A stretch of 64,000 nt of DNA from Phycisphaerales bacterium (GTDB lineage Bacteria; Planctomycetota; Phycisphaerae; UBA1845). Where the stretch lies: positions 56,574-120,573 of the forward strand of contig JACKHH010000005.1 in the NCBI GenBank assembly GCA_020639095.1. Direction: 5' to 3'. Numbering within the stretch: the first letter of the stretch is position 1; the number at the start of each line of letters is the position of its first letter. The notes beneath the pieces are model-generated. The model was given only the letters and a program-made list of their open reading frames with translations. It did no database searches and was not told where the DNA came from. The position numbers and the translations under genes were made by a program. Of the stretch, positions 1 to 64,000 are shown one piece after another.

Positions 1-1
1 G

Positions 2-292
2 CTGTGCCATTCGCGGACGCGTGATCTTGCGGCGCTGGTGCGCGGTGCGGACATCATCATCGCTGCCGTTGGTAAACCCGAATTCATCGAAGCGGATTGG
101 GTGAAGCAGGGCGCGGTCGTCGTGGACGCGGGCTACAACCCGGGCAACGTGGGCGACGTCGACTTCGCAGGGGCTGCGGAGCGCGCATCACTGATCACCC
201 CTGTGCCTGGCGGCGTGGGTCCGATGACGATCGCGACGCTGATCGATCAGACTGCGGACGCGGCAGCGCAGCAACTGCGCGTTTCACTGTAG
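2..292 (+). CDS. folD: Bifunctional methylenetetrahydrofolate dehydrogenase/cyclohydrolase FolD, C-terminal part (5' end lies outside the window)
   Basis: The frame is open from position 2. The translation ...[28 protein letters not shown]...GYN...[14 protein letters not shown] matches conserved FolD C-terminal motifs. Stop codon at 290-292. Confidence 0.8.
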
Positions 293-551
293 CCTTTGGA
301 ATTGGCGCAGAGTTTTATCGGGCAAACTTTCGGCCTAATCGCCGCTCACATCACGAGTTAAATCTTCAATCCAAAATCAGCCACCGCGCTAGAATTCGGC
401 GGGTAAATCGGAGAGGCGTGAATTTCTCGTCGAGGTGCCCGAGCGCTGCGTTCGCGCTCCTGACGCTCGACGATGCCCGGCGGTGATGGTGCCGCCCGGC
501 AGTGTCAGATGGCGGCGTGAAAAGCCGCCCCGACTGCAAAGGGGGTCGAGA

Positions 552-1481
552 ATGGGCCTGTCTCGTCGTGGTTTCTTCCACACGCTGGGCGTCGTGGGGG
601 GCGGGACGCTCGCCAGCGCAACCTGCGCACGAGCCTCATCTGCCGGTCCGCAACGCGACCATTCCAACGACATGGGTGTGCTCGTCGATGTCACCAAGTG
701 CATCGGGTGTCGCCGCTGTGAGTACGCATGTCAGGAGGCGGCAGGGTTTGATCCCCCCGATATCGAATCATTCGAGGACAAGTCGGTGTTCGATGAGCAG
801 CGCCGACCAGTTGCACGCAGCCACACGGTGATCAACCGCTACAGCCGGCCCGACGGTTCGGGCCCGGTGTACAACAAGTTCAACTGCCTGCACTGCCTCG
901 ATCCCGCGTGTGCGTCCGCGTGTCTGGTCAGTGCATTCACCAAGAACGATACCGGACCGGTGGTGTACGATCCGAGTCGCTGCATGGGTTGTCGCTACTG
1001 CATGGTGGCGTGTCCGTTTGAGATTCCCACATACGACTACGACTATCCGCTGACGCCGCAGGTGCGCAAGTGCAACCTGTGCGCTCATCGTGTACCCAGC
1101 GAGCAGGAGTTGCCCGCGTGCGTGAAGATCTGCCCGGCAGAGGTGATGACCTACGGTCGGCGCGGTGATCTGCTCGAACTCGCGCACGAACGCATCGCGA
1201 ACAATCCGGACGTATACATCGATCACATCTACGGCGAGCACGAAGCCGGGGGCACGAGTTGGATGTGGATTTCCAACGTGCCCTTCGAGGAAATCGGTTT
1301 CCACAAAGTTGACAGCAAAGCGCCGCCGCGACGCACCGAGGCCATTCAGCACGGTGTTTTCAAGAATTTCCTGCCGCCGCTGATGTGGTACGGACTGCTC
1401 GGCGCGGCGATGTGGTTGACGCGGCCTGAGAAGAACGACGAATCGAAAGAGGGCGACCAGCACGCGGAGGTTCAATCGTGA
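552..1481 (+). CDS. Tat-exported 4Fe-4S ferredoxin-type subunit, NrfC/PsrB/HybA-like iron-sulfur protein
   Basis: AAAGGGGG ribosome-binding site at 539-546 and ATG at 552. Twin-arginine signal SRRGFFHTLGVVGGG. Several Cys clusters (CIGCRRCEYAC, CLHCLDPACASAC, CMGCRYCMVACP, CNLCAHRV...C..CP). The stop overlaps the next gene's start (1478). Confidence 0.85.
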   Translation: MGLSRRGFFHTLGVVGGGTLASATCARASSAGPQRDHSNDMGVLVDVTKCIGCRRCEYACQEAAGFDPPDIESFEDKSVFDEQRRPVARSHTVINRYSRPDGSGPVYNKFNCLHCLDPACASACLVSAFTKNDTGPVVYDPSRCMGCRYCMVACPFEIPTYDYDYPLTPQVRKCNLCAHRVPSEQELPACVKICPAEVMTYGRRGDLLELAHERIANNPDVYIDHIYGEHEAGGTSWMWISNVPFEEIGFHKVDSKAPPRRTEAIQHGVFKNFLPPLMWYGLLGAAMWLTRPEKNDESKEGDQHAEVQS

Positions 1482-2674
1482 GCGCGCATCATCATCCACC
1501 CCAGCCGATGAACCAGAAGCTGATCACGCCCGGCGTGCTGGTGCTGCTGATCCTGACCGGGATCGGTGTGTGCTTTGCGATCTGGCGTTTCATTTTCGGC
1601 ATCGGCTCGATTACAAACCTGGACAATCAGCATCCGTGGGGCATCTGGATCGCGATCGACGTGGCGACGGGCGTGGCGCTGGCGGCGGGTGGTTTCACAA
1701 CGGCTGCCCTGGCGCACATTTTCCATCGCGAGCACTATCACGCGGTGGTGCGGCCCGCACTGCTGACGGCGATGCTCGGGTACACGTTTGTGGGTCTCGG
1801 CTTGATGATTGACCTGGGTCGCTTCTACAACATCTGGCACCCGATTGTGCCGGCGATGTGGAGCGGTCACTCGGTGCTGTTCGAGGTCGGTTTGTGCGTG
1901 ATGTGCTACCTCACGGTGTTGTACATTGAGTTTTTGCCGATCGTGTGCGAGCGGTTGGAGAAGGAAGAGCGCTGGCCGCGTGTTCGCGTGTTCTGCATGA
2001 AGCTGAACGGGCTGGTCGGCAGGATCATGTTCTTCTTCATCATCGCGGGCGTCGTGCTCTCGTGTCTGCATCAGTCGTCGCTGGGCAACCTGATGGTGCT
2101 CGCCCCGTCGAAGATGCACGACCTGTGGGATACGCCGATTCTGTCGCTGCTATTCCTGCTTTCGGCATTCGCGGTCGGTTTTCCGATGGTGATCGTCGAG
2201 TCGATGGTGGCGTCGCGGTCGTTCAAGCTTAAACCGGAGATGCACATCCTCAGCCCCCTGGCGAAATTCGTGCCGGTATTGCTGGGGATATACCTTGGGT
2301 TCAAGGTGGGCGACCTCGCGGTGCGCGACAAGCTGAGCCTCATCGGCGAAGGCTCACCGCAGGCGACGATGTTCGTCGTTGAGATGGTGTTTGGGGTGAT
2401 CGCGCCGTTCATCATGCTGCTGTTCGCCCGCGTGCGAAAATCGCCGACGGGGTTGTTCATTGCGGCGCTCATGATCGTACTGGGCGTTGCGCTTAACCGA
2501 ATCAACGTATTCCTCGTCGCGTTTCAGCCGTTGTACCCGCAGAAGACCTACTTCCCGTCGATCGGAGAAGTGGCGGTGACCGTCGGTTTGATCTCGCTGC
2601 TGATCTTCTGTTATCGCGTCATCGTCAATTACTTCCCAGTTATCAGCCACCCCGGCCAAGCGAGAGCGACATGA
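1478..2674 (+). CDS. NrfD/PsrC-family polytopic membrane protein, quinol-interacting subunit
   Basis: 398 aa, highly hydrophobic with about 8-10 predicted TM helices. Translationally coupled to the upstream Fe-S gene and the downstream cytochrome gene (4-nt overlaps). This is the arrangement typical of NrfCD/PsrBC modules. Confidence 0.8.
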   Translation: MSAHHHPPQPMNQKLITPGVLVLLILTGIGVCFAIWRFIFGIGSITNLDNQHPWGIWIAIDVATGVALAAGGFTTAALAHIFHREHYHAVVRPALLTAMLGYTFVGLGLMIDLGRFYNIWHPIVPAMWSGHSVLFEVGLCVMCYLTVLYIEFLPIVCERLEKEERWPRVRVFCMKLNGLVGRIMFFFIIAGVVLSCLHQSSLGNLMVLAPSKMHDLWDTPILSLLFLLSAFAVGFPMVIVESMVASRSFKLKPEMHILSPLAKFVPVLLGIYLGFKVGDLAVRDKLSLIGEGSPQATMFVVEMVFGVIAPFIMLLFARVRKSPTGLFIAALMIVLGVALNRINVFLVAFQPLYPQKTYFPSIGEVAVTVGLISLLIFCYRVIVNYFPVISHPGQARAT

Positions 2675-3933
2675 ACGCCCGCAAGAGCATTGAACGGTTT
2701 TACTCGCGGCACCTGATCGGTTGCGTGTTGCTGATCGGAGGCTTGTCTCTGATCGGCGCCGTGCGTGCATCCGCACAGACGCAGGACAACGCACCGGTAG
2801 ATACGCCCGCACCCTCACCGCACGGCGCGGAGATCGCGGCGAAGGACTGCGCGAACTGCCACACCTGCGAGAAGCCGACGACCGACGAGCCGTGCTTGTT
2901 GCCGTGTTCGCGGCCCTCAACGGTAGCGATCGGACAGGCATTCAAGAGCAAAACAGGTCCCGACGTGGTGATCCTCGGTGAAATCGCGGACCGCTACCTC
3001 CCTGTGCCGTTCGACCACAAGGGGCACGCAGCCATGGCGGACATGACGCACGGTTGCGACGTGTGTCATCACTACACGCCGGAAGGGCTCGCGCACCCCG
3101 CGTGCAAGACGTGTCATGAGCTGAATCCCAAGCGCGTCGACATGCGCAAACCGAGCCTCAAAGGTGCGTATCACCGGCAGTGCATGAGCTGTCACCGCGA
3201 GTGGAGCGGAAACACCGAGTGCGGCGCGTGCCACGTGGAAACGGCGGACGCCAATGGCAACAAATCCGCGGTGCCGTCCAAGGACGACCTGATCGGCAGG
3301 ATGCACCCCCCGATTCAGGAACCGGAACTCCGCATTTACAAGACGAAGCTGGAAGGTCGCCCCAGCGCCGAAGTGCTCTTCCGTCACAAGGAGCACATTG
3401 ATCGTTATGGGATTTCCTGCGCGGAGTGCCATCGCGAGGACGGCTGCCAGCGCTGCCACAGCGATCAGAAGCAGCCCGAGCGCGTGCGTACGCTGGCCGA
3501 TCATCACAACCCGTGCGCTCGTTGCCACATGGATGTTGATCCGGCGAAAGAAGGCGCGAGTTGCGATGTGTGTCACTACGATCGGCGTACCGGCCCGCCG
3601 CGTCCATTCGAGCATCGCGTGAGCGATCTGCCGCTGATCAAGTATCACGCGGGTAACAGCTGTCGCGATTGCCACACGTCGCTGCCGTTCCAAAAGCTCG
3701 ATCGCGAATGCGGAACGTGTCACAAGGGCTGGTCGCAGGAGACTTTCGACCACGCAGCCGTTACCGGACAGACCCTCGACGACAATCACAAGGAAAACGA
3801 CTGTGCGGATTGCCACGTGGACCAGAAATACACGGTTCCGCCGGCGTGTGGTGAGTGCCACGACGAGGACGACGAACCGGTCATTCGTTTCCCCGATCGG
3901 CGGCCCGGTCCTTGGCGTCGGGCACCGTCGTAA
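2671..3933 (+). CDS. Multiheme c-type cytochrome, 13 CxxCH motifs, Sec signal peptide
   Basis: N-terminal signal LLIGGLSLIGAVRASAQ. Thirteen CxxCH sites counted by eye (CANCH, CDVCH, CKTCH, CMSCH, CGACH, CAECH, CQRCH, CARCH, CDVCH, CRDCH, CGTCH, CADCH, CGECH). Overlaps the NrfD-like gene by 4 nt. Confidence 0.85.
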   Translation: MNARKSIERFYSRHLIGCVLLIGGLSLIGAVRASAQTQDNAPVDTPAPSPHGAEIAAKDCANCHTCEKPTTDEPCLLPCSRPSTVAIGQAFKSKTGPDVVILGEIADRYLPVPFDHKGHAAMADMTHGCDVCHHYTPEGLAHPACKTCHELNPKRVDMRKPSLKGAYHRQCMSCHREWSGNTECGACHVETADANGNKSAVPSKDDLIGRMHPPIQEPELRIYKTKLEGRPSAEVLFRHKEHIDRYGISCAECHREDGCQRCHSDQKQPERVRTLADHHNPCARCHMDVDPAKEGASCDVCHYDRRTGPPRPFEHRVSDLPLIKYHAGNSCRDCHTSLPFQKLDRECGTCHKGWSQETFDHAAVTGQTLDDNHKENDCADCHVDQKYTVPPACGECHDEDDEPVIRFPDRRPGPWRRAPS

Positions 3934-4173
3934 CTTCAATTGCCAACTAACCTAGCGGCGATTCTCGTGTCTCCCTGTGAAAAGGCGGCGCGCGGTGCGC
4001 CGCCTGCTGGGGTGTTTGGCCCGCGCCGGTCGATCTTTACGGGCTCGTGGGCGCGTATTATGATCCCGGCAGTGCCGGAGTGGATTTGTGGACACGGTTA
4101 TGATGTGAAGATCACGAACCGTGGAGTGTCGACAACCGTCAATCGAAATAACAAAAGCAGAGGAGGCACGAAC

Positions 4174-4848
4174 ATGAGATCGATCCGGGTTATGGCAATC
4201 GTGGGACTGGTCGCCGCACTCGTGTGCGCGATGCAGTGGTCAACAACACCGGCGCAGGCGGGCGAGGGCACGACGATCTCGTCAGCGGCCGTCATCGCTG
4301 TGCTGGCCAGCGACGACAAGTACGAGTTCGAGGGCTCGAAGTCGTGCAAGAAGTGCCACATCAAGACATACAAGTCGTGGGAAGATACGCCGCACGCGAA
4401 GGCGCTCGAAACCTTAAAGCCGGGCAACGCCACCGAAGAGAAGGAAAAGCACAACCTCGATGCGGCGAAGGACTATTCGACCGATGAGAAGTGCCTCGCC
4501 TGCCACACCGTCGGTTACGGCAAGGCCGGTGGCTACGCGGTTCCCGACTCCGAGGACAAGAAGGCCGTCAAGGACGCTGAAGAGCGCGCGGGCGTGGGTT
4601 GCGAATCGTGCCACGGCGCGAGCAGCGGCTACATGGACCTGAAGGCCGAGATCAAGAAGGAAAAGCGTAAATACAAAACGTCGGAGCTGACGGCGCTTGG
4701 TCTGGTCGTGCCGACGGCTGAGACCTGCACGAAGTGCCACACCGAGGATCACCCGACGTTCGATCCGGAAGACAAGTTCGACTTCGACAAGATGAAAGAG
4801 AAGGGCCTGCACGAGATGGAAGGCCTGGAGCTGCGCGAGGACGAGTAA
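4174..4848 (+). CDS. Periplasmic tetraheme c-type cytochrome
   Basis: AGGAGG at 4161-4166 and ATG at 4174. Signal peptide MRSIRVMAIVGLVAALVCA. Four CxxCH sites (CKKCH, CLACH, CESCH, CTKCH). The ORF-track start at 3940 is a spurious 5' extension. Confidence 0.8.
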   Translation: MRSIRVMAIVGLVAALVCAMQWSTTPAQAGEGTTISSAAVIAVLASDDKYEFEGSKSCKKCHIKTYKSWEDTPHAKALETLKPGNATEEKEKHNLDAAKDYSTDEKCLACHTVGYGKAGGYAVPDSEDKKAVKDAEERAGVGCESCHGASSGYMDLKAEIKKEKRKYKTSELTALGLVVPTAETCTKCHTEDHPTFDPEDKFDFDKMKEKGLHEMEGLELREDE

Positions 4849-4894
4849 TCGCGTCCGCGACGCGGTTCACGCAGCAAGTTGTGACACCATCGGC

Positions 4895-4930
4895 GGCAGG
4901 GTTTGCAAGAGCAGACCCTGCCGTTTTTGT
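4895..4930 (+). terminator. Rho-independent terminator closing the 552-4848 cytochrome operon
   Basis: GGCAGGGT-(12 nt)-ACCCTGCC stem followed by GTTTTTGTG. Confidence 0.7.
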
Positions 4931-5059
4931 GTATCGGGTGCCAGCCGAGCGGTTGACGCGCGGTTGCCTGGATCGGTTCGAGGCGGTAGGGACAATTGGT
5001 GGTTGTAGCGCAAGAATCGGTTCTGCAGTCGCATATCGGTTCGAATTTCGCGGCGAGTC

Positions 5060-5299
5060 ATGGATAAGACGAGATTGCAGAATCTGCGGACGCAGTCGAT
5101 TCGAGCGTTGCCAGTTTGCGCAGTATTGCTGGTCTTGGTTGCGGGATTGCTGTTCGTCATCGGTCGGTATGTGACGATTCCGAGGTGGCTTGCCGCCGCA
5201 ATGTTGGGCGTGGGGATATTCACCGTTGCAGGCGATGCGATCAACATCGTTTACCTGACGCGCAGGCTGCGGCGCGTTGATCGCCGCGATACGGAATAG
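5060..5299 (+). CDS. Small hypothetical membrane protein (79 aa, 2 TM)
   Basis: ATG-initiated ORF with two hydrophobic helices (LPVCAVLLVLVAGLLFVIG, AAAMLGVGIFTVAG). Weak ribosome-binding site. Could be a spurious ORF. Confidence 0.3.
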   Translation: MDKTRLQNLRTQSIRALPVCAVLLVLVAGLLFVIGRYVTIPRWLAAAMLGVGIFTVAGDAINIVYLTRRLRRVDRRDTE

Positions 5300-5344
5300 C
5301 CATGCGTTACGCAGGAGAGCAGGGGAGACCGACCACGGTCGTCG

Positions 5345-6478
5345 CTACGGCAACCCGATTCCGATGGCATACAGGCTGATGTGCTTCTCGCCGAGGCTGT
5401 TGGCGACGAAGAGGTAGTATTGTGCCTCGAAGTTGTCGGGCACCAGTGCAGCGATGCCTGGCGGCAACGATTCGGCGACTGCGACGCCGACCGGCATGGG
5501 CGTGGCGCCGATGCCTTCATCTTCGCCGAGAAGCATGAGCAACTGGCCCTGCGCGTTGAACACGTGTACGCGGGAGAATTCGGGGTCGGCGACAAAGATG
5601 ACGCCATCCGGTCCCACCGCGAGGTGCCGGGGTTTTCCCATGTCGCCGTAACGATCGCCGGGCTGGCCCATGCTGATAAGCGGGCTGCCATCGGGCGTGA
5701 AGCCCTGGACCCGGCTGTTCATCATGTCGGAAACGAAGATGTTGCCCGCGCCGTCGACCGCGACACCCGCAGGGTAGTACAGCTTGCCCGCGTCGCTGCC
5801 CACGCCGCCGAACGACGAACGGGCTGCACCGCCGGGTATATCGAACACATCGATCTGGTGTGCCGCAACATCGGCGGCGAGCAGGGCTCCTGGGCGCGCC
5901 GCGATCGCGACGGGTCGGTACGCATCGCGACCGGCATTGAAGCGGTGCGGGTCCGCCCCCGGGGCGATGGCGACGATGTCGCCGCGATCCGCGTCCGCGA
6001 CGTACACGTTCCCATCGGCATCGGCGGCAACCGCCACCGGCTTTCCAAATGCGAGGTCGTCACCATTACCGAGCTTGCGAGCCTTACCGCTTTCCAAATC
6101 CCAATCATGCACCACGTTGGCGCCGGGGTCGCAGATGTACAGGTGATTGTCGCGGTACGCGATGCCGGCGGGGCGGGCGACGAACGGGCTCGCCAAACCG
6201 CCGCGCAGTGTGTCGGTCCAATGTTCGCCCACCCGCACCAGATCGTCCAGCGCGTTGAACGTTTTCAGGTGGACGACGTGGGCTGTTGCGTTCTTCGGGA
6301 AGTACGCGAGATCAGCCGTGATCGGTCGCGAAGCACAGCCCGTCAGAATCGAGACGCAAAGAGCGCCCGCGAACAGGCTCAAGCAGCGCGAACGGGCTCG
6401 CGACGTGGAAGACTTGATTGCGGATCGATCGGCGATGGGGCGGTTTCGCACGGTTATTTCCTGTGGCAGGTGAGGCAC
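5345..6478 (-). CDS. NHL-repeat (six-bladed beta-propeller) lipoprotein
   Basis: Lipobox LTGCAS after a hydrophobic signal. Repeated NHL-type blades (YICDPGANVVHDWD, VYVADADRGDIV, IFVSDMMNSRVQGF, IFVADPEFSRVHVF). Its start overlaps the end of the upstream cytochrome gene. Confidence 0.8.
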   Translation of the reverse strand: MPHLPQEITVRNRPIADRSAIKSSTSRARSRCLSLFAGALCVSILTGCASRPITADLAYFPKNATAHVVHLKTFNALDDLVRVGEHWTDTLRGGLASPFVARPAGIAYRDNHLYICDPGANVVHDWDLESGKARKLGNGDDLAFGKPVAVAADADGNVYVADADRGDIVAIAPGADPHRFNAGRDAYRPVAIAARPGALLAADVAAHQIDVFDIPGGAARSSFGGVGSDAGKLYYPAGVAVDGAGNIFVSDMMNSRVQGFTPDGSPLISMGQPGDRYGDMGKPRHLAVGPDGVIFVADPEFSRVHVFNAQGQLLMLLGEDEGIGATPMPVGVAVAESLPPGIAALVPDNFEAQYYLFVANSLGEKHISLYAIGIGLP

Positions 6479-7113
6479 AGGGCGCTGCCCGCGTTGCTCA
6501 TCACCAGCATGTGGTTGTAGCCGGATTCGTTATGCGGATCGTGGCACGAGAGGCACTCGACATATCCGTCGGGCAGCACGACCGCGCCGCTCGAAGTCAC
6601 GCGCGTGACCGGGTGATAGTCGTGCCCAAACCCGGGATAGGGAATTCCCACCGGATGGTTCGACCGGCCATGGCCCGCGACGCGCGTGCTCGGATGGAAC
6701 GTGTTCACCGGGCGCTCTTCGGAGATCGTCGGGATCATGTCGCTGGCGAGCGCACCGTCGTGGCAGCGCAGGCAAGTCAGCGTACCGGCACCCGGGTCGA
6801 AAATGCGACCCGCAAGGCGACGTCTGCCCGTGGGGTCGTTCGTCGTGGACATGTCGCGACGATTGAGCCGGCGCGTTTGCGCGGCTGTCGTGCCGAAACG
6901 GCGCGAGAGGTCGGCATTGGGATTCCACAACGGCCCCTGCTTGGGTGGTGTTTCCTGGTGGGGCGTGTGGCACGCGCCGCAGTTGTCATCCTTGGACCAC
7001 GCGGCGTTACTGAAATCGTGTTTGGAACCCTTGATGCCCGCCGTCGCGATGCCGGCGATCAGCAGCAGCGCACCCGGCAGGACGAGTTTCGAAATCCTAG
7101 CCGCTCGCTTCAT
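6454..7113 (-). CDS. Tetraheme c-type cytochrome (periplasmic)
   Basis: ATG at 7113..7111 sits in an ATGA overlap with the stop of the upstream 12-heme gene. Signal MKRAARISKLVLPGALLLIAGIATA. Four CxxCH sites (CGACH, CLRCH, CLSCH, CLTCH). The ORF-track start at 7380 is an antisense 5' extension. Confidence 0.8.
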   Translation of the reverse strand: MKRAARISKLVLPGALLLIAGIATAGIKGSKHDFSNAAWSKDDNCGACHTPHQETPPKQGPLWNPNADLSRRFGTTAAQTRRLNRRDMSTTNDPTGRRRLAGRIFDPGAGTLTCLRCHDGALASDMIPTISEERPVNTFHPSTRVAGHGRSNHPVGIPYPGFGHDYHPVTRVTSSGAVVLPDGYVECLSCHDPHNESGYNHMLVMSNAGSALCLTCHRK

Positions 7114-8918
7114 CGGTTCGCTCCCGTAATGCTCCTGCGGGTGCTCGTAACCCCTTTGGCTGAGCCGGTGCCCGCGTACGGATACCCAATGTGCGTCGAG
7201 CCGTGGCAGACCAACGTGCAGTTGCCCGCCAAACGACCCGTGTCTTCGTATTGCAGCAGACGACCAGTGCCGGTATCGGCTGCACTGACCACTGAAAGAT
7301 CGAAGTTGATCAGGTTGCTGTGATTGTTCGCATTGCCCTGACCGCGATAGACGCCGTGCGCGTCGTGGCACACACTGCACGGCGTGCGGAAGTCGACGAC
7401 GTGCCGGCGATGCAGCGGGAAGCTCTCATTGTTGAGGATGCTGTCGCGGCTGTGGCAACTGTAGCAGAGCGAGTACGCGTCAGCGCTTTCCGCGGTGAAG
7501 TCCGCTGTTTCATAGTTGCGAACGAGCAGCGGTTCATACAGCGAACCGTGCGGACCGTTGGCCCCGGTACCACCGGCGAAGCGCGCGTTGTCGCTGTTGT
7601 GGCAGTCGATGCACGTCACTGTGCTGCCGACACGCAGCGGGGCGATGAGGCTTACCACGTCGTTGTTGCGCCGTGGCCCAGCGACCGGGTGGAATGACGG
7701 GTTCGACGTCTGGAACTCGAGTCGCGTGTTCGTCTGCGTGACCTGCCGCGAATTCGCCTGTCGCGGCCGCAGCACACCGTCGCTGTGGCACTTGAAGCAG
7801 ATCTCGTAGCCGAACTGGGCTTCATCGATCGCGCGTCCGGTGATGGTGATGCCGTTCACACCGACGTTCGGACCCTTCACGGTCTGGCCGAGTGTGCCCT
7901 GCACGGCGCCGATGTTCCGCTCACGCGAGGCATGCGGATTATGGCAATCGACGCACTCGGCGTGCCGTGACATGTTAAAGGGCGTTTCCTCCGGATCGTG
8001 GATGCCGGTGCGCCAGCGGCTGTCGTGATTGCTGCGCTTGCCGAGATCGGCAGCGATGTTGTAACGCGCGACGTCGCCGCTGTGGCAGTTCAGGCAGTTG
8101 TCCTCCTCACGCTGGAAACGCAGCAGCCGTTCGCGCTGCGGCGCGGAGTGGATCTTGTGGCAACTCGCGCACGCGTTGTCCGCGACCGTCGAATACTTGA
8201 GTCGCTCACGCGGATCGACCGCACGCCCGCTGATCGTCTTCTTGCTCAGACCGTGCGCGCCGTGGCGCCAGCCGTTCATCTCGTGGCAGGAGACGCAGAT
8301 CGCGGACATCTGATCGGTGACGCGAAGGAACTCGCCGAGTTCGTTGTTGTGCGGATCGTGGCAGGTCGTGCAATGTACTTCGGCATGCACGCCCAGCGGC
8401 AACTCGCGCGAGACCACCTCGGGCGGACGGATTTCGCTGTCGACGTTGGCAAGCTGACGATCGTAACGGAACCCGATGGGGTGATCGTCTGAGAGGTCGT
8501 TGGTGAGATCGCTGTTCGCGTCGAACCGGCCCGGGGGCATGGTCCGCGCGGTCATGACGATCGGCTCGGTGATCGGACGCGAAAGCACGTTGCCCAGCGC
8601 GAGCGAACCGTCGTGACAGCTCAGGCACATTTTCGACGGGCCCGACGGCTGATCGATGCGCGCGTCGGTCGTCGAGCTTTCGTAGATGCGGTAGTAAAGC
8701 TGCGGATCCTCACGGTTCCACAGCGGCGTTTGCGGGGCTGCGTTGTGCGGCGTGTGGCAGAAGATGCACACCTCGTCCTCGTGGACAGCCCGGATACGAT
8801 TCGGCCCGCGCGCTGAGAGATCGTGCGGCGAGTTGACCACGGACTCGTCCGCGTAGGCGGCTGACGCGATCAGCCACACGATTCCACAGCCCATTGCTCG
8901 AAGCGCGACGTGCTTCAT
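7110..8918 (-). CDS. Dodecaheme c-type cytochrome (602 aa), Sec signal
   Basis: Signal MKHVALRAMGCGIVWLIASAAYA. Twelve CxxCH sites counted (CIFCH, CLSCH, CTTCH, CVSCH, CASCH, CLNCH, CVDCH, CFKCH, CIDCH, CYSCH, CSVCH, CTLCH). ATGA overlap with the NHL gene upstream (8915-8918). Confidence 0.85.
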   Translation of the reverse strand: MKHVALRAMGCGIVWLIASAAYADESVVNSPHDLSARGPNRIRAVHEDEVCIFCHTPHNAAPQTPLWNREDPQLYYRIYESSTTDARIDQPSGPSKMCLSCHDGSLALGNVLSRPITEPIVMTARTMPPGRFDANSDLTNDLSDDHPIGFRYDRQLANVDSEIRPPEVVSRELPLGVHAEVHCTTCHDPHNNELGEFLRVTDQMSAICVSCHEMNGWRHGAHGLSKKTISGRAVDPRERLKYSTVADNACASCHKIHSAPQRERLLRFQREEDNCLNCHSGDVARYNIAADLGKRSNHDSRWRTGIHDPEETPFNMSRHAECVDCHNPHASRERNIGAVQGTLGQTVKGPNVGVNGITITGRAIDEAQFGYEICFKCHSDGVLRPRQANSRQVTQTNTRLEFQTSNPSFHPVAGPRRNNDVVSLIAPLRVGSTVTCIDCHNSDNARFAGGTGANGPHGSLYEPLLVRNYETADFTAESADAYSLCYSCHSRDSILNNESFPLHRRHVVDFRTPCSVCHDAHGVYRGQGNANNHSNLINFDLSVVSAADTGTGRLLQYEDTGRLAGNCTLVCHGSTHIGYPYAGTGSAKGVTSTRRSITGANR

Positions 8919-10015
8919 GACCTGTTCCCGAGATAGTCAAACACCTGGATGCGGTGATTCGCGGAATCCGCCACCCAGATTCGATTGTTTTCGTCGATCG
9001 CCAGACCTGCGGGCAGGGCGAACTTGCCCGCGGTGTTGCCTTCCTGGCCGAAGGCGATCAACAAGGCTCCATTCTGATTGAACACCTGTACGTTCTCGAA
9101 CTGCGCGTCAACAACGTACAAATGCCTGTCGCCGTCGAACGCGACGCCCTTGGGCAGCGCGAAGTCCCCGGCAGCGTCGCCCTTGCGCCCGATCGCGCCG
9201 ACGAAATTGCCGTCGAGATCGAGTAGCTGCACGCGGAAGTTCGCGGAATCCGCTACTGCGATGCGCTCCGCGCCGTCCCAGGCGATGTGCGTGGGGCGGT
9301 TGAACGCGCCTCCGTCATTGCCGGGCCTGCCGATGCGGCGAATCAGTCTACCCGACGGGCTGAAGACGACGATGTCATTCGTGCCGCCGTCGACGACGTA
9401 AAGCTGATCACGCGTCGCGACGTATGCCAAGCCCACCGGCCTGTCCAACACGTCCGCACCGAAACGATGCCGCATATCACCGGCTTCGTCAAACTCAAGC
9501 ACTTCGCGGCGCTTGGCATCGGTAACAAAGATGCGACTGCCCACGAAACAAGCGCCGATCGGCGCGCCCAAGCGCTGGTCTTCCCAGCCAGTGACGAGGC
9601 GGTGCGTTCGCTCCACCAGGTTCACAATGTGCACGCCCGCAACGCCGACGTCCGCAACCGCGAGCAAGGGGCCCTTGCGTGCGAGCGAATGCGGCGACGA
9701 AAACTTGATCGGGCGACGGTTGCCGCGAAGCGCGGCTTGAAACGCTTCGCCACCGGACTTGCCGGCTTCCAGGTCGTCGCTACCGCTCAGCACGCCGACA
9801 AAACGAATGCGTGCGGGCTCGGGCGGTTTCGGCCAGACGCGCGTTTCGCCGCGCTGGCTGAAGAGTTCGCCCTTGGGTTGCGCGCATCCGGTGAACAACG
9901 TTGCGGCCAATACCGCTGCGAAAGCCCTCGTTGTTCTCCGCTCCCTGACAGTCGCGGCTCGGATTTTGCTTGCTCCTGCGCGCATCTGTTTGAGATTAGT
10001 TCCGCGCCAGGACAT
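8915..10015 (-). CDS. NHL-repeat beta-propeller lipoprotein
   Basis: Lipobox LFTGCAQ. NHL blades (IFVTDAKRREVLEFD, LYVVDGGTNDIVVF, IAVADSANFRVQLLD, LYVVDAQFENVQVFN, IWVADSANHRIQVFD). Overlaps the end of the beta-barrel gene by about 20 nt. Contains one copy of the 35-nt repeat (9931-9965). Confidence 0.8.
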   Translation of the reverse strand: MSWRGTNLKQMRAGASKIRAATVRERRTTRAFAAVLAATLFTGCAQPKGELFSQRGETRVWPKPPEPARIRFVGVLSGSDDLEAGKSGGEAFQAALRGNRRPIKFSSPHSLARKGPLLAVADVGVAGVHIVNLVERTHRLVTGWEDQRLGAPIGACFVGSRIFVTDAKRREVLEFDEAGDMRHRFGADVLDRPVGLAYVATRDQLYVVDGGTNDIVVFSPSGRLIRRIGRPGNDGGAFNRPTHIAWDGAERIAVADSANFRVQLLDLDGNFVGAIGRKGDAAGDFALPKGVAFDGDRHLYVVDAQFENVQVFNQNGALLIAFGQEGNTAGKFALPAGLAIDENNRIWVADSANHRIQVFDYLGNRS

Positions 10016-12128
10016 TTTCGAAATCGCGCCTCAACCGGAAATACACACCAACGTCGTCTTCCTCGCTGCCGGGTACGTCCAAGCGGTCGTACTCCACCAC
10101 GAATTCCGCGGTGAGTTCGCCGATCGCGTAATCAAAACCAGCCGACACGTCCCACGCGTTCGTCGTGCCGCGCACCGAGTCGTCCTGCCAACGGTAGGTG
10201 ACGCGCTCAAACGACGAGAGGCTTTCACGCAGGTACCAGCGGTGGTCAAGCTGAAGGTCGAGCCATGACACGTTGCGCTGATCCACGCCGCCTTCAAAGA
10301 AGAAGCGCGAGAACCGCACGGACGCGTCGAGCGAATGTTCCGACGTCTGAATGAAGCGATATAGACCGTTGAGGTGGAAGGCGTCGAAGGGCTCGACGGT
10401 GTCGTCGTAGATTTCGTACTCCGCGCCCAGCGTATACTTGGGCTGCTCGTAGCGAATACCGATGCGGTGGTGGTTTGTGCGATCGGCGTAGCGGGCGAAG
10501 CCGCGTGAGTAATCGGCTTCCTGGTTGCGGTACGAGAGGCGATAGTACGGCGTCAAGCCGTTGTCGAAACGCTGTTCGAGGCTGAAGTCGACCCGCATGG
10601 TGTCGAGCTTGCCGTCGGCTGGCGTCGAGTATTCGTAGTCAATCAGAATCGTTTCGTCATCGAGAATGCGCCCGGTCGCGATGCGGGAAATCTGCGTCCA
10701 CTGGCCGACCGTGACAATGAGGTAGTCGCGCAATGGCTGATATACCCGGCGATTCGCGGAATCGGTGACCACGATCGTGCCCGGAATCACGTTCGCATGT
10801 CGCAGCGTGATCTGCGTCGGGCCGCGGAACGTGGCGGACTCATTGAGCACCACGCGCGAACCGTTGTCACCGTTGACATCCTCCGTGTCGTACGCCAGTG
10901 CGAGGTTCGCCCACAACTGACCGTAGGGATTCTTGCGGTTGTACTGCCAATCAATCAATGCACCGTACTGCGTCGTTTGCACGTCGTTGTCAATGTCCTC
11001 ATACAGCCCGAACACGTCGACGGTCGTGGTAAGGTTCGTATAAAGCTGATGAATAAGCTGGAAGTCGGCGCGGTGCGTCGAGATGTCGTAGGCTTCGTAT
11101 TTCTCGCGATTGAACTGGTAGCGGTAGATCGTTGAAAGGTTGTCGTTGTGCTTCAACGTCAACTGCGGGCCGATTTCGAAGATGTCGCGGGCGAAGTCGC
11201 CGCTCTCTTCCTGCCAACGCATCCGCGTCCACAATTCATTCGCGTCGTCGGTACCGAAGGTGAACCGATCGTCGACAATGATCAGGTCGCGCGTGGTTTC
11301 GTAGGCATCGCGCAGGCCCTGATATTCCTGCTTGTTTTCCGCGTGTTCATACGTCGCGTTGATCGTGTGGTTTCGCGAGACCGTCCAGTCGACGCCATAG
11401 TTCAGCGTGCTGTCGGTGTAGTGCTCGTCGTCGTAGCGATCGCGATTGCCCGTGCGGTCGGTTTCGAGGTAGTCGTACCGCAGGTGCATCGAGAGGTCGT
11501 CCGCCACGTAGCTCCAGTCGGTACCGAAGCCGGTCTGGCGTTCGTCGAGCGACGGCTGGAAGCGGCGATTGATGCGATCGTCGCGGCGGATGGCGTACAC
11601 CGAACCCGAAAGCGGTTTGCCCTGGAAGAAGTTCATCCGCGCGTCGTAGAGCAGCAGCGTTCCGCTGTCATCGTCGCTGTAGTCCGCGGTGGGGCTGCGT
11701 TCGGAAAAGTGACTTTGCGTCAGGGCAAAGCTGAGATCGGCTTGGAAGGTGATGAAGCTTGGGTCGATGATCGTTCCGCCAAGACCAAGGCCGAAGCGCT
11801 CTTCGATATTCACATCGCGATTGGTTTGTGACCACTGCCGCCGGCCTTGCCTGCGCTGGCGAAGCTCGGAACGCACGCGCGTCTGATCAAACTGGGTTTC
11901 GAGTTCGAGGTAGCCGTCGAGGCGGTCGAGTGAGAAGTAACGCGGGCGTTCGCTGTCGTTGACCTCGTCGCTTTCATCCTGCGCAGCCGCGGAGGTCGCT
12001 GCAATAAGCAGCGTTGCGACGAACAGTGAAAAAGGGAACCGAACGGGGTTAGACCGCATGCCCATGATCGCTGCGTGCATCACATTCCTTAGAGCCATGG
12101 TCCGCGCCAAACAGACTCGTAGCCGCAC
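9996..12128 (-). CDS. Outer-membrane beta-barrel protein (about 690-710 aa), porin-like component of a putative porin-cytochrome conduit
   Basis: Probable start at the internal Met (about 12059) giving signal MRSNPVRFPFSLFVATLLIAATSAAAQ. The rest is rich in alternating aromatic/polar residues (Y, W, D, T, R) with no long hydrophobic helices, as in large beta-barrels of MtrB/OmbB-like size. It is the first gene of the minus-strand cytochrome/NHL operon. Confidence 0.6.
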   Translation of the reverse strand: MRLRVCLARTMALRNVMHAAIMGMRSNPVRFPFSLFVATLLIAATSAAAQDESDEVNDSERPRYFSLDRLDGYLELETQFDQTRVRSELRQRRQGRRQWSQTNRDVNIEERFGLGLGGTIIDPSFITFQADLSFALTQSHFSERSPTADYSDDDSGTLLLYDARMNFFQGKPLSGSVYAIRRDDRINRRFQPSLDERQTGFGTDWSYVADDLSMHLRYDYLETDRTGNRDRYDDEHYTDSTLNYGVDWTVSRNHTINATYEHAENKQEYQGLRDAYETTRDLIIVDDRFTFGTDDANELWTRMRWQEESGDFARDIFEIGPQLTLKHNDNLSTIYRYQFNREKYEAYDISTHRADFQLIHQLYTNLTTTVDVFGLYEDIDNDVQTTQYGALIDWQYNRKNPYGQLWANLALAYDTEDVNGDNGSRVVLNESATFRGPTQITLRHANVIPGTIVVTDSANRRVYQPLRDYLIVTVGQWTQISRIATGRILDDETILIDYEYSTPADGKLDTMRVDFSLEQRFDNGLTPYYRLSYRNQEADYSRGFARYADRTNHHRIGIRYEQPKYTLGAEYEIYDDTVEPFDAFHLNGLYRFIQTSEHSLDASVRFSRFFFEGGVDQRNVSWLDLQLDHRWYLRESLSSFERVTYRWQDDSVRGTTNAWDVSAGFDYAIGELTAEFVVEYDRLDVPGSEEDDVGVYFRLRRDFENVLARN

Positions 12129-12340
12129 GCATACTCCGTCCTCATTTCATCGGAAACGTATACGGGCGTTGATAAGCCTCTGCAAGCATAAACTGCGCGA
12201 GATTGTCTTTGCGATACTGATGAACGGGTCGAAGCCAGGGCGTACGCCGACCACCCGAGGTGAACGCCGAGACTTAAGACTCTTGCCGCGGCGAGGCGGC
12301 GACCGATTCTAGTATGGTTCTGGAAATTCGCTGCTTGAAA

Positions 12341-12369
12341 TTGACAACAATGTGCCTATGTTAGCATAG
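12341..12369 (+). promoter_or_regulatory. Candidate promoter with operator-like palindrome upstream of the pentaheme lipoprotein cytochrome gene
   Basis: TTGACA at 12341-12346. The palindrome CTATG-TTAG-CATAG at 12356-12369 overlaps a TAGCAT -10-like hexamer. AAAGGAG ribosome-binding site at 12391-12397 precedes ATG 12405. Confidence 0.35.
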
Positions 12370-12404
12370 CCATCAGATCAGCGCCGCCGAAAGGAGTCCG
12401 TGGC

Positions 12405-12992
12405 ATGCGCAAACTTCTCTGCGCGTTGGCAGTTTCTTCCTTCGCAATCGCCGTCGTGCTGGGCTGCGCTGCCGATACGCGCGACCGGCTTACCCGGTTC
12501 TTCTTCGAGGTTCCGGACGAGAGCGCGGAAGCGTCGGCTGAGAAGTCGTTCCCCACGCAGACCCCGCCACCGGAAATCAAGTTTCCTCCGCCGCGTTTCG
12601 CGTCATTGCACGATCCGTACGTCGAAAAGCAGTGCGACGCGTGCCACGACATGTCAGCGAAAATGGAGGTCAACAAGGATTTGCAGGCCTCGTGCGGCGA
12701 GTGTCACGACGACTACTTCGACAACGATGAAATCAAGCACGACCCGGTGGCTGAGGGCGATTGCCTGATGTGCCATTTGCCGCATCGCAGCGAGTACCCG
12801 GCGTTGCTGCGCCAGCCGGTGCTCGCAACCTGTTCAGATTGCCACGACGAACCGGCAGACCTGAGCGAGCCCGCCCATGCGGGCAAGGGCGCGGAGAACT
12901 GCACCACGTGCCACGATCCGCACTTCGGCGGCGAGCACTTGCTCAAAGCCGACTACAAAGGGCCAAAGGCCGCGGACGAGTCGGACGAATAA
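12405..12992 (+). CDS. Pentaheme c-type cytochrome lipoprotein
   Basis: Signal plus lipobox AVVLGCAAD. Five CxxCH sites (CDACH, CGECH, CLMCH, CSDCH, CTTCH). Good ribosome-binding site. Confidence 0.85.
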
Positions 12993-13072
12993 ATAAGATG
13001 AGCGGTACGCGGGCAGGTTTCGCCCGGGCGTGCCCAGCACTGCGTTCGCAGAAAACTCGACGGAGATTCGCC

Positions 13073-13648
13073 ATGTTGAAGAAGTCGGCCAACGGTTCAT
13101 CACGCAAAATGGTTCGTAAGTCCTGCGCTGTTGCGGCGCCCGTCGCATTGTTGTTTGCCGCGATGGTGCTCTGCGCCGGGTCCAGTGGCTGCGGAGCGAA
13201 CGCCGACGACATCCTCTTTCAAAGCCTGACCGCGACCGGCAACACCGCGTTCGATCTGCTGCTCACCGAGTTCGCCAACCAGGTGGCGGACGCCCTCAAT
13301 CCCGCACCGGTTGATGACGGTAACAATGACGGTGATGGGGACGGCGACGGTGATGGAGACGGCGATGGTGATGGAGACGGAGATGGCGATGGTGACGGTG
13401 ATGGGGATGGCGACGGCGGCGACGTGATTCCGATGGGTGACGCGGTCGCCGGCGAAGCAACCTTTGTGGCCGATGGCTGCAACCTGTGCCACGGCGATGC
13501 GGGACAGGGCGTATCGGCCCCCGCGCTCGCGGGCAACAATGAGTTGAGCGATCTCGAAACCCGTTTCGGCGGCGGGGCGAGCCACTTCGGCAAGACGCTG
13601 AGCGATCAGGATATCGAAGACGTCGCGACCTGGCTGCTCTCGTTGTAG
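13073..13648 (+). CDS. Monoheme class-I c-type cytochrome with signal peptide and a poly(Asp-Gly) linker
   Basis: ATG at 13073 (alternative ATG at 12998). Signal ...VALLFAAMVLCAGSSGC. (DG)n tract of about 30 residues encoded at about 13327-13420. A single CNLCH heme site followed by a Met-containing C-terminal segment. Confidence 0.7.
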   Translation: MLKKSANGSSRKMVRKSCAVAAPVALLFAAMVLCAGSSGCGANADDILFQSLTATGNTAFDLLLTEFANQVADALNPAPVDDGNNDGDGDGDGDGDGDGDGDGDGDGDGDGDGDGGDVIPMGDAVAGEATFVADGCNLCHGDAGQGVSAPALAGNNELSDLETRFGGGASHFGKTLSDQDIEDVATWLLSL

Positions 13649-13716
13649 CGCGGGGAGCAGCAACGACTGATCGCGCGACGATTCTCGCACGGTCGATCAC
13701 AACCTGACGAATAATC

Positions 13717-13760
13717 AATGCCCTGTAGCGGCAAACATCGCGCCGCTACAGGGCATTTGT
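13717..13760. terminator. Bidirectional Rho-independent terminator between convergent genes
   Basis: Perfect 16-bp stem AATGCCCTGTAGCGGC/GCCGCTACAGGGCATT with a 9-nt loop. T-rich on the right side and A-rich on the left side. Confidence 0.7.
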
Positions 13761-13842
13761 CATTGAGGTATTTACCTGTCCCGATCCGCTACCCGGCCCG
13801 GCAGTGGATCGTCCGGCAGATCAGGTAACCATCTCGCCTTCG

Positions 13843-16800
13843 CTACATGCCCGCGTCAAACGCAATTTGCAACTTCGCGAAGTCCTTGAGATCGACGTGG
13901 GCGTCGCGATTCAGATCGGCATCGTGGCAGCCCGGCAGCACTTCCGCAACCGGGCCAGTCAGGCAGTCTTCCAGCAACGCGAAGTCGGCAAGGTCCACGT
14001 CGCCGTCATCGTCGATGTCGCCCGCGAGCAGCACGCCGTATGCCTCGAACTCGTTGAGTGAACAGCCATTCGCGGTCGCGCCCACGTGGGCGTAGAGGCG
14101 GATGTATCGTGCGATTGCGTGCATATCGATCGACTCGGTCGCGCCGGCACCGTCCGTCGTGGCGTAGACATTCGTCCACGTGTCACCGTCGTCCGAAACG
14201 TCGATGTCGTACACCTGCGAATAGGCATCCGCCCATTTGAGCACGACCTGATCGACTTCGTAACGAGCACCCAGGTTGACTTCGAGCCACTGCGGATCAC
14301 CGTCTTCGCTTGCCCATGCCGTGCCCGCGTCGCCGTCAACCGCCAAATCGCCGACCAGCGCCATGCTGTTGACCGACGAGAGTTCGACGTCATCGAAGAG
14401 CACGTCAGCGCTTGAGCCCGCGATGGCGCCGCCCGCCAGTCGCAGCATGACCAACGCCTTGTCCGCGCCGGCAGGCGCCACGACATTGGTAAATCCAAAG
14501 TTGGCGTAGCTCTCGGTCAATCCGCCGCCGATGTCCAGGAACCCGGTCCCGCCAACAACGCCGCCGCCCGCATTCAGCCACTGCATGTTCATCTGCGCGA
14601 CAACGCTGACGCCCAGCGTGCCCAAACGGCGTGCCTTGGCTGACAGGTTGTACGTCTCGCCTGCAACGATCGAACCATCGGGCGTGATCTGCTGTGCGAG
14701 CGCTGCGGGACCGCCATCGGCGGCACCGACCACGCTGAGCTGGACGTGCCACGCGCCGCTGTTCGGGTTTGACGATTCGCGTGTGGCGGTCGCCGTCGAA
14801 CTGCCCGCGGGGAAACCGAGCAACGACCAGTTGTCGGCGTCGCTGCCGCTACCGTCTTCGAAGCCGCCGTTGAGCAGGAGCACGCCACTGGCTGCGGTCG
14901 ACGTGGTGACCGGCTTGCCCAGGGCAATGTTCTGCGGTGGATTGGTGACTTCGACCTGCACCTGATCGCTGCCCATCAAGCCGAGATTGTCGGTGACGGT
15001 CAATTCAAAAACGTAGGTGCCTTCGTAGAGGTCTTCGACGTCGGTCGTTGCCTGCGACGGATCGGTGATGGTCGCGGTCGCGGGGCCGCTGATCTGCGCC
15101 CACGCGTATGCAACGATGGTTCCGTCCGCGTCCCAGCCGCTACCGGTCAGCGTCGCGCTGTCGGTCGGCAGGGCGATGACCTGATCAGCGCCCGCGTCCG
15201 CGGTCGGTTCGGGTGTGGCCACTGTTACCGTCGCGCTGTCGCTGTCGGTGAGGTCGTCATCGTCCGTCACCGTCAGGCGGAATATGTAAGTGCCCTCGAC
15301 GAGATTGGACACGCCGAGCATCGCGGTGTTCGCGTTGGTGAGCGTTGCGTTCGACGGGCCGCTGATCTGCACCCAGGTAAAGTCGGTGATGACTCCGTCG
15401 TCGGTGCTCTGCGAACCGTCGAGCGTCGTGCTGTTGGTCGGGAGGATCAGCACTTGATCATCGCCGGCGTCCGCTTCGGGCAGGCCCGCGCCGACCGGTA
15501 ATGCATCACCGCCACCGAGCAGGCAGACATCGTCGAACTCGATATCCGAAATCGGTCCGTTGACGCCGAGAACCTGGAACAGCATGCTCACCTCGGTGAG
15601 ATTGACCGCGTCGATGATGTCGGCCATGGGGATTTCCAAAACGTGCCATTGACCGTCGCGGGCGAATCCGTACGGGTCGTTGCCCGCGGCGAATTCGATC
15701 CACTTCTGGTCGATGTCGTCGACGTTTCCGCTGCGCATGCCCAGGCGGAACGTTGTATTCGACGTCGTCTTCATCGCCAGGTGCAACGTGCTTTCGGGGA
15801 AGCGGAACGCGGAAAGGTTGTGCTTGATCGTCGGCGTGAAGGCCGCACCGAACCAGGTCAAACCGGGCACGGAGTAGAGCGACACACTTTCCGCGCCTTC
15901 GTACGGATCGTGCGATCCTTCCAGCAAGGTATGCTCCCAAATGTAGAAACCACCATCCGGGCCAAGGTCGTAGTTGCCCGCCGTCTTGTGCGCCGGGTCT
16001 TCGGTGAAGATACCGAAGCTGCCGTTCTCCGGCGTGGGACGTTCGACGCTCGGCGTCCAGTACATGTTGTCGATCGCGAACTGGAACGGGCCAGCCGATG
16101 GGTCGCCCGCGATCATGAACAACTGGCTGACCGTGTTGAAGTCGGTATTCAGAAACTTGTTCAACGGTACCACAACGTTGTGCCAGTTGCCGTCGCGCAC
16201 CAGACCGTAGTTGGTTACGCCATCCTCGAAGAGCACCCAGGCTTCACCGGACGTCGCGCTCTTGAGTCCGATCTTGAAATTCTCGGTGGACGTGGTCTTC
16301 ATCTGGAAGTGCAGGTAGCCGTCGGAGTAGTTCTTCAGGTTGCGATCGAATTGCGTGGAAAGCACGCCCATTCCCCACCAGGCGCCCGGAGCGGCTGACA
16401 TGCTCCAAACCTCGCTGCCTTCGTATGGGGTTTCCGCAACTTCGGTGAGGTTGTTCCAGATGAACAGGTCGGCATCGGTCTCGTACTGCACGTGGTTGTT
16501 GACCGGTGTGGTCTCGGTGAAGATTCCGAAGTCACCCGTCTCCTGCACGTCGTCGCCGTAGAACAGTTCCGTATCGCCGTTGTCGTAAATGCGGATGTAA
16601 TCGATGTACATCCTGCCGGGGAAAGGAGCGGTGATCGCGCCCGGATCGGTGATTTCGATGAAGTTCCATCCGCCGACCGCGACGTTCGTCAGGATGAACA
16701 TCGGCTCGTGGAACTCTTCCAGGTCGTCCGCCACCGGATCGCTGATGTCCAGCGACCAGTAGAGATCGCCATCGACGTAGGTCCTGATTTCCGTCGGCGT

Positions 16801-17511
16801 CCATTCCATCCTGAACAGGTGGTAGTCGTTGTAGAGCACCGTCGGCCTGTCGGTGTAGTCGGTGGTGTAGATGTGCTCGTCGTTGAGTTCCCAATGGCCC
16901 GCCGAAGAAACGCGCTGATTGACCAATCCTGCTTCTTTTCCGTCCTTGCGACCGAACTCCATGATGTCCAACTCGCCGCATCGCGGCCAGTCGATCGCGC
17001 CGTAGCTGCTGCCCATGATCCACAGCGCGGGCCAGATACCGTAGTCCACGTCAGGGAGTTTGATCCGCGCTTCGAGGGTGCCGTATTTGAACGAGAACCG
17101 GCCATTGGTAACCAGGCGGGACGAGGTGAACGCCTTGTCGCCGAGGAAGTAGTCGCGGCGGGCTTCGATCACCAGGCTGCCGTTGTCGATGCGAACGTTT
17201 TCCGGGCGGTTGGTGTAATACTGCAATTCCCCATTTCCAAAACCGCTGCCGCCGGTGTTGAAGGTCCAGGTGGAACGATCAATTTCGGGCCCGTCGAATT
17301 CGTCCGACCAGACCAGGGTCTGTCCGAAGGCCACGGATGTCAGAGACAACCCCACCAATGTTGCAAGAATGCAAACCGGATAGCTCTTCACGCTACGCCG
17401 TCCCTTCCTGTTGTCGCTCACGGTGCGGGAATGCACCGAAGGAATGAAATCGCAAACAGTCTCTGCGACTGTTTCAGGCCCATCGTATGAAGTATGGCTT
17501 GCACCTGTCAA
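13843..17511 (-). CDS. Secreted multidomain glycoside hydrolase family 16 beta-glucanase (laminarinase-like) with CBM-like, PKD/Ig-like and F5/8-type-C (discoidin) domains and a C-terminal dockerin-like module
   Basis: GH16 catalytic motif ELDIME within a WSDEF...GELDIMEF context. Two roughly 90-aa Ig/PKD-like repeats (VLILPTNSTTLDGSQS..., VIALPTDSATLTGSG...). A discoidin-like block (EVDQVVLKWADAYSQVYDIDVSDDGDTW). C-terminal DIDDDGDVDLADFA...DLNRDAHVDLKDFA dockerin-type Ca-binding repeats. The likely true start is GTG near 17385, preceded by AGGAAGGGA. The signal peptide is VKSYPVCILATLVGLSLTSVAFGQ. Confidence 0.75.
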   Translation of the reverse strand: MTGASHTSYDGPETVAETVCDFIPSVHSRTVSDNRKGRRSVKSYPVCILATLVGLSLTSVAFGQTLVWSDEFDGPEIDRSTWTFNTGGSGFGNGELQYYTNRPENVRIDNGSLVIEARRDYFLGDKAFTSSRLVTNGRFSFKYGTLEARIKLPDVDYGIWPALWIMGSSYGAIDWPRCGELDIMEFGRKDGKEAGLVNQRVSSAGHWELNDEHIYTTDYTDRPTVLYNDYHLFRMEWTPTEIRTYVDGDLYWSLDISDPVADDLEEFHEPMFILTNVAVGGWNFIEITDPGAITAPFPGRMYIDYIRIYDNGDTELFYGDDVQETGDFGIFTETTPVNNHVQYETDADLFIWNNLTEVAETPYEGSEVWSMSAAPGAWWGMGVLSTQFDRNLKNYSDGYLHFQMKTTSTENFKIGLKSATSGEAWVLFEDGVTNYGLVRDGNWHNVVVPLNKFLNTDFNTVSQLFMIAGDPSAGPFQFAIDNMYWTPSVERPTPENGSFGIFTEDPAHKTAGNYDLGPDGGFYIWEHTLLEGSHDPYEGAESVSLYSVPGLTWFGAAFTPTIKHNLSAFRFPESTLHLAMKTTSNTTFRLGMRSGNVDDIDQKWIEFAAGNDPYGFARDGQWHVLEIPMADIIDAVNLTEVSMLFQVLGVNGPISDIEFDDVCLLGGGDALPVGAGLPEADAGDDQVLILPTNSTTLDGSQSTDDGVITDFTWVQISGPSNATLTNANTAMLGVSNLVEGTYIFRLTVTDDDDLTDSDSATVTVATPEPTADAGADQVIALPTDSATLTGSGWDADGTIVAYAWAQISGPATATITDPSQATTDVEDLYEGTYVFELTVTDNLGLMGSDQVQVEVTNPPQNIALGKPVTTSTAASGVLLLNGGFEDGSGSDADNWSLLGFPAGSSTATATRESSNPNSGAWHVQLSVVGAADGGPAALAQQITPDGSIVAGETYNLSAKARRLGTLGVSVVAQMNMQWLNAGGGVVGGTGFLDIGGGLTESYANFGFTNVVAPAGADKALVMLRLAGGAIAGSSADVLFDDVELSSVNSMALVGDLAVDGDAGTAWASEDGDPQWLEVNLGARYEVDQVVLKWADAYSQVYDIDVSDDGDTWTNVYATTDGAGATESIDMHAIARYIRLYAHVGATANGCSLNEFEAYGVLLAGDIDDDGDVDLADFALLEDCLTGPVAEVLPGCHDADLNRDAHVDLKDFAKLQIAFDAGM

Positions 17512-17715
17512 TGGACTGGCGCGCGTTCCAGGTGGATTTCGCGCGAGTATTTCTGTTGCGGAAAGCGGCTGATTTCGCGCAGTTTATGGCCCGTCGGATT
17601 GGGAAAACGAGACGCGCGTGCTCGTCCTTGGTTGCTGTGACGTTGGCCAGCCTTTTTGGGGCGATTGTTGGCGTATTTGTTGCGTGGCGAGCGCTAAGGC
17701 GTTGCCGGATAGTGT

Positions 17716-19803
17716 TTACTTGGGGCCGTCGCTCCCTGCCAGTTCCTTGCCAAGGTTGACGCTCATCTTATCGGCTGCGTCGTTGACCTCGTCGGTCAGG
17801 GCATCGAGCACCTTGATGGCTGCGTCCGGATTGTGCAGGTGGTTCGCGTGGTTGAGTCGGATAAGAACGTTACGCGTATCCTCGAGCGTCTGCCGCGCCG
17901 CGTCCGCGCCGGAGGTGCGTGTCTTGTCCAGCACGGCCTCGAACTTGTCGCAATTCTCGAGGAACTTTGCCTGCACATCGTGGAACTTCGCGTCCCACTC
18001 GTCGAGCTTGCCGTCGTATTCGTCATCGTGGCAGTCGGCGCACACCGTGTTCATCTTCGCCCGCGTGAGTGGTTGTGACAGGTCGTGGCAGTCTGAGCAG
18101 CCGACATCGTCGGCCATCGGATCCGGTTCGATCTTGAAACGCGCGAAGACCGGATCGCTGCCCGCGAACAAGCCTTGCACGCCGGTATGGCACCCGGCGC
18201 AGGTAGTCTCCGGCGTGAGGCCGCCCGTGTGGCACTGATCGCAGCGCACGGCTGCGTGTGTTGCATCGAGTTCGTACGGATGCTGGAACTCGCCCTTGCT
18301 GATCAGATCCTTCTTCGACTCAACGTGTACGGTGTTGAGAAATGTGTGGCACGAACTGCACTCGTGGCTGATGGCATTGCCGTGCTGGTTCACGTGCTTG
18401 CCGTCGTGGCAGCGGAAGCACCCGGGCGATTCCAGGTGGCCGATGTTGTCGGGATACGTGCGCCAGTCGACGCGCATGTACGGGAAGAAGTTCTGGTCGT
18501 AGATCTGCGAGGTGGCTTCCGCCGCAGCACGGATTTTCTCGCCATCCTCTTCGAACTGCTTGGGATATTCCTTGCGGTAAAAATCGGAGATGCTCTTGAC
18601 GATGCCTTCGTGGGCTGCGTCGTCATTGGGATAGGTCACCGCCAGCGCTTTGACGGCTTCTCGTTTGATGTACGGAATGCCGGGGTCAATGCCGCCGGTT
18701 TCGAGGAACGCATTCACGCCGTCGCTGGGCGAGTGGAACTTGTGTGCGGGCCGATTGTGGCAGTCCATGCAGTCCATCATGCGCCGCTGGCCGTCCGGAG
18801 GCGTGCTGGCTGCGGCTTCGCCGTCGGAGCGGTAGATCAGCTCCTCGCCCGATTCGTCGATCCAGCGCACCCAGGGGATTTCCTGAAGCTTGTCGTCGGT
18901 GGCGATGTACTCGATTTTCCCGGAGAAAAGCATGTGTTTGTGGATACCCTCCGCGCGACCGGTGGCCAGGTCGGCGCCACCGGTTTTCACCAGCATCTCG
19001 ATGTCGCGACGCGTGTTGTTCTCGTCCGACTTGAAGCGTGCAATCTGGCGAAGCTGGGCGCCGAAGAACTTGTTCGGCCAGTGACACTGTTCGCAAGTTT
19101 CGCGCGCCGGGCGCAGTTGTTCGATTGCGGGAGGGATGGGGCGGTGATAGGTGTCGAACACCACGGCAAACACCTGCCGCGTGCCGGACAGCTTGGACTT
19201 TACGAACCAGCTCGCGCCGGAGCCGATGTGACACTCGGCGCAGGCGACGCGCGCGTGCGACGACCGGCTGAAAGCGACCGCCTGCGGTTCCATGACCGAG
19301 TGACACGCATTGGCACAAAACTGCGTCGAGTCGGTGTAGTGGTACCCGTGATAGCTGCTCACGCCGAGGATGGGCAAGAACAGCAGAATACCCAGCACGG
19401 TGAGCTTGGCCACGCGGCGCTGGCGGGGGTCGTTCAGGTTGATGCGTGGAAAACGCAACGACAACTTCTGCGTGGGATCGATGCGACGGATGCGCCAGCT
19501 CTTGAACAGGATACCCAAAGGCATCAACGCGACGCCGATGCCCATGAGCACTGGAATCGCGAGGTATCCGAAGATGTCGACGTACGGGTTGCTCGCGGGC
19601 GACACCACGGAGAACAACCCGAAGGTCAGCAGCAGGATGAGCGCCATGATGGCGATGTACATCCCGCCGATTGTGATCACGTTGTGCCACAGCGGATGCG
19701 CTTCGGTCTCGGGTTCCGATGACTTGGCGGCGCCCGGTGTCGAGGGCGTCGTGTTGCGCGATTCGTCACGTGGCGTGTCGTTGTGGTCTGGCATAGCGGT
19801 CAA
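17716..19803 (-). CDS. ImcH-like inner-membrane multiheme cytochrome of the NapC/NirT family (9 CxxCH plus 1 CxxxCH sites, 3 N-terminal TM helices)
   Basis: Three TM helices near the N-terminus. Motifs CANACH (CxxxCH), CAECH, CEQCH, CMDCH, CFRCH, CSSCH, CDQCH, CAGCH, CSDCH, CADCH. A membrane anchor followed by a tetraheme NapC-like core and then extra hemes matches the architecture described for Geobacter ImcH. Confidence 0.75.
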   Translation of the reverse strand: MTAMPDHNDTPRDESRNTTPSTPGAAKSSEPETEAHPLWHNVITIGGMYIAIMALILLLTFGLFSVVSPASNPYVDIFGYLAIPVLMGIGVALMPLGILFKSWRIRRIDPTQKLSLRFPRINLNDPRQRRVAKLTVLGILLFLPILGVSSYHGYHYTDSTQFCANACHSVMEPQAVAFSRSSHARVACAECHIGSGASWFVKSKLSGTRQVFAVVFDTYHRPIPPAIEQLRPARETCEQCHWPNKFFGAQLRQIARFKSDENNTRRDIEMLVKTGGADLATGRAEGIHKHMLFSGKIEYIATDDKLQEIPWVRWIDESGEELIYRSDGEAAASTPPDGQRRMMDCMDCHNRPAHKFHSPSDGVNAFLETGGIDPGIPYIKREAVKALAVTYPNDDAAHEGIVKSISDFYRKEYPKQFEEDGEKIRAAAEATSQIYDQNFFPYMRVDWRTYPDNIGHLESPGCFRCHDGKHVNQHGNAISHECSSCHTFLNTVHVESKKDLISKGEFQHPYELDATHAAVRCDQCHTGGLTPETTCAGCHTGVQGLFAGSDPVFARFKIEPDPMADDVGCSDCHDLSQPLTRAKMNTVCADCHDDEYDGKLDEWDAKFHDVQAKFLENCDKFEAVLDKTRTSGADAARQTLEDTRNVLIRLNHANHLHNPDAAIKVLDALTDEVNDAADKMSVNLGKELAGSDGPK

Positions 19804-19916
19804 TCCTGAATACGGAGCAACCAGCCCGACGAGTTTACTGCGCAGCAGCGCAAAGCATTACACGCGGAGGACACGCGCTGCCACCAGCCAAATGCACGCG
19901 GCGGCTGGCAATAACC

Positions 19917-22859
19917 TTAGCGATAGGCTTCGATCATCGCATAGACGATCAGAACGACTAGCGTCAACCCGATCAGCAGGGCGGTGGCCCCGAATATCTT
20001 GATCACCCGCAACGCCAGCGGCGACGGCGGATCGACCATGCGTTTGTCCAACTGGCCGCTCTCGACCATCTGCTGGTATTCCAGCGGGCGTTCGTGCTTC
20101 AACTCCGCCAGTGGCATTCTGCCGGTGAAGATCACCGTGTCCATCGGGAACTTCTCCGGACGCAGATTCGCGTTGAAGAAGTGGATGGTGAAGATGAATC
20201 CCGTCGCGAGCAGCGCCTCGTCGCTGTGGATGATCGTCGCGACGTTGATCAGCCAACCCGGCAGCACGTACGTGAACACCTCGGGGAACCAGAGGAACAC
20301 ACCGGTTGACCCGATGATCGCGATACCCCAGAACACCGCGAAGTAGTCGAACTTTTCCCAATAGGTCCAGCGGCCGTAATCGGGTTTGGGACCTCGGCCG
20401 ATGAACCACTTCATCGTCGCGAAGAACTCGCCAATGTCGCTGAATCGCGGCACGATCGACTCAGGACCGAAGATAAACGACCAGAGCGTCTTACCGCTTT
20501 CGATGTAGCGCTTGCGCAGGTCCCAGAGGTGGAAGACGAACAGCGTGAACATCGCCACCGCGCAGGTGCGGTGAATGAAACCAGCCGACTCGAACCCGCC
20601 CAACGCACGCGAGAGCGCCACCGCCCAACGCGTATAGCTGAACTTGAGCATCATGCCGGTAATCGCGAGCCCAAAGAAGCTCAGGATCATCACCAGGTGC
20701 ATGATCCGCACCTTGGGGACGAAGCGCATGTACTGCTTTGTCGTGGTGATGGTCAGTGCAGCCTCGGCTTGGCGAAGTTCCTTCCGCATGCGCCACGACC
20801 GTGGCAACCAAATCAGCGTGTGCAGCCCGAAGAATCCAAACGTGCCCACCAGCAGCGTCGTCATGCCCCAGAAGGCGTAGTACAACGCGGGGTACTTCTT
20901 CGGATCGTGATGCGTGGCGTGTGTCAGGTACCCCGCGAACTGGCGATGTGCGCCCGGGTGACATTGGGCGCAGGTCGCGACGATGTTGTCATGACTCAGC
21001 CGCGACTTGGGATCGGTCACGCGCAGGATGTCGTGCGCGCCGTGGCAGTCCTGGCACTTCGCGGTCTCGGCTTCCCCGAGCAGCGACACCTTGCCGTGAT
21101 ACGTGTCGTTGAAGTACGACTCGGTCAATTCCTGGTGACACTTGCCACACTGATCCATGATCGACAGCTTGAAATCGTTCTCGTCGGTGCGCGAGATCGA
21201 GTGCGGCGAATGGCAATCATTGCAACGCGGCAGGGCAGACATGCCCTGAAGCTGCGTATACTCCGGGTTGCCCGTCGGCGAGTGTACGCTGGTCGAGTAC
21301 TTGTCGTAGATGCCGTGGTGACACTCACCGCAAGTGGCTGCGATGTGGTCGGGGTTCACGCTGGCGGCTGGGTCGCTCGCGGGCAGCGCGCGGTGCGCGG
21401 TGTGGCAGCTCGTGCACGTCGCGGTCACGGTGAGCCCGCTCTCGAGCAGACCCTTGCCGTGGATGCTCATCGTGTAGTTCTGGACGATGTTGTGCTGTTC
21501 TCCGAGGTAGCGGACGGCGGCTTTTCCGCCTTCGCGGTGACACTTTCCGCAAAGCGTGGGCACGTTGATCGCGAAGGTTGGCGATTCGCGTACTTTGGCT
21601 TGCAGGATGGTCGGCGCGTCGTCTTTGATGCTGTGCTCAAGAATGCCGTGCGTTCCGTGGCAATCGGCACAGGCGGGTGCGTTGGGATCACCCTTCGCGT
21701 GCAGCGTGCCGTGAACGCTCATCTCATAGTCTGATACCGCAGCTTCATGGCAAATGGCGCAATCGACCTTCTGTTCGAGCGAGGCACAGGGACGCGTCGG
21801 GTCCGACGGATCGACACCCGTGTGACACTGCGCACACGCAACAACCTTTCGCCCGTGAATCGACTCCGCGTACTCTTCCGGATTCACGAACAGCGATTTG
21901 CCATCGGCGGTCGCGACAAGTTCCGGATCGCGGTGGCAGTGCAGACAGTCCGCATTCGCAAGACCGGTGTCATACGATGCTTTGCGGGCTTCGTGTGGTG
22001 AGTGGCACTCGACGCAGTTGGGAATCTTGTTCGGTTCCTTCTCCCACATCGAGCCGCGAATGATCTTGCGGTGTACGTTCTCAATGATGCCGTGACACTT
22101 CATGCACGTCGCGGTTACGTTCTCCTTCGAGATCGACGACTTGGGATCGTCGTGCGGGAGCACGTGGTGGCCCGTGTGACAACTGGTGCAGACCGCCGTC
22201 ACCACGAGCCCCTGTTTGAACAAGCCCTCGCCGTGGATGCTCTGCGTGTAGCGTTTGAGAATCTGATCCTGCGGAATGTCGTACGCACGCTCGACCGGTG
22301 CGCCTTCCGCGTGGCACTGTGCGCACATCTGCGGGACGTTGAACGGGGCGACGGCTGACTTCGGATCGGACAGCGGGACGATGTAGTGGTTGCCGTGGCA
22401 ATCCTGGCAGCGCGGCGCGAGCGGGTCTTCTTCCTCAAGACGCTGGCCGTGAATGCTCTCCGCGAACTCCTCTGCCGCTTCGTCGTGACACATCGTGCAA
22501 TCGACGCGCGCGAGATCGAACTTGTGCGGTAGCTCGGTGTCTTCGAGATCCTCGTGGCAGGTCACGCAGTCGAGGTCGGCGTGTACCGACTTGTTGAACT
22601 GCTCGAGGTCAACGAACAGCGAAACCTGACGATCCCCGCGCGTGCCCACGAGATTGCGGTCGCGCCCGTGACATTCCAGGCAGAACGCGTTGTCCTGGGC
22701 GAAGGCTGAGTTCGTCGATGCAGTCAGCGCGACGACTACGGCAGCACACGCCAATTGACACGGGGTAAGTCGAAAAGCAGGGATCCGCATGGGCATCTCT
22801 TGCGCTGGTCGTGGTTGATACGTGCAACAGTACGGGCGAACGCGGCCCGGCGGTTGCAC
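19917..22859 (-). CDS. CbcL-like fusion protein: N-terminal 19-heme c-type cytochrome domain plus C-terminal diheme cytochrome b (HydC/FdnI-like) membrane domain
   Basis: Signal peptide. Nineteen CxxCH sites counted by eye. The C-terminal roughly 330 aa carry 5-6 TM helices with conserved His residues, as in cytochrome b subunits of formate dehydrogenase and hydrogenase. Overall architecture matches Geobacter CbcL, but with many more hemes. Confidence 0.75.
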   Translation of the reverse strand: MQPPGRVRPYCCTYQPRPAQEMPMRIPAFRLTPCQLACAAVVVALTASTNSAFAQDNAFCLECHGRDRNLVGTRGDRQVSLFVDLEQFNKSVHADLDCVTCHEDLEDTELPHKFDLARVDCTMCHDEAAEEFAESIHGQRLEEEDPLAPRCQDCHGNHYIVPLSDPKSAVAPFNVPQMCAQCHAEGAPVERAYDIPQDQILKRYTQSIHGEGLFKQGLVVTAVCTSCHTGHHVLPHDDPKSSISKENVTATCMKCHGIIENVHRKIIRGSMWEKEPNKIPNCVECHSPHEARKASYDTGLANADCLHCHRDPELVATADGKSLFVNPEEYAESIHGRKVVACAQCHTGVDPSDPTRPCASLEQKVDCAICHEAAVSDYEMSVHGTLHAKGDPNAPACADCHGTHGILEHSIKDDAPTILQAKVRESPTFAINVPTLCGKCHREGGKAAVRYLGEQHNIVQNYTMSIHGKGLLESGLTVTATCTSCHTAHRALPASDPAASVNPDHIAATCGECHHGIYDKYSTSVHSPTGNPEYTQLQGMSALPRCNDCHSPHSISRTDENDFKLSIMDQCGKCHQELTESYFNDTYHGKVSLLGEAETAKCQDCHGAHDILRVTDPKSRLSHDNIVATCAQCHPGAHRQFAGYLTHATHHDPKKYPALYYAFWGMTTLLVGTFGFFGLHTLIWLPRSWRMRKELRQAEAALTITTTKQYMRFVPKVRIMHLVMILSFFGLAITGMMLKFSYTRWAVALSRALGGFESAGFIHRTCAVAMFTLFVFHLWDLRKRYIESGKTLWSFIFGPESIVPRFSDIGEFFATMKWFIGRGPKPDYGRWTYWEKFDYFAVFWGIAIIGSTGVFLWFPEVFTYVLPGWLINVATIIHSDEALLATGFIFTIHFFNANLRPEKFPMDTVIFTGRMPLAELKHERPLEYQQMVESGQLDKRMVDPPSPLALRVIKIFGATALLIGLTLVVLIVYAMIEAYR

Positions 22860-22930
22860 CGGCCCGGTATCGTTGACGAATCCGCGCGATTTCGCAACCG
22901 CTAAATCACCGCCGGCGGCCCGTTCGCCGA

Positions 22931-24940
22931 CTAGTGCTCGTGCTCCTCTTCGTCGTGGCTTCCGAGCGCGTTGTCTTCAACTTCCTCTTCCAGACGCGGT
23001 CGAAACTTTCGGCCCTTGAGTCGCGGCCCATCGGGATGCTCGTGGTCGTACATCACCTTCGACATGCGCCCCGCAAGCCACGCGGTATTCATCGGGTAAA
23101 CCGTCGGTTTGAAGACGGTGTGGTAAACGTGCCAGACGAGAATCGCCAGCGTCGCGAGCCACGCTTCGTAGTAGTGAATCACGAGCATGACGTCGAGGAA
23201 GCCTTTCGGCAGGCCCAGGCGGTTGGCGAGATAGTCAAACCAGAGAAAGATGCCGGTGCCCGTCATGATGATTGTACCCCAGACGAGCGCCCAGTATTCC
23301 GCCTTCTCCATGTAGCTGAAACGCTTGTACTTCGGCTCTTCCGCGCGGAGGCCGAGGAAGTACAGCGAGTTTTGCCAAACGTGGGTGAAGTCGGACATCG
23401 CCAGCACCATGTCGCGCACCCAATGACGCCCGCGGTGCGTGAACATGTAGAACAGGTGCCAGATCGACGTCGCCGTCATCACCACGGCGGCTCCACGATG
23501 AATATCACCGCGAATCTCGAATCCGCCTTCCCAACCAAAGATCAGCCGGGACCACCACGATTCCGAGAAGCGCAACGAGAAGCCGGTGATTACCAGTACG
23601 ATGAACGACACCATCAGCGCCCAGTGCTGCATCACTTCGTTCATGCTCAGGCGCTGCACGTGGGGGAGTTTCTTCGCGTCGCGCACCTTGCGGAACCAGT
23701 CGCCGATGTTGTGCAGCAACATCAAGCCGATCGTGGCCACGATGAGTACGATGTACAGCTTGCGGAAGAACTCCGCCCAACCAGTGTGCAGACCGGCACC
23801 GGTTTCGTGAATCTTCGTCTGAGCAAGGTCCTCGGTGATGCCCGGGTGACACTTGCCGCAGGTGTGCCGCAGGTTCGACGCGTTAATCGATGACGTCGGG
23901 TCGGTGGAAGGCAGGATGCGGTGCGCGCCGTGGCACGACGAACAGTTCGCCACTTTGAGGTCACCGGCTTTGCTCTTCAAACCGTGATAGCTGTCGATGT
24001 ACGACGCCAAGCGCCCGCCCGGCAAGCCGAATTTCTCATTGAGCACCGCCGATTCGTGGCAGGGGGCGCAGGTCTGCTCAGCAACGTGCGTGGGGCTGAC
24101 TGGCGAATTGGGATCGTCCGGCGGAATGATGCCATGCTCGCCGTGACAGGTGGTACACACCGGGGCAGCCATTTCGCCGCGTGCGACGAACTGCCCGTGG
24201 ATGCCTTCCCAAAAATCCCGCGATATCGGCTTGTGACATTTGCCGCAGGTGTCGGGAATGTTGAAGTGATACGTCGTCGATTCGGGGTCGCGCGGCGAGA
24301 GGATACGGTGCGCACTGGGCGCGCCGTCCGGGCCGGGCGATGAGTGGCAATCGTTGCACGTCGCGGAAAGGTAGATGCCTTTCTCCGTCGTGGCTTGGCC
24401 GTGTACGCTGCTTTCGTACATCTCGACCGGGCCGGCGCGCAGCACCTCGTGCTTGGCCAGCATGTTCAGGTTCGTATGGCACTTCAGGCACGTCTTCGGC
24501 AGGTTCACCGGGTGTACGCGCGAACGCTGATCCGCCACCGGCAGAATGTCGTGGTGACCGTGGCAATCCCAGCATTCGGGGATGTCGGGGTCGGTGTGAA
24601 CTTCGAGGCGACCGTGCTTCTTGTAGACCTCGGATTCGTCTTCGTGGCACTCCGCGCAGCCAATCAACTGAATGTCGCCGTGCGGGTGTTCGGATTCGAG
24701 GTTGACGTTGTCGGCGTCGATGTCACCGTGGCAGTCGTCGCATGACAGGTCGGAGTGAATCGACTTCGCGAGCAATTCCGCCGGCGGGCCGATCTCACGC
24801 GAAACCGCCTGGCTGTGGCACTTCGCGCAGCCTTCCAACTCCTGCTCCGGCTCGGCGAAAACCGGAGCGGCGAGGATGAGGGTCAGGATGATGGCTGGGG
24901 GAATCCATCGCGGGGAATGACGCAACTTCAAAAGGCTCAT
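22931..24940 (-). CDS. CbcL-like fusion protein: 11-heme c-type cytochrome domain plus C-terminal cytochrome b membrane domain
   Basis: Signal MSLLKLRHSPRWIPPAIILTLILAAPVFA. Eleven CxxCH sites. The C-terminal TM-rich domain is paralogous to that of the 19917-22859 protein. Acidic His-rich C-terminal tail (HDEEEHEH). Confidence 0.75.
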   Translation of the reverse strand: MSLLKLRHSPRWIPPAIILTLILAAPVFAEPEQELEGCAKCHSQAVSREIGPPAELLAKSIHSDLSCDDCHGDIDADNVNLESEHPHGDIQLIGCAECHEDESEVYKKHGRLEVHTDPDIPECWDCHGHHDILPVADQRSRVHPVNLPKTCLKCHTNLNMLAKHEVLRAGPVEMYESSVHGQATTEKGIYLSATCNDCHSSPGPDGAPSAHRILSPRDPESTTYHFNIPDTCGKCHKPISRDFWEGIHGQFVARGEMAAPVCTTCHGEHGIIPPDDPNSPVSPTHVAEQTCAPCHESAVLNEKFGLPGGRLASYIDSYHGLKSKAGDLKVANCSSCHGAHRILPSTDPTSSINASNLRHTCGKCHPGITEDLAQTKIHETGAGLHTGWAEFFRKLYIVLIVATIGLMLLHNIGDWFRKVRDAKKLPHVQRLSMNEVMQHWALMVSFIVLVITGFSLRFSESWWSRLIFGWEGGFEIRGDIHRGAAVVMTATSIWHLFYMFTHRGRHWVRDMVLAMSDFTHVWQNSLYFLGLRAEEPKYKRFSYMEKAEYWALVWGTIIMTGTGIFLWFDYLANRLGLPKGFLDVMLVIHYYEAWLATLAILVWHVYHTVFKPTVYPMNTAWLAGRMSKVMYDHEHPDGPRLKGRKFRPRLEEEVEDNALGSHDEEEHEH

Positions 24941-25219
24941 GATGCGCTCCGAACTCGTTGGCGCTTAGCAACTTACGAACCGGCCGGACAACTTTGGCGG
25001 ACCCTCCGGCCACCCGCCGATTCTAGATGGGTCATCGGATTCGGCTGTCAGAAAAGTTTGTTCTCGGCCCCTGGAGCGGGGTTTTCGTGGCGATGTTAAA
25101 CTTGCCGGACAGTCCGCGCTGGTGGAAAATGATCACATCGACCGCAGCTTGCGGATTTCCCGGAAACAAAAGCTCGATAGAATCGTCATATCCTACGGAA
25201 CGGGTCGGCCGACGGAGAC

Positions 25220-26308
25220 GTGATCGTGAAAGCTGGACGAGTTCAAGTCATCGCGCTGCTGGTGACGGTGGTGGCATGCGCGGCTGGGCGGACGGTACAT
25301 GCAACGGAAGTATTCGATTCCATCGACGCTGCGATGGACTACGCCAACACCGCATTGGCGCAAGATGAGAGCGAGCGACTCGGCGCGATTGTCATCTCGG
25401 TGGATGCCGACATCGACGAACCCGCGAGCGTGAACTGCGAATTCCGCATCTGGGCGGGTCGGCGATACCAGTCATTCAGAACCGATCAGGTGCTGGTGGA
25501 GGTCGGGAGTTGGGGGCCGGACTGCGGCGTGCGCCTGCGCGTGCCCGGTTTCCATGAGGTTGAGCGCAAGTTCGGCGTTATGCCCGGCGAGGTGCTCGTG
25601 CTTGAGGGCTTGCGGTTGGAGCAGGTCACCGAAGCCGATGCGGTGGACATCACCGGACTCGTCAAACTCGAAGACGACGCCAGTCCCGCGGGCGTTGATG
25701 TTCGCATCGGTGAAACGCGCGTGAAGACGGATGCGTACGGGCGTTTTCGCTTCCCGGGCTTGGGCGCGGGTGAGATTCGCGTTTCGGCGTACGCACCGGG
25801 ATTCGTCGGTATGTACGACACCATCGAAGCCAAACGCGGCGAGCGCAACTTCGTGATGCTCACCGGCTGGCAACCGCGGCGCGCCTACGTGCACTGGGGC
25901 TATCAACCGGATGGCAGCCACGATCTGAGTCGTGGCCTTGAAGAGGGTTACGCGATCATCTCCGACCAGGATATCGATCGAGTCAGCTTTGCAGAAGGTT
26001 TTAAAGATGTCCGCGGCGAGAGCGACTTCGCGGTCATGCAGCGTAAGGATCGCCTGATCATTCGCAACTTCGATGTCGGGAAAGGCAGGCCGGGCATTTT
26101 GCGGCTCGCTGAAACCAGCTTCGATGAAGTGGTGCAAGCGCCGGATGTGCCGTATCCGGAAAAGGACTACCCGCTGGACGAAGGGGATGTTTTCGTCTTC
26201 AAGTGCTATGACGGCGAGCACTACGCCAAGATCGAAGTCCTGCAACTCTTCGACAACGAAGAGGACTACGCGCGCGTGGTCAGCGACATGGCTCGTGGCG
26301 AACACTGA
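25220..26308 (+). CDS. Secreted hypothetical protein with a carboxypeptidase-regulatory-like (CarboxypepD_reg-type) beta-sandwich segment
   Basis: Probable GTG start at 25226, preceded by GGAGA. Signal VQVIALLVTVVACAAGRTVHA. Segment TDAYGRFRFPGLGAGEIRVSAYAPGF resembles CarboxypepD_reg folds. No catalytic motifs were recognised. Confidence 0.55.
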   Translation: MIVKAGRVQVIALLVTVVACAAGRTVHATEVFDSIDAAMDYANTALAQDESERLGAIVISVDADIDEPASVNCEFRIWAGRRYQSFRTDQVLVEVGSWGPDCGVRLRVPGFHEVERKFGVMPGEVLVLEGLRLEQVTEADAVDITGLVKLEDDASPAGVDVRIGETRVKTDAYGRFRFPGLGAGEIRVSAYAPGFVGMYDTIEAKRGERNFVMLTGWQPRRAYVHWGYQPDGSHDLSRGLEEGYAIISDQDIDRVSFAEGFKDVRGESDFAVMQRKDRLIIRNFDVGKGRPGILRLAETSFDEVVQAPDVPYPEKDYPLDEGDVFVFKCYDGEHYAKIEVLQLFDNEEDYARVVSDMARGEH

Positions 26309-26354
26309 CTCGCGTCGTTCGGCGCATCACTCCGTTAACTGAACACCTACTCCG

Positions 26355-26903
26355 TTACTTGAACACCTGATGGCACACCCACACGGCTGCCAGGATTCCA
26401 GCCAGGTCGGCGAGCAGGCCCGCGACCATTGCGTGACGCGTCTTCTTAATGCCCACCGATCCGAAGTAGAGCGCGAGGATGTAGAACGTGGTGTCGGTGC
26501 TGCCGAACATCGTCGACGCCACCTTCGCGTCGAACGAATCCGGATTCGCCTGGATGACTTCCGCGACGAGCCCCAGGCTGCCTGAACCCGAGAGCGGCTT
26601 CATCAGCGCGACGGGCACTACGTCAGCCGGCATGCCGATGCTCAGCGTCCACGGCGCGATCAGATCGGAGATGTAGTCCAGCGCTCCCGACGCGCGAAAC
26701 ACGCCGATGCCCACCAGGATCGCGATGATGTACGGCAGGATTTGCAGGAAAATCTCAAAGCCTTCCTTGCCGCCTTCGGTGAACGACTCGTACACCTTCA
26801 CGCGCTTGCACATCGCATAGCCGATGATCATGAAGAACAGCAGCGGGATGGTGAGCATCGACACCTGATTGACGACCAGCTTGAACATGTTCGCGGCGAT
26901 CAT
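26355..26903 (-). CDS. SpmB-like nucleoside-recognition (Gate) domain membrane protein
   Basis: Hydrophobic 182-aa protein whose sequence resembles spore-maturation protein B / YjiG-family proteins. Overlaps the upstream partner by 4 nt. Confidence 0.6.
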   Translation of the reverse strand: MIAANMFKLVVNQVSMLTIPLLFFMIIGYAMCKRVKVYESFTEGGKEGFEIFLQILPYIIAILVGIGVFRASGALDYISDLIAPWTLSIGMPADVVPVALMKPLSGSGSLGLVAEVIQANPDSFDAKVASTMFGSTDTTFYILALYFGSVGIKKTRHAMVAGLLADLAGILAAVWVCHQVFK

Positions 26904-27883
26904 GCGTCCACCTCCTGGCTGCTCGTGCCTTCGCCGCCCGACTCAGCCAGCGCGGCTTGCACGGCGAAGAAGGGCAGGCGACCGAGCAGCTTCGCAGCGA
27001 TGATTGCGGTGACGGTGGCTGTTCCGCCCGCGACCATACACGTTCCGATGATCTCGAACGGATTGCTGCAACCGGCGCTCTGACGCACGGCCAGCAGCGT
27101 CGTCGGGATCATCGCAAAGCCAGCCGTGTTGATCGCGAGCAGCATCACCTGTGCGTTCGTCGCAACGTGCTTGTGCGGGTTGAGCGACTGAAGGTGCTTC
27201 ATCGCCTTCAAGCCGAACGGGGTCGCGGCATTGCCCAGACCGAGCACGTTGCACGTGACGTTCATCAGGATTGCGCCGCTCGCGGGATGATCCTTGGGCA
27301 CGTCGGAAAAGAGAAAGCGGATGATCGGGTGGAACACGCGGGCGACGAGCTGCACGATGCCCGCAGCCTCTCCGACGCGCATCAGCCCGAGGAACAACAC
27401 CATCGTCGCGACGAGGCCCAGCGCGATATCGAAACCGATCTTGGCGTAGTCGAACGCGGCATTGGTGAACGCGGGAAGTGTCACCAGCGTGCCGTGACGC
27501 ACGCCGACGCCATTCACCGCCACGACGTAGTCACCAGCCGCCCGCGAGTCCCAGGTGAGCAGGAAGTGCTCGCCGACCGCCTCCGCTGAAATGAGCCACG
27601 GCTTGTCACCGGATTCCTCTTTCACGCGGGCGGAATCGTCGAAGCTCAGCGCGCCGTTCGCGAGCGTCAGCGCGAACGTGTAATCGGTGGGGGTGTCATC
27701 GCCCGCGAGTTGAATCGTCAGCGCGTTCTCGCCATCGACAAGCCTGTCCGCGGGTAGCACCGTTGACGTAGGCTGATAGTGCTGCACGACGCAAAGCGCG
27801 AATGCGCTGAGGACCATCAAGCCCCAGATCGTGTTGATGTTGAGCAGACCGCGCAACAGTTTGCCAAGAGAACCCATTGCCAC
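26900..27883 (-). CDS. SpmA-like nucleoside-recognition domain membrane protein with an N-terminal soluble extension
   Basis: The C-terminal roughly 180 aa are hydrophobic with motifs resembling the Gate/SpmA family (NVTCNVLGLGNAATPFG). An unusual roughly 110-aa non-membrane segment follows the first TM helix. Start is ATG 27876 or GTG 27883. Confidence 0.55.
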   Translation of the reverse strand: MAMGSLGKLLRGLLNINTIWGLMVLSAFALCVVQHYQPTSTVLPADRLVDGENALTIQLAGDDTPTDYTFALTLANGALSFDDSARVKEESGDKPWLISAEAVGEHFLLTWDSRAAGDYVVAVNGVGVRHGTLVTLPAFTNAAFDYAKIGFDIALGLVATMVLFLGLMRVGEAAGIVQLVARVFHPIIRFLFSDVPKDHPASGAILMNVTCNVLGLGNAATPFGLKAMKHLQSLNPHKHVATNAQVMLLAINTAGFAMIPTTLLAVRQSAGCSNPFEIIGTCMVAGGTATVTAIIAAKLLGRLPFFAVQAALAESGGEGTSSQEVDA

Positions 27884-28054
27884 TATGCCTCCGTCGTGTC
27901 ACGCAACCAAACGCAGCACACCAAGGGAGCCGCGCCGGAAAGAAAGCGGAATCCGAGCCGCGACTGTAAGGGAGCGGAAGAACAAAGAATGCCCGCAACA
28001 GCAGGACAAGTCAAAACAATCGAGAGACGCGCATTCAATGCGCGGAATGAAACC

Positions 28055-29743
28055 CTATCCGAACCGCCGCGCCGCGAGAAACGTCCGCGCACGCTCGACT
28101 GAGTATAAGCGGTCGCCTTCCTGCAAGCTGTCGATGCGCACTTCCGGTGGGCCGCTGTGCATGAAATGCGTAGGGGTAATTGCTACACCGACGTGGTAGA
28201 TTCGCCCACAGTTGTTGATGAAGTAGAGCAGGTCGCCGGGTGCGATCGCGTCGGGATTCCACCGCGTCGCCACCAGTCTGCCGCTAAGGAATTGCTGGCC
28301 CGCGTCACGCGGCAGAGCGAGCCCGCTGCGCAAGCTCGACTTCTGCGCGAGCCCGCTACAGTCCAGACCGATCGGTGATACCCCGCCATAAATGTATGGA
28401 ACGTGCAGCAATTCCAGGGCGGCAGAGATGCGTGCTTCGCCGTTGCGCGACGCATCCTGAATACGCACGTCCCGCGCGCCGACTTCGAGCGGGTCGTCGT
28501 GGGGATGCGTCAGGAGCATGCGCGCATCCGCTTCGCGCGCGATGGGCAGAACGGCTCCTCGTGGAATCCGCCTGCCCCCCAGATCGATATCACGCTGTAG
28601 TACCGCCCTTCGCGTCGCGGTGTAGGGCGCAAAGTCGGCTGCGGTGAGTATTCGCAAACGCTCCTCGCGCACCCAGCCCCAGTAGCCGTCGTCGCCGTGA
28701 ACGAGCAGGAACCCGTCTTTGTGATCGAGCAGGAGGACGGGTTCGCCATAGAGCAGTTGCGAACGCAGGCCAGCCGATTCGGACGGCGCGGCGTAGGTGA
28801 GCGCCATGCTTGCCAAGCATACGGCGAACCGCTCGCCGTTGAGTGCGCCGTCCTCCGGCAGCAGTCGAAGCTCGTTGATGACATTCTCGATGCCCACGCA
28901 GCGCAGCGCGTCGGCGAATGTGTCACGCAGCAGTGCGACGTTGGTTGCGCCGGCAATACGGACGGTGTCGCCTTCAACGGTGACATTAGGTTGGCAGTAA
29001 ACGAACGTGCGATCGGAAAACACCGTGCGGACAAAGGTGTCGCAGAACCACGCGGCGTATTCGATCGGCAGCTTGCCGTGCGGCCAGACACGCTCAGCCG
29101 TTTCCTGCATTTCCTGTTCCGGCGTGCGATCGACGAAACGCGGCACGGGTGTTGCGCTGGGGGAGGCGTGCGGCGTTGCGGCAGCCTGTTTCTGCACAAA
29201 GGCAATCATGCCGCGACAAACCGCCTCCGCGACCTTCTGCGGGATGAGACGTGTTTTTACTTCGCAAGCTTCCGCAGCCGTTGCGGTGATGGCGATACCG
29301 GTGGGCGCGGAGTTAGCTCGCAAGGATACATCGGGTAGGGCGTCAATCGTGTGGAATGCGTCGACGATCGCGGATTCGAGCGGCGACGATTGCGTGCTTC
29401 CGATTCGTGCTTGGACGGTGCACGTGAATTGTGTGTTGTCGGATGGCTCGGATTGGGAAAAGGTAATATCGACGACGACATCATTGCTTTCCGCTCCCTT
29501 ACAGTCGCGGCTCGGATTGTCGTCCGCGCGTGTCATGATGGGGATGCCGCCCGCTTGTTGCGTGAAGTGAAAGAGCACGCCCGCGGTCATGAGCGAAAGG
29601 TCATCAAGTCGCCGTTGCGCCGCGTCATGTGCTCCGCCGCCATTTGCGTCGATCACCACGACTTGTCCGCGCAGCGCATCCGCCTGCGGTCGCCAGGGCC
29701 GCACGTAGGTTTCGATCACGCGTTGAACGTTTTTCGTATCCAT
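28055..29743 (-). CDS. NlpC/P60-family cell-wall peptidase with a long N-terminal extension (possible amidase-like and SH3-like segments)
   Basis: C-terminal NlpC/P60 catalytic signature (LDCSGL...GDLLYF...HVGVAI). Likely starts are ATG 29743 (MDTKN) or 29800 (MPRAV). The 5' part of the track ORF (to 29941) lies in a structured non-coding region. Contains one copy of the 35-nt repeat at 29483-29517. The N-terminal VVVIDANGGG segment is only weakly amidase-3-like. Confidence 0.6.
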   Translation of the reverse strand: MDTKNVQRVIETYVRPWRPQADALRGQVVVIDANGGGAHDAAQRRLDDLSLMTAGVLFHFTQQAGGIPIMTRADDNPSRDCKGAESNDVVVDITFSQSEPSDNTQFTCTVQARIGSTQSSPLESAIVDAFHTIDALPDVSLRANSAPTGIAITATAAEACEVKTRLIPQKVAEAVCRGMIAFVQKQAAATPHASPSATPVPRFVDRTPEQEMQETAERVWPHGKLPIEYAAWFCDTFVRTVFSDRTFVYCQPNVTVEGDTVRIAGATNVALLRDTFADALRCVGIENVINELRLLPEDGALNGERFAVCLASMALTYAAPSESAGLRSQLLYGEPVLLLDHKDGFLLVHGDDGYWGWVREERLRILTAADFAPYTATRRAVLQRDIDLGGRRIPRGAVLPIAREADARMLLTHPHDDPLEVGARDVRIQDASRNGEARISAALELLHVPYIYGGVSPIGLDCSGLAQKSSLRSGLALPRDAGQQFLSGRLVATRWNPDAIAPGDLLYFINNCGRIYHVGVAITPTHFMHSGPPEVRIDSLQEGDRLYSVERARTFLAARRFG

Positions 29744-30569
29744 CTTGCCTACTTCTTTGTGAGACACTTGATCCTCATGCGCAACAACTGCGCGGGGCAT
29801 GATACCGCGCCGCGCGAGCGTCGCCCAACAGGCGGTATCGGCGTGCCAGCCCGCGTCATCGCGCGTTGCGAATCGCCGTATTTTCAGGGGACAAATGTGA
29901 TTTATACTTGACACCTTCCTGCGTTGAGGTATATTTCCCAAACACGTCGCGTTGGGCGGCGTGCATGTGTAGTGGAGGTTGCCATAGTGGCTACCCGTCA
30001 GCTCGACATTTTCAAAAGCAGCCGGCGAAACGAATGGCTCGCGCTATCGCTGATAAGCGGTGGGCTCATGCCGTTGGATTCCGCGTGCGGAATCACGTTC
30101 GCCCATGACGGGCCTCCCGGGTAGTGTGCAATTGTTTTTTGCCCATCCACCCCGGAGGCGCTTGCGACAGCGGCCTGCGGGGTTTTTTGTTGCGCATGTC
30201 TTTCCGCGTAACCCCTGACGGTCTCTTCGGTTAGCGATCGTATTGAACCGGTTGCAGTTGGTACGCGTGTCGATTGCCGGGGCTGTTGTGTCCCGATGCG
30301 ATGCGCGGACGGAGAAGGTGCGCGCATGTGTGCCACTGCTCTTGAGCAGTGGGACATGTCACAGAGCGTCGCTGCGTATCGCGTCCACTGCTCAAGAGCT
30401 GTGGCACAGGGTACGTCTCGCTCGCATGGAGAAAAGTCAATCCGCGCACGCGTTGCGCGGCGGCCTGAAGGATATGTCGGTTGTCGTACCGGCGGTGTGC
30501 GTGGGCATCGTTCGCTCGATTTGCTCGCGTACGTTCCGCGTGACGGGGTCTGAAGCGACAACGTAGCAT

Positions 30570-30645
30570 GTGTGAGAAGCTCAATGGTCGAGCAACACGA
30601 CTTAGGATCGTGCTGGTGCGGGTTCGAATCCCGCCTCAAACACCA
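30570..30645 (+). tRNA. tRNA-like gene (76 nt, encoded CCA). Anticodon loop reads UAG (Leu), but the variable loop is short like a class-I tRNA and there is a G3:A70 mismatch. Possible pseudo-tRNA or tRNA-derived attachment site
   Basis: Manual cloverleaf: acceptor GTGTGAG/CTCAAAC with one mismatch, D-stem GCTC/GAGC, anticodon stem CACGA/TCGTG with loop CTTAGGA, 5-nt variable loop, T-arm GCGGG-TTCGAAT-CCCGC, discriminator A, CCA. Confidence 0.45.
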
Positions 30646-31439
30646 ACCCGGAGTCGTCCCCCCGCCCCGCTCAGTCAACCGGCTGGTCGAGGCGGGGGGA
30701 TGACTCGCCCGGCGAATAGCCGGGACGGCGTAAGCCGCTACCGAGCCTTGGCGGGGAGAGTGCTTCGTCGCGTCGCCGGTTGTCCCGATCGCACCGTATG
30801 GGCTGCATCATCAGCCCGTGCGCCACGACGGGCGACACCGTCGAAGCGGTTCGAGCGAACGCGGATACCGCCGAGTCAAATCGCCAATCGTGCGATCTCG
30901 CGTCAGACGGAAAGCAGACGCGAGTTCGCACGAACGGCGGTCACTGACCCGGCTTAAGCGTTCGCCCACCGCGTTCCGCGGGGCGATGCGAGAGAAGGCT
31001 CTCCTCGTCGGGCAGCGGCGGCGAACGCGTTGAGCGACATGACACTGAATCGGGAAAGCAGAATAGGGATTTACGAAATAGCAGGATGGCAAACTCCTCC
31101 CCCTCTGGGGGAGGGCAGGGTGGGGGTAGTCAGCGAAAGTGTTCTTGAGTCAAAGACTCCTCCGCCGACTCAGAAACTGCATCGGTTCACGCGAAGTCGT
31201 CGCGCTTTGCAACGGCTTCGCTTGATGCCCTCCCCTTGCCCCTCCCGGAGGGCGGGGAGTTGGACCGTCCTGGCTATGTGGGGAAAGACCAATCCTGGTC
31301 GCGAATGCAGGCAGGATGCCTGCACCACAATACAGAACCCCGGGCGTCTAGTCCGGGGCGGAACAAACAGTGACGTCTCGACGTCGGGACGCACATGAGT
31401 TTGCATGAGCCCACGCGCTCGAGAAAGGAGGTTATATCC

Positions 31440-32561
31440 ATGTTGGGTTTGATTCGTATTCGTAAGCACGAGCGCGGTCTGCGGTTCCGTCACGGGGACT
31501 TTGTCGGCTTGCTGTTGCCGGGCCAGTACCGTCTGTGGAACCGCGCGCGCAACGCGATTGAGGTGTACAACACGCTCAATACGCGGTTCAAACACGATCT
31601 GCTCGACGTGTTGCTTGAGGATCGTGAGGTGCGCGCCGCGCTCACCATCGTGGACCTCAGCGACAATCAGCGTGCATTGCTCTGGAAGGATGACCGCCTC
31701 GCGGAAATCCTCGGGCCGGGGCGTCACGCCTTCTGGCGTACGCCGTACACGCTGACCGTTGAGACGTTCGAGGTTGATGCGTTCGGGCTCGAACACCCAC
31801 GGCTCGAAGCCATCTTGAGCCACCCGGGTGGGTCGCAGTGGTTGCAGGGCATCGACGTGGACGCACACGAAGAGGTGCTGCTCTACCGTGACGGCAAGCT
31901 CATCAAGCGTCTCGGCCAGGGGCGTTACGTCTACTGGAAGGGCGCCGGGCGTGTGACCTGGAAGGCGATCGATCTGCGCGAGCAACTCGCGGATGTCGCC
32001 GGTCAGGAAATCATGACCCGTGACAAGGTCACGCTGCGTGTGAACCTGCTCGTGGCCTACACGGTCGTCGACGTCGAGAAGGCGGTGTCGGTGGTGGCTG
32101 ACCACGCGCAGGCGCTGTACCGCGAGGCACAGTTGGCACTGCGTGCCGCGATCGGTACGCGCACGCTCGACGCGTTGCTCACGGACAAGGAGTCCGTTGG
32201 GAATGAGGTTGCGAATGTCCTGGCGAAGCGTTCAGCCGACTTCGGGGTGAGCGTCCGCAGCATCGGTCTGCGTGACATCATCCTGCCGGGTGAGATGAAG
32301 CTGATTCTCAACCAGGTAATCGAAGCCGAGAAGCAGGCCCAGGCGAACCTGATCCGTCGTCGTGAGGAAACGGCAGCCGCGCGTAGCCAGGCGAACACCG
32401 CCAAGCTGCTTGCGGAGAACCCGGTTCTCGCGCGGATGAAGGAGCTGGAGTCGCTGGCGGAGATTTTGGCCGGCACGAAGGCGACGTTCGTCCTCGGTTC
32501 GGGCGACCTGACCGATCAGGTCCGCAGCCTGGTGACGTCAGCCGTCCAGCAGCAGGCTTGA
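31440..32561 (+). CDS. SPFH/band-7 (stomatin/prohibitin-like) domain protein
   Basis: Strong ribosome-binding site AAAGGAGG then ATG 31440. Band-7 core with a coiled-coil C-terminus ([25 protein letters not shown]). The track start at 31395 is an upstream extension. Confidence 0.75.
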
Positions 32562-32596
32562 CCTCGAAACGGTGGTGAACAGTTCCTCCACCCAGG

Positions 32597-32640
32597 GGTG
32601 TCCGCACGGCCCCGACCCGTGCGGGCACCCTGCCTTTTTT
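32597..32640 (+). terminator. Rho-independent terminator after the SPFH gene
   Basis: CCGCACGG-CCCCGAC-CCGTGCGG hairpin followed by a T6 run (GCCTTTTTT). Confidence 0.6.
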
Positions 32641-32842
32641 AGTGTGTTGAGGTGGATCGCCGCCATCGGGTGGCCCAGGCCCTCTGGGCCTGGGGGCTTC
32701 GATTTATCGGGCAAACTCGCCGTTTCTCGTCTTGTAGCGACCGAAACGACGGGTGATCCATCATGCTTGCTCAATCACTACCCCAGTCCCGAAGGGCCTG
32801 GGCCACCCCTGACTGTTCGTAGCCACCTACAGCCCAATTGCC

Positions 32843-32870
32843 TTGCGTTGTGGAGGGACCCACATATAAT
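32843..32870 (+). promoter_or_regulatory. Sigma70-like promoter upstream of rpmE
   Basis: TTGCGT (32843-32848), a 16-nt spacer, then TATAAT (32865-32870), about 70 nt upstream of ATG 32941. Confidence 0.45.
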
Positions 32871-32940
32871 GCGTGGCTCGGTTGCGGCTCGGAATTGGCG
32901 GGTCGCGGAGTTGGCCTGCCCAGGTGAAGGACGGCAGACG

Positions 32941-33228
32941 ATGAAGAAAGAAATCCATCCCAAGTATCGCGAGGTTGTGTTCCACGACGTGGAAGCCGAC
33001 TACAAGATTCTTACGCGCTCGACCATCCAGACCAAGGATACGATTTCGCTCGACGGCAAGGAGTATCCGCTGGTCAAGCTCGAAATCTCCAGCGCGTCGC
33101 ACCCGTACTTCACCGGCGCGGAGAAGTTCGTGGACACGGCTGGTCGCGTCGAACGCTTCACCAAGAAGTTCGGTGGCGACTACTTCGCAAAGCCGACCAA
33201 GAAGAAGAAACCCGCTGGTCGCCTTTAA
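32941..33228 (+). CDS. rpmE: 50S ribosomal protein L31, Cys-less type B form
   Basis: [14 protein letters not shown]...HPYFTG...KFGG is a typical L31 sequence. No CxxC zinc motif, which indicates the type B paralogue. The ORF-track start at 32572 is spurious. Confidence 0.85.
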
Positions 33229-33348
33229 CAACCTGGTTCAAAATCCCAACCACGCATGCGCGGTCCGAGTGGCTGCCTGCGTGGTTTTTCTATGGGCGGA
33301 CCGTTTCGTGTCCACGTCACCGGCGACCCTGATCAAGTGAACTGAACC

Positions 33349-34443
33349 ATGGCCCAATCCGTCGATGAGAAACTGCTCAACAAACTCGCGGAGATCGCGG
33401 ATCGCCGCGCTTCGCTCGAAGCGCAGATGGCTGATCCCGAGATCGCCAGCGATCACAACAAAGCCATCGCACTCGCCAAGGAACTCGGCAAGCTGAAGTT
33501 CCTCACCGATCCGTACCGCGAGCTGCGCAAGACGCAAAAGAGCCTGGAAGAGGCGCGCGAACTCATGCACGACTCTGCCGGCGATCCCGACCTGCGCGAA
33601 CTCGCGGAAGCGGAGCTGCCCGATCTCGAAGAACGCTACGAGGAGCAGCTCGAAGCGCTCAAGGAACGCGTGGTGACGGCCGATGATGCCGCGATCGGCG
33701 CGGTCATGCTCGAAGTGCGCGCCGGGACCGGAGGCGATGAAGCCGGTCTCTTCGCCCGCGATCTCTACGAAATGTACCTGCGCTACTGCCAGCGCATGGG
33801 ATACAAAGTCGAGGTGCTCGATCAGTCGAGTGGCGAACTCGGCGGGCTCAAAGAAGTCATCATGACGATCCGGGGCGAAGGCGCGTGGCGTTCGCTGGGC
33901 TACGAAGGCGGCGGCCACCGCGTGCAACGCGTGCCCGAGACCGAAGCCCAGGGTCGCATCCACACCAGTGCAGCCACCGTTGCGGTCTATCCCGAGCCCG
34001 AGGAAGTCAACATCGACATCAACTGGGATGCCGACGTCGAGGAGCACGTCGCGCGGGCCAGCGGTCCGGGTGGGCAGAAGGTCAACAAAACATCGTCCGC
34101 GATCAAGCTGGTACACACCGAAACCGGTATCACCGTGAGTATCCAGGACGAAAAATCCCAGCACAAGAACCGCGCCAAAGCGCGGCGCATCCTCACGGGT
34201 CGCGTGTTCGATCATTACCAACGGCAGCAGACGGCAGCCGTCGACAGCGCCCGCAAGACGATGATCGGCAGCGGCGACCGTTCGCAGCGCATCCGCACGT
34301 ATAACTTCCCGCAGAACCGCTGCACCGATCACCGCATCGGCGTGACGCTCTACAGCCTCGATAAGATCATGCAGGGCGAACTCGACGAAATGATCGCGGC
34401 GCTGCAAACCTTCGACAAAGAGCAGCGCTTGAAAAACCTGTAG
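33349..34443 (+). CDS. prfA: Peptide chain release factor 1
   Basis: GGQ motif (SGPGGQKVNKT) and RF1-type codon-recognition loop (QRVPETEAQGRIHTSAATVAV, with PET in the PxT position). Confidence 0.85.
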   Translation: MAQSVDEKLLNKLAEIADRRASLEAQMADPEIASDHNKAIALAKELGKLKFLTDPYRELRKTQKSLEEARELMHDSAGDPDLRELAEAELPDLEERYEEQLEALKERVVTADDAAIGAVMLEVRAGTGGDEAGLFARDLYEMYLRYCQRMGYKVEVLDQSSGELGGLKEVIMTIRGEGAWRSLGYEGGGHRVQRVPETEAQGRIHTSAATVAVYPEPEEVNIDINWDADVEEHVARASGPGGQKVNKTSSAIKLVHTETGITVSIQDEKSQHKNRAKARRILTGRVFDHYQRQQTAAVDSARKTMIGSGDRSQRIRTYNFPQNRCTDHRIGVTLYSLDKIMQGELDEMIAALQTFDKEQRLKNL

Positions 34444-34460
34444 TCACGACAGGTGCCGAA

Positions 34461-35492
34461 TCAGTCGTTCGCGCGGTAGCGTCGGCCTAGCCCGATGAGT
34501 TTCTGAATGAGTTCCTCGTAGGTCATGCCGCCGGACTGCGCCGACAGAGAGAAGTCGTCGTCGTGCGCGAGGTCGGGGTTGGGGTTGGGTTCCAGCAGGT
34601 AGACGGTGCCATTGTCCGCCAGGCGCAGGTCCATGCGCGCGTAACCGTTCAACCCCAGCAGGCGATAAACGCGTTTGCAGATGTGGATGATGCGATCGGC
34701 GGCGCCTTCGGGCAGGTCACCGGCTTCGCCTGTGGTGATGCCGTGCCGTTTGCGATAGCTCGCGTTCCATTTCACGCTTTCCGATGCGATGCGGTGTACG
34801 CCGTCCGCGACCTTGTCGAAGTGCATTTCCCAAAGCGGGAACGTTTGCACGCGGTGATTGCCGATCATGCCGACGTAAAGCTCTCTCCCGGTGATGAACT
34901 GCTCGGCAATTGCGTCTGTTCCGACCTGCTCATGCACGTACGCGACGCGATCCGCGAGTTTCTCGTCGCTGGTGACCACCGAGGCTTGGGCGATGCCCAC
35001 GGAGCCGTGCTCCATCGTGGACTTGACGATGAGCGGGAAGGGTAGCTTGGCGGGTCGCTGCACGCGTTTGCCGCGATGGAAGACGACGAACGCGGGCGTG
35101 GCGATGCGGTGGTAGCGCAGGATCTTTTTCGCGGTGACCTTGCGCGTCGCGAGGATCAGGCTCGACGGATTGCACCCGGTATAGGCTGAGCCCATCAGTT
35201 CGAGAAAACCCAACACGTAGGGCACGTAGATGCCCTTGCCGCGAAACTCTTCGAGCAGGTTGAAGATGATGTGCGGTTTCTTTTCGACGACGGTTTTTCG
35301 GATGGGCGCGATATCATCGGAAACGCCGAGAATGGTGACGTCGTGCCCCAGGTCTTCGAGGGCGGTGACCACGTCGTACTCGGTGCGGAGCATGGCCACC
35401 TCGCGGTCGCTCATGCCCGAGAGGTCCTCGGGAGGGATGAAGTCCTCGTGCATGAGTGCGACGACGCGGAATTTCTTTGATCGTTTGCTCAT
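34461..35492 (-). CDS. ATP-grasp ligase of the D-alanine--D-alanine ligase family
   Basis: Ddl-like N-terminal and ATP-grasp core motifs (LIVKS...GS.G, EQFITGREL, NGYARMDLR..DG..YLLEPNPNPD). Overlaps the upstream HExxH gene by 4 nt. Confidence 0.65.
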   Translation of the reverse strand: MSKRSKKFRVVALMHEDFIPPEDLSGMSDREVAMLRTEYDVVTALEDLGHDVTILGVSDDIAPIRKTVVEKKPHIIFNLLEEFRGKGIYVPYVLGFLELMGSAYTGCNPSSLILATRKVTAKKILRYHRIATPAFVVFHRGKRVQRPAKLPFPLIVKSTMEHGSVGIAQASVVTSDEKLADRVAYVHEQVGTDAIAEQFITGRELYVGMIGNHRVQTFPLWEMHFDKVADGVHRIASESVKWNASYRKRHGITTGEAGDLPEGAADRIIHICKRVYRLLGLNGYARMDLRLADNGTVYLLEPNPNPDLAHDDDFSLSAQSGGMTYEELIQKLIGLGRRYRAND

Positions 35493-36553
35493 AGCGCCAA
35501 TCTCTGGGCTCCGCTTTGCAGGAAATTGGTGATCTGCATGGTCAGCAGAATTGCGACGTCGAGCTTGATATCCTCGACGGCGCGCGTCGCGTGCAGGTTG
35601 AGTTCGCGGCAGCGCGTGATCATCTCACGCAGCATGACGTTGATCGTGTACGAGTGCTGGCCGGTGATGACCGCGACCTTGCGGCTCAGCTCCGGTGCGG
35701 CGCGGCGCAGCAGGGCGACGGCCGATCGCGCGCCGACGGCATCGGCATTCGCGGGGAAGGTGCGGCGCAGGTCGCGATCGTAGAAGTCGGGCGAGTTCGC
35801 GGCGTAGCGATCGCGTTTTTCGGCGTAGTATTCGCGCAGCGTCTGCGTCAACTCCGGCAGCGGTTCGAGCGTTTCCTTGTTTCGTACCGGTGGTGTCTTG
35901 CCCGCGAGTTCCGCCATGAGTTCGTCAACATATTCCAGCTTCTTGAGCGCGGGCCAGCCGCGATACTGCTTGCGCCAATTTGAACCCGGCGCCAACCACA
36001 CGGCGAACGTTTCCGCAAAATCTTCCGACGGATGACTCTGCGCGTACCACCAGTCGAGGTGCAGCACGTACTTCTTGCTGAACGGTTTGGGGCGGTAGTA
36101 CTCGGGGTATGTTTTGGTTGACGGCCCGAAGAGTTTGCGCCACTGCGCCCGACGGTTCAGGCGATATGCGTTCTCCATCGCGTGCCCCGCTTCGTGTCGC
36201 AGGAGTCGCATGCACGACGATCGCGTGCCGCCCTCGACATCGAGCATCTGTTCGTCTTCGAGCTTGCGCAAACGTGGGTGCGCGAGGAAGAACGGAATCG
36301 CGATACCGGGCACGCCGTCCGGTGCGAACCAATCATGCGAGAACCAGCAGTGCGGGCGAAGTTTCAGCCGGCGCGCCTTCAACTCGTCATACAGCTCGCC
36401 GATGCGCTCCGCCACCGGTGTGCCTTCGATGCGCAAGCGTAGGTCGCAAAGGCGGACGTCGAGCAGCTTCTCATCAGGCAGTCGCGCCCAGGGGAACGTA
36501 CCCTGTGGCGCGTGATTGCTGTTGTCGATTTTGGTGGTACTGCGTTTCGGCAT
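35489..36553 (-). CDS. Putative zinc-dependent metallopeptidase (HExxH), function unknown
   Basis: HEAGH motif (LLRHEAGHAMENAY) with a downstream acidic residue. Co-transcribed with the ATP-grasp gene. Confidence 0.5.
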   Translation of the reverse strand: MPKRSTTKIDNSNHAPQGTFPWARLPDEKLLDVRLCDLRLRIEGTPVAERIGELYDELKARRLKLRPHCWFSHDWFAPDGVPGIAIPFFLAHPRLRKLEDEQMLDVEGGTRSSCMRLLRHEAGHAMENAYRLNRRAQWRKLFGPSTKTYPEYYRPKPFSKKYVLHLDWWYAQSHPSEDFAETFAVWLAPGSNWRKQYRGWPALKKLEYVDELMAELAGKTPPVRNKETLEPLPELTQTLREYYAEKRDRYAANSPDFYDRDLRRTFPANADAVGARSAVALLRRAAPELSRKVAVITGQHSYTINVMLREMITRCRELNLHATRAVEDIKLDVAILLTMQITNFLQSGAQRLAL

Positions 36554-36705
36554 TACTCAAACCTGTAGGATGCTAGGCGATTGTGAAGTTAGCAAGCGGT
36601 TCGCGGACTCTCCAGCCAATACCCGCGTGTCACCACCCATTGTCGCGACGGGCACACACCCCATACCTCACAAATCGTCGGAAATGTCAAGGAAAATCTG
36701 TAGTG

Positions 36706-37776
36706 TTAACGGCGTGAAGCGGCAGCCACGCGCACTTCGTAGACGCGGAATTTGCCGTCGTCTTCGATCGTTTTCCAACGTGGAAAGTGTGCATCGAGCA
36801 GTCGTGGGTAGGGGAGAAAACTGTTCGCGACAAAGCGCAAACGTCCGCCGGGATTGAGCAGCGAGACCGCTTCCGTCACCAGCCGCTCGCCCACGTCATG
36901 GGCGGTATTCACGCCGCGATGAAACGGCGGATTTGAGACGATCAGGTCGAATGATTCCGATACCTGATCGTACACATCGGAAGCGTAGACCGCGTCAGTG
37001 GGGAGGTTATTACGCTGCGCCGTACGCTTCGCGGCCGTCAGCGCGAGCGCGTCGCAATCGATCATTTCGACGCGTCGACCAGGTTCACGCTGATGCAGCC
37101 AAGCGCCGATGATCCCGCATCCGCAGCCCACGTCGAGCACGTTCATGCTCACGTCATCGACCAGCGTTTCGAGCAGCAGCTGCGTCCCGTGATCCAGCTC
37201 GCCGTGACTGAATACTCCGGGCAATGAGCACACTGTCACCGTCGTGTCGGCAACGGTGAACGCTTGCTCGGTGAACCATGGTTCAAGGTCGGTAGACACT
37301 GCGAGCGATGCGTTGCGCTGGGTTGCGCGCACGAGGGCGCAGCGTCGCGCGTTGTCGAGCGTCTCCACGGAAGCAAACATCTCGCCAAGCGCCGTGCGAG
37401 CCGGTTTGATGCCCGATCGCGTCTCGCCCGCGACGAGCACGCTACCGCTTTCTGCAAGCAACGCCGCGATCCGGTGAAATCCCATCTCACGCGCTTCACG
37501 TCCCTGCGGCAGATCAACGACTGCAAGCTCGAACGCGTTTGCCCGTGAGTCCGGCAGGTCGAACGCGACTTGTGAAATGCCCAGGGACTCCGCGTGCCGA
37601 CGCGTCACTTCGTACTCGCCGAAGTGCGTACACGTGACGGCTGACCCGCGCGGCAGGCAGTCATTCTCGTGCAGGTGCAACAGGTCGTCGGTATTCCAAC
37701 CGACGAACAGTACCGCACCAGCCGCTACATGCTGCGGACTGCGGGCAAGAAGTTGGGCGCGCGGCGAAGCGGACAT
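36706..37776 (-). CDS. Class I SAM-dependent rRNA (guanine-N2) methyltransferase, RsmC/RlmG-like
   Basis: ATG at 37776 (MSASPRAQL). SAM-binding site VLDVGCGCGIIG and the N-methyltransferase motif NPPFH. The track's 5' extension to 38118 is low-complexity and probably non-coding. Confidence 0.7.
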   Translation of the reverse strand: MSASPRAQLLARSPQHVAAGAVLFVGWNTDDLLHLHENDCLPRGSAVTCTHFGEYEVTRRHAESLGISQVAFDLPDSRANAFELAVVDLPQGREAREMGFHRIAALLAESGSVLVAGETRSGIKPARTALGEMFASVETLDNARRCALVRATQRNASLAVSTDLEPWFTEQAFTVADTTVTVCSLPGVFSHGELDHGTQLLLETLVDDVSMNVLDVGCGCGIIGAWLHQREPGRRVEMIDCDALALTAAKRTAQRNNLPTDAVYASDVYDQVSESFDLIVSNPPFHRGVNTAHDVGERLVTEAVSLLNPGGRLRFVANSFLPYPRLLDAHFPRWKTIEDDGKFRVYEVRVAAASRR

Positions 37777-37780
37777 GGGT

Positions 37781-39475
37781 TTACTGCGTTGCCGCATCCG
37801 AAGCCGCCTGCTTTTGCGCCAGCAGCGGCGAGGGCAAAAACGGCGGCTTGTCGAAATCGCGATCGACCGGGGTGAGGTCGAGTTCCTCGAAGAGCAATGC
37901 CGGAGCGACGACTGTTTGATACGAGTCGCCGCCTGGAATGTTGCGGACGAACGGCGTATCGCCCACCGCGAGAATCCGCTTGAACGCACGCAGCGTGATG
38001 CGTACATAATCGACGCCGCGAACGAGTTCCTCTCGTCCGTCGGGATAGACGCGGTAGACTTCGAGCGGCCCGGCTTGGCTGATCGAAGCGATACGCATGC
38101 CGAACGGAAGGTCTTCATCTTCCGCGGCTTCCAGCAGTTCTTCGCGCATGCCGGCAGCGTCCACTGCGTCGTCGCTGCTCATGATCAGGCAACTGATCGC
38201 GGCATCGGGATTATAAAAACCATTGCCGTGCCCGTTGGAGTGTTTGAGGGTGCGCGAAGGATTGCGCGACATGACCTGCGTTTGGAGTCGCCCACCTTCG
38301 ACAAGCTCCACCTTCTGAGCCGCGATGCCCTGATCGTCATGCTTGTACGCACCGAGCGCGAGCATGCCGTTGATGCGTTCCTGCGTCGGGTCGTCAATCA
38401 CACTCACCGAACGGGGTAAAATGCGTTTGCCGATCTTCTTCTCGAAGTCGTCGGGGTCGCTCCGCGAACCCACTGGCCGCTGCCCACCGGCAAAACGATC
38501 GGTGAATTGCACGCCGAACAGCCCGCTCGCGGGCTCGGGATCGAGCAGCACGGGCCCGGTGTACGCTTCCTTCAGACGTGGTGCGTTCTTGAGCTTGATG
38601 AGCCGCTCGGCAAGTTGCCGACACTGTATTGCGATCGCGTCACCCGATGGAAAGTCGGAAATCTTCTCGGCTGCGAAGGTGATCGTGTCGAACAGTTGCA
38701 TGCCGTCATCAGCTTGCACGGTCGCGCGGACCGTGAGTTGCATACCGGTACCGCCGTCGCGCACGCGGGTGCCTTCGCTGTTGACGAGATAGCGATTGCC
38801 GGCAGCGCCCTGAATGAGTGCGGACGATTCCTGCACATCGGGGAAGTCACGAAAGACGCGCGACGCGGCGCAGACGATCTGCTCCATCTCCGCGACCGGC
38901 AGCGTGAGTTCGTGCGGGGCTTCCAGCGCGACCACAGGTTCTTCGCGTGAGAAATCGTCAGGTTTGTCCTCGATGACCTTCTGTTCCATGAACGCGCGCT
39001 TGCGGGCGAAGATTTCGGCAACGCCTTTGTAGTTGCGATCCGTCGCCCACCAAAGGGCTTGGCGAATGGCGGTGTAGTCGTTGTCGATGGGCAGTGATCC
39101 GCCCGTGGACGATCCCCCGCGCCCCACGTTGGTGTTGTCCAGCTCGTACGAACCGACGCGCACGGTCACGCGCATGGGGCGGTTGTGATCAACCTGTTTG
39201 CTCGCGATGGATCCGAGTTCGGCAGCTACGTACGCCGTCTGGGTGTCCTGGGCCGCGTACTCGATGAAATACGGGTCAGCCAAATCGGGCAGGTGCAGTT
39301 CAGCCGTCTCGCGATTCAACTCATCGACCATGGCGCGGAGGATCACGTCGTCCTTGAGCGCTTGGTCGAGCGCGACGTCATCCGCGCGAACGATAGCGCT
39401 CCGCACCGTGCAGGCGCAGAGAAACGCAATAATGAAGCGGCCCGTTCGCCGCGTGGCGGTGTCACGATTTGTCAC
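37781..39475 (-). CDS. Secreted TldD/PmbA-family (peptidase U62) protein
   Basis: Signal peptide MTNRDTATRRTGRFIIAFLCACTVRSAIVRA. TldD/PmbA-like sequence throughout. Paralogous to the upstream gene. Confidence 0.65.
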   Translation of the reverse strand: MTNRDTATRRTGRFIIAFLCACTVRSAIVRADDVALDQALKDDVILRAMVDELNRETAELHLPDLADPYFIEYAAQDTQTAYVAAELGSIASKQVDHNRPMRVTVRVGSYELDNTNVGRGGSSTGGSLPIDNDYTAIRQALWWATDRNYKGVAEIFARKRAFMEQKVIEDKPDDFSREEPVVALEAPHELTLPVAEMEQIVCAASRVFRDFPDVQESSALIQGAAGNRYLVNSEGTRVRDGGTGMQLTVRATVQADDGMQLFDTITFAAEKISDFPSGDAIAIQCRQLAERLIKLKNAPRLKEAYTGPVLLDPEPASGLFGVQFTDRFAGGQRPVGSRSDPDDFEKKIGKRILPRSVSVIDDPTQERINGMLALGAYKHDDQGIAAQKVELVEGGRLQTQVMSRNPSRTLKHSNGHGNGFYNPDAAISCLIMSSDDAVDAAGMREELLEAAEDEDLPFGMRIASISQAGPLEVYRVYPDGREELVRGVDYVRITLRAFKRILAVGDTPFVRNIPGGDSYQTVVAPALLFEELDLTPVDRDFDKPPFLPSPLLAQKQAASDAATQ

Positions 39476-41192
39476 TGCGGGTCTCCAGGGCGATGGGGGC
39501 TTCGAGGATCGGCGGGCGATCCTGCGCCTTCTGCTTCTTCTCGATTTCGATCTGTTCGACGAGCACGCTCGGGGCGATTGCGGAAACCGGTACGCTGCCC
39601 GATTCCGCGCCGCAGATGCCGTTGAACACGGCTGGGTCGTCTCCCGTCTCGATGATCTTGGAAAAACACGTCAGCGGCGTACCGACAATGTCCACACCGC
39701 GCACGAGTTCATCAGGCCTGCCGTTAACAAAGACCTTGTAGACGATGATCGGCAGAACCTTGAACGCCTGCGGCCCGCCGCGTCGTGTCGTGGTGAACCC
39801 ACCGGAGATGTCCTCGAAGAGCAGGCCGTATTCCTTGTCCTGCGCCTTGCAGGTTTCAAGCAGTTTCGCGCGGAGTTCATCGAAGGGCACTTGACGCGTT
39901 GATTCGACGATCAGGTTGCCTTGCCGCCCGACGACGCGATTGCCCGGCTGGCGCCGACCATGGCCGTTTGATTTGACGATGCCGCGCGTCGGCGTGCGCG
40001 ACATGAGAAACGTTTCGAGCGTGCCCTTGTCGACGAGCGTGACCGGCTGGCTGGGTACGGCTTCGTCGTCGTAGGGGTAATACCCATTGAGTTCGATCTT
40101 GCCGAAGTTGGTTCGCGACGGGTCGTCGATCACGGTGAGGAAGTCCGGCAGCACCGGCTGGCCTAGCTTCTTCGCGAATGTTTGACCCTCTTCGACGTCC
40201 TTCTGACGGTGACCTTCGATGCGATGGCCGAAGATCTCGTGGAAGAACACGCCGGTTGCACGGTTGCGCAGGATCGCGGGCCCGATGTAGGGCTCGACAA
40301 TCGGAGCGGCCCGCAGCGCGAGCAGTTGCTCGATGACTTCATCAACCGCGTGCATCACGGTTTCATCGTCGGGCAGGCCTTCGGGCGTGTGCGCGTCGAA
40401 CGCGGTGTACTGCCAGAGTTCCATGCCGTCGTCCGCGATGGTCGAGGCGCGAATACCGATCCGCCACCAACCCTCGCCGTGCTGCAACTTACTGCCTTCG
40501 GAATTCACCAGCAGCGTGTTCGTGACGACACCGGTGAGCGCGACCGTCGAATCGTAGATCAGCGGATACTCGCGAAACTTCTGCGAGTAGCGGCGAATGC
40601 GCTCGATGTAAGGTTTGGGATCGACGGTGGTGTTGTCGAGTGATCGGATATCAACGACAGGTTCCTCACGCGAGAAGTCGTCGGACTGGTCTTCCTCCTC
40701 AACCTTGACTTTGAGATTGGCTTTGACCTGCGCGAGTCGTTTCACCGCGTCCTTGAACGCGCCGTCTGTCGCGAGCCAGATATTCTGGCGAATCGCCAGC
40801 GGATCGCCGTCGAGCGGGAGCAGCGCGGTGCGCCCGGAGCGATCGAACGAGCTGTACCCGCCCCGGCCCCTGATCTGCCGCGTGTTGTCGAGCGTGTAGT
40901 CGCCGCAGCGCAGGTCAACGTCGAGCGAGCGACGTTGCTGCGTGCCCTCGTTGGTCAGTGCACCCAGTTCGGCGCTGACGTTGCAGGTGCGCTGATCGGT
41001 GATGGTGTATTGAATGAAGTAGGGGGTTTGGCCGTCGGGTGTCTTGAGCGCTTCCGCCTGATGGTGGAGTTCCTCGTCGAGCAGCCCGAGCAGGGGGTGA
41101 GCGTCGGCGGCCAGTGCGCGCGGCGCGCCGACGAACATCACCGCAATGGCTGACAGGGCGGCGCAGCGCCAAGCCTGTTTTCGAATCGTCAT
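39462..41192 (-). CDS. Secreted TldD/PmbA-family (peptidase U62) protein
   Basis: ATG at 41192 preceded by GAGAGGA. Signal MTIRKQAWRCAALSAIAVMFVGAPRALA. The shared block PYFIQYTITDQ... (PYFIEYAAQDT... in the paralogue) confirms the family. Confidence 0.65.
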   Translation of the reverse strand: MTIRKQAWRCAALSAIAVMFVGAPRALAADAHPLLGLLDEELHHQAEALKTPDGQTPYFIQYTITDQRTCNVSAELGALTNEGTQQRRSLDVDLRCGDYTLDNTRQIRGRGGYSSFDRSGRTALLPLDGDPLAIRQNIWLATDGAFKDAVKRLAQVKANLKVKVEEEDQSDDFSREEPVVDIRSLDNTTVDPKPYIERIRRYSQKFREYPLIYDSTVALTGVVTNTLLVNSEGSKLQHGEGWWRIGIRASTIADDGMELWQYTAFDAHTPEGLPDDETVMHAVDEVIEQLLALRAAPIVEPYIGPAILRNRATGVFFHEIFGHRIEGHRQKDVEEGQTFAKKLGQPVLPDFLTVIDDPSRTNFGKIELNGYYPYDDEAVPSQPVTLVDKGTLETFLMSRTPTRGIVKSNGHGRRQPGNRVVGRQGNLIVESTRQVPFDELRAKLLETCKAQDKEYGLLFEDISGGFTTTRRGGPQAFKVLPIIVYKVFVNGRPDELVRGVDIVGTPLTCFSKIIETGDDPAVFNGICGAESGSVPVSAIAPSVLVEQIEIEKKQKAQDRPPILEAPIALETRSDKS

Positions 41193-41245
41193 GCCGAAAG
41201 TGATCCTCTCAAACGTGGCGAGGTTGCAGAAGCGCCCGCGCCGAG

Positions 41246-41872
41246 TCAGATACCGTATCCGCGTCCTTCCGCAACGGCGCGCAGCGCCTGCATGAGGTTG
41301 GCGACGAAGATGCACGTGCTCGCCAATGTTACCACCACCACCAGCAGCATGCATCCATTGACCACCGTCGTTCCGCTGATCCGCGCGTCGGACTGAAGCG
41401 TGGCGATGATGTGCGGGCGGGCGAGCACGAACATGGAAAGTAGTACGGCTCCTATCGTCGGCCAGATGGTGATGGAATGTACAAAACTGTAAATCCACAC
41501 GCTACGCGACACAGCAGCCGTCTCCAACCCGTCGCGCGCTCGCAAAAAGTGCCCGCGGAGCACGTATTCTGGGACGGGTTCGCCTTGCGGATCGTCGGGG
41601 TTGACCACGAAGCGAATGCATCCATTGCGCGCGTCGCCCTGGAAATACCAATAGAAGAAGGTGTAGACGGCGAAGTTCGCCAGTCCGAGGAAGATAGCCG
41701 CCACGAGGATGCGATTGCGGTTGACGCGCTTCACGTTAGCGGCTGCGCTCCTTCGCAGGGGGGGGTGGTTAGCTTGCGGCGATGACGCCTTCCATCGGTG
41801 ACGATGCCGTGGCATACGCCCGGGCGGGTATCCGGCCCGCGCGGTACGCGAGGCGACCCGCTTCGATCGCAT
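41246..41872 (-). CDS. Hypothetical membrane protein (about 170 aa, 4 TM)
   Basis: Hydrophobic helices are present. The start is probably GTG near 41758 ([10 protein letters not shown]) rather than the track start. No recognisable domain. Confidence 0.4.
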
Positions 41873-42593
41873 GGGCCATCGCCCGCGCCATCGCGATCGG
41901 GTCAGCCGCTCCCGCGATGCCCGTGTTCAGCAGCACACCGTCCGCGCCCAACTCCATCGCAACGGCGACGTCGGATGCGGTACCCACCCCGGCATCGACG
42001 ATCACCGGGTAGTCGGGATCGTCGCCCTTGAGATACTCCAGGCACAGGCGGATGTTGTTCTTGTTGAGAATTCCCAACCCGCTGCCGATCGGGGCGCCGG
42101 CGGGCATCACGCTGACCGCGCCCGCGTCCTTCAAGCGCTTCGCGAGAATGGGATCGTCGTTGGTGTACACCAGGACTTCGAAGCCAAGCTCGACGAGTTT
42201 CTCGGTGGCGGCGAGCGTGCCGATCGGTTCGGGCAGCAGCGTCTTCTTGTCCGCGAGCACTTCGAGCTTCACCCACTTCGCACCGGGGTTGCCCAGGCCC
42301 TCGAGCAGTTCGCGGCTTAGGCGGGCACTGCGGATCGCGTCGTCCGCGTTGAAGCAACCGGCGGTGTTGGGCAGCACGGTGATGCGTGAGAGGTCGAGGT
42401 GGTCGATGATGTTGTCCTGCTTCGCGCCGCCCTCAGGTGAGAGCACGTCGCGGCGAACCGCCACCGTAACAACCTCCGACTCCGAGGCTGCGATCGCCTC
42501 CTCCATCACCGGATAGTTCGCGTACTTGCCCGTGCCCACGAAAAGCCGCGAGCGAAACTCAAACGAACCCACGCAATACCTGTCATCCACCAT
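41769..42593 (-). CDS. thiG: Thiazole synthase
   Basis: Full-length ThiG-like sequence (FVGTGKY...VLPNTAGC...KLEVL.D...LLPEP...[12 protein letters not shown]...[13 protein letters not shown]). Confidence 0.85.
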
Positions 42594-42818
42594 TTATCCG
42601 CCCCCCACGAACGTGACGATCTCGATCTGATCGCCATCTTGAATCGTCGTCTCGCCGAACGTCGCACGCGGCACCAGGTCCTTGTTGATCTCGACCGCGA
42701 CGCGGATCGGCTCAAGCTTCAACCCGTCGAGCAAGTCGCGCATGGTCGTACCGGCGGCGAGCGTTTCCTGCTTGCCGTTGACGGTCACGCGAATCGAATT
42801 CTCGACGGTTTGGCTCAT
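42594..42818 (-). CDS. thiS: Sulfur carrier protein ThiS
   Basis: Seventy-three-aa protein ending in GG ([10 protein letters not shown]), immediately upstream of thiG. An alternative start lies at 42848. Confidence 0.75.
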
Positions 42819-42997
42819 TCCGCGGGGATTATAAGAGGACACCTGCATATCCTCAACGCGATGCTGGGACGGCTGGTGGGAGAGCGCCAAGTGTGCCACT
42901 GCTCTTGAGCAGTGGAGTCGATGGCGAGTGGGCCGCACAGATCATGACCACTGCTCAAGAGCAGTGGCACGCGGAAGCATGATCACTGGAACTGCGA

Positions 42998-43888
42998 CTA
43001 CAGAATGCCCTGCTCCGCACCCAACACATACCCCATGATGCGGTACGCGACGCGGGCTGCCAGGAACTCGGTGACGGCTTGGCCAGGAATGGGCATTACT
43101 TCGACGACGTCAGCCGCGACGATCTTCTTCGTCTTCGCGACCGCACGCAGCATGCGCATCACCTGATACCACTCCAGCCCGCCGGGAACCGGTGTGCCCG
43201 TACCGGGTGCGTATGCCGGGTCGAACCCGTCGATGTCCACAGTGACGTAGACCTTGTCGCCGAGCGTTTCGATCACCTGCCCGATCCAATCGTCGGACCG
43301 CGCACACTCCGCGGCCATGATCGGGGTGATACCGGCCTTTGGCATGAACTCGAGTTCTTCCGCGCACACGTTGCGGATGCCGACGGGCACGAGCTTCTCA
43401 GCGTGTTCGAGACAGCGGCGCATCACGCTGGCGTGCGACCACTTGGAACCCTGGTAGCTGTCGCGCAGGTCGAGATGCGCGTCGAGTTGCAGAATGGAGA
43501 TCTTCCCCTCGCGTTCCGCGACTGCCCGCACCAGTCCCGACGTCACGCCATGCTCACCGCCAAATCCGAACAGGAACTTGCCATCGGCCACCACCTTTTT
43601 GGCAGCGGCATAGATGGCTTCATGCGTCTCGTGTGGATCGCCCGAGGGGGCAATAACCGGCGGCAGGACGGCAATACCCGATTCGCACGGGTAGGTGCCG
43701 AGTTCCTCGTCGTAGTCTTCAAGATGGTCGGATGCGGCGATGATCGCATCCGGTCCGCGGCGCGTGCCCGATTGAAAACTGACGGTCGCGTCGTAGGGGA
43801 TTGGCAGAATCGCAAATCGCGCCGGTGCGTAATCGCTAAGCGGCGGTTCCAGACAGCAAAACGAATGGCGCGACGAGGATTCGTTCAT
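42998..43888 (-). CDS. speB: Agmatinase (ureohydrolase/arginase family)
   Basis: Mn-binding signatures DAHLDLRD and VTVDIDGFDPAYAPGTGTP. Lies next to a pyruvoyl-dependent arginine decarboxylase gene. Confidence 0.7.
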   Translation of the reverse strand: MNESSSRHSFCCLEPPLSDYAPARFAILPIPYDATVSFQSGTRRGPDAIIAASDHLEDYDEELGTYPCESGIAVLPPVIAPSGDPHETHEAIYAAAKKVVADGKFLFGFGGEHGVTSGLVRAVAEREGKISILQLDAHLDLRDSYQGSKWSHASVMRRCLEHAEKLVPVGIRNVCAEELEFMPKAGITPIMAAECARSDDWIGQVIETLGDKVYVTVDIDGFDPAYAPGTGTPVPGGLEWYQVMRMLRAVAKTKKIVAADVVEVMPIPGQAVTEFLAARVAYRIMGYVLGAEQGIL

Positions 43889-43916
43889 TCAAGTACTCGC
43901 GAAGGTGGCTATCGGT

Positions 43917-44480
43917 CTAGTCGTAAACGAACACGGCAGCCGCAACCACCGTGGTCCACAGCCCGTTCTTGTCGCCCTGGGCGGTCTGAACGGTCGCCTG
44001 CGTCTTTACGACGAGCTTTTTCGACTTGTAGATTTCGCGGCGCTTGTCGTACGCGGTCTCCGGGTCGAGGTCCAGACCGTAGGTGGTCGCGAGCATACTC
44101 GCAGCCATGTCCTCGACATGGTCGCCGCAATGCTTGTGCGTCAGACCAAAACCGTGATGCTCGGAGATGTAGCCGAAGTCATCGCGGTTGGCGGGCAATG
44201 CCAAACCAATGCCGGCAGCCGCCAAGCGGTATGGCTCGTTCGTGCGGCACTCCGCCAGAACGCAGTGGACAATGCCGCCCGGCTTCAGCTTCGCCACGCC
44301 CTTGGCGCGGGAAACGATCTTGCACTTCGGGGGGAAGATGCTCGAAACGGTGACCAGGTTGTACGCGGCGATGCCGGCTTGGCGCAGCGCGACTTCGAAC
44401 GATTGCAGGCTGTGCTTGTGAACGCCGACGCCGCGTGTGAAGAACATTTCCGTGGGGACAATTTGTGCCGTCATAAGCAT
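43917..44480 (-). CDS. pdaD: Pyruvoyl-dependent arginine decarboxylase (PdaD family)
   Basis: Self-cleavage and active-site region FEVALRQAGIAAYNLVTVSSIFPP matches the PdaD FDxAL..AGI.N.NL..xSSI.PP signature. Confidence 0.65.
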   Translation of the reverse strand: MLMTAQIVPTEMFFTRGVGVHKHSLQSFEVALRQAGIAAYNLVTVSSIFPPKCKIVSRAKGVAKLKPGGIVHCVLAECRTNEPYRLAAAGIGLALPANRDDFGYISEHHGFGLTHKHCGDHVEDMAASMLATTYGLDLDPETAYDKRREIYKSKKLVVKTQATVQTAQGDKNGLWTTVVAAAVFVYD

Positions 44481-44706
44481 GCTCCATTACGAAGGCTGAG
44501 GACCGACAAAGCGGGGCGATTATAGAATTCGACGGCTCGCACGCAACGCCTTGGCGTCGCCAAATGCGATATATCTTTTCTTTGCGTCGAGCGGGCTGGT
44601 TCGCTAAATAGTCCTGTGTGACAACGCGTCAGCCGGCATTGTGCCGCGTGATCGTCACAGGTTGCCGCAGAATCCCGCGCACGAGCCCATAACGAGCGAT
44701 TGAGCC

Positions 44707-46173
44707 TTGCCACCACACACCTACGAAATCTGGTCGCTCGTTCCGCCGGTCCTAGCCATCACGCTGGCCATCGCAACGCGCCAGGTGTTCCTCTCGCTCT
44801 TTGCGGGAATCTGGGTGGGATATCTCGTCATCGCACAGTGGAATCCCTTACTCGCCAGCGTGGAGGCGCTTGAAGCGTGCGTTGCGGTCTTCAAGGACCA
44901 CGGCAACACGTGCGTGATCCTTTTCTCCGCGATGGTTGGGTCGTTGATCGCCGGCGTGCAGCGGAGCGGGGGCGTTGACGGGTTTGTGCAGTTCGCCCAG
45001 ACGTCACGAATTGTACGCGGGCGGCGCAGTGCCGGACTGCTCGCGATGGCGGTGGGCATGGCCACCTTCATCGAGTCGAGCATCGTGTGCCTGGTGACCG
45101 GTGCGGTGGCCAGACCGATCTTCGACAAGCTGCGGATGTCACGCGAGAAGCTTGCGTACGTTTGCGACACCGTGTCCGCGCCCACGTGCGTGATGATTCC
45201 GCTGAACGGGTGGGGGGCGTTCGTGCTGGCCCAGCTTGTGGCGTCGGGGTTGGTTGATGATCCCGTGCCGCTGCTCGTCCACGCGGTGCCGCTGAACTTC
45301 TACGCCATCACCAGCCTTGTCATGCTGTTCGTCGTGCTCGTGACGGGCTGGGACATCGGGCCGATGCGCGAAGCCGAACGCCGTGCCCGCGAAGAGGGCA
45401 AACTGCTCCGCGACGGCGCCAAGCCCATGATCACCGACGAGGTGCTCGCGATGCCGCCCGAGCCCGGCGTGACGCCGCGGGCACACAATATGATTCTGCC
45501 CATCGCGGTGATGGTCGCGATGGTGCCTGTCAGCTTGTACTACACCGGCGTCACCAGTCTCGAGCCGGGCACTCCGCGCGAGTTCTGGAATATTCTGCGG
45601 GCGTGTTCCGGAAACACTTCGGTGTTCTATGCGGTGACAACTGCCGTCGTCTTCGCCGGGGCGCTCTACCGCTTGCAGGGCATCATGACGGTCAAGGAGT
45701 ATGTGGACGTTGCGATCAAGGGCGCGTCAGCGCTGGTACCGCTGGCGCTGCTGATGGTCTTCGCGTTCGCCATTGGCCACCTCTGTCGCCACGAACTGCA
45801 CACCGGTGATTACGTCGCGTCGGTGATTGGGAAAGGCATGCCCAAGTGGCTGGTGCCGGGCGCGGTGTTTGCGATCTCCTGCTTTATTGCTTTCTCCACG
45901 GGCACGAGCTTCGGCACGTTCGCGATCATGTTGTCGATCGCACTGCCCGTGGCGGACACGATCGGTGTCCGCATGGACCTGGTCGTAGCCGCTGTCCTTG
46001 GTGGCGGGGTCTTCGGCGACCACTGCTCGCCAATTTCCGACACCACTATCGTATCATCCATGGCCTCAGCATCCGACCACATCGACCACGTCAGAACACA
46101 ACTACCCTACGCACTAATGGCCGGGGGCATCGCGCTGGTTCTGTATTTATTGGCAGGAATCGCACTCGTTTAG
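44707..46173 (+). CDS. Na+/H+ antiporter NhaC-family transporter
   Basis: Polytopic membrane protein of 488 aa with NhaC-like sequence. Non-ATG (TTG) start in the track. The exact start is uncertain. Confidence 0.6.
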   Translation: MPPHTYEIWSLVPPVLAITLAIATRQVFLSLFAGIWVGYLVIAQWNPLLASVEALEACVAVFKDHGNTCVILFSAMVGSLIAGVQRSGGVDGFVQFAQTSRIVRGRRSAGLLAMAVGMATFIESSIVCLVTGAVARPIFDKLRMSREKLAYVCDTVSAPTCVMIPLNGWGAFVLAQLVASGLVDDPVPLLVHAVPLNFYAITSLVMLFVVLVTGWDIGPMREAERRAREEGKLLRDGAKPMITDEVLAMPPEPGVTPRAHNMILPIAVMVAMVPVSLYYTGVTSLEPGTPREFWNILRACSGNTSVFYAVTTAVVFAGALYRLQGIMTVKEYVDVAIKGASALVPLALLMVFAFAIGHLCRHELHTGDYVASVIGKGMPKWLVPGAVFAISCFIAFSTGTSFGTFAIMLSIALPVADTIGVRMDLVVAAVLGGGVFGDHCSPISDTTIVSSMASASDHIDHVRTQLPYALMAGGIALVLYLLAGIALV

Positions 46174-46284
46174 CGGCGACCCGAAGGGGAGCGCGTGTTT
46201 GGCGCTACCGCGTACTTTGCCACGGTCATCATTGATCAGAGGTATGACACCGTTATCGTTAGTGCGTAGTGATCATTGAACGCA

Positions 46285-47050
46285 CGCTCGCGTTCCGCTC
46301 GCCGCTAAACGTGGGTTTGTGGGGACAAGTGGCGGTCGGCGAATCAATCGAATCGGGCCACGAATGACCATTCTTGACGGCGCTTCCCCTCTTTGATTGG
46401 GTTTTGTGTTACATAGTCGATTGCGGTACGTAGTGCCGCTTCGCTGTTGAGGAACACACGCCAATGCCCGCGCGACCACATGCGTGGTGGCAGGTCACCT
46501 GAGTCTCCTCCGAATTCAGCGAGCGGGTGAACTCGCTCACGGGTGACCTGCTTTGTGGCTGCGGCTTTTGCCAGATTGATGATTTGTTCAACGCTATAGC
46601 GGTGTCGCGCGACAACCAAGTGTACGTGTTCGGGCATAATGCTGCATGCCCAGACAACCACCCCTGATTTCGCGAAGTAAGCGGCGAATCCGCGAGCAAT
46701 CGCACGCGCTTGCACGCCGGTCCAGGTGACCGGTGGATATCGCAAGGATTGCTTTGCACGAAGGCGCAGTTTGTGATCGTGCTCTTTTCCGGCTTGGGAT
46801 TGCCGCGTCCTCGCGACCTTGGCCGGCCCAAACTTTCGAAGCTCCCAGCAGCGAACGAAGTCGGACCATGACCCCCGAGGATCGTTAGGCAGCCAAAACC
46901 CGTACGCGCCAAGGATGACGTGATATCCGAGCACCATGATAAAGGACCCGCGGATACACCGTGCCACAGGCAATAGCGTTCATCGGCGCCCAGAATGGGG
47001 ACATTCTGATCGCGCCATACGCGCTCGCGTTCCGCTCGCCGCTAAACGTG
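46285..47050. mobile_element. Putative IS200/IS605-like or RAYT-associated unit: Y1 transposase gene bounded by 29-bp perfect direct repeats
   Basis: CGCTCGCGTTCCGCTCGCCGCTAAACGTG occurs at 46285-46313 and at 47022-47050. The only gene between them is the HUH transposase. A hairpin GTGCGT-(12 nt)-ACGCAC lies just left of the left copy. Confidence 0.5.
46344..46937 (-). CDS. Y1 (HUH) tyrosine transposase, IS200/IS605-family / REP-associated (RAYT-like)
   Basis: HUH motif HVHLVV and a downstream catalytic Tyr region. ATG at 46937 (MVLGYHVIL...). The track start at 46973 is a TTG. Confidence 0.7.
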   Translation of the reverse strand: MVLGYHVILGAYGFWLPNDPRGSWSDFVRCWELRKFGPAKVARTRQSQAGKEHDHKLRLRAKQSLRYPPVTWTGVQARAIARGFAAYFAKSGVVVWACSIMPEHVHLVVARHRYSVEQIINLAKAAATKQVTRERVHPLAEFGGDSGDLPPRMWSRGHWRVFLNSEAALRTAIDYVTQNPIKEGKRRQEWSFVARFD

Positions 47051-48088
47051 AGGAACGCTGGTTTGACGAATTCCCAATCCCGGCGAATCACCCGGCAGGA
47101 CTACGCCCTCTTTCAGCGTCAACCCCTCAAACGGATCCTCCGCCAGCAGCAGATGTCCGTCGATGTCGGCGTAGTCCACCAGCGATGCGATGTGCGCCGC
47201 CGGTGCAACGCCCAGCGATGTTTCCGTCATGCAGCCGAGCATGACCTGCATCTTTCGGCTTCGCGCGTCGGCGATCATGCGCAGCGCTTCGCGGATGCCA
47301 CCGCACTTGCTGAGTTTGACATTGATGCCGTCGTACACGCCGTCGAGTCGCGGCACATCGGAGGGGCGGACAGAGTCTTCATCCGCGATGAGCGGGGTGA
47401 CCGCGAGCTTGCGGGCTGAGCGCACCGCGTCGAGTTCACCGGCCTTCGTGGGCTGCTCGATGAATTCGAGTTCAAACGGCGCTACGCCCTGCATGCGTTC
47501 GATGATATCCTCCGGCGGCCAGCCGCAATTCGCATCGACGCGCAGCGTTTTGTCCGGCGCAAGCCGGCGCATCTCGGTCAGCGTTTCGATCTCCGCGTCC
47601 GTGCCCACCTTGATCTTGAGCACTTTGAAGTCAGCGGCTTGCGCAACCTTCTCGGGCAACAATTCAAGCCGGTCGATGCCGATAGTCATCGACGTTGGCG
47701 GCGTCTTCGTTGGATCGAGCCCGAGCATCTTCCATACGGGAATTCCCCGTCGCTTGCCGATCCAATCGTGCACCGCGGCATCGATGCCCGCGACCGCGGC
47801 ACGTTCATCATCAAACGCATCGAGCAAACGATCGATAATACCGTCAACGTCTTCCAAATCATCGCCAAGCATGTCGCTCGCGGACGCGACCGTCTGCTCG
47901 ATTGATTCAAGCGTGTGGCCGTAGTAGGGCACCGGGACCGCCTCGCCCATGCCGACAATGCCGTCATGTTCGAGCGTGATCGCGATGCGAACGATCTCGG
48001 TCGAGTCGGCGCGTGCCGAGCTTCCGGAACGAGCGATCCGAAACGGATAACGAAGCCGAGCAGTGATACGTTCAGTGGAGAGTTTCAT
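47042..48088 (-). CDS. Enolase-superfamily enzyme (mandelate racemase/muconate lactonizing family; dipeptide epimerase-like)
   Basis: KIKVG, RVDANCGW, FIEQP and the D/E/D metal-ligand pattern. ATG at 48088. Its 3' end abuts the right repeat of the transposase unit. Confidence 0.65.
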   Translation of the reverse strand: MKLSTERITARLRYPFRIARSGSSARADSTEIVRIAITLEHDGIVGMGEAVPVPYYGHTLESIEQTVASASDMLGDDLEDVDGIIDRLLDAFDDERAAVAGIDAAVHDWIGKRRGIPVWKMLGLDPTKTPPTSMTIGIDRLELLPEKVAQAADFKVLKIKVGTDAEIETLTEMRRLAPDKTLRVDANCGWPPEDIIERMQGVAPFELEFIEQPTKAGELDAVRSARKLAVTPLIADEDSVRPSDVPRLDGVYDGINVKLSKCGGIREALRMIADARSRKMQVMLGCMTETSLGVAPAAHIASLVDYADIDGHLLLAEDPFEGLTLKEGVVLPGDSPGLGIRQTSVPHV

Positions 48089-48126
48089 GGCTGCGAGGAT
48101 AGCGATCGGCAAGGCGATGGTCCAAC

Positions 48127-48503
48127 GGCAGGTGTGAGGCTTGTTGGTTAGGCTTGAGGCTTGAGACCTGAGGCTTGAGGAGAAGGGTACGCGTCACCGC
48201 GGGTGGACTGACAAGCTCTGCTTGTCAGTGGGACGTAGAACGAGTGGCGTCAATCGTAGAGTCCATGGACAAGCAAAGCTTGTCCATGCCACCCGACCAA
48301 TACAAATGCGCAATGAGAAGAGAATCAGAACCCCGGGCGCCAAGCCCGGAGCAAATAGCAGGAAATCTCAAGGCAACAAGAAGACGCGCCGACCGCCATC
48401 CCTACAAGCCTCAAGCCTCAAGCCTCAAGCCTCAAGCCTCAAGCCTCAAGCCTCAAGCCTCAAGCCTCAAGCCTCAAGCTTCAAGCCTCAGACCTCAAGC
48501 CTC
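48127..48503. repeat. Complex structured repeat, copy 1: inverted blocks of a 9-nt tandem repeat flanking a roughly 225-nt palindromic core
   Basis: Left block GAGGCTTGA-type units at 48127-48178. Core with palindromes CTGACAAGCTCTGCTTGTCAG (48208-48228) and CCATGGACAAGC-AAA-GCTTGTCCATG (48263-48288), plus the CCCCGGGCGCCAAGCCCGG hairpin. Right block of about 11 units of GCCTCAAGC at 48405-48503, the reverse complement of the left block. Confidence 0.8.
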
Positions 48504-48942
48504 GCCCCCCCCGGCGACGCAGTGTCACCACCGCAAGCACAACGCCCGCCCCCAGCGCATCCGCCACGAAGTCCTCAATGTCGCGATGCCTGCCCGACAG
48601 CGGTTGCAGTATCTCCGTCAGCGCGCCAAAGGCCGCGAAGATCGCCCACCAGCGCAGCGCCCACGCGCGCGTACACGTCTCACCCGCCGACCGCCGCGCG
48701 AGCGCGCCCAAGTACGCAAGGATCGCAAACGTCGTAAAGTGAACAACCAGGCCCTTTTTCGAAATGACAATCGGTGGACGCGGCACCTTCGGCGAGAGCA
48801 GCAATCCCGTCAGCGTGACCCAGTACACCGCCCACGCCGCGACGATCAGGCGATGCCAGCGAATCAACAACGGCTGGTGACCAACATCGGGCGAGTCAGT
48901 CACGCCGCGCTCCGCTCGTGGCTGGTTCTTCCTCGTAGACAA
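48481..48942 (-). CDS. VanZ-like family membrane protein
   Basis: Four TM helices and the VanZ-like pattern (LTEILQPLSGRHRDIEDFVADALG). The C-terminal codons run into the 9-mer tandem repeat. Overlaps the parA-like gene's 3' end. Confidence 0.5.
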   Translation of the reverse strand: MSTRKNQPRAERGVTDSPDVGHQPLLIRWHRLIVAAWAVYWVTLTGLLLSPKVPRPPIVISKKGLVVHFTTFAILAYLGALARRSAGETCTRAWALRWWAIFAAFGALTEILQPLSGRHRDIEDFVADALGAGVVLAVVTLRRRGGRGLRSEA

Positions 48943-50149
48943 TTGGGATGGAGCGCTTCACCGGTGCGGGCGATGCATGCGCCGGTGCGGGCGTCGGAGC
49001 GGGTTGCACCGGCTCAGCCGCTTCAATTGGTGCGGGCGCTTCGTGTTCTTCTTCGATCGCGGGTTCCGAAGTGGCCGCGACTTCTTCTACCACTTCGTCC
49101 ACTTCCGCGATCGCCTCGGCTGGTTCCGGAGTGCCAGATTCTGTCACATCATCCGGACCGAGCGCAACGCGATCACCGGCATCGAACACCGGTGTCGTAT
49201 CAGCCGGCGGTTCACTTGCTTCCGCGACAACCTCCGGCTCCTGATCCGGAGAAGTAACCTCGGCAACTTCTTCTGCCGGGGGCTCAGCTTCCGTGATCGC
49301 TTCATCCGCACCAGCGGCAGCCACCGGCCGCTTTGCCGGCGTGGCGGCGAAGACCACTTCCGCATCAACGCCAAGCACCTCAGCCGTCAGTGACGCATAA
49401 TCAATCGCGCCGTTGCTTCGCGGTGCGTACTCCGCGATGGTCATGCCGTGACTCGGGCACTCCGCCAGCTTGATGTTGCGGCGGATGATCGTGTCGAACA
49501 CCTTGGCATTCGCCCAAGGCGCATCGGTTCCACGCGACTCGTCGAGAAACGCAGCCAGATCGGCCGACACTTCGCCTGCGAGCCGCGTACCGGCTTCGTA
49601 CATGCAGAGGATGATACCGGTCAGCGATAGTTCACCGTTGATCCGATCCTTCACCAGCCGGATCGTTTCCAGCAACTTGCCCACGCCCTGGAGCGCAAGG
49701 AAGTGCGGCTGCATCGGCACGAAAACCTCGTTCATCGCCGCCAGCCCGTTGATCGTGAGCACGCCGAGCGACGGCGGGCAGTCGATCAGGATGTAGTCGT
49801 ACGCGTCGCCGTGTGCCCGCAACGCGTCGCGGAGAATCACCTCGCGACCCATTACGCTCACAAGTTCCATCTCAGCCGCCGCCAGGTCAATGTGCGAACA
49901 CACCAGCGTGAGATTTTCGCGCGCCTCAACGGCAGCGTCGGCGATGGGCACGTTGTCGGTGAGCACGTCGTAAATGCTGGGCCGGTCGGAGTCCGGTTCG
50001 AAGCCCAGGTGCATGGTGAGGTTGGCTTGCGGATCGAGGTCGATGAGCAGGCACTTCTTGCCGGTGGCTGCGAGGGCAGCCCCCACGTTGCAGCAAGAGG
50101 TCGTCTTACCCACGCCGCCTTTTTGATTGATGATCGCGATTCGTCGCAT
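48896..50149 (-). CDS. ParA/MinD-family P-loop ATPase with a roughly 165-aa acidic Pro/Glu/Ala-rich C-terminal tail
   Basis: Deviant Walker A motif INQKGGVGKTT, plus DLDPQ and LIDCPP motifs. The tail (EPPAEEVAEVTSPDQEPEVVAEASEPP...) is low-complexity. Confidence 0.8.
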   Translation of the reverse strand: MRRIAIINQKGGVGKTTSCCNVGAALAATGKKCLLIDLDPQANLTMHLGFEPDSDRPSIYDVLTDNVPIADAAVEARENLTLVCSHIDLAAAEMELVSVMGREVILRDALRAHGDAYDYILIDCPPSLGVLTINGLAAMNEVFVPMQPHFLALQGVGKLLETIRLVKDRINGELSLTGIILCMYEAGTRLAGEVSADLAAFLDESRGTDAPWANAKVFDTIIRRNIKLAECPSHGMTIAEYAPRSNGAIDYASLTAEVLGVDAEVVFAATPAKRPVAAAGADEAITEAEPPAEEVAEVTSPDQEPEVVAEASEPPADTTPVFDAGDRVALGPDDVTESGTPEPAEAIAEVDEVVEEVAATSEPAIEEEHEAPAPIEAAEPVQPAPTPAPAHASPAPVKRSIPIVYEEEPATSGARRD

Positions 50150-50351
50150 CGGTCATCCCTTACCGATTCGGGGCAGGATTTCCCAGCAGCCGGAGGGTGT
50201 CCGTAATCGAATCGACCGTCGCCGGAGATTTCGCCCAAGCTGCCTATTCTGCGAGGATCATATCGCACGCAGGCGACGAGGTGAAGGAGGAATTCGCAAG
50301 CAAGGTGCGGGGTTGTGAGTTTTGATGGTAAGACGTGCCGTGAAGGCGTGA

Positions 50352-50620
50352 GGCTTGAGACCCGAGGCTTGAGAAGTAAGAGACGCGCTGTCGCGGGCGG
50401 CACTGACAAGCTCTGCTTGTCAGTGGGGCGAAGAACGAGTGGCGTCATGTGTTGAGTCCATGGACAAGCAAAGCGCGTCCATGCCACCCGAGCTATTCGA
50501 CTATTGCGTTGGGAGGAGAATCAGAACCCCGGGCGCCAAGCCCGGGGCAATTGGCACGAAACCTCAAGGCGAAGTGAAGACGCACTGACCACAACCTACA
50601 AGCCTCAAGCCTACAACGTC
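50352..50620. repeat. Complex structured repeat, copy 2 (shorter paralogue of 48127-48503)
   Basis: Shares GTGAGGCTTGAGAC...GAGGCTTGAG, CTGACAAGCTCTGCTTGTCAG (50403-50423), GAACGAGTGGCGTCA, TCCATGGACAAGCAAAGC, GAATCAGAACCCCGGGCGCCAAGCCCGGGG, and the terminal CAAGCCTCAAGCCTACAA with copy 1. Confidence 0.8.
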
Positions 50621-50874
50621 AGAAGCGCATCGATCAGATCTTCGTCCTCGATGCCCAGGTCGTGATATGCCGCACGCTTCTCGTCTTCGGAGAGCGTATC
50701 ATCGGCTGCGATGGCTTCGAGATCGTCCAGCACATAGATCTGCCCGTTCTCGCCGGTCTCGGCATTGTCGAAGTCCGGGTTGCGGGCGGTGAATACACCG
50801 CAGCCAGTCGGCAGCAGAGCGAGCCCGCCAAGGAGGCAAAGGGTGGCCAGTCGATTCCAGGTCATGGGCTTCAT
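50611..50874 (-). CDS. Small acidic lipoprotein (about 87 aa)
   Basis: ATG at 50874 (MKPMTWNRLATLCLLGGLALLPTGCG lipobox). Acidic C-terminus. The track start at 51060 is an extension. Confidence 0.5.
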   Translation of the reverse strand: MKPMTWNRLATLCLLGGLALLPTGCGVFTARNPDFDNAETGENGQIYVLDDLEAIAADDTLSEDEKRAAYHDLGIEDEDLIDALLTL

Positions 50875-51070
50875 GCTCAATAGTATCGTCAATTCAGAGT
50901 CCAGCCGCCACACCGCCGGGGATCGGCAATAGGGGGCACTGCGGGTGGCACGGTCTTGCGCAGCAAGGCCGTGGTCCGTTCCCGGTCGCCCATGGCCGGA
51001 CTTCGCCAGACCATGCCACCCCGACCGCGGAGACAGCGAGGCCGCAGGGTTTTTCCGCACAATCGGCTGC

Positions 51071-51805
51071 TCAATCCCAGATCAGCAGCCAAGCCCGCAG
51101 CCCAGTCGGTATGCCGCCGGCCTGGGCGATGGTCGCGTCATCGGCTTCGATGGCTCCGTCCGTTTGCAGGATGGCTGCCAAGCCTTCGACGTCGTCCCGG
51201 GGCCGGTCCGTCACCACGATCGCCGCGGTGGCGGCCGGCTCGGTGTCCTCGTCGGCGATCTGGAGCAGGATGCGGGTCCGCCCGTCAGCCGTCCACGTGC
51301 TGAACAACCCGCGATAGAAGTCCAGCGGCGGGTGGGGCATCACGTTCGGCGCGATGCAGTACGCGTCGTCCGCGTCTGCCAGGAAGGCGTCCCAAGCGAC
51401 CGACCCGCTGCCCTGCGATGCCGACCGGCCATAGAGTTCGATCATCCGGTGATAGAGCTGCGAAATCCGCCCGACCCAGCCCGTGGCCATCTCGCCGACG
51501 GTCACGCTCACCACGCGGCCATCAGCCAGGCGCAACTCGGACACCGCCTGCCCCTCGCCGTGCACGCTCGAACAATGCACCACGTCGCCCCAGCGAATGC
51601 GCTCAAACCCGTCCGCACGCCGAACGATCAGCGACACCGGCGTGAAGAAGTACGTGCCCTTGTAGATGCCATAAACCAATTCCCCATCCACAAGCGGAAC
51701 CACTTCAGGCCGACACCCATCGGCAAACCGAGCACAATCCGAGTCCGGCCTCTCCCGCAACTCGCGAGCGAACAACTGCAAGATCAATCCCTTTGCATCC
51801 GGCAT
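51071..51805 (-). CDS. Hypothetical protein (244 aa)
   Basis: Long ORF with good coding character. No motif recognised. Confidence 0.45.
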   Translation of the reverse strand: MPDAKGLILQLFARELRERPDSDCARFADGCRPEVVPLVDGELVYGIYKGTYFFTPVSLIVRRADGFERIRWGDVVHCSSVHGEGQAVSELRLADGRVVSVTVGEMATGWVGRISQLYHRMIELYGRSASQGSGSVAWDAFLADADDAYCIAPNVMPHPPLDFYRGLFSTWTADGRTRILLQIADEDTEPAATAAIVVTDRPRDDVEGLAAILQTDGAIEADDATIAQAGGIPTGLRAWLLIWD

Positions 51806-51956
51806 GGCTTATCCCTCTGCGGAATCCGGCGTAGCAAGAAACCCAAATGCGATTGTACCCACGATCGTGGCAATGCAACCTCTCCCGCCAGGTAAAATCC
51901 ACATCACGAGGCCGGGGGTGCGACAGCACCCGCTTTCCGCGCAGCGGCCTAGGCCG

Positions 51957-52077
51957 GGGCTTCAGCCCCGGTGAAGCGCTATCCATCAAAGCCTGTGCCC
52001 CGCCGTAGGCGGCGAGGCGGCGGGGGCAGGAGAGGCAGGCAGGCCGCACCCAACCGGCAAACGCCCGGCCTAGGCCT
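51957..52077. repeat. GGCCTAGGCC-containing hairpin element (long inverted repeat with internal sub-hairpins). A related copy lies at about 63263-63330
   Basis: GCGCAGCGGCCTAGGCCGGGGCTTCAGCCCCGG ... CCCGGCCTAGGCCTGCGCG. A second locus reads CCGGGGCTAAAGCCCCGGCCTAGGCCGGCCCTTCAAGGCCGG. Confidence 0.55.
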
Positions 52078-52432
52078 GCGCGGTACAGGATCGACGGCTG
52101 TTCGTTTGGGATTTGCCACTACAGCATCACGAAGCCGAGTCGAGTTCGACGAAATCGGCGTCAGCGAAACCCGCACGTGATGGGCGAATTACCAAACACT
52201 GACGGCGGCCCCCAATCGGAGCCGGAGGCATTTCGTAAAGATACGCCTATGCATGGAATCACCCAATGAGAGTAGTCTTGTGACGCGCGAATAGTGTATA
52301 ATCCACGCAAGAAGCGGTGGTTGGCCGACAGTAGCACACCACATACTTCGCGTGCGTAATGGGAAAACTCCATTACGTTGCGCGTCCAGGCCGATTCATC
52401 CGGCGAGTCGCAGCGCCGGTGGAGGATCGAAC

Positions 52433-53065
52433 GTGAGCAAGCCGCATCGGTGGCCAATCCAAAGCGTTGCCGCAATCCTCATCCTCACGGCGATCACTAC
52501 GCCCGCAGCGGGGACCGTTCTGACTATTGAATTCGACGGAGTCATTGATTTCGTTGAGGATACACTGCCGTTCAGCGATACCATCGGGATCGGGACGCCG
52601 TTCGAGGGTAGCTACAGCTACGATTCGGATACTCCGGACAACTTCCCTAACGACCCAACCGCCGGTGGGTATTCATTTCCGAATTCTAGTATGTCATTCA
52701 AGATTGGAGATCTTGCATTCTCTACTCCCGATTTGAGAATGACGATTTGGGATATTTCACTATTCGATGTCTACGAGGTGTCGAATAGCTCGCCGTTCAG
52801 TGCTCACGGCGTCGACTGGGGATTGGCAAGGATCACCCTGCGAGACGACACCGGTACGGCGCTTGCAAGCGATGCCTTACCTGTCAACGCGCCCGACCTG
52901 GAAGACTTTGATTTCGCTAGAGCCTTGCTGCTACGCCGTATCGATCAACGCGAGTCGTCGATCAAGGGAACGGTTACATCGATAAGGCTGGTCCCTGAGC
53001 CCGGTACGCTAACATTTCTCGCTACGGGCTTGTTTCTCTGTGCGCATCGTCGAACATCGCGATAA
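52433..53065 (+). CDS. PEP-CTERM sorting-domain protein
   Basis: GTG at 52433 preceded by GGAGGA. Signal peptide. C-terminal VPEPGTLTFLATGLFLCAHRRTSR (PEP motif, TM helix, basic tail). Confidence 0.75.
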   Translation: MSKPHRWPIQSVAAILILTAITTPAAGTVLTIEFDGVIDFVEDTLPFSDTIGIGTPFEGSYSYDSDTPDNFPNDPTAGGYSFPNSSMSFKIGDLAFSTPDLRMTIWDISLFDVYEVSNSSPFSAHGVDWGLARITLRDDTGTALASDALPVNAPDLEDFDFARALLLRRIDQRESSIKGTVTSIRLVPEPGTLTFLATGLFLCAHRRTSR

Positions 53066-53393
53066 ACCAAGCACCAGACCTTGGTCCGATGGTCGTATGT
53101 TTGCATACGAAAACGGGGCAGATACGTTGTTGCAGGCCCCGAATCATCCAGGGTTTTACCGCACCAACTCGAGCATTGACCTTCGTTATTTCGGGCCGAA
53201 GGAAAAAGGGGATGCGCCTTCGTCATCGCAGGTGTGTATAATTGTCACAGGCGGAAGCGGCGATTTAGCGATTGATTTCTACATGCTCCAACGCTCGCGC
53301 GATGAGAATGAACCAGCGGTTGTCATGGAGGCAAACGCGACGTTTGCGGTTCAGGATTGATAATCGGCAGACGGAATCGGTTGGGCAATACTC

Positions 53394-54026
53394 ATGTGGC
53401 GCAGATTGAAGGCACAACCCACCATTACTCTCGCTGTAGCTTTCGCCCTCGGGCCCGGCGTTGCCCGCGCAGCGGGGGACCTAGTCGCCGTTAGATTCGA
53501 CGGTGTCTTGGATTATGTCGAGGATGGGTTGCCTTTTAGTGATGACCTGGCGCCGGGTATGCTGTTCACCGGTAGATATAGCTACGATTCGGGCGTGGCA
53601 GACAATGCCCCAGAAAACGGGTCAGTCGGTGGATATAGTTTCCCCAATCGCGCAATGTCGGTGACGGTCGGTCCGATGGATTTTGCGACGGAAGATTTGG
53701 CGATTGGAATCACTAACCATTCCGTATTGGACAATTACTCGGCGGGGAATGAATCTGATTTCGTCGCAAACGGCCTCTTGTGGCATGTAATGGCGATTAC
53801 GCTTCGTGACACGACCGCGACAGCGTTTTCCAGCGATGCGCTGCCCGTCGGCCCACCCAATCTCGACGACTTCGAGTTCGCCCGAATCTTCTTCCTTTTG
53901 CAGCCCAATCGCCTTTCCCCATCGGTGACGGGACAGCTTACATCGATAAGGTTGGTCCCTGAGCCAGGGACGCTATCGTTGCTCGTTGCGGGCTTGTTTC
54001 TCTGCGCGCATCGCCGAACACTGTGA
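53394..54026 (+). CDS. PEP-CTERM sorting-domain protein (paralogue of 52433-53065)
   Basis: Signal peptide. C-terminal VPEPGTLSLLVAGLFLCAHRRTL. About 45% identical by eye to the upstream paralogue. Confidence 0.75.
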   Translation: MWRRLKAQPTITLAVAFALGPGVARAAGDLVAVRFDGVLDYVEDGLPFSDDLAPGMLFTGRYSYDSGVADNAPENGSVGGYSFPNRAMSVTVGPMDFATEDLAIGITNHSVLDNYSAGNESDFVANGLLWHVMAITLRDTTATAFSSDALPVGPPNLDDFEFARIFFLLQPNRLSPSVTGQLTSIRLVPEPGTLSLLVAGLFLCAHRRTL

Positions 54027-54413
54027 TGGCCCAAGAGCCGGACCATGGTCCCACGATCGCCTGCTCAACTTCGAAGGGACGGGGCACCCATCGACAATAT
54101 GGCCGGCGCGCCGCGTGTTGACGGTCGTCAACGGAGCGTTGTGTTTTCCCTATGACCGCGCTGCGGCGTTGTTTTATTCACAGGGCTGCCTCAGAAGTTT
54201 CCACAGGTGACCTTGGGTTTCCGGAAGCACCTTGCGCATTAACGCGGTGATATCAGCGGATTTGCGTTGCATCTTGTTCGCGTTGCGGCTACTTTCTATT
54301 GGTTCGGCTGAGTTTCGCTCAGTCCCATAAACCCCGCCTTTGCAGTGCTGCCAGCGGGCTTGCACCAGCCAGGGATTGGCTGTTTACTTGCGTAACAGGA
54401 GGTTACAACGCCC

Positions 54414-57400
54414 GTGATTCTTAAACGCGTGGCCATGTCCGGTTTCAAGAGCTTCGCCGACCGGGTCGAATTCGAGTTCGCCCCGGGGGTGACGTGTATC
54501 GTCGGCCCCAACGGCTGCGGTAAGAGCAACGTCGTCGACGCATTCAAGTGGGTCCTCGGCGAGCAGTCCGCCCGTTCCCTCCGAGGGCGGCAGATGCTGG
54601 ACATGATCTTCAACGGCTCGTCGGCTCGGAAGAGCGCCGGCATGGCTCAGGTCGACCTGATCTTCGGCAACGAGGACCGTACCCTGCCCATCGATCGTGA
54701 CGAGGTCTCGATCACACGCAAGCTCTTCCGCAGCGGCGAAAGCGAGTACATGGTTTGTGGCGAACCCTCCCGCCTCAAGGACATCCGCGAGATGTTCATG
54801 GATACCGGCGTGGGCACCACCGCGTACGCCGTCATCGAGCAGGGCAAGGTCGAAGGCCTGCTGCACTCGTCGCCGACCGAGCGGCGGGTGATCTTTGAAG
54901 AGGCGGCTGGTATCAGTAAGTACCGCGCCCGCAAGAAAGAGGCTGAACGCAAGCTGGGCCGCACCGAGCAGAACCTGCTCCGCCTTGCGGACATCGTCGA
55001 GGAAGTCGAGAAGCGTCTCCGCAGCGTCAAGCTCCAAGCCGGTAAGGCCCGCAACTTCCAGGAATACGATCAGCGTCTCCGCGAGCTGCGCGCCAGCTTC
55101 GCGATGGCTGAGTATCACCGCTTTTCACAGGCCCTCGTCTCCGTTCAGAAGTTGGTCGACGAAGCCAACGACGAAGGTTCGCGTCTGCGTACCACCATCG
55201 ATCAGAACGAAGCAAAAGCGGCTGAGTTTCTGGGGCAGTCCGACGCACTCTCCGAAGAGATCGCCGCCTGCGACAACCGGCTGGTGAATGTGCGGTCGGA
55301 GGTGTCCGCCAACGAGGAACGCGTAGAAGCCGCCAACAAGCGTATCGAAGAGCAGCAGGCGGCGCTCCAGCGCGCTCAGCAGCGTTTGACGGCTGATGAG
55401 GAGCGAAGTCGCGAGCAGCACGCCGAACTCGACGAGGTTCAGGAGCACGCGCACGCGTTGCAGGAAGAAACGCACGCGCAGAACAGCGTCATCGACGAAC
55501 TCACCGGCAAGGAGCAAACGCTCAACCGCAACCTCACGCAGTCGCAAGCGGTTCTCGAAGACGAAAAAGCCGGTATCTTCGACCTGCTTCGCCGCACCTC
55601 GCAACTGCACAACGAAATCACCAGCCTGGCCCAGCATTCGGAAAACCTCAGCGATCAGAAGGGTCGCCTGAGCGAGCGCGATGCCGCGATCTCCACCGAA
55701 CTGGAGCAGATCATTACGCGTCGCAGCGCGCTCGACGGCAAGCTGCGCGAGGTCGAGGACTTGATCGAACGCGACACGCAGCGGCTTGAGGAGAAGAAGG
55801 AAGCCGCCCGCATCGTCGACGCGGAACGGGCTGAATACACCGAGCAACTCGCGGAAGCGAAAGAAGCCCGCAGCGCGCTGATGAGCCGGCGGCAGGTCTT
55901 GCAGGATCTTCAGAAGCGCATGGACGGCGTCGGTGCCGGTGTGCGGCAGATCCTTGATCGCAAGCTGCTCACCGAAGGTGAAGCCGCCATGGAGGCGGTG
56001 TACGGTCTGGTCGCGGACGCGTTCGAGACCGACGTGCCCCGTGCCCACATCGTGGAAGCCGCCATCGGCGATCACGACCAGCACCTTGTGGTGCGTGAGA
56101 GTGCAGCCTTCCTCGCGGATCCAGGTCTGCTGGCGAACCTGCCGGAGCGTACGACGATTCTGTGTCTCGATCGTCTGCCGCAATCCGAGCCGTGTGCGGA
56201 CTTCAGCGATCAGCCTGGTTTTGTCGCACCGGCACAATCGTTCGTGCGTTACACCGAAACATTGGAGCCGCTCGCGCGGGCGCTCCTCGGCAAGACGATC
56301 GTGGTCGACACGCTGGCGAATGCGCTGGCGATGTCTGCTGTTGATCCCGGCGGGCATCGTTTCGTCACGCTTGATGGCGAAGTCGTCGAGCCGGATGGTC
56401 GCGTGCGCATCGGCCCGCCGCACAGCAGTGCCGGGCTGATCTCGCGTCGGACCGAGCTGCGCAGCATCGATGTGCAGCTTAGCGAACTCGGCGCGAGGAT
56501 TGACGAACTGGCTGACGCGTTGAATCGCAGCTCGGCTCAGAACCTGCACCTTGAGCAGGTGCAGCAGGAACTGCGTACCGCGATCTACGAACTGCACACC
56601 GCGCGGGTTGAGACGCGTGCCGCGTTACAGAGCATTGAGGAGTCGATCCGTCGGCTCACATCAGAGCAGCCGTTGATCGCCGGTGAGGTCGCGTCGATCG
56701 AGCAGGAGTTGGCGGAAGCGGCTGCCCGGTCGTCGCAGACGCAGACGTCGCTCGTCGAGCTTGAGCAGTCGAGCAAGGAACGCGAAGCCCACGTCGCATC
56801 GTTGCAGGAAGAGATCGCCGCGCTGGTGATTGAACGCGACGCGATCGCCGTGAAACTGACCGAAGCGCGGGTGGCTGCGGGCCAGTTGATGGAGAAGCGG
56901 GCCGCAGCGGCTGAGACGATCAACGCGCTGCGTCGCAGCATCCGAACGGCTGAGGAAGCGGTGGAAGCCGCTCAGCACGAGATCGAAGACTGCAAGGCGC
57001 GCATTGAAGAGTCGACAGCGGCCATCGCGACCAGCAGGGAGCGGCTCGCGGAGTTGCAGGAAACGCTCACGCAGGTGGAGAATGAGGGCCGGGAACTGCG
57101 TCGCCGCCGCGAAGAGTTGCGCTCGGCGATGGAGGAACTCGCGTCGGCTACGCGTGAACTGCGTCGCAACCTGGGTGAGGCTGAGCAGCGGCTCCACGAG
57201 CAGCAGATGGCGCTTCAGGAGGCGAAGATTCACCGCGACGAGTTGATCGCCCGCGTTCGCGACGAACTCGAACTCGACCTTGCGCAGATGTACGAAAGCT
57301 ACGAGCACGCCGATCAGGATTGGCAGGCGGTCGAGGACGAGATCGCGGAACTGCGGCAAAAGATCCAGCGCTTGGGGAATATCAATCTCGACGCGATCAC

Positions 57401-57995
57401 GGAACTCGAAGAGTTGGAGGAACGTGAGGCGTTCCTTTCGGGTCAGCGCAACGACCTGGAGGATGCCCGCAAGCAGCTCGATACGCTGATTACGCAGCTC
57501 AATACCGAGTGCGAGAAGCGCTTCAGCGAGGCGTTCTACGCGATCCGCGACAACTTCCGCGAGCTGTTCCGCAAGCTCTTCGGCGGCGGAAAAGCCGACA
57601 TCATCCTGGAGAACCCCGACGATCCGCTGGAAACCGGCATTGAAATTCTCGCGCGTCCTCCGGGCAAGGAGTTGCAGAGCATCACTTTGATGAGCGGTGG
57701 CGAGAAGAGCATGACCGCGATCGCGCTGCTGATGAGTATCTTCCGCAGCCGGCCCAGTCCGTTCGCGATCCTCGACGAGGTGGACGCCGCGCTCGACGAA
57801 GCCAACAACGAGCGGTTCAACGGCATCATTCAGGAGTTCCTGGACCGCTCGCAGTTCATCGTCATTACGCACAGCAAGCGAACGATGAGCATCGGAGACC
57901 AGATGTACGGCGTCACCATGCAAGAGCCGGGCGTCTCCACCCGCGTAAGCGTGAAGTTCGAGACGAAAGAAAACGAAGCCAGCGCGGTGGCGTGA
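54414..57995 (+). CDS. smc: Chromosome segregation protein SMC
   Basis: GTG start. Walker A motif GPNGCGKSN, long coiled coils, central hinge, C-terminal LSGGEKS...ILDEVDAALD signature. Confidence 0.9.
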   Translation: MILKRVAMSGFKSFADRVEFEFAPGVTCIVGPNGCGKSNVVDAFKWVLGEQSARSLRGRQMLDMIFNGSSARKSAGMAQVDLIFGNEDRTLPIDRDEVSITRKLFRSGESEYMVCGEPSRLKDIREMFMDTGVGTTAYAVIEQGKVEGLLHSSPTERRVIFEEAAGISKYRARKKEAERKLGRTEQNLLRLADIVEEVEKRLRSVKLQAGKARNFQEYDQRLRELRASFAMAEYHRFSQALVSVQKLVDEANDEGSRLRTTIDQNEAKAAEFLGQSDALSEEIAACDNRLVNVRSEVSANEERVEAANKRIEEQQAALQRAQQRLTADEERSREQHAELDEVQEHAHALQEETHAQNSVIDELTGKEQTLNRNLTQSQAVLEDEKAGIFDLLRRTSQLHNEITSLAQHSENLSDQKGRLSERDAAISTELEQIITRRSALDGKLREVEDLIERDTQRLEEKKEAARIVDAERAEYTEQLAEAKEARSALMSRRQVLQDLQKRMDGVGAGVRQILDRKLLTEGEAAMEAVYGLVADAFETDVPRAHIVEAAIGDHDQHLVVRESAAFLADPGLLANLPERTTILCLDRLPQSEPCADFSDQPGFVAPAQSFVRYTETLEPLARALLGKTIVVDTLANALAMSAVDPGGHRFVTLDGEVVEPDGRVRIGPPHSSAGLISRRTELRSIDVQLSELGARIDELADALNRSSAQNLHLEQVQQELRTAIYELHTARVETRAALQSIEESIRRLTSEQPLIAGEVASIEQELAEAAARSSQTQTSLVELEQSSKEREAHVASLQEEIAALVIERDAIAVKLTEARVAAGQLMEKRAAAAETINALRRSIRTAEEAVEAAQHEIEDCKARIEESTAAIATSRERLAELQETLTQVENEGRELRRRREELRSAMEELASATRELRRNLGEAEQRLHEQQMALQEAKIHRDELIARVRDELELDLAQMYESYEHADQDWQAVEDEIAELRQKIQRLGNINLDAITELEELEEREAFLSGQRNDLEDARKQLDTLITQLNTECEKRFSEAFYAIRDNFRELFRKLFGGGKADIILENPDDPLETGIEILARPPGKELQSITLMSGGEKSMTAIALLMSIFRSRPSPFAILDEVDAALDEANNERFNGIIQEFLDRSQFIVITHSKRTMSIGDQMYGVTMQEPGVSTRVSVKFETKENEASAVA

Positions 57996-58238
57996 CGAAC
58001 AACGGCTTGAACCGCCAAGACTCCAAGACGCCAAGGACAGATGGTGTCTTGGTGACGAGTGACGAGTGACGAGTGACGAAGGCGAGACGCCGGCCTGAAC
58101 TCGCGACGTGCGACTTTTGACCTTCGACTTGCAACCTTTGACTTGCAACCCGTGATCTTCGATCAGCGACTTATCACCCAACAATGTTGTTCTTGGAGCC
58201 TTGGCGCCTTGGCGGTTCAATCCCGCAGTTAATCGTCC

Positions 58239-58634
58239 ATGAAAGAAAAATCCGAGTCGATTGCTGAGATCCGCGTGCGGTATGCCGAGTGCGACCCGAT
58301 GGGGTTGTTGCACCACGCGAAGTATTTTGAGTACCTGGAACTCGCGCGTACGGAACTCCTGCGGCAGCAGGGGATGAGTTACCGCGAGTGCGAGGAGCGG
58401 GGCGTGTACTTCGTCGTCGCCCGCTTCGAGATCCGCTACAAAGCCCCCATCCACTACGACGACGTGGTCACGATCCACACCACGGTCGACCGCATCACCC
58501 GCACCCGCGTAGACCACAGCTACCGCATGAGCGTGGGCAAAGTCCTCTGCACGGAAGCCAACTCCACCCTAGCCTGCGTAAGCCAAGAAGGCCGCCCAAT
58601 CCTCATGCCGGACAATCTGTGGCCAAACACGTAA
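58239..58634 (+). CDS. Acyl-CoA thioesterase, 4HBT/YbgC family
   Basis: The sequence VRYAECDPMGLLHHAKYFEYLELAR...YFVVARFEIRYKAP is typical of a hot-dog-fold thioesterase. Confidence 0.75.
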   Translation: MKEKSESIAEIRVRYAECDPMGLLHHAKYFEYLELARTELLRQQGMSYRECEERGVYFVVARFEIRYKAPIHYDDVVTIHTTVDRITRTRVDHSYRMSVGKVLCTEANSTLACVSQEGRPILMPDNLWPNT

Positions 58635-58701
58635 CACAGTACCTCGTGGGTTTTCTGGCGACTGAAGTAATAACAACTTGAACGGTAAGGAAGGTGTCGC
58701 G

Positions 58702-59390
58702 TCATCCCGTGGCGTCTGGTGAATCACGCTCCTGGCGATTGTGACTGAGGCGCTTAGAGATGAGCTCCGCCACTGCATCTGGGGTTCTTGTGCCAACATC
58801 GACATAACCATCGGTGGAGTAAAATCCAGGGATTTCGCAATCGTCGAACCGAAACGGCATGATCGAGCTCCCACGGCGTTTCTTGATGATGTCGAGTAGC
58901 GCCCGCCATTCCATTCTGCACCAGTCCTTGCGCTCGTAATCTGCGCATAGGAATACGACAACTAACTCGGACCTGTCGTGGTAGATCGATTGCAGGTAGG
59001 GTAGGAGGTCGATGCGAGCCAGTCGGTGCTCAAAGCGGCGATCGTAGAATACGTTCTCAGGCTTAAGGAATCGTTGCAGCGCTCTGTCGACTTCTTCCAC
59101 GAATTCTCTCTTTTCGCCAGGAAACGAAAGTGCGACGGCGAACTCGAAACCTCGCGATGTCGCCGCTTTGCTATCCGACTCGAGTAGAACCGTACCTGGT
59201 GGTTTGACACCTCCGCTGCCATCAGGACCTCCCGCGACAAGTGAGAATATGTGGTAGTCGACACCTGGTACTCTTGTTTCCTCCTCTGTGCCGTCTGGCA
59301 AGTATCTGCACTCAGTTGCGACCGTTCCTTCAAAATCCTGTTTGGCCAGTTCCCCTTCAGATGTCAGCCGTAATTCTATGAAATTGCCTA
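58702..59390 (-). pseudogene. C-terminal fragment of an IS-disrupted gene encoding a TIR-domain protein
   Basis: TIR-like core ALSFPGEKREFVEEV...VFYDRRFEHRLARIDLLPYL...ELVVVFLCADYERKDWCRMEW. On the minus strand, the reading frame is open from the IS5 boundary (59388) through to the stop at 58702. Confidence 0.65.
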
Positions 59391-60224
59391 GAACCTATCC
59401 CAGAACCTCTTTGAGTAGTAGTAATGTGCAGCCGAGATGAAGGAAGCCTTGGAACATCATAGTCGATTTCTCCCAGCGGATGCACAGCCGACGGTAGTGC
59501 TGAATCCATGCAATCGTGCGCTCCACCGTCCAGCGCCGTTTGTACCTGCGCAGTGCGCGGCTGTCCTGGGTCTTGTGTTTCTTCTTGCGGTTGCTTCGGT
59601 GCGGGGAGATCAACTCGATCCCCTGCGCATCCAACTCGGCATCGAGCGCGTCGCTGTCATAAGCCTTGTCACCAACGATGCGCTCGGGCGTTTCTTCGGT
59701 GAGCATGAAGTTGAACAGCCGCTGCACCAATTGGGATTCGTGCGGGCTGGCGGAAGTCGTGTCGACGGCGACCGGCAACCCCTTGGCATCGACCAAAACC
59801 ATTATTTTTACGCCTTTTCCTGCTTTCGTGCTGCCGATGCCATCACCGCCACCACGCGCCTTGCTGAAGGTGCCGTCGATATGACATTCATACAATCGAA
59901 AGCCGTCGCGCTCTTCAACTACACGACCGGCATCGCGCATGATGTTCTCGAAGACGCGACCCTCGACCCAGCGTTTGAACCAACGATGAACCGAACTCTT
60001 CGAGCCGAATCGCTTGGGGAGGTCTTTCCACTTCGCACCGTTGTCGAGAATCCAGAAGATACCTTGAACGGCATTGCGTTTGTCCACTGGTGGTCGTCCG
60101 CCCTTGGGGCTGGGCGTGTGATCGGGAATCCGTTCCACCAACCAGTCCAACTGTTCGTCCGTGAGTTTAAGCATGGCCACTTATAACATGACCATAATGG
60201 AAAACCAAGTAATGGGATAGGTTC
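59391..60224. mobile_element. IS5-family insertion sequence (about 834 bp) with terminal inverted repeats and a 2-bp TA target-site duplication
   Basis: Left end GAACCTATCCCA (59391-) and right end TGGGATAGGTTC (-60224) are inverted repeats. TA at 59389-59390 is duplicated at 60225-60226. A single DDE transposase ORF lies between them. Confidence 0.8.
59395..60180 (-). CDS. IS5-family DDE transposase
   Basis: 261 aa with the N-terminal HTH-like LTDEQLDWLVERIP and DDE-region sequence typical of the IS5/IS427 group. Confidence 0.85.
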   Translation of the reverse strand: MAMLKLTDEQLDWLVERIPDHTPSPKGGRPPVDKRNAVQGIFWILDNGAKWKDLPKRFGSKSSVHRWFKRWVEGRVFENIMRDAGRVVEERDGFRLYECHIDGTFSKARGGGDGIGSTKAGKGVKIMVLVDAKGLPVAVDTTSASPHESQLVQRLFNFMLTEETPERIVGDKAYDSDALDAELDAQGIELISPHRSNRKKKHKTQDSRALRRYKRRWTVERTIAWIQHYRRLCIRWEKSTMMFQGFLHLGCTLLLLKEVLG

Positions 60225-60226
60225 TA

Positions 60227-60536
60227 ATCTAAGATGTACCTTTGTATTCTGAAGCCCATTGATTCCAAGAAAATCGTTGACCTTTTGTCCGAGCACTCGC
60301 CCGAAATCGCCGGACACACGCCATACGGTATGGATGCACTCATTCCTGTCGTCGAGTGTAATTGTGACCGGCAGCCGCGCTTCGACAAACCCGCCCTTTA
60401 CCAGACGATCAATCGCTTTTTCATGAGTATTTGTTAGTCGATCCCATGCTAGTGGAGCCCAAGTACTTGGAAGCGTGAGTATCCAATAGCAAACCGCTCG
60501 TTCAAAAGGCGAAACATTTACCGGATCTTGAGCCAT
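60227..60536 (-). pseudogene. N-terminal fragment (103 codons) of the IS-disrupted TIR-domain gene
   Basis: In-frame with the 58702-59390 fragment once the IS and one TA copy are removed. The bridging codon TTA is reconstituted. Lies in a lower-GC patch (60227-60600). Confidence 0.6.
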
Positions 60537-60663
60537 AGCGCGACGGGATACTCCATGCTGAAGCTTTCGTCAAGCCAGCTTCATGGCACTCAATTGTCGC
60601 GCGCGATGCTGCGCCGCGGGCGGTGGAGATGCACAGTAATGGTCGATTGAGGTGGTGTGCTCG

Positions 60664-61302
60664 TCAGATCGTAATCGGCCGACCCGCCTTGATGTCTTCG
60701 ATCAGCTTCTGCACCTGCGGCCACTGGTCGGCGTAGGGGGCGACCAGGAAGGTGCGGAGCTTTTCCGCATCGAAGACCTCGAGCATCACCAACTGCGCGA
60801 AATCTGACACGTCTTGCAGGCGGCGCTGGGCGCGTTCTATGTTGATCATCGAGACGTACTTGGCAGCCGCGAGCGCTTCGGGGCTGGGGATCGCTCGCTC
60901 GTGATTGAGGATTTCCTTGAGCACTTCGTTGCTGCGGGCATCGAGGACGTCGAGCGCAAATCCCGGAAAACGCAATGCGGCGCCAAGGTTGTCGTGCTCG
61001 GCTTGGTGGTCCTTGGCCCATTTGCGGATTCGGACGAACGTCTGGCCACTGACAAGATAGTCTGTGTCCTCCGTGAATCGTGGCTTCGTGTAGTGCGCGA
61101 GTGCCTTGGCACCGATGAGGACGTGCTTGCCAGATTCGATCAACTCCACCAATTCATTACGTTCGGGCATTCGCTCTTTTTCCTCGCGCGCCGCGTATAC
61201 ACGTTCGACCATGGCTGAGACCATCTGGTCGGACGAGCTGGCTTGGGGACTTGGCCTGATCACGTTCCTATTGTACCCGATAGTGCGTGATCGCGCTTGC
61301 AC
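60664..61302 (-). CDS. Putative nucleotidyltransferase, AbiEii/DUF1814-like (abortive-infection / toxin-antitoxin-type)
   Basis: Motif HVLIGAKALAHYTKPRFTEDTDYLV resembles the GG.AL..y...R.S.DIDF nucleotidyltransferase signature of AbiEii-type proteins. Adjacent to the TIR gene remnant. Assignment is tentative. Confidence 0.4.
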   Translation of the reverse strand: MQARSRTIGYNRNVIRPSPQASSSDQMVSAMVERVYAAREEKERMPERNELVELIESGKHVLIGAKALAHYTKPRFTEDTDYLVSGQTFVRIRKWAKDHQAEHDNLGAALRFPGFALDVLDARSNEVLKEILNHERAIPSPEALAAAKYVSMINIERAQRRLQDVSDFAQLVMLEVFDAEKLRTFLVAPYADQWPQVQKLIEDIKAGRPITI

Positions 61303-61494
61303 TTCGTGACTTCCGTTCCGGACATCCGGACACTGAGTGCGTCGCCCGGTATCTGAGGATTTCTGGCTCGTGATTCACCAGATTTGCGGGTTTCTCGGCC
61401 TGCACTGCTCGACAGTTCCGGCACAGCGTGCTACGATATTTAAAAATAGTGACACGCGTCGTGTGATGCACGATATACCTTGAGGGCACAACCA

Positions 61495-62976
61495 ATGCTT
61501 CGTGTGTGGAAACTCTGCCTTGTCGGTCTTGCAATCGCCTGTTGCCCGGCTCTGGGGCATGAGATTGGTGGGGCGCCTGCCGTTGTGATTGATACCGATT
61601 TGGGGATCGATGATGCCGTGACTTTGGCGGCGGTATTGCAGAGTCCTGATTTTAATGTCGTCGGGGTTGTGGCCAGCGTGGGGGTGGCGGATGCCGAGAG
61701 CGGGGTGCGGCACCTGGAGCGGTTGCTGGATCGCTTCAACCGTGGCGACGTGCCGCTGTACGCACCCGCCAGTCGTGTTGGTCTGCCGGTCCCGCCGTTT
61801 CGATCGTTCGCACAGGCGGCATGGGACGAGGTGTTGCCGGGCGATGTTCCCGCGCGACACGTAGCATTCGATCCCCGCGCGTTTGCGCCGCGGACCGGCA
61901 AGGTCACCGTGCTTGCACTCGGGCCGCTCACCAACGTGGCGGCTGCCCTGACGGCTGAGCCCGAACTTGCCGAACGCATCGAGCGCATCGTGGTGGCTGG
62001 CGCGCCTGAGGGATGGAATTGCCAATTCGATCCCGACGCCTATCGTGCGGTGGTCGCATCAGGCGTCCCGGTCGTACACATCGAAGCCGGTGACTTCGGA
62101 CACAAGCCACTCGACTGGAGCGAAGGCGCCCTGGCAGGGCAGAAGCCGACGTCCATCGGCGCCAACTTCGTCCGCGATCTGCTCAGCGGCCCCGGCGTCC
62201 GCGATCACTATCTGACGGGCCTGGATCACCTGGGCGACGAACTTGCGCTGCTCTATCTCGTCGACCACGATGTCTTCAAACCAGTGGCCGACGCGAATCC
62301 GCCCGCATTCGTTCCCGTGAACGACACCTTCCCAGCCGAGGCGCTCCGCCGCTGCATCGAACGAGGTCGGCAACGCAAGGCGCGCGTCGTCTTCAGCGAG
62401 CACGCAGTCCCCGACATGATGCTTCAGCCGGACATCGTCGAACGGCGTGCACGTATCCTCGCGGCAAACGGTCCGGACGAGTGGTTTGCGCAGCTCCAGA
62501 TGAACGAACTGCACGACCACCTCGGTGCGTATTCGGTCATCGGCGTGAAGATGGGCCTGCGTGCGGCGGAGCTGCTCAATGCACCGCCACACAGCATCCG
62601 CGTGACGTCCTACGCGCCGCCCGCTCCGCCGGTGAGCTGCATCAATGACGGCATCATCGTCTCAACCGGCGCGACGCCGGGCAGGGCACTTTTCACGGCA
62701 GAGCCGAGCACCGACGGTCCGCTGCGTGTCGCGTTCGAGTACAACGACCGGCGGATCGTCCTCGCGCTCAAACCGGAATACGTCGGGAAGATCCGCGAGC
62801 AGATCAAAGCGCTTCTCGCCAAATACACGCTCGAAGACGCCGAGTACTGGTCCGGCGTGCGGCGCGCGGGCCTCGACATTTGGGAGAAGTGGCACCGCCG
62901 CGACCTCTTCAACGTCGTCGCGGTCGAGAATGTCGCAGGGCAAACATCGGCTGATCAGGCCGATCAACCCATGTAA
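61495..62976 (+). CDS. Secreted fusion protein: inosine-uridine-preferring nucleoside hydrolase domain plus C-terminal FmdE-like domain
   Basis: ATG at 61495 preceded by GAGGG. Signal MLRVWKLCLVGLAIACCPALG. IUNH aspartate cluster VVIDTDLGIDDAVTLAA. C-terminal HLGAYSVIGVKMGLRAAELL resembles the FmdE/FwdE family. Confidence 0.65.
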   Translation: MLRVWKLCLVGLAIACCPALGHEIGGAPAVVIDTDLGIDDAVTLAAVLQSPDFNVVGVVASVGVADAESGVRHLERLLDRFNRGDVPLYAPASRVGLPVPPFRSFAQAAWDEVLPGDVPARHVAFDPRAFAPRTGKVTVLALGPLTNVAAALTAEPELAERIERIVVAGAPEGWNCQFDPDAYRAVVASGVPVVHIEAGDFGHKPLDWSEGALAGQKPTSIGANFVRDLLSGPGVRDHYLTGLDHLGDELALLYLVDHDVFKPVADANPPAFVPVNDTFPAEALRRCIERGRQRKARVVFSEHAVPDMMLQPDIVERRARILAANGPDEWFAQLQMNELHDHLGAYSVIGVKMGLRAAELLNAPPHSIRVTSYAPPAPPVSCINDGIIVSTGATPGRALFTAEPSTDGPLRVAFEYNDRRIVLALKPEYVGKIREQIKALLAKYTLEDAEYWSGVRRAGLDIWEKWHRRDLFNVVAVENVAGQTSADQADQPM

Positions 62977-63404
62977 TCACGCATGGGGTGCACGCGGAGT
63001 GCGCTGCCGCAACCGTGGCCAGGATGCGGGAACAAAGGCACGCATTTGCGCTGATGCGTAAATCTTGACAGTGGGTGCGGGTTGGTTCATCATCACTCGG
63101 TAACGAGCAAGGGATGGGCGCGTTACGGGTCATTTGCGGCCCGTTTTTTTGTGCCCGGACGGCGAGGGAAGATGTTTGTTAATGTGACGGTGCTCGGAAG
63201 CAAGTAGGTGATGTACGAGTCGAGAACCCCGCTGAAGCGGGCTGCGAGAATTGCGCGCGGCATCCGTAACCGGGGCTAAAGCCCCGGCCTAGGCCGGCCC
63301 TTCAAGGCCGGTGAGAGATCGCTGCCCAATCCGCAATCGAGCCCGGTTCACCGGGCTTCTCGACCAGCCCAGGGTGAGGCCTGGCGATTTTATTGGGAAT
63401 TCTC

Positions 63405-64000
63405 ATGGCGATGAAGACTTCTCCGCACACGGCTGTTGTTGGTTTGGCTTGGGGTGACGAGGGCAAGGGCAAGATCGTTGACCTGCTCTGCGCGGACTAC
63501 GACATCGTCGTGCGCTACAACGGTGGAGCCAATGCCGGGCACACCGTCTGCATTGGCGACAAGAAGTTCGCATTGCACCTGCTGCCCGTTGGCGTGTTGC
63601 GCGAGGGCGTTGTCGGCGTAATCGGGCCGGGTGTGGTTGTCGATCCTGTTGCGCTCCTTGCGGAACTTGATGAACTCGCCCAACGCGGCATGGACGTGTC
63701 GAAGCGGTTGCGTATCAGCGATCGCGCCCATCTGGTGATGCCGTATCACAAGATCGAGGATCGTCTGCGCGAGGGCGGTGGAGCCGCTCAGAAGATCGGC
63801 ACGACCGCGCGCGGTATCGGCCCGTGTTATGCGGACAAGATGTTGCGATCACCTGCACTACGCGTCGCGGATTTGCTTGATTTGCAGGGCGTGGAGACGC
63901 GCGTGCGGAAGACTGTGGACGGCAAGCGGAGCATTTTCCAAGCCCGCTACGGCGACGATGGTGACCTCAACTTCGGTGAGATCTGGGCTGACATGCGCAT
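63405..64000 (+). CDS. purA: Adenylosuccinate synthetase, N-terminal part (continues beyond the window)
   Basis: GDEGKGKIVD P-loop, NAGHTV, and GTTARGIGPCYADK motifs. Confidence 0.9.
   Translation, partial: MAMKTSPHTAVVGLAWGDEGKGKIVDLLCADYDIVVRYNGGANAGHTVCIGDKKFALHLLPVGVLREGVVGVIGPGVVVDPVALLAELDELAQRGMDVSKRLRISDRAHLVMPYHKIEDRLREGGGAAQKIGTTARGIGPCYADKMLRSPALRVADLLDLQGVETRVRKTVDGKRSIFQARYGDDGDLNFGEIWADMR

Follow-up and report, generated by a model that had tools for sequence, protein, structure and literature searches.

Within a 64-kb stretch of DNA from a Phycisphaerales (Planctomycetota) MAG, the whole of which is called the window here, a short sequence occurs in inverted orientation on both sides of most of a cell-wall hydrolase gene and once more at the beginning of a lipoprotein ORF. 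Do the inverted copies delimit a functional unit, or are they members of a repeat family that happen to lie on either side of a gene? Our results pointed to the second answer. Judged from their sequences, the three copies are new members of a known but poorly studied REP-like family, here designated E-type, and it is probable, by analogy with better studied systems, that such elements would be mobilised in single-stranded form by a class 3 Y1 enzyme.

Three copies and their gene context

The shared core, AATCCGAGCCGCGACTGT[A/C]AGGGAGCGGA[A/G], is about 30 nt long. With up to three mismatches allowed, it was found exactly three times in the window, against 0.00 matches expected from 100 dinucleotide-preserving shuffles, which confirmed the original prediction of three occurrences. 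Copy 1 (27950-27980, plus strand) is intergenic and is composed of the foot CCGA followed by the hairpin CCGC-GA-CT-[GTAA]-GG-GA-GCGG. Copy 2 (29488-29518, minus strand) lies inside a C40 (NlpC/P60 + SH3_16) peptidase gene (28055-29743, minus strand), where it reads NPSRDCKGAE. Copy 3 (9935-9965, minus strand) carries C as loop base and is located at the 5' end of an NHL/6-bladed beta-propeller lipoprotein ORF (8915-10015, minus strand), where it reads IRAATVRERR. That the coding copies use different frames (..DDNPSRDCKGAESNDVV.. in the C40 ORF, ..IRAATVRERRTT.. in the NHL ORF) had been correctly anticipated. Identity among the three copies is at the DNA level (29-30/30 nt in the alignment), with sharp edges and unrelated flanks, and they have in common a local 5' AATCC extension. 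The intervals first proposed located all three, with boundaries displaced by 1-5 nt, and the initial length of 35 nt reduces to the core of about 30 nt unless a loosely similar GAACAA tail is counted.

A degenerate copy, GAGCCGCGCCGGAAAGAAAGCGG (27927-27949, plus strand, 5/23 mismatches), abuts copy 1 head-to-tail on its 5' side. A chance origin is unlikely since the match abuts a true copy and a reversed-sequence control with up to five mismatches yielded five matches over the two strands of 846 kb, about 1.7 Mb in all. Three copies in 64 kb amount to about 47 per Mb, to which this degenerate one adds. Four of the six reading frames of the E-type sequence never contain a stop codon; in the remaining two a stop requires A or G as loop base (forward-strand frame), or the equivalent reverse-strand base, or T.

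Copy 1 lies between two minus-strand genes, the C40 gene, whose stop is at 28055, and a Gate-domain (SpmA-like) gene that starts at 27883; it is antisense to transcription, copies 2 and 3 being sense. Copy 2 directly follows a conserved MTRADD[RN]P motif, and the alignment showed this local stretch to vary in length and sequence in 19/19 homologues. The situation of copy 3 depends on the start codon. The NCBI call for the NHL gene (P0063, 331 aa) uses a TTG start downstream of the element, which leaves copy 3 in the 5' leader. Counted from ATG 10015, the ORF has 44 residues before the lipobox Cys, and homologues begin with M[CS]W.. at 24-30 residues before it. These homologous N-termini favour ATG 10015 as the real start, in which case copy 3 would be in frame within the signal-peptide n-region; the NCBI call appears to have been cut short to start just past the element, with most of the signal peptide lost. 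The earlier placement of copy 3 in the signal region therefore holds for ATG 10015 and fails for the NCBI start. Homologues of both the C40 and NHL proteins, the best being 50% and 68% identical respectively, lack the element-encoded peptides. Elsewhere, an in-frame copy (..APLPDGRGSEG..) was found in a valyl-tRNA synthetase ORF (locus L113). A translation signal formed by an SD-like GGGAG and an ATG was also considered and rejected: the ATG is present about 9 nt past the core in copies 1 and 2 and absent in copy 3, the ATG stands 14 nt from GGGAG, and the ORFs concerned are either short or not in frame.

A published REP-like family

REP-like hairpins flanking 'class 3' HuH-Y1 (TnpA-like) genes were reported by Quentin et al. 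2018 (BMC Genomics 19:475, PMC6006769; Table S1 in Additional file 2). The class 3 rows of that table cover three organisms alone: Legionella pneumophila (CCGAGCCGCGACTGTGAGGGAGCGGA and CCGAGCCGCGACCGTAAGGGAGCGGA), Solibacter usitatus (CAGAGCCGCGACCGTTAGGGAGCG and CCGAGCCGCGACTGTCAAGGAGCGGTTG, near-identical variants) and Planctomyces limnophilus, for which a diverged form is given (PMC6006769). The hairpin is noted as .....((((..((....))..)))). and the foot as CnGA; about 600 copies were counted in Solibacter, and hosts were principally Planctomycetes, Acidobacteria and Proteobacteria (PMC6006769). The class 3 tnpA-Y1 genes code for proteins of about 178 aa with an NHVH HuH motif and a YV[VI][AENY]EQ Y motif; by the paper's own statement, these enzymes have had no biochemical assay (PMC6006769).

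The window copies are essentially identical to these sequences. They agree with the published pattern of a CnGA foot followed by CCGC-GA-CC-GTNA-GG-GA-GCGG, and they share its ((((..((....))..)))) hairpin and a host, here a planctomycete, within the published phyla, and the window form CCGAGCCGCGACTGT[A/C]AGGGAGCGGA differs from Legionella CCGAGCCGCGACTGTGAGGGAGCGGA by the loop base only. Two differences were recorded: the window copies, from a Phycisphaerales MAG, were seen with no class 3 gene near them, and two of them are in coding DNA (the NHL copy given ATG 10015), a location mentioned in the published survey for REPs of subclass 2.4 and for part of those of subclass 2.8, and for no others (PMC6006769). 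A literature search with the DNA string and six peptide readings returned an unrelated primer as the only match. Likewise, Rfam gave no family at gathering score in the window, nor any match with E <= 1 in the 2 kb around the copies, nor a family for 10 loci with paired copies; all that these searches returned were tRNAs and an unrelated Acido-Lenti-1 match (L119). A CRISPR repeat or a known structured RNA was set aside on the irregular spacing and the lack of an Rfam match.

Dispersal was equally clear outside the window. The 22-mer GAGCCGCGACNGTNAGGGAGCG occurred in at least 119 stretches of the genome scan. Among the matches listed, hosts belonged mostly to Acidobacteriota and Planctomycetota (Bryobacterales/Solibacter, Phycisphaerae, Planctomycetia, Gemmataceae), with few occurrences in Legionella, other Gammaproteobacteria, Anaerolineae, Binataceae and Desulfobacteraceae. 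The Solibacter genome is about 10 Mb in size, and the density that its copies represent is of the same order as in the window. Arrangements among the matches listed comprised singletons, inverted pairs in both configurations and partial tandems, with unrelated flanks; tandem or partial tandem copies were common (L007, L018, L019, L051, L080, L108, L118). The foot, CCGA in the window, was CnGA or ACGA elsewhere. E-type copies were mostly extragenic: 46% of them were located well within a stop-free frame of 150 aa or more, and for positions drawn at random from these loci the figure was 87%.

The consensus, (C)nGA-G-CCGC-GA-CC-GTNA-GG-GA-GCGG, can be drawn as an outer stem of 4 bp and an inner stem of 2 bp, separated by a tandem G.A internal loop and closed by a GTNA tetraloop. 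Within the core, only the third base of the tetraloop is free (A 32, C 40, G 48 and T 10 in the 130 exact copies among the matches listed). At pair 12-19, distinct variants displayed C-G in 116 cases, G-C in 11 and no pairing in 3. Double-change cells numbered 13 against 1.6 in shuffles, none of 500 shuffles reaching 13, and 94% of cells were paired against 32-61% in slid registers. This covariation supports the hairpin fold, with the reservation that one or a few subfamilies (GCGCGTNAGCAA) account for most of it and that the sequences were gathered by similarity to the consensus. As a stand-alone structure the hairpin is weak: the window variant reached -3.4 kcal/mol with z near 0, its inner stem (C-T / G-G) not being predicted, and the consensus reached z = -1.1 at best.

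Partner enzyme and putative mobility

The window and the 119 listed loci yielded no class 3 gene, either with a HuH/Y motif regular expression or with phmmer on all ORFs (queries were approximate sequences of E. coli YafM, IS608 TnpA and ISDra2 TnpA). The same outcome was obtained on inspection of the Legionella and other gammaproteobacterial loci, where copies are few, through blastn against PLSDB and the annotated regions of Legionella adelaidensis, and through a tblastn search of plasmids with the Y1 protein of the window. Loci L004 and L113 harboured class-2-like RAYTs whose flanking repeats were other than E-type.

The window does contain a Y1_Tnp (RAYT-like) gene (46344-46937), surrounded by a distinct repeat, here called R-type (46169-46193, 46285-46309 and 47022-47046). 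A class 2 arrangement, with the RAYT flanked by the same repeat as the dispersed one, was thus not observed for E-type. This gene was rejected as the E-type partner: R-type repeats flank it in 8/8 homologue genomes examined, and a metagenome scan upstream of the WLPNDP motif gave 0 matches for E-type against 24 for R-type, which served as positive control.

R-type and E-type are nevertheless built alike. Both consist of an AGC-S-GCGA + short inner hairpin + GAGCG frame (13 fixed bases) with a GA/GA internal loop, and the E-type frame AGCSGCGA ... GAGCG is common to the termini of the WLPNDP 'RayT-like' Y1 family, which has more than 4500 homologues. They differ in the foot (GTTT in R-type, CnGA in E-type), in the inner hairpin (3 bp and a 3-nt loop versus 2 bp and GTNA) and in location, since R-type stays beside its own gene as terminal inverted repeats whereas E-type is scattered. 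The R-type inner stem covaries (CCC/GGG, GCC/GGC, CGC/GCG, ACC/GGT). At the level of sequence comparison, this shows that the hairpin architecture of the common frame serves as termini of Y1 genes.

Canonical REPs and REPINs of E. coli, Pseudomonas and Stenotrophomonas resemble E-type in being short (20-40 nt) dispersed sequences made of a hairpin and a 5' tetranucleotide, in occurring as singletons, inverted doublets and clusters that are mostly extragenic and occasionally intragenic in frame, and in their presumed mobilisation in trans by a HuH-Y1 enzyme that has a single gene copy and works on single-stranded DNA. Yet their foot is GT[AG]G instead of CnGA, the E-type hairpin is much weaker and is broken by the tandem G.A internal loop, and the published E-type partner belongs to another class, with a Q in its Y motif as in IS200/IS605. 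As for REPIN-like units, the window copies are singletons or tandem, with a weak hairpin; inverted doublets in both arrangements are common elsewhere. The subterminal hairpins of IS200/IS605 are also read in single-stranded form by a HuH-Y1 enzyme and have a tetranucleotide guide 5' of the hairpin, but they are parts of autonomous ISs with distinct left and right ends, not free 30-nt units scattered by hundreds.

A mechanism can be proposed by analogy with the TnpA-REP enzymes of E. coli, Stenotrophomonas and Marinomonas and with IS200/IS605. TnpA-REP enzymes cut single-stranded REPs beside the hairpin, and in Marinomonas (Mb) the 5' tetranucleotide is required for recognition and contributes to the choice of cleavage site (PMC8266576). 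In single-stranded DNA, for instance on the lagging-strand template, an E-type copy would fold into its small hairpin, with the CnGA foot as the site of recognition or as a guide. The enzyme would be a class 3 Y1 protein with its gene at another place in the genome; it would bind the element, cleave beside the hairpin and copy or move the element in trans. Landing would be mostly intergenic, and genic copies would persist only in stretches that can accommodate some 10 additional residues; such places here would be the hypervariable linker of the C40 peptidase and the n-region of the lipoprotein signal peptide. We infer that the window copies arose by insertion and that the opposite orientations of copies 1 and 2 at the hydrolase gene are a by-product of independent events.

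Competing explanations and significance

The strongest competitor is a host-function motif, in which the 22-nt core would be a protein-binding site or a structural signal (transcript-end stabiliser, terminator, nucleoid or topology element) kept by selection and not now, or never, mobile. The core is near-identical across several phyla, more than a weak hairpin alone explains, and this is unusual with respect to REP-RAYT pairs, which are mostly lineage-specific; it may leave room for a host function. Many copies elsewhere are intergenic inverted pairs, as are E. coli REPs, passages of PMC3733652 and PMC8266576 ascribe to REPs roles in mRNA stability and supercoiling, and no cognate transposase was seen near any copy examined. 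Against this stand the occurrence of copies in both orientations relative to transcription, some of them in coding DNA and in different frames, the partial tandems with unrelated flanks, which mark proliferation and not the deliberate placement of regulatory sites, and the published association with class 3 Y1 genes. Moreover, the window copies are singletons and not terminator-like pairs; around copy 1 no terminator or promoter stood out, the one terminator-like sequence (28005-27992) lying just outside the copy and scoring at shuffle expectation. As a sole explanation this reading is improbable; a secondary, domesticated role is compatible with mobile repeats.

Remnants of a classical DNA transposon (MITE or solo terminal repeats served by a DDE transposase) are very unlikely. 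In some genomes inverted copies are 150-165 nt apart (L020, L039), as could be expected from short MITEs, but the loops between paired copies are unrelated and range from about 10 to 150 nt, and pairs are both head-to-head and tail-to-tail. MITEs are units of 50-500 bp with terminal inverted repeats of their own and target-site duplications; the E-type unit measures 30 nt, has no such repeats, and the three window copies showed no duplication on their flanks. The partner known from the literature is an HuH-Y1 enzyme, not a DDE transposase, and the sister R-type accompanies a Y1_Tnp gene. The suggestion of a MITE remnant or a motif tolerated in coding DNA nevertheless came close, as the copies do belong to a dispersed, non-autonomous family; what did not stand is the classical MITE.

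An inversion switch, in which copies 27950 (+) and 29488 (-) would recombine and the 1.5-kb segment between them would flip the hydrolase on or off, was suggested by the original prediction of boundaries resembling terminal inverted repeats. The arms are indeed 100% complementary over 30 nt and 1509 nt apart. In typical invertons (Hin, Fim, Bacteroides) the arms enclose a promoter or alternative C-termini, and the recombinase is encoded next to them. Here the inverted arms are the only one of these features observed: the segment has no promoter-like module and corresponds to the 3' 1.4 kb (three-quarters) of a conserved CDS, and no ORF for an invertase, an integrase or another recombinase was found in 26.3-38 kb. 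Inversion would sever the hydrolase after residue 85, parting this segment from the first 85 codons. The arm sequence is itself a dispersed repeat present in hundreds of unrelated places, with a third copy 18 kb off; adjacent copies of such a repeat are inverted half the time by chance, and inverted copies surround ordinary genes elsewhere too (L085, L105). Homologous recombination between arms of 30 nt would be rare. The switch is hardly credible, and the proposed boundary role was not supported.

Two further candidates were set aside. An att site derived from tRNA-Leu (30570-30645, about 1 kb away) had no integrase ORF in 26.3-38 kb to serve it, and the repeat does not resemble the tRNA; a DNA uptake sequence, for which inverted pairs and tolerated genic copies could speak, fits poorly with the cross-phylum identity and the published Y1 association. 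Finally, peptide motifs shared by coincidence, for which nothing speaks beyond the location of two copies in ORFs, have practically no chance of being the explanation, given the different frames of the genic copies, the intergenic third one in opposite orientation, the sharply bounded DNA identity and the homologues that lack the peptides, so that the early doubt about this reading was justified.

With the three copies attributed to the E-type family, the gene apparently bounded by inverted repeats becomes a chance layout of a known repeat, and a false lead towards an inversion switch or a mobile hydrolase cassette is removed. In the 2018 paper, the class 3 REP-like sequences had received a single paragraph and a single supplementary table (PMC6006769). 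This little-studied family is now extended to Phycisphaerales, and in-frame copies inside real genes are documented. For annotation, such repeats yield spurious peptides and can mislead the choice of start codons. The cross-phylum core, together with the frame common to the termini of the large RayT-like family, offers a set of substrates for studying how Y1 enzymes read a hairpin plus a foot. Tentatively, and with the odds against it, E-type might be more than selfish DNA, namely an ancient recognition code common to two Y1 classes, which horizontal transfer of class 3 REPtrons could have spread or a domesticated role in the host could have kept. If this is true, protein-coding genes colonised in frame would repeatedly gain short inserted peptides (..SRDCKGA.., ..AATVRER.., ..PLPDGRGS..).

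Identity and spread of the E-type repeat

The short dispersed REP-like repeat E-type, reading AATCCGAGCCGCGACTGT[A/C]AGGGAGCGGA[A/G] in its three copies, occurred at 27950-27980 (copy 1, plus strand, intergenic), 29488-29518 (copy 2, minus strand, inside a C40 peptidase gene) and 9935-9965 (copy 3, minus strand, at the 5' end of the ORF for an NHL/beta-propeller lipoprotein). The original prediction of an element present three times was borne out: exactly three matches were found in the window even at three mismatches, whereas the expectation from 100 dinucleotide-preserving shuffles was 0.00. Its sites were also correct, with ends 1-5 nt off. The predicted 35-nt unit is, however, closer to 30 nt, since alignment of the three copies with 50 nt on each side (alignment A1) revealed a common core of about 30 nt with sharp edges and otherwise unlike flanks. 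A degenerate fourth copy (27927-27949, 5 mismatches in 23) abutted copy 1 head-to-tail.

Quentin et al. 2018 (PMC6006769) defined, within the HuH-Y1 proteins, a small "class 3", mainly from Planctomycetes, Acidobacteria and Proteobacteria, with about 600 copies of the associated REP-like structures in Solibacter usitatus. Their Table S1 reports CCGAGCCGCGACTGTGAGGGAGCGGA and CCGAGCCGCGACCGTAAGGGAGCGGA for five strains of L. pneumophila, a slight variant CTGAGCCGCGACCGTGAGGAAGCGGA beside the CCGAGCCGCGACCGTAAGGGAGCGGA form in a sixth strain, CAGAGCCGCGACCGTTAGGGAGCG.. and CCGAGCCGCGACTGTCAAGGAGCGGTTG for S. usitatus and a diverged form for Planctomyces limnophilus, with the fold .....((((..((....))..)))). 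(PMC6006769). The window copies, CCGAGCCGCGACTGT[A/C]AGGGAGCGGA, differed from CCGAGCCGCGACTGTGAGGGAGCGGA of L. pneumophila at one loop base only. At the sequence level, their assignment to this class 3-associated family is secure. The family is thus already published, briefly, and the copies described here are new, from a lineage absent from Table S1 (L. pneumophila, P. limnophilus and S. usitatus). No matching family was found in Rfam, and the literal string did not occur in searchable literature text.

A search with GAGCCGCGACNGTNAGGGAGCG that covered one genome per species recovered at least 119 stretches. Among the matches listed, hosts were mostly Bryobacterales/Solibacter (Acidobacteriota), Phycisphaerae, Planctomycetia and Gemmataceae, with minor representation of Legionella, other Gammaproteobacteria, Anaerolineae, Binataceae and Desulfobacteraceae. 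Among these matches were 158 exact instances, all with unrelated flanks. They appeared as singletons, as inverted pairs (both head-to-head and tail-to-tail, loop length 10-150 nt) and next to tandem copies of their own 5' half. In the latter, GAGCCGCGACC plus 5-8 nt was often repeated two to three times just upstream of a full copy (loci L007, L018, L019, L051, L080, L099 and L105 from other genomes); these tandem halves might be the footprint of a copying mechanism in which, e.g., DNA is cut and rejoined repeatedly or slips at the hairpin.

Hairpin conservation and reading frames

Using the 26-mer nnGAG-CCGC-GA-CC-GTNA-GG-GA-GCGG-n for numbering, the sole free core base was the third of the tetraloop (A 32, C 40, G 48 and T 10 in 130 exact copies). 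Standard pairs occupied 94.4% of the stem cells across the 131 variants that were distinct, against 32-61% in slid registers; pair 12-19 was C-G in 116 of the distinct variants, G-C in 11 and unpaired in 3. Changes on both sides of a pair were seen in 13 cells, against 1.6 in shuffles (none of 500 reached 13), in a set of variants gathered by consensus similarity where such double changes were confined to a few subfamilies. The two GA dinucleotides lie opposite one another and could form a tandem G.A mismatch. The hairpin is energetically weak: the window variant folded at -3.4 kcal/mol (z about 0, inner stem not predicted) and the consensus at -5.5 kcal/mol (z = -1.1), in agreement with the "weaker secondary structure" reported in PMC6006769.

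By inspection, the core is always stop-free in four of its six reading frames and contains a stop in the remaining two only with particular loop bases, which accounts for the persistence of copies inside genes. Among fetched loci, 46% of copies lay deep in a stop-free frame 150 aa or longer, as compared with 87% of random positions, indicating that the repeat is preferentially, not exclusively, extragenic. In locus L113 from another genome, an uninterrupted valyl-tRNA synthetase ORF (89-4117, plus strand) carried an in-frame E-type copy (..MAPLPDGRGSEG..), preceded by an in-frame RAYT-like insert (..VVMPDHVHLLF..YILNNPVKAG..) that was bracketed by another repeat (..SRGTGVPPVS..).

Genic context of the window copies

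Copy 1 was located in the 171 nt that separate the stop of the C40 peptidase gene (28055-29743, minus strand, NLPC_P60 and SH3_16 domains) from the start of the neighbouring Gate-domain gene (26900-27883, minus strand). Copy 2 lay in sense orientation within the peptidase gene, encoding NPSRDCKGAE directly 3' of the codons for the conserved MTRADD[RN]P motif, in a stretch whose length and sequence varied in every one of 20 full-length homologues (alignment A2). The N-terminal part of this peptidase, about 190 residues (VVVIDANGGG..MTRADD..VVVDITFSQS), was kept in all homologues and had no Pfam match; judging by family motifs, it may resemble the Amidase_3 (MurNAc-L-Ala amidase) fold with its metal-binding histidines replaced.

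Copy 3 encoded IRAATVRERR, and its frame differed from that of copy 2, as originally noted. The window is part of a 152,375-nt contig of a Phycisphaerales MAG. NCBI proteins P0001, P0063 and P0183 were 100% identical to ORFs of the window. The NCBI start of the lipoprotein is a TTG past the repeat (331 aa, MAATLFTGC..), just 8 residues ahead of the lipobox cysteine, a distance of 24-30 residues in homologues. Since homologues begin with M[CS]W.. and the window ORF (8915-10015, minus strand) begins with MSWRG.. at ATG 10015, copy 3 most probably lies in-frame in the signal peptide, within its positively charged n-region; counted from this ATG, 44 residues lead up to the cysteine. We infer that ATG 10015 is the likelier start, and the repeat probably misled the NCBI annotation.

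The original options of a miniature mobile element remnant and of a motif tolerated in coding DNA were, taken together, essentially right, except that the element is REP-like rather than a MITE. Copies 1 and 2 were perfectly complementary across 30 nt, 1509 nt apart, and had been viewed as possible inversion boundaries of the hydrolase gene. This pair has no special status: the segment between is the conserved body of the coding sequence, and dispersed copies in random orientation leave neighbours inverted half the time. Inverted copies also bracketed ordinary genes in two other genomes (L085 and L105), and no recombinase was found between positions 26 and 38 kb in the window, where Gate-domain proteins, tRNA-Leu, an SPFH protein, ribosomal protein L31, RF1 and an ATP-grasp protein are encoded. 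A coincidence of shared peptide motifs was excluded by the differing frames and the intergenic copy.

Y1 proteins and other repeats

The window also encodes a 197-aa HuH-Y1 protein (46344-46937, minus strand; motifs PEHVHLVV and YVTQNPIKEG), which scored 23.6 bits with Pfam Y1_Tnp, where the cutoff is 23, and 49 bits with NCBIfam REP_Tyr_transpos, short of the cutoff of 80, and has more than 4500 homologues, labelled RayT at JGI. Its gene is flanked by a second, 30-nt repeat, R-type, CGTTT-AGCGGCGA-(CCCGAAGGG or GCGGAACGC)-GAGCG, i.e. CGTTTAGCGGCGA(CCCGAAGGG or GCGGAACGC)GAGCG, at 46169-46193 (plus), 46285-46309 (minus) and 47022-47046 (minus), the whole forming a REPtron/TIRtron-like unit (46167-47048). 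R-type bracketed Y1 homologues within about 15-100 nt in all eight genomes examined, and its inner stem covaried (CCC/GGG, GCC/GGC, CGC/GCG, ACC/GGT). R-type and E-type displayed a common outer frame (AGC-S-GCGA ... GAGCG) and GA/GA internal loop, but differed in their foot (GTTT and CnGA, respectively) and inner hairpin.

This Y1 gene was rejected as the E-type partner, since E-type flanked neither it nor its homologues, and its Y..NP motif is of the RAYT kind, as opposed to the Y....Q motif of class 3 (PMC6006769). In a metagenome scan, no E-type element was found with WLPNDP codons 50-80 nt further on; R-type was found upstream of these codons at 24 loci in the same scan.

Several distinct REP-like families occur in this genome. 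A palindromic dispersed repeat, GTGCCACTGCTC[TT/AA]GAGCAGTGGCAC, containing TGGCAC, formed two pairs 12.5 kb apart (30325-30408 and 42888-42970), the first just upstream of tRNA-Leu (30570-30645). A block of about 250 nt was duplicated 2.2 kb apart (48150-48523 and 50344-50623, 79-89% identity), with hairpins ACTGACAAGCTCTGCTTGTCAGT and CCCCGGGCGCCAAGCCCGGGG, and ended in a heptamer array, (CAAGCCT)n, of about 15 units (48391-48523), with AGGCTTGAGGCTTGAG (48150-48186) as its inverted partner. Short GC-rich hairpin repeats (CGGCCTAGGCCGGGGCTTCAGCCCCGGT; CAGAACCCCGGGCG.C.AG.CCGGGGC) were located at 51945-51972 and 63262-63319, and also at 31333-31359, 48326-48352 and 50522-50548. Elsewhere, a Bryobacteraceae MAG with an E-type element (L004) carried a frameshift-split, class-2-like RAYT gene (7087-7749, minus strand; ..VVMANHVHLLI.. 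/ ..YIEANPVKAGLV..), flanked on both sides by yet another inverted repeat, reading ..RKVSTRHARVRAPR...

According to PMC8266576, single-stranded REP hairpins are bound by the TnpA-REP enzymes of E. coli, Stenotrophomonas and Marinomonas, which cut alongside at CT or CA and form a 5'-phosphotyrosine link; a 5' tetranucleotide is required for recognition, and its role in cleavage-site choice, like the IS200/IS605 guide sequence, was demonstrated for Marinomonas (Mb). By analogy with these properties, we propose as the agent a class 3 Y1 protein with its gene elsewhere in the genome, which would recognise the CnGA foot and small hairpin on single-stranded DNA and would multiply the E-type element in trans. 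No class 3 gene was found in the window, the 119 fetched loci or the Legionella records in PLSDB.

The E-type results overturn nothing established. Mildly new are the in-frame genic copies and how they probably affect the annotation of start codons, the range of phyla over which conservation is letter-perfect, and the outer frame common to E-type and the termini of a large RayT-like family.

Follow-up and report, generated by a model that had tools for sequence, protein, structure and literature searches.

Paired palindromes in a Phycisphaerales genome as probable REPINs of a RAYT-associated repeat family dispersed in Phycisphaerae

Two intergenic loci in a 64,000-nt stretch of DNA from a Phycisphaerales bacterium (the whole of which we call the window) each carry a pair of short palindromes separated by a spacer of the same length. 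Such an arrangement raises the question of what kind of element the pairs represent. A preliminary description of the region offered three possibilities: a site pair for a dimeric DNA-binding protein or recombinase, a BIME-like REP doublet, or a minimal two-repeat CRISPR-like unit. Our analysis favours the second, and we put at about 90% the probability that both loci are REPINs, head-to-head REP dimers with their tags outward, of a REP/RAYT system. The REP (repetitive extragenic palindrome) family itself, a short repeat of the selfish type, is dispersed in genomes of the Phycisphaerae (Planctomycetota), where it is associated with a REP-associated tyrosine transposase (RAYT), an HUH/Y1 enzyme.

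Two oriented doublets in the window

The first palindrome of locus 1, at 30333-30352, reads CCACTGCTCTTGAGCAGTGG and is perfect, while its partner at 30385-30404, CCACTGCTCAAGAGCtGTGG, has one mismatch, at 30400. Perfect copies also lie at 42896-42915 and 42948-42967, and all of the palindromes that the preliminary description had reported (30333-30352, the near-identical 30385-30404, and the pair within 42896-42967) were thus found in place. Their form is CCACTGCTC-WW-GAGCAGTGG, a stem-loop of 20 nt with a 9-bp stem, which falls within the 20-40 nt expected of the short palindrome of a REP. A search of the window that tolerated up to three mismatches returned exactly these four copies, where 0.02 would be expected (100 dinucleotide shuffles), and no weaker copies were found when these were looked for across the 64 kb.

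In both doublets the spacer is exactly 32 nt, and the palindrome centres are 52 bp, or about five helix turns, apart at both loci. The spacer sequences, which had been described as unrelated, share 9/32 identities in direct and 12/32 in reverse-complement orientation (shuffle p = 0.2, not significant); the notion that they are diverged copies of each other was dropped for want of significant similarity in either orientation. The palindromes are flanked differently on their two sides. GTG/CAC borders each copy on its outer side alone; on the inner sides the sequences are GAC, CGT, AGT and TGA, and the two central bases are TT in the left copies and AA in the right copies. The repeated unit is therefore asymmetric and oriented, and each doublet is an inverted rather than a direct repeat, laid out as GTGTG-CCACTGCTC-TT-GAGCAGTGG, 32 nt, and the reverse complement of that unit. 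The whole doublet measures 78-82 nt with terminal inverted repeats of 23-25 nt (Table 1).

Table 1. Components of the two doublets, in positions of the window, and the repeat unit
Feature	Position	Strand	Description
REP unit, left arm of REPIN 1	30328..30352	+	tag GTGTG at 30328-30332, then perfect 9-bp-stem palindrome CCACTGCTC-TT-GAGCAGTGG
Spacer of REPIN 1, 32 nt	30353..30384	.	GACATGTCACAGAGCGTCGCTGCGTATCGCGT; loop of the long hairpin; not conserved
REP unit, right arm of REPIN 1	30385..30409	-	CTGTG followed by CCACaGCTCTTGAGCAGTGG on the - strand; stem mismatch at 30400
REP unit, left arm of REPIN 2	42891..42915	+	tag GTGTG at 42891-42895, then perfect palindrome
Spacer of REPIN 2, 32 nt	42916..42947	.	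AGTCGATGGCGAGTGGGCCGCACAGATCATGA; no significant similarity to the spacer of REPIN 1
REP unit, right arm of REPIN 2	42948..42972	-	perfect palindrome, inverted; tag GCGTG on the - strand
Repeat unit			GTGNNCCACTGCTCWWGAGCAGTGG-type

As single-stranded DNA, either strand of each doublet is predicted to fold into one long hairpin with a stem of 23-25 bp and the spacer as its loop (-29 to -34 kcal/mol; z = -6 to -9). A search of the whole window against Rfam at gathering thresholds, and around locus 1 at E <= 1, gave a tRNA-Leu as the sole real match. Matches of the doublet to plant and animal miRNA models were set aside as chance long-hairpin similarity.

On one side of REPIN 1 (30328-30409) an NlpC/P60-family gene starts on the minus strand (28055-29941), and on the other lies this tRNA gene, tRNA-Leu(TAG), at 30570-30645. 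Locus 1 had been placed about 165 nt upstream of a tRNA-like gene, in non-coding DNA, which agrees well with what we find: the tRNA gene begins 162 nt past the end of the locus, and the ORFs that overlap REPIN 1, one of which also overlaps the tRNA, match no Pfam family. REPIN 2 (42891-42972) lies 28 nt past the stop codon of a minus-strand gene of the arginase family (42998-43888) and is immediately upstream of a promoter-like site (42856-42828) that precedes thiS-thiG, with the ThiS domain beginning after the REPIN. All four REP units in the window are thus intergenic. The thiG region has 75% DNA identity to a Phycisphaerae MAG, its best nucleotide relative among the fetched loci. No T-run follows the hairpin of REPIN 2, which is therefore not an intrinsic terminator. 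The window copies are probably passive residents, although the transcript hairpin of REPIN 2 could conceivably stabilise or end the arginase-family mRNA.

This neighbourhood has other features too. A strong sigma-70-like promoter match (TTGACA-16-TATATT, 11/12) lies on the plus strand at 29908-29935 and is followed, about 250 nt on, by a GC hairpin that has a T-run (CCCCGGAGGCG...GCCTGCGGGGTTTTTTG, about 30150-30192). The interval 29908-30192, which has no Rfam or Pfam match, may hold a small transcript or ORF, placed between REPIN 1 and the NlpC/P60 gene.

The window also contains several other repeats. A composite repeat, about 450 nt long, occurs twice (48150-48510 and 50344-50623; 79-89% identity) and consists, in order, of AGGCTTG heptamers, a palindrome ACTGACAAGCTCTGCTTGTCAGT, 34 nt, a palindrome CATGGACAAGCAAAGCTTGTCCATG, a GC hairpin CCCCGGGCGCCAAGCCCGGGG and about 14 CAAGCCT heptamers; these tandem CAAGCCT heptamers are inverted relative to the AGGCTTG set, and the whole is another paired-palindrome architecture. 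Its GC hairpin CCCCGGGCGCCAAGCCCGGGG is found again at 31333-31359. A dispersed repeat of 30-38 nt, AATCCGAGCCGCGACTGTAAGGGAGCGGAA, has three copies (9937-9974, 27941-27979 and 29489-29518), two of which, 1.5 kb from each other and around or within the region of the NlpC/P60-family gene, are a perfect inverted pair. A GC-rich, hairpin-type inverted pair of 28 nt, CGGCCTAGGCCGGGGCTTCAGCCCCGGT, lies at 51945-51972 and 63269-63296, 11 kb apart and 96% complementary. Finally, the plus strand carries, at 21000-24750, repeated coding motifs that end in GTGGCAGTCCTGGCA-type sequence; read on the opposite strand, they resemble a series of CxxCH haem-binding motifs from putative multihaem cytochrome genes.

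The repeat in related genomes

We scanned one genome per species (GTDB representatives) with the pattern CCACTGCTCWWGAGCAGTGG. At least 102 stretches carry the 20-mer, from at least 39 assemblies (species-level genomes), and almost all of the matches listed bear the label Phycisphaerae, Phycisphaerales or Planctomycetota; the list does not include the window itself. Several assemblies give many loci, and the motif had no match in 2.9 million viral contigs. One listed locus (L025, CAIWXY010000074.1) comes from a MAG labelled 'uncultured actinobacterium' among otherwise planctomycete matches and is possibly a mis-binned contig. Like the copies in the window, those elsewhere tend to avoid genes: in the three loci with gene calls (L105, L106 and L107) 23 of 23 REPs are outside called genes, and for the loci without gene calls a crude test based on stop-free ORFs indicated partial depletion from long ORFs (43% vs 80%).

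An alignment of 154 copies from many genomes, oriented by their loop, defines the unit closely. There is essentially no variation in the 20-mer, and ahead of it stands a 5' tag in which G is conserved in 76%, T in 64%, G(-2) in 96%, T(-1) in 94% and G(0) in 95% of copies, whereas the matching 3' positions after the palindrome are not conserved. The unit is thus an oriented 25-mer, gtGTG followed by CCACTGCTC-TT-GAGCAGTGG, and the left arm of REPIN 1 fits this consensus (gtGTG, then CCACTGCTCTTGAGCAGTGG). A one-ended, unpaired tag, here a GTG conserved to 94-96%, is a defining feature of REPs. The preliminary description had extended the repeat to a palindrome of about 26 nt (GTGCCAC...GTGGCAC); this extension does not stand, given the outer-side-only GTG/CAC in the window and the unconserved 3' positions.

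REPINs are defined as two REPs on opposite strands less than 130 bp apart (bioRxiv 10.1101/2021.07.10.451892), and both window loci have this arrangement, as do 29 of the 48 pairs less than 150 nt apart in other genomes, in which a TT copy is followed by an AA copy (inverted, tags outward). The other close pairs comprise eight direct ones (six AA-AA and two TT-TT), a single inverted pair with tags inward, and ten that include variant-loop copies. In 50 of the 102 listed loci there is a single copy.

Spacer lengths in the related genomes range from 8 to 107 nt. The fixed 32-nt geometry of the preliminary description consequently holds for both doublets of the window and fails in the related genomes, where the many copies and variable spacing that it had given as the sign of generic REP elements are what is found. 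Two independent draws from the cross-genome distribution would have equal spacer length with a chance of about 6%. A metagenome scan for a doublet with the exact 32-nt spacing gave only two matches, neither of them from the organism of the window and both with spacer sequences that differ from those of the window. In JAZDKM four spacers of 14 nt, and in L062 two near-identical spacers of 54 nt, have both length and sequence in common, as expected if a doublet is copied as a unit. The spacers of JAJDEA (25, 25 and 27 nt) have approximate length alone in common. Since the window spacers lack significant similarity, recent unit-wise copying of a doublet is unsupported by the two doublets of the window.

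The same data bear on whether each locus might be a minimal CRISPR-like repeat-spacer-repeat unit. A repeat of 20-25 nt with a spacer of 32 nt is within CRISPR dimensions, and the spacers do differ between the loci. However, the repeats are inverted, with tag and loop mirrored, neither window doublet extends into an array, and the spacing elsewhere is anything but uniform. The preliminary description had suggested comparing the spacers with phage sequences; a search with both against 50,697 phage records returned only chance-level matches of 18-19 nt (E = 0.3-0.9), and the motif, as noted, is absent from the viral contigs. The gene with which the repeat is associated, moreover, is a Y1 transposase-like gene that it flanks, not a cas gene. 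We regard the chance that the loci are CRISPR-like as next to nil, and read them instead as REP doublets.

A RAYT gene flanked by the repeat

A REP should flank a RAYT gene. When all ORFs up to 2.5 kb from a repeat were clustered across the 102 listed loci, the top cross-locus family had a median distance to a repeat of 7 nt and the motifs HxH...PEHVHVL...YIHxNP. It matches the NCBIfam model NF047646, 'REP-associated tyrosine transposase', with 99.8 and 96.8 bits (cutoff 80) and Pfam Y1_Tnp, while the IS200 transposase model NF033573 gives it 17-22 bits (cutoff 55). In three loci (L023, L065 and L092) the RAYT gene is bracketed by REPs, tags outward, at 13-16 nt from the coding ends, and in three more (L005, L034 and L024) RAYT gene fragments adjoin REPs.

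The reciprocal test gave the same picture. A protein search with the RAYT found 2,295 cluster-level homologues (E <= 1e-20), those with names being 'transposase [Phycisphaerales bacterium]' and most clusters sitting on one contig. Three loci (L105, L106 and L107) were fetched through the RAYT protein alone, not the repeat, and all three have the REP on both sides of the gene, 12-15 nt ahead of its start codon and 5-15 nt past its stop codon. The same REP thus adjoins the RAYT gene in nine related loci, usually on both sides. In L106, a tandem cluster of 11 REPs (10568-11043) lies downstream of the RAYT; its canonical units alternate with a variant, gtgtgCCACTGCTTTCAAGCAGTGC, at spacings of about 21-24 nt, as BIME-like heterodimers.

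The protein has the features of a Y1/HUH enzyme: the HUH motif and the Tyr of YI(H)xNP, the catalytic residues, are invariant in the RAYT alignment, and its sole relative in the PDB is E. coli TnpA_REP (4ER8), which aligns over both catalytic motifs (E = 2e-4). Taken with the inverted tagged pairs and the many genomes in which they occur, the REP-flanked RAYT bears out the suggestion of a BIME-like REP doublet.

The 64-kb window holds no cognate RAYT. The only Y1-type gene there, at 46344-46973, was considered as the partner and rejected: it has about 25-30% identity to the REP-flanked RAYTs, falls below the NCBIfam cutoff and has a different flanking repeat. This gene, a distant Y1/RAYT-like one, is on the minus strand and encodes 209 aa, with scores of 23.6 bits for Pfam Y1_Tnp and 49 bits for NCBIfam REP_Tyr_transpos (cutoff 80). 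A 30-nt repeat of its own, ACGCGCTCGCGTTCCGCTCGCCGCTAAACG, lies on either side of it, at 46279-46311 and 47019-47048, and a further, inverted copy is found at 46167-46199; gene and repeat together resemble the 'TIR-associated' Y1 transposases of PMC3733652. Both it and the gene in L079 (about 30% identity) are distant Y1 paralogues that this REP does not flank, which argues that the association of REP and RAYT is specific.

The next ORF cluster near the repeats was sigma-70/ECF-like, in four loci. Planctomycetes carry many ECF sigma factor genes, and we therefore judged this association to be chance.

The neighbourhoods also weigh on the proposal that the palindromes form an operator pair for a dimeric transcription factor, or a site pair for a site-specific recombinase, on the same helix face with centres 52 bp apart. 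Perfect 20-bp palindromes, the same centre-to-centre distance at both window loci and the position of both in intergenic DNA near promoter-like sites would all suit it. Such sites would not, however, be expected to lie at partner spacings of 8-107 nt in related genomes, or in clusters of up to 11-12 copies beside a RAYT; the neighbouring genes over the 102 listed loci are unrelated, RAYT aside, and RAYT is the only recurrent neighbour within a few nt. The one-sided GTG tag and the strand-specific TT/AA loop likewise describe a single-strand hairpin substrate rather than a symmetric duplex operator. This part of the preliminary description is accordingly very improbable.

A further explanation is that the doublets are MITEs of a conventional DDE-type insertion sequence, with the palindromes as terminal inverted repeats. 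A unit of 78-82 nt with terminal inverted repeats of 23-25 nt, dispersed in intergenic DNA, has just this outline. No target-site duplication is visible at either window copy, though, where the flanking bases read CGCAT/GGGTA and GCCAA/GGAAG; units often occur alone (about half of the listed loci have one copy) or in head-to-tail pairs, and the sole gene bracketed by the repeat encodes a Y1/HUH enzyme. All this makes a DDE origin extremely improbable, and leaves REPINs of a RAYT-associated family as the reading that we follow here.

By analogy with E. coli TnpA_REP and the IS200/IS605 enzymes (PMC3479197), the RAYT would bind the REP hairpin and its unpaired 5' tag in ssDNA, for example at a replication fork, and would then cleave and rejoin nearby ssDNA, so that REP doublets could be copied or maintained at new intergenic sites. 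Enzymes of the Y1/HUH type bind ssDNA hairpins, a tetranucleotide at the 5' foot of the hairpin being essential for both binding and cleavage, and TnpA_REP cleaves ssDNA and transfers strands (PMC3479197). On the same analogy the spacer would be a mere hairpin loop, free to diverge, which fits an equal spacer length without detectable spacer similarity.

It is also possible to suppose that the host has co-opted the repeats, as RNA hairpins that stabilise or end an upstream transcript or as sites for a nucleoid protein or gyrase, with the RAYT only maintaining them. Binding of nucleoid protein and gyrase has been proposed for the REP/BIMEs of E. coli. One pointer in this direction is that the 25-mer is nearly invariant in at least 39 species, where the REP-associated RAYTs diverge to 57-63% identity, which suggests purifying selection on the repeat; this conservation could equally reflect the recognition requirements of the RAYT. 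The position of REPIN 2, shortly past the arginase-family stop codon and just before the thiS promoter-like site, and the very stable folding of both doublets speak for a host role as well. On the other hand, a hairpin that lacks a T-run is not an intrinsic terminator, and REPIN 1 is at the 3' end of no recognised gene. We think a host role rather unlikely; it overlaps with the REPIN explanation, and the two are not mutually exclusive.

Relation to known REP systems and implications

The arrangement is much like that of the REPIN-RAYT systems described by Bertels and Rainey in Pseudomonas fluorescens SBW25 and others (PMC3116915, PMC5581495, bioRxiv 10.1101/2021.07.10.451892). There, as here, short palindromic REPs lie inverted less than 130 bp apart, the doublets are extragenic, with conserved arms and a variable spacer, and fold into one hairpin, and the REP of the doublets also flanks a RAYT gene, whose product has the HUH and Tyr motifs. 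The differences are that the host is a planctomycete (Phycisphaerae) and not a proteobacterium, and that the doublet is short (about 80 nt), with each REP a perfect palindrome with a 9-bp stem.

With the REP/BIME elements of E. coli and TnpA_REP (4ER8; PMC3479197), the family has in common an oriented hairpin whose foot bears an unpaired, conserved 5' tag, the occurrence of inverted pairs, and an enzyme that aligns at the HUH (PEHVH / PEHMH) and Tyr (YIHxNP / YIYINP) motifs. The tag, however, is GTG(TG) here and GTAG there, the overall similarity of the proteins is weak (E = 2e-4), and the defined linker motifs of BIMEs are absent. Further, the stem has neither mismatch nor bulge, one of which is essential for binding by E. 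coli TnpA_REP (PMC3479197).

The GTAG and CGTC super-families of REPs (Di Nocera et al. 2013, PMC3733652) offer a broader comparison. Head-to-head dimers with the tags outside are their commonest arrangement, and such dimers predominate here too; stems of 6-9 bp, a tag at one end, families common to several species, and spacers (20-100 bp in the super-families) that are sometimes equal in length and different in sequence are further points of likeness. The tag, by contrast, fits neither GTAG (GYAG, GYRG, GTRG, GTMG, GTGG) nor CGTC, the four bases before the stem being TGTG, or GTGC if the weak outer C-G pair is left out. With this tag and no stem mismatch, the element is not placed in either super-family. 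IS200/IS605 elements, finally, also pair a Y1/HUH enzyme with single-stranded (subterminal) hairpins and a short 5' guide-like sequence (PMC3479197), but the enzyme here scores as a RAYT (NF047646, 97-100 bits) and not as an IS200 transposase (NF033573, 17-22 bits, cutoff 55), and the left and right ends are the same repeat.

What appears to be new is the exact repeat, a search for which in the searchable literature returned unrelated eukaryotic primer and gene matches only; a literature search on Phycisphaerae and palindromic repeats likewise found nothing relevant. That REPs occur in the PVC superphylum is known (PMC3733652), and an NCBIfam model exists for the protein. The conservation of the 25-mer in so many species alongside a diverging RAYT is mildly notable.

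The result matters mainly for annotation: those who annotate Phycisphaerae genomes should mask these palindromes or label them as REP/REPIN, and not read them as operators, regulon-specific terminators or CRISPR remnants. To our knowledge, nearly all work on REP/RAYT systems has concerned Proteobacteria. A 25-mer that recurs in dozens of species of planctomycetes, and whose stem is perfect and tag is not GTAG, adds a data point on the age and stability of such systems, and the family would be a convenient substrate for testing hairpin recognition by RAYTs. We tentatively suggest, while considering it doubtful, that the family is a third kind of tagged REP, neither GTAG nor CGTC, whose tag is GTG(TG) and whose hairpin is perfect and free of bulges, in an ancient and vertically inherited partnership with its RAYT; its 25-mer would have been kept almost unchanged throughout a class of Planctomycetota, in at least 39 species with RAYTs as low as about 57% in identity. 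If this were true, it would mean that such a REPIN-RAYT partnership exists outside the Proteobacteria, and that its mode of hairpin recognition differs from the one used by E. coli TnpA_REP, for which a stem mismatch is required.

Follow-up and report, generated by a model that had tools for sequence, protein, structure and literature searches.

A tRNA-shaped domain within a probable multi-part leader of a bacterial slipin/SPFH gene

Results

Organization of the Interval

The 1.7-kb interval between a minus-strand NlpC/P60 gene (ATG at 29743) and a slipin/SPFH gene (ATG at 31440), formerly read as gene-poor, is probably the multi-part 5′ leader of the slipin gene, part of a module linked to tRNA arrays and RtcB. 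In order, the leader would consist of a sigma-70-type promoter, a leader ORF (uORF) with a terminator, a 5′ domain (5′D), a tRNA-shaped domain (X), the P0 domain, and the slipin ribosome-binding site (RBS), with REP-like repeats between some of these parts. We observed this anatomy, its conservation, and its covariation directly; coordinates are listed in Table 1, numbered along the window, i.e., the whole stretch of 64,000 nucleotides that was analyzed. The shared strand, the spacing, and the lack of intervening terminators suggest that the attenuator, X, the P0 domain, and the slipin gene are transcribed together.

All features listed in the initial annotation are present, at or near where it placed them. 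Its statement that the interval contains no convincing ORF holds for long ORFs, but a conserved 45-codon leader ORF (29987–30124) was overlooked. Its suggestion of a structured RNA using a tRNA mimic is supported, and the conserved RNA (5′D, X, and P0 domain, in that order, together at least 530 nt) is bigger than had been suggested and tied to slipin across phyla.

Table 1. Features of the interval and of the downstream gene, in window coordinates.
Feature	Position	Strand	Details
Sigma-70-type promoter (putative)	29908–29935	+	TTGACA-16 nt-TATATT; transcript would start near 29943
Leader ORF (uORF)	29974–30124	+	SD GGAGG 29974–29978; GTG start 29987; stop TAG 30122–30124
Attenuator (candidate)	30112–30188	+	Anti-terminator strand GCCUCCCGGG 30112–30121 = Pro-Pro-Gly codons
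Intrinsic terminator	5′ arm 30150–30161; 3′ arm 30170–30182	+	U6 30183–30188
REP-like palindrome pair	30325–30408	.	Dispersed repeat inserted between attenuator and conserved RNA
5′ domain (5′D)	30478–30569	+	Flank helix UUGUCG 30481–30486 with CGACAA 30556–30561
X, tRNA-shaped domain	30570–30645	+	Class-I cloverleaf; loop CUUAGGA; G3.A70, A8, C21, A73, CCA
Two linker hairpins	30651–30706; 30708–30724	+	Join X to P0 domain (stretch 30651–30724)
P0 domain	30750–31009	+	About 260 nt; multi-helix, strong covariation
P0 helix	30750–30766 (5′ strand) with 30992–31009	+
H0 hairpin	30837–30850	+
P1	30855–30862 with 30958–30965	+
Internal loop	30863–30869 opposite 30954–30957	+	GGAUACC opposite UUAA
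P2	30870–30877 with 30946–30953	+
H3	30966–30983	+
Palindromic insertion	31060–31400	.	Lineage-specific, between P0 domain and slipin RBS; includes hairpin 31333–31359
Slipin/SPFH gene	31424–32561	+	SD AAAGGAGG 31424–31431; ATG 31440; 373 aa

The tRNA-Shaped Domain

X is a 76-nt cloverleaf that ARAGORN calls tRNA-Leu(tag), the sole tRNA in the 64 kb. With all four arms present it matches Rfam RF00005 at 53.3 bits (gathering score 29, E = 1.3e-08), and model R1 gives it 65.8 bits; the detectors thus place it far above threshold and not below, the outcome that the initial annotation had named as counting against its reading. As that annotation described, the variable loop is short, a class I feature where tRNA-Leu is class II, and there is a G3.A70 mismatch; the loop has 5 nt (CUGGU). 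Further departures from canonical tRNA are A8 for U8, C21 for A21, and one additional base between positions 26 and 27, so the core expected of tRNA-Leu (U8, A21, intact 7-bp acceptor stem) is not found. The 3′ end has A73 followed by an encoded CCA, and the folding energy of X by itself is unremarkable (z = -0.98). X is probably a tRNA-derived structural domain and not a decoding tRNA-Leu. An alanine identity conferred by the 3:70 irregularity was considered and rejected, as mismatches are spread over positions 1–4 and are not particular to 3:70.

In about 74 of the 78 related loci with sufficient upstream sequence, the corresponding slot 300–800 nt upstream of a slipin/SPFH gene contains a tRNA-like element on the strand of that gene. 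Slipin identity across X-bearing loci ranges from 43 to 99%, and the upstream genes vary from locus to locus. Most loci are MAG contigs; they come from Planctomycetota and Acidobacteriota, with single loci labeled delta proteobacterium, Alcaligenaceae, Rhodobacterales, and Omnitrophota. In the family alignment (50 sequences aligned, 71 parsed), pairing among the aligned sequences is 97.5% in the D stem, 95.9% in the anticodon stem, and 100% in the T stem, and all five pairs of the 5-bp anticodon stem covary. Acceptor pairing is 72% at 3:70, 50% at 2:71, and 44% at 1:72. Overall, 90.8% of cells are paired vs. 67.1% after shuffling (0/500), with 270 compensatory cells. These patterns point to clear purifying selection on the structure of X. 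The label of pseudo-tRNA given to it in the initial annotation is therefore apt insofar as X is probably no decoder, but the element is not decaying, with compensatory changes in all three variable stems.

The anticodon of X is nearly random, with 22 different triplets in 60 seven-nt loops; 11 loops have 5, 6, 8, or 9 nt. Orthologous slots carry CAU, UGA, GUU, GAU, GAG, and others, i.e., a tRNA-Leu anticodon is not retained. Entropy at positions 34, 35, and 36 is 1.88, 1.49, and 1.91 bits, compared with 0.13, 0, and 0 bits for positions 8, 9, and 46. Close relatives have identical anticodon stems yet different triplets, and tandem copies differ at position 34 only. Ten of the 60 loops have triplets starting with A34 (AAG, AUG, AAC), a base that bacteria restrict to tRNA-Arg(ACG). 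While Y32, U33, R37, and A38 are mostly retained, U33 is missing in 17/60 loops and position 37 is a pyrimidine in six. Ser and Leu anticodons are carried on class-I bodies, the window copy included.

The combination of A73 with A35 is common (35/60), and CCA is encoded in 35 of the 71 parsed copies, which hints at a free 3′ end in about half of them. The first of the copies in locus L058 is tRNA-normal, with seven acceptor pairs, A73, and CCA. Since the synthetases for Val, Ile, Met, and Phe recognize the anticodon, some X copies could be charged according to theirs. Four loci (L035, L048, L055, and L063) have lost the anticodon arm of X and retained the T arm. Judging from these comparisons, selection appears to keep the elbow (D and T loops, U8, A9, G46) and the anticodon stem, leaving the triplet and the acceptor end free.

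Flanking RNA Domains

The flank helix of 5′D encloses CCGGCGG, a variable hairpin, and then GUUCCGCG-GACGGGGUCU. Model R2 scores the window copy at 51.5 bits (E = 1e-8) and has 68 matches in 658 kb, one per locus, all on the plus strand directly upstream of X and none elsewhere. RNAalifold gives 13 pairs for this domain, 10 of them with compensatory changes, and in eight sequences CCG/CGG has become CCA/UGG. A sigma-54 or ECF-type promoter directly upstream of X was also considered; the idea was dropped because the conserved flank was found to be this structured domain.

The P0 domain has a minimum free energy (MFE) of -163.6 kcal/mol, compared to -117.8 ± 5.0 for shuffled sequence (z = -9.2, 0/200). 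Its internal loop, described as invariant, is GGAUACC/UCAA across loci; the window copy has UUAA on the opposite strand. In P1 and P2, 87.1% of cells are paired vs. 56.6% shuffled (0/500) and 27–43% slid, with compensatory changes in 15 of 16 pairs; the loci in this count were pre-selected by pairing score, and the register was then fixed by sequence motif. A strict P1/P2 motif scan was positive in 31/79 loci and in 0/79 in each of two controls. The P0 duplex energy is -53.1 kcal/mol with own partners vs. -44.8 with cross partners, and 0/5000 permutations were as good. In two loci (L077 and L081), the P0 3′ strand overlaps a hairpin that is followed by U6, and in some lineages the P0 closing helix may compete with a terminator. 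The P0 domain is most likely a riboswitch-like control element, and may as such respond to a ligand.

Scanning the window and four related loci against Rfam 15 at gathering thresholds returned tRNA as the sole family, and an E-value scan of the window interval and L010 returned no family except tRNA over these domains; in neither scan was there a match to the GOLLD, ROOL, Y RNA/YrlA, or tmRNA models. Weak matches far under threshold were to Hammerhead_II (minus strand, E = 0.15), miRNA precursors, and anti-hemB. Literature searches for tRNA-like elements with slipin/SPFH/stomatin, tRNA arrays with SPFH, and riboswitch candidates found no equivalent, and a preprint on bacterial MVP homologues deals with different, longer proteins. 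5′D-X-P0 is a large structured RNA for which we found no description in Rfam 15 or in the literature searched.

Leader ORF and Attenuator

The putative promoter matches consensus at 11 of 12 positions (0.4 such sites are expected in region shuffles), and TTGACA with a TATAnT-like hexamer is retained at the aligned position in L002 and L004, suggesting that 29908–29935 is used as a promoter. The uORF has 45 codons and ends His-Asp-Gly-Pro-Pro-Gly-UAG. ORFs of 40–48 codons ending in PPG-stop are found at the same place in eight loci (L001, L002, L004, L006, L024, L028, L032, and L060), and in L011 the PPG-stop ending is on a longer frame and a clear SD is absent. We detected an SD in six of the 10 PPG-stop loci, and the length is 40–48 codons in nine. 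The Gly codon differs between loci in its third base (GGG/GGT/GGA), and in Acidobacteriota the ending AVCRPPG-stop is kept through synonymous changes (GTC/GTG/GTT, TGC/TGT, TAG/TAA); other endings are PPSG-stop, PPN-stop, PPR-stop, and P-stop. This pattern is what would be expected of a conserved stall motif selected at the peptide level, and we regard PPG-stop as a putative one. UAG is the stop in 13/17 uORFs, and TAG is used by 20% of 30 long window ORFs.

The terminator-like hairpin reported at 30150–30195 is an intrinsic terminator, with two arms and then T6, and is conserved in relatives; across loci, a U6–U8 run follows it. The end of the uORF is complementary to the terminator 5′ arm. 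This complementarity is kept with changed sequence in L010 (CCUUCAGGG vs. CCCUGAAGG), and L012 retains most of it. The attenuator block is about 80% identical in L001, L002, and L004, and a uORF attenuator was found in approximately 17–20 loci. In the MFE structure of 30100–30200, the uORF end pairs with the terminator 5′ arm, and masking the ribosome footprint lets the terminator form. Once the U run is counted, MFE prefers the terminator in 9/10 loci even without a modeled ribosome, so thermodynamics is ambiguous as proof of a switch, which would have to be kinetic.

This arrangement resembles a ribosome-dependent attenuator. Parked at PPG-stop, a ribosome would hide the anti-terminator strand, and transcription would stop at 30188. 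If translation were impaired, ribosomes would miss the uORF end, which would then pair with the 5′ arm and let RNA polymerase read on. Codons read by the local X anticodon are not enriched in the uORF (1.25 for own vs. 0.93 for cross pairs, n = 8).

Repeats and Insertions

The palindrome pair reported in the initial annotation has 24-nt arms that are 96% complementary (30329–30408) and a second copy at 42888–42970. No sequence homologous to it occurs in any fetched locus, and it lies outside the stretch aligned with relatives. The stem noted as terminator-like at about 30652–30700 exists as the first linker hairpin (30651–30706; 24-nt arms, 83% complementary), but we do not call it a terminator because no U run follows; its sequence is also not conserved, and L001, L002, and L004 have a different hairpin at this site, GAGCCG-GGGAUA-CGGCUC. 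The G/C-rich palindromes reported at 31090–31322 are part of the long hairpin region 31060–31400 (fold z = -6.5; 0/100 shuffles as good), as is the repeat hairpin (31333–31359), which has further copies at 48326 and 50522. Relatives are without this insertion, and four of them (L001, L006, L008, and L009) carry other repeats there.

The Slipin Protein and Its Genomic Context

The slipin protein matches Pfam Band_7 (96 bits) as its sole Pfam family and has a stomatin-like fold; the AF2 model (pLDDT 83) has three beta repeats at the N-terminus plus an SPFH domain and a long helix. Hydropathy over 19 residues peaks at a Kyte-Doolittle value of 1.45, and an N-terminal membrane anchor was not found. 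With no predicted membrane segment and beta repeats modeled at the N-terminus, the protein is predicted to be soluble. Both fold searches put stomatin on top and gave the longest alignments to major vault protein; stomatin and HflK are much nearer than vault protein by Z and E value. PADLOC identified no anti-phage defence families in the slipin protein.

In at least 12 loci the slipin gene is inside same-strand tRNA arrays, RtcB is at most 3.5 kb away in 10–11 loci, and RtcA is downstream in L006 and L007. The window has retained the special tRNA-like slot, and the array is absent. Translational stress induces a long tRNA array together with rtcB in Anabaena, and operonic tRNAs have been suggested as sponges for toxin RNases (PMC8421152). 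The Anabaena L-arrays and stress regulon (PMC8421152) and the degenerate tRNA clusters of Planctomycetes (PMC4807772) are similar in their same-strand arrays of 10–18 tRNAs, some of them degenerate. The Anabaena regulon also shares RtcB as a neighbor or co-regulated gene and impaired translation as proposed trigger, but is regulated via promoter direct repeats (PMC8421152). The terms “stomatin” and “tRNA-like” are absent from that paper (PMC8421152), which the SPFH/slipin literature searches did not return. We read the slipin module linked to tRNA arrays and RtcB as a possible translation-stress module.

Discussion

Function of the Leader and Alternative Explanations

The role that we consider most likely for X, tentatively, is that of a tRNA mimic for tRNA-handling machinery (RNase P, RNase Z, or another elbow binder). 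Cleavage at X would cut or mark a long precursor and set the 5′ end of the P0-slipin mRNA. RNase P, which reads the acceptor plus T-arm helix, fits poorly, given that conservation in X is lowest at the acceptor end and strong in the anticodon stem. It is distinctly unlikely that X is instead a working supernumerary “wildcard” tRNA of the array, its anticodon shifting by lineage (here, a class-I tRNA reading CUA and CUG). Such a tRNA would fit the good cloverleaf scores, A73 with encoded CCA, the mostly retained Y32, U33, R37, and A38, tandem copies that differ only at position 34, some fully canonical copies, and genuine tRNA arrays as neighbors. A35 in 35/60 loops would also suit an anticodon that shifts between those for Val, Ile, Met, Phe, and Leu, amino acids whose tRNAs have A73. 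However, 10 loops have A34 triplets otherwise unused by bacteria, 11 are not of 7 nt, U33 and the purine at 37 are not always kept (missing in 17/60 and six, respectively), about half of the sequences lack standard outer acceptor pairs, and Ser/Leu anticodons stand on class-I bodies, with A8, C21, the insertion, and G3.A70 added in the window copy; the constant position of X between two conserved RNA domains would be needless for an ordinary tRNA gene. Quite improbable, too, is that X senses, or acts as a decoy for, anticodon nucleases or other tRNA-damaging enzymes, in which case cleavage of the loop would report or absorb an attack and RtcB would reseal the break. The canonical shape of the anticodon loop with its fast-changing triplet, the proximity of RtcB, RtcA, and tRNA arrays, and the sponge proposal (PMC8421152) would agree with this, yet no nuclease gene was identified, PADLOC was negative for slipin, the triplet variation resembles neutral drift as much as an arms race, and four loci have lost the anticodon arm while keeping the T arm.

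Other explanations concern the unit as a whole. 5′D-X-P0 could be a stable ncRNA that a soluble SPFH cage carries as cargo or uses as its scaffold (a vault-like RNP), and not a cis regulator, which we judge unlikely. The tight linkage of RNA and slipin gene, the predicted absence of a membrane segment with the three beta repeats, SPFH domain, and long helix, and the 430 nt of inserted repeats between P0 domain and RBS in the window, by which the unit is apparently undisrupted, are set against the much closer similarity to stomatin and HflK than to vault protein (with Band_7 as the only Pfam match), the lack of a terminator between P0 domain and gene in most loci, and the overlap of P0 helix and terminator in L077 and L081, which is cis-switch behavior. 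Possible but doubtful is that 5′D-X-P0 and the soluble SPFH protein form an RNP for tRNA damage or translation stress; as part of it, X would be a tRNA surrogate, serving as cargo, scaffold, or sensor/decoy for anticodon nucleases whose cuts RtcB reseals, and expression of the complex would be confined to conditions in which ribosomes fail on the PPG-stop leader. That X is a dead pseudo-tRNA from a lost array, and the hairpins chance products of G+C-rich intergenic DNA, is very improbable: the window lineage has lost its array, its copy has several defects and a fold z of only -0.98, and parts of the interval really are repeats or insertions, but X is kept in about 74/78 loci from several phyla, its variable stems all show compensatory changes, and it lies between conserved, specific flanking domains of which P0 has a fold z of -9.2. 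Scarcely credible is the integration hotspot of the initial annotation, with the tRNA-like sequence as integration site or attB remnant of a mobile element. Mobile elements commonly integrate at tRNA genes, repeats are nearby, and one homologous locus is on an IMG/VR contig. Among the neighbors, Pfam domains were matched in NlpC/P60, a Gate-domain transporter, slipin, and RF1, and an L31 neighbor was identified from ORF translation in the window (PF01197 is carried by the L001 counterpart); none of these Pfam-tested neighbors, nor L31, is an integrase. The 25-nt 3′ half of the tRNA-like element occurs only once in the 64 kb, with no duplicate, and X is bordered on either side by conserved RNA whose order is constant across phyla.

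Comparison with Known Systems

In the thrU-tyrU-glyT-thrT-tufB operon of E. coli, tRNA genes are co-transcribed with an mRNA, and RNase P cleaves operon mRNAs. The leader described here likewise has a same-strand tRNA-shaped element upstream of a protein gene, often in a tRNA operon, where endonucleolytic release would set the mRNA 5′ end. However, the tRNAs of such operons are genuine decoders with fixed anticodons, whereas X has a free anticodon and a frayed acceptor and lies between two further conserved RNA domains. With T-box riboswitches it shares a long leader, a tRNA theme, and anti-terminator/terminator logic, but a T-box binds tRNA in trans via a specifier codon, and X is a tRNA-like part in cis. 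The 7-nt loop GGAUACC bears only a loose resemblance to the T-box bulge UGGNACC, and Rfam gave no T-box match within E limits of 5 for the window and 1 for L010. We rejected a T-box-like pairing in cis between the X anticodon loop and the leader, as complementarity is not in excess (mean of 4.70 nt own vs. 4.66 nt cross, p = 0.38).

Ribosome-mediated attenuators and arrest peptides with proline include mgtL/mgtP, tnaC, SecM, and the RAPP peptides ApdA and ApdP. The similarities are a short leader ORF followed by an intrinsic terminator, a Pro-rich stalling motif at a critical place, and a peptide end conserved at the amino-acid level. EF-P-dependent coupling has been reported in ribosome-mediated attenuation (PMC5021804). 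The candidate attenuator in the window differs in that the motif is the last three codons plus UAG, that these same codons are the anti-terminator strand, and that a structured RNA and an SPFH gene would be regulated instead of a transporter, secretion factor, or biosynthetic operon.

The Salmonella rsr-yrlA-rtcBA operon encodes a Y-RNA-like RNA, YrlA, with a tRNA-like domain. It is also a case of an elbow-mimicking ncRNA beside RNA-repair genes and a ring- or cage-forming protein; in contrast, a Ro60/TROVE gene was not seen here, X is a full four-arm cloverleaf, and there is no Rfam Y-RNA match. GOLLD and ROOL are large RNAs often next to tRNA genes. 5′D-X-P0 resembles them as a large, highly structured bacterial RNA associated with tRNA genes, and differs in architecture, in the absence of an Rfam match, and in its strict linkage to one protein family.

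Implications

5′D-X-P0 is a candidate new RNA class, with at least 68 loci in several phyla and strong covariation, in which a leader longer than 500 nt has taken up an entire tRNA fold as one of its internal domains. Since its anticodon drifts and its 3D core is fixed, X may be viewed as a natural experiment that shows what a tRNA needs for roles other than decoding. Annotation pipelines will mislabel X elements as tRNA-Leu, -Ser, -Met, -His, etc., giving inflated and distorted tRNA sets in these phyla. If the RNA and the SPFH protein did form a particle, it would put the tRNA fold to a new use and be a prokaryotic equivalent of the vault-type or Ro/Y-RNA-type particles. For an uncharacterized SPFH subfamily, the leader provides a functional lead, and it would be the first link of a soluble stomatin-type protein having vault-like repeats with tRNA arrays, RtcB, and a Pro-Pro-Gly-stop leader peptide. 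Together, these elements offer a testable translation-stress model for Planctomycetota and Acidobacteriota, phyla in which such regulation has been little studied.

The interval and its tRNA-like element

The interval 29744-31439 is bordered by a minus-strand NlpC/P60-SH3 gene (ATG 29743) and by a slipin gene of the SPFH/stomatin type (ATG 31440); its features are summarized in the table. Within it the initial annotation had described terminator-like hairpins, several palindromes and a 76-nt cloverleaf with a class-I short variable loop and a G3:A70 mismatch. All of the hairpins and palindromes were found in the sequence, and the cloverleaf, hereafter X, is present as well: ARAGORN called it as tRNA-Leu(tag), the sole tRNA in 64 kb, and it scored 53.3 bits with the Rfam tRNA model, above the gathering score of 29 and not below threshold. 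Because the listed features are all present, the earlier observation is confirmed. Besides tRNA, Rfam gave no family at threshold in the window. In the window copy of X the variable loop measures 5 nt and A73 is followed by an encoded CCA; the copy also shows G3.A70, A8, C21 and one additional base past position 26.

Features of the interval and of related loci (L numbers denote loci around slipin homologues; other positions are those of the window)
Feature	Position	Strand	Description
Candidate promoter	29908-29935		TTGACA-16-TATATT; 11 of 12 consensus positions, 0.4 such sites expected
uORF (leader ORF)	GTG 29987 to TAG 30122-30124		SD GGAGG upstream; 45 codons, end ..Gly-Pro-Pro-Gly
Terminator 3' arm and U6	30170-30188		3' of the 5' arm
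Palindrome pair, dispersed repeat	30325-30408		second copy 42888-42970
5'D (conserved RNA domain 5' of X)	30478-30569	+	flank helix around CCGGCGGCGC, variable hairpin, GYGUUCCGYGA-ACGGGUUCU
X (tRNA-shaped cloverleaf)	30570-30645	+	
P0 domain (multi-helix RNA 3' of X)	30750-31009		P1 and P2 flank internal loop, then variable insert of 60-170 nt
Lineage-specific insertion	31060-31400		contains G/C-rich palindromes; long hairpin, z = -6.5
Repeat hairpin	31333-31359		further copies 48326, 50522
RtcB	L018:1054-2283		also L016, L027, L036, L067, L034, L039, L040, L051, L072

Linkage of X to slipin genes

The window belongs to a member of the Phycisphaerae, and the best named slipin homologues come from Phycisphaerae and Planctomycetota MAGs. 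In every analyzed locus with 72-82% slipin identity, slipin is preceded by a gene-free stretch (1.2-1.7 kb) with a class-I tRNA-like gene inside it; the anticodons called were CAU, UGA, an odd GAAG loop and GUU. Flanks of the element can also be aligned among these loci, and the genes farther upstream are mutually unrelated. A wider scan, using one genome per species, added 80 loci with 43-68% slipin identity from Planctomycetota, Acidobacteriota (including the isolate Sulfidibacter corallicola) and a few other lineages. Among the 78 loci whose upstream sequence extends to 450 nt or more, ARAGORN together with R1, a covariance model built from 50 X copies, placed X 300-800 nt upstream of slipin and on the same strand in about 74. 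Two abutting copies occur in 9 or 10 loci, and T-arm-like hairpins alone are left in 4.

In at least 12 loci slipin is part of an array in which 9-18 tRNA genes share its strand and have a conserved order, for example Lys-Lys-Thr-Arg-Asn-Trp-[X]-slipin-Gly-Cys-..., of which the window lineage has retained X and slipin alone. Degenerate tRNA clusters are already on record for Planctomycetes (PMC4807772).

The whole module is present twice, as paralogs, in each of three MAGs (L024/L026, L028/L064, L036/L067), every copy with tRNA arrays. The cultured isolate S. corallicola M133 (L065, NZ_CP071793.1) has 5'D, X (GAA anticodon, CCA) and slipin, and its P1/P2 motif has diverged. In L088, a 94-kb IMG/VR UViG classed as viral, slipin is accompanied by 5'D, X (72.8 bits) and a tRNA array; this could mean that the module is mobile or that the classification is wrong.

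Selected and free parts of X

Pairing in X reaches 97.5% in the D stem, whose sequence is nearly invariant, 100% in the T stem and 95.9% in the anticodon stem, where all 5 pairs covary. It is 96% for the inner acceptor pairs (5:68 to 7:66) and then drops outward through 4:69 (84%), 3:70 (72%), 2:71 (50%) and 1:72 (44%). Overall, 90.8% of cells are paired, compared to 67.1% in shuffled alignments (0/500 as good) and 28-43% with slid partners. Entropy at the tertiary contacts U8, A9 and G46 is 0.13, 0 and 0 bits.

The anticodon loop has 7 nt in 60 of the 71 parsed copies. These 60 loops contain 22 different triplets, with entropies of 1.88, 1.49 and 1.91 bits at positions 34, 35 and 36, and U33 is found in just 43 of them. 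Ten triplets begin with A34 (AAG, AUG, AAC); bacteria are not known to use A34 outside tRNA-Arg(ACG). Relatives that share identical anticodon stems have different triplets. Of the 71 copies, 35 have CCA at the 3' end or close to it, and CCA is not encoded in the genuine tRNAs of Planctomycete arrays. From these sequence comparisons, selection is seen to act on the three-dimensional tRNA core of X and not on the anticodon or acceptor end. Ser and Leu anticodons on class-I bodies, the window copy included, fit with an unselected anticodon.

Conserved RNA domains flanking X

RNAalifold predicted 13 pairs in 5'D, with compensatory changes in 10. R2, a model of this domain, gave 68 matches when both strands of 658 kb were searched, exactly one per locus; about 30 of these loci were absent from its training set. 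All 68 lie on the plus strand and immediately precede X, or its first copy where two stand in tandem.

On the other side of X, the P1/P2 internal loop of the P0 domain is invariant, with GGAUACC facing UCAA (UUAA in the window). Across 32 sequences, from loci that were pre-selected by pairing score and then set in register by sequence motif, 87.1% of P1/P2 cells are paired, compared to 56.6% in shuffles (0/500) and 27-43% with slid partners, and 15 of 16 pairs show compensatory changes. A strict fixed-register scan found the motif in 31/79 loci, in contrast to 0/79 reverse complements and 0/79 coding-region controls. P0 itself is a long-range helix that closes the domain, and it shows compensatory changes, for example in L008 (GCAAGUUGUGGG with CCCUGCAACUUGC) and L010 (GCGGAUUGCGGG with CCCUGCAGUCCGC). 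P0 duplexes reach -53.1 kcal/mol with their own partners vs. -44.8 across loci (0/5000 permutations as good), and the window domain folds at -163.6 kcal/mol vs. -117.8 +/- 5.0 for shuffles (z = -9.2). A hairpin with a trailing U6 takes its 5' half from the 3' strand of P0 in L077 and L081, an overlap that resembles a riboswitch expression platform. Over 5'D and the P0 domain, Rfam returned no family besides tRNA, both at gathering threshold in four related loci and in E-value mode in the window and L010.

Leader ORF and putative attenuator

The candidate promoter is kept in relatives. ORFs of 40-48 codons ending in PPG-stop occupy the same place as the uORF in L001, L002, L004, L006, L024, L028, L032 and L060; L011 shares this end, but its frame is longer. 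The Gly codon varies at its third base, and Acidobacteriota keep ..AVCRPPG-stop despite synonymous changes in the Val, Cys and stop codons. In other loci the last residues before the stop are PPSG, PPN, PPR, PPGA or ..P. UAG is the stop in 13 of 17 uORFs, which are not independent of one another, vs. TAG in 20% of 30 long ORFs of the window. UAG is a stop codon specific to RF1.

The Pro-Pro-Gly codons GCCUCCCGGG (30112-30121) are complementary to the terminator 5' arm CCCCGGAGGC (30150-30159). This complementarity is retained with altered sequence in L010 (CCUUCAGGG with CCCUGAAGG) and mostly retained in L012. The anti-terminator is the MFE fold of 30100-30200, and the terminator forms when the ribosome footprint is masked; folding with the U run gives the terminator as MFE structure in 9/10 loci, and therefore any switch would be kinetic. 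The terminator-like hairpin at 30150-30188 looks, on sequence evidence, like part of a leader-peptide attenuator. PPG is a stall motif that depends on EF-P. A ribosome parked at PPG-stop would hide the anti-terminator and transcription would end; under impaired translation, ribosomes short of the uORF end would allow readthrough. EF-P-dependent coupling has been treated in related literature (PMC5021804).

Slipin protein and gene neighborhood

The slipin protein has a Band_7 domain, and no membrane segment was found among its 19-residue windows. Its AlphaFold model (pLDDT 83) consists of three N-terminal beta repeats, which are also visible by sequence (z = 5-11), an SPFH domain and a long helix. 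Structure searches ranked stomatin, HflK/C and prohibitin highest; alignments to the major vault protein were the longest of all but scored lower.

RtcB (Pfam 221.6 bits) is encoded within the arrays or just downstream of slipin in 10-11 loci, and RtcA downstream in L006 and L007. In Anabaena, translational stress co-induces a long tRNA array and rtcB, and the authors suggested that array tRNAs are perhaps sponges for toxin RNases (PMC8421152). Just downstream of slipin in the window, and likewise in L001, lie rpmE (L31; 32938-33228) and prfA (33349-34443); the latter, 0.8 kb from slipin, was identified as encoding RF1 by its PET motif.

Repeats and insertions

Where the window has its lineage-specific insertion, L001, L006, L008 and L009 have other repeats, and the stretch from the P0 domain to the RBS looks like a repeat-insertion hotspot. 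At this spot L001 carries 4 tandem copies of CGCTCCCTTACAGTCGCGGCTCGGTTTTGTTC (~2080-2330). The palindrome pair is a REP-like element of two 24-nt arms, each palindromic in itself, that occurs twice in the window. Direct repeats of ~440 nt, 2.2 kb apart (48150-48590, 50344-50590), contain the hairpin CAGAACCCCGGGCG.C.AG.CCGGGGC, which is also the repeat hairpin of the slipin leader. About 17 tandem copies of the heptamer CAAGCCT fill 48391-48523. The stretch 21000-24600 has repeated coding segments of ~59-96 nt with recurring GTGGCA/TGCAC motifs, which may encode repeated CxxCH heme-binding units of multiheme cytochromes.

Interpretation

A pseudo-tRNA and an integration hotspot were among the readings offered in the initial annotation. 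Stem covariation in X and the single R2 match per locus bring a dead pseudogene close to exclusion. An integration site is likewise close to excluded, with no integrase among the neighbors and no second tRNA 3' half in 64 kb. As far as sequence can tell, X is probably a tRNA mimic and not a decoder. A "wildcard" decoding tRNA, a reading to be set beside the 22 triplets and those that begin with A34, is quite improbable. We consider it unlikely that the RNA is a ribonucleoprotein partner of a slipin cage, with the vault protein alignments long and lower in score, and very unlikely that X is a decoy or sensor for anticodon nucleases, a role to be read beside the sponge suggestion for array tRNAs. 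We favor a role for X as a recognition site for factors that process tRNA or bind its elbow; RNase P acting on it would fit the frayed acceptor end poorly.

No equivalent of the leader RNA was found in Rfam 15 or the literature searched. Its ingredients (tRNA mimic, structured leader and arrest-type attenuator) are each of a known kind; both their combination and the presence of a complete tRNA fold, its anticodon free to vary, as a fixed part of a leader seem not to have been described before. The best-supported reading is that the interval is the composite leader of a translation-stress module.
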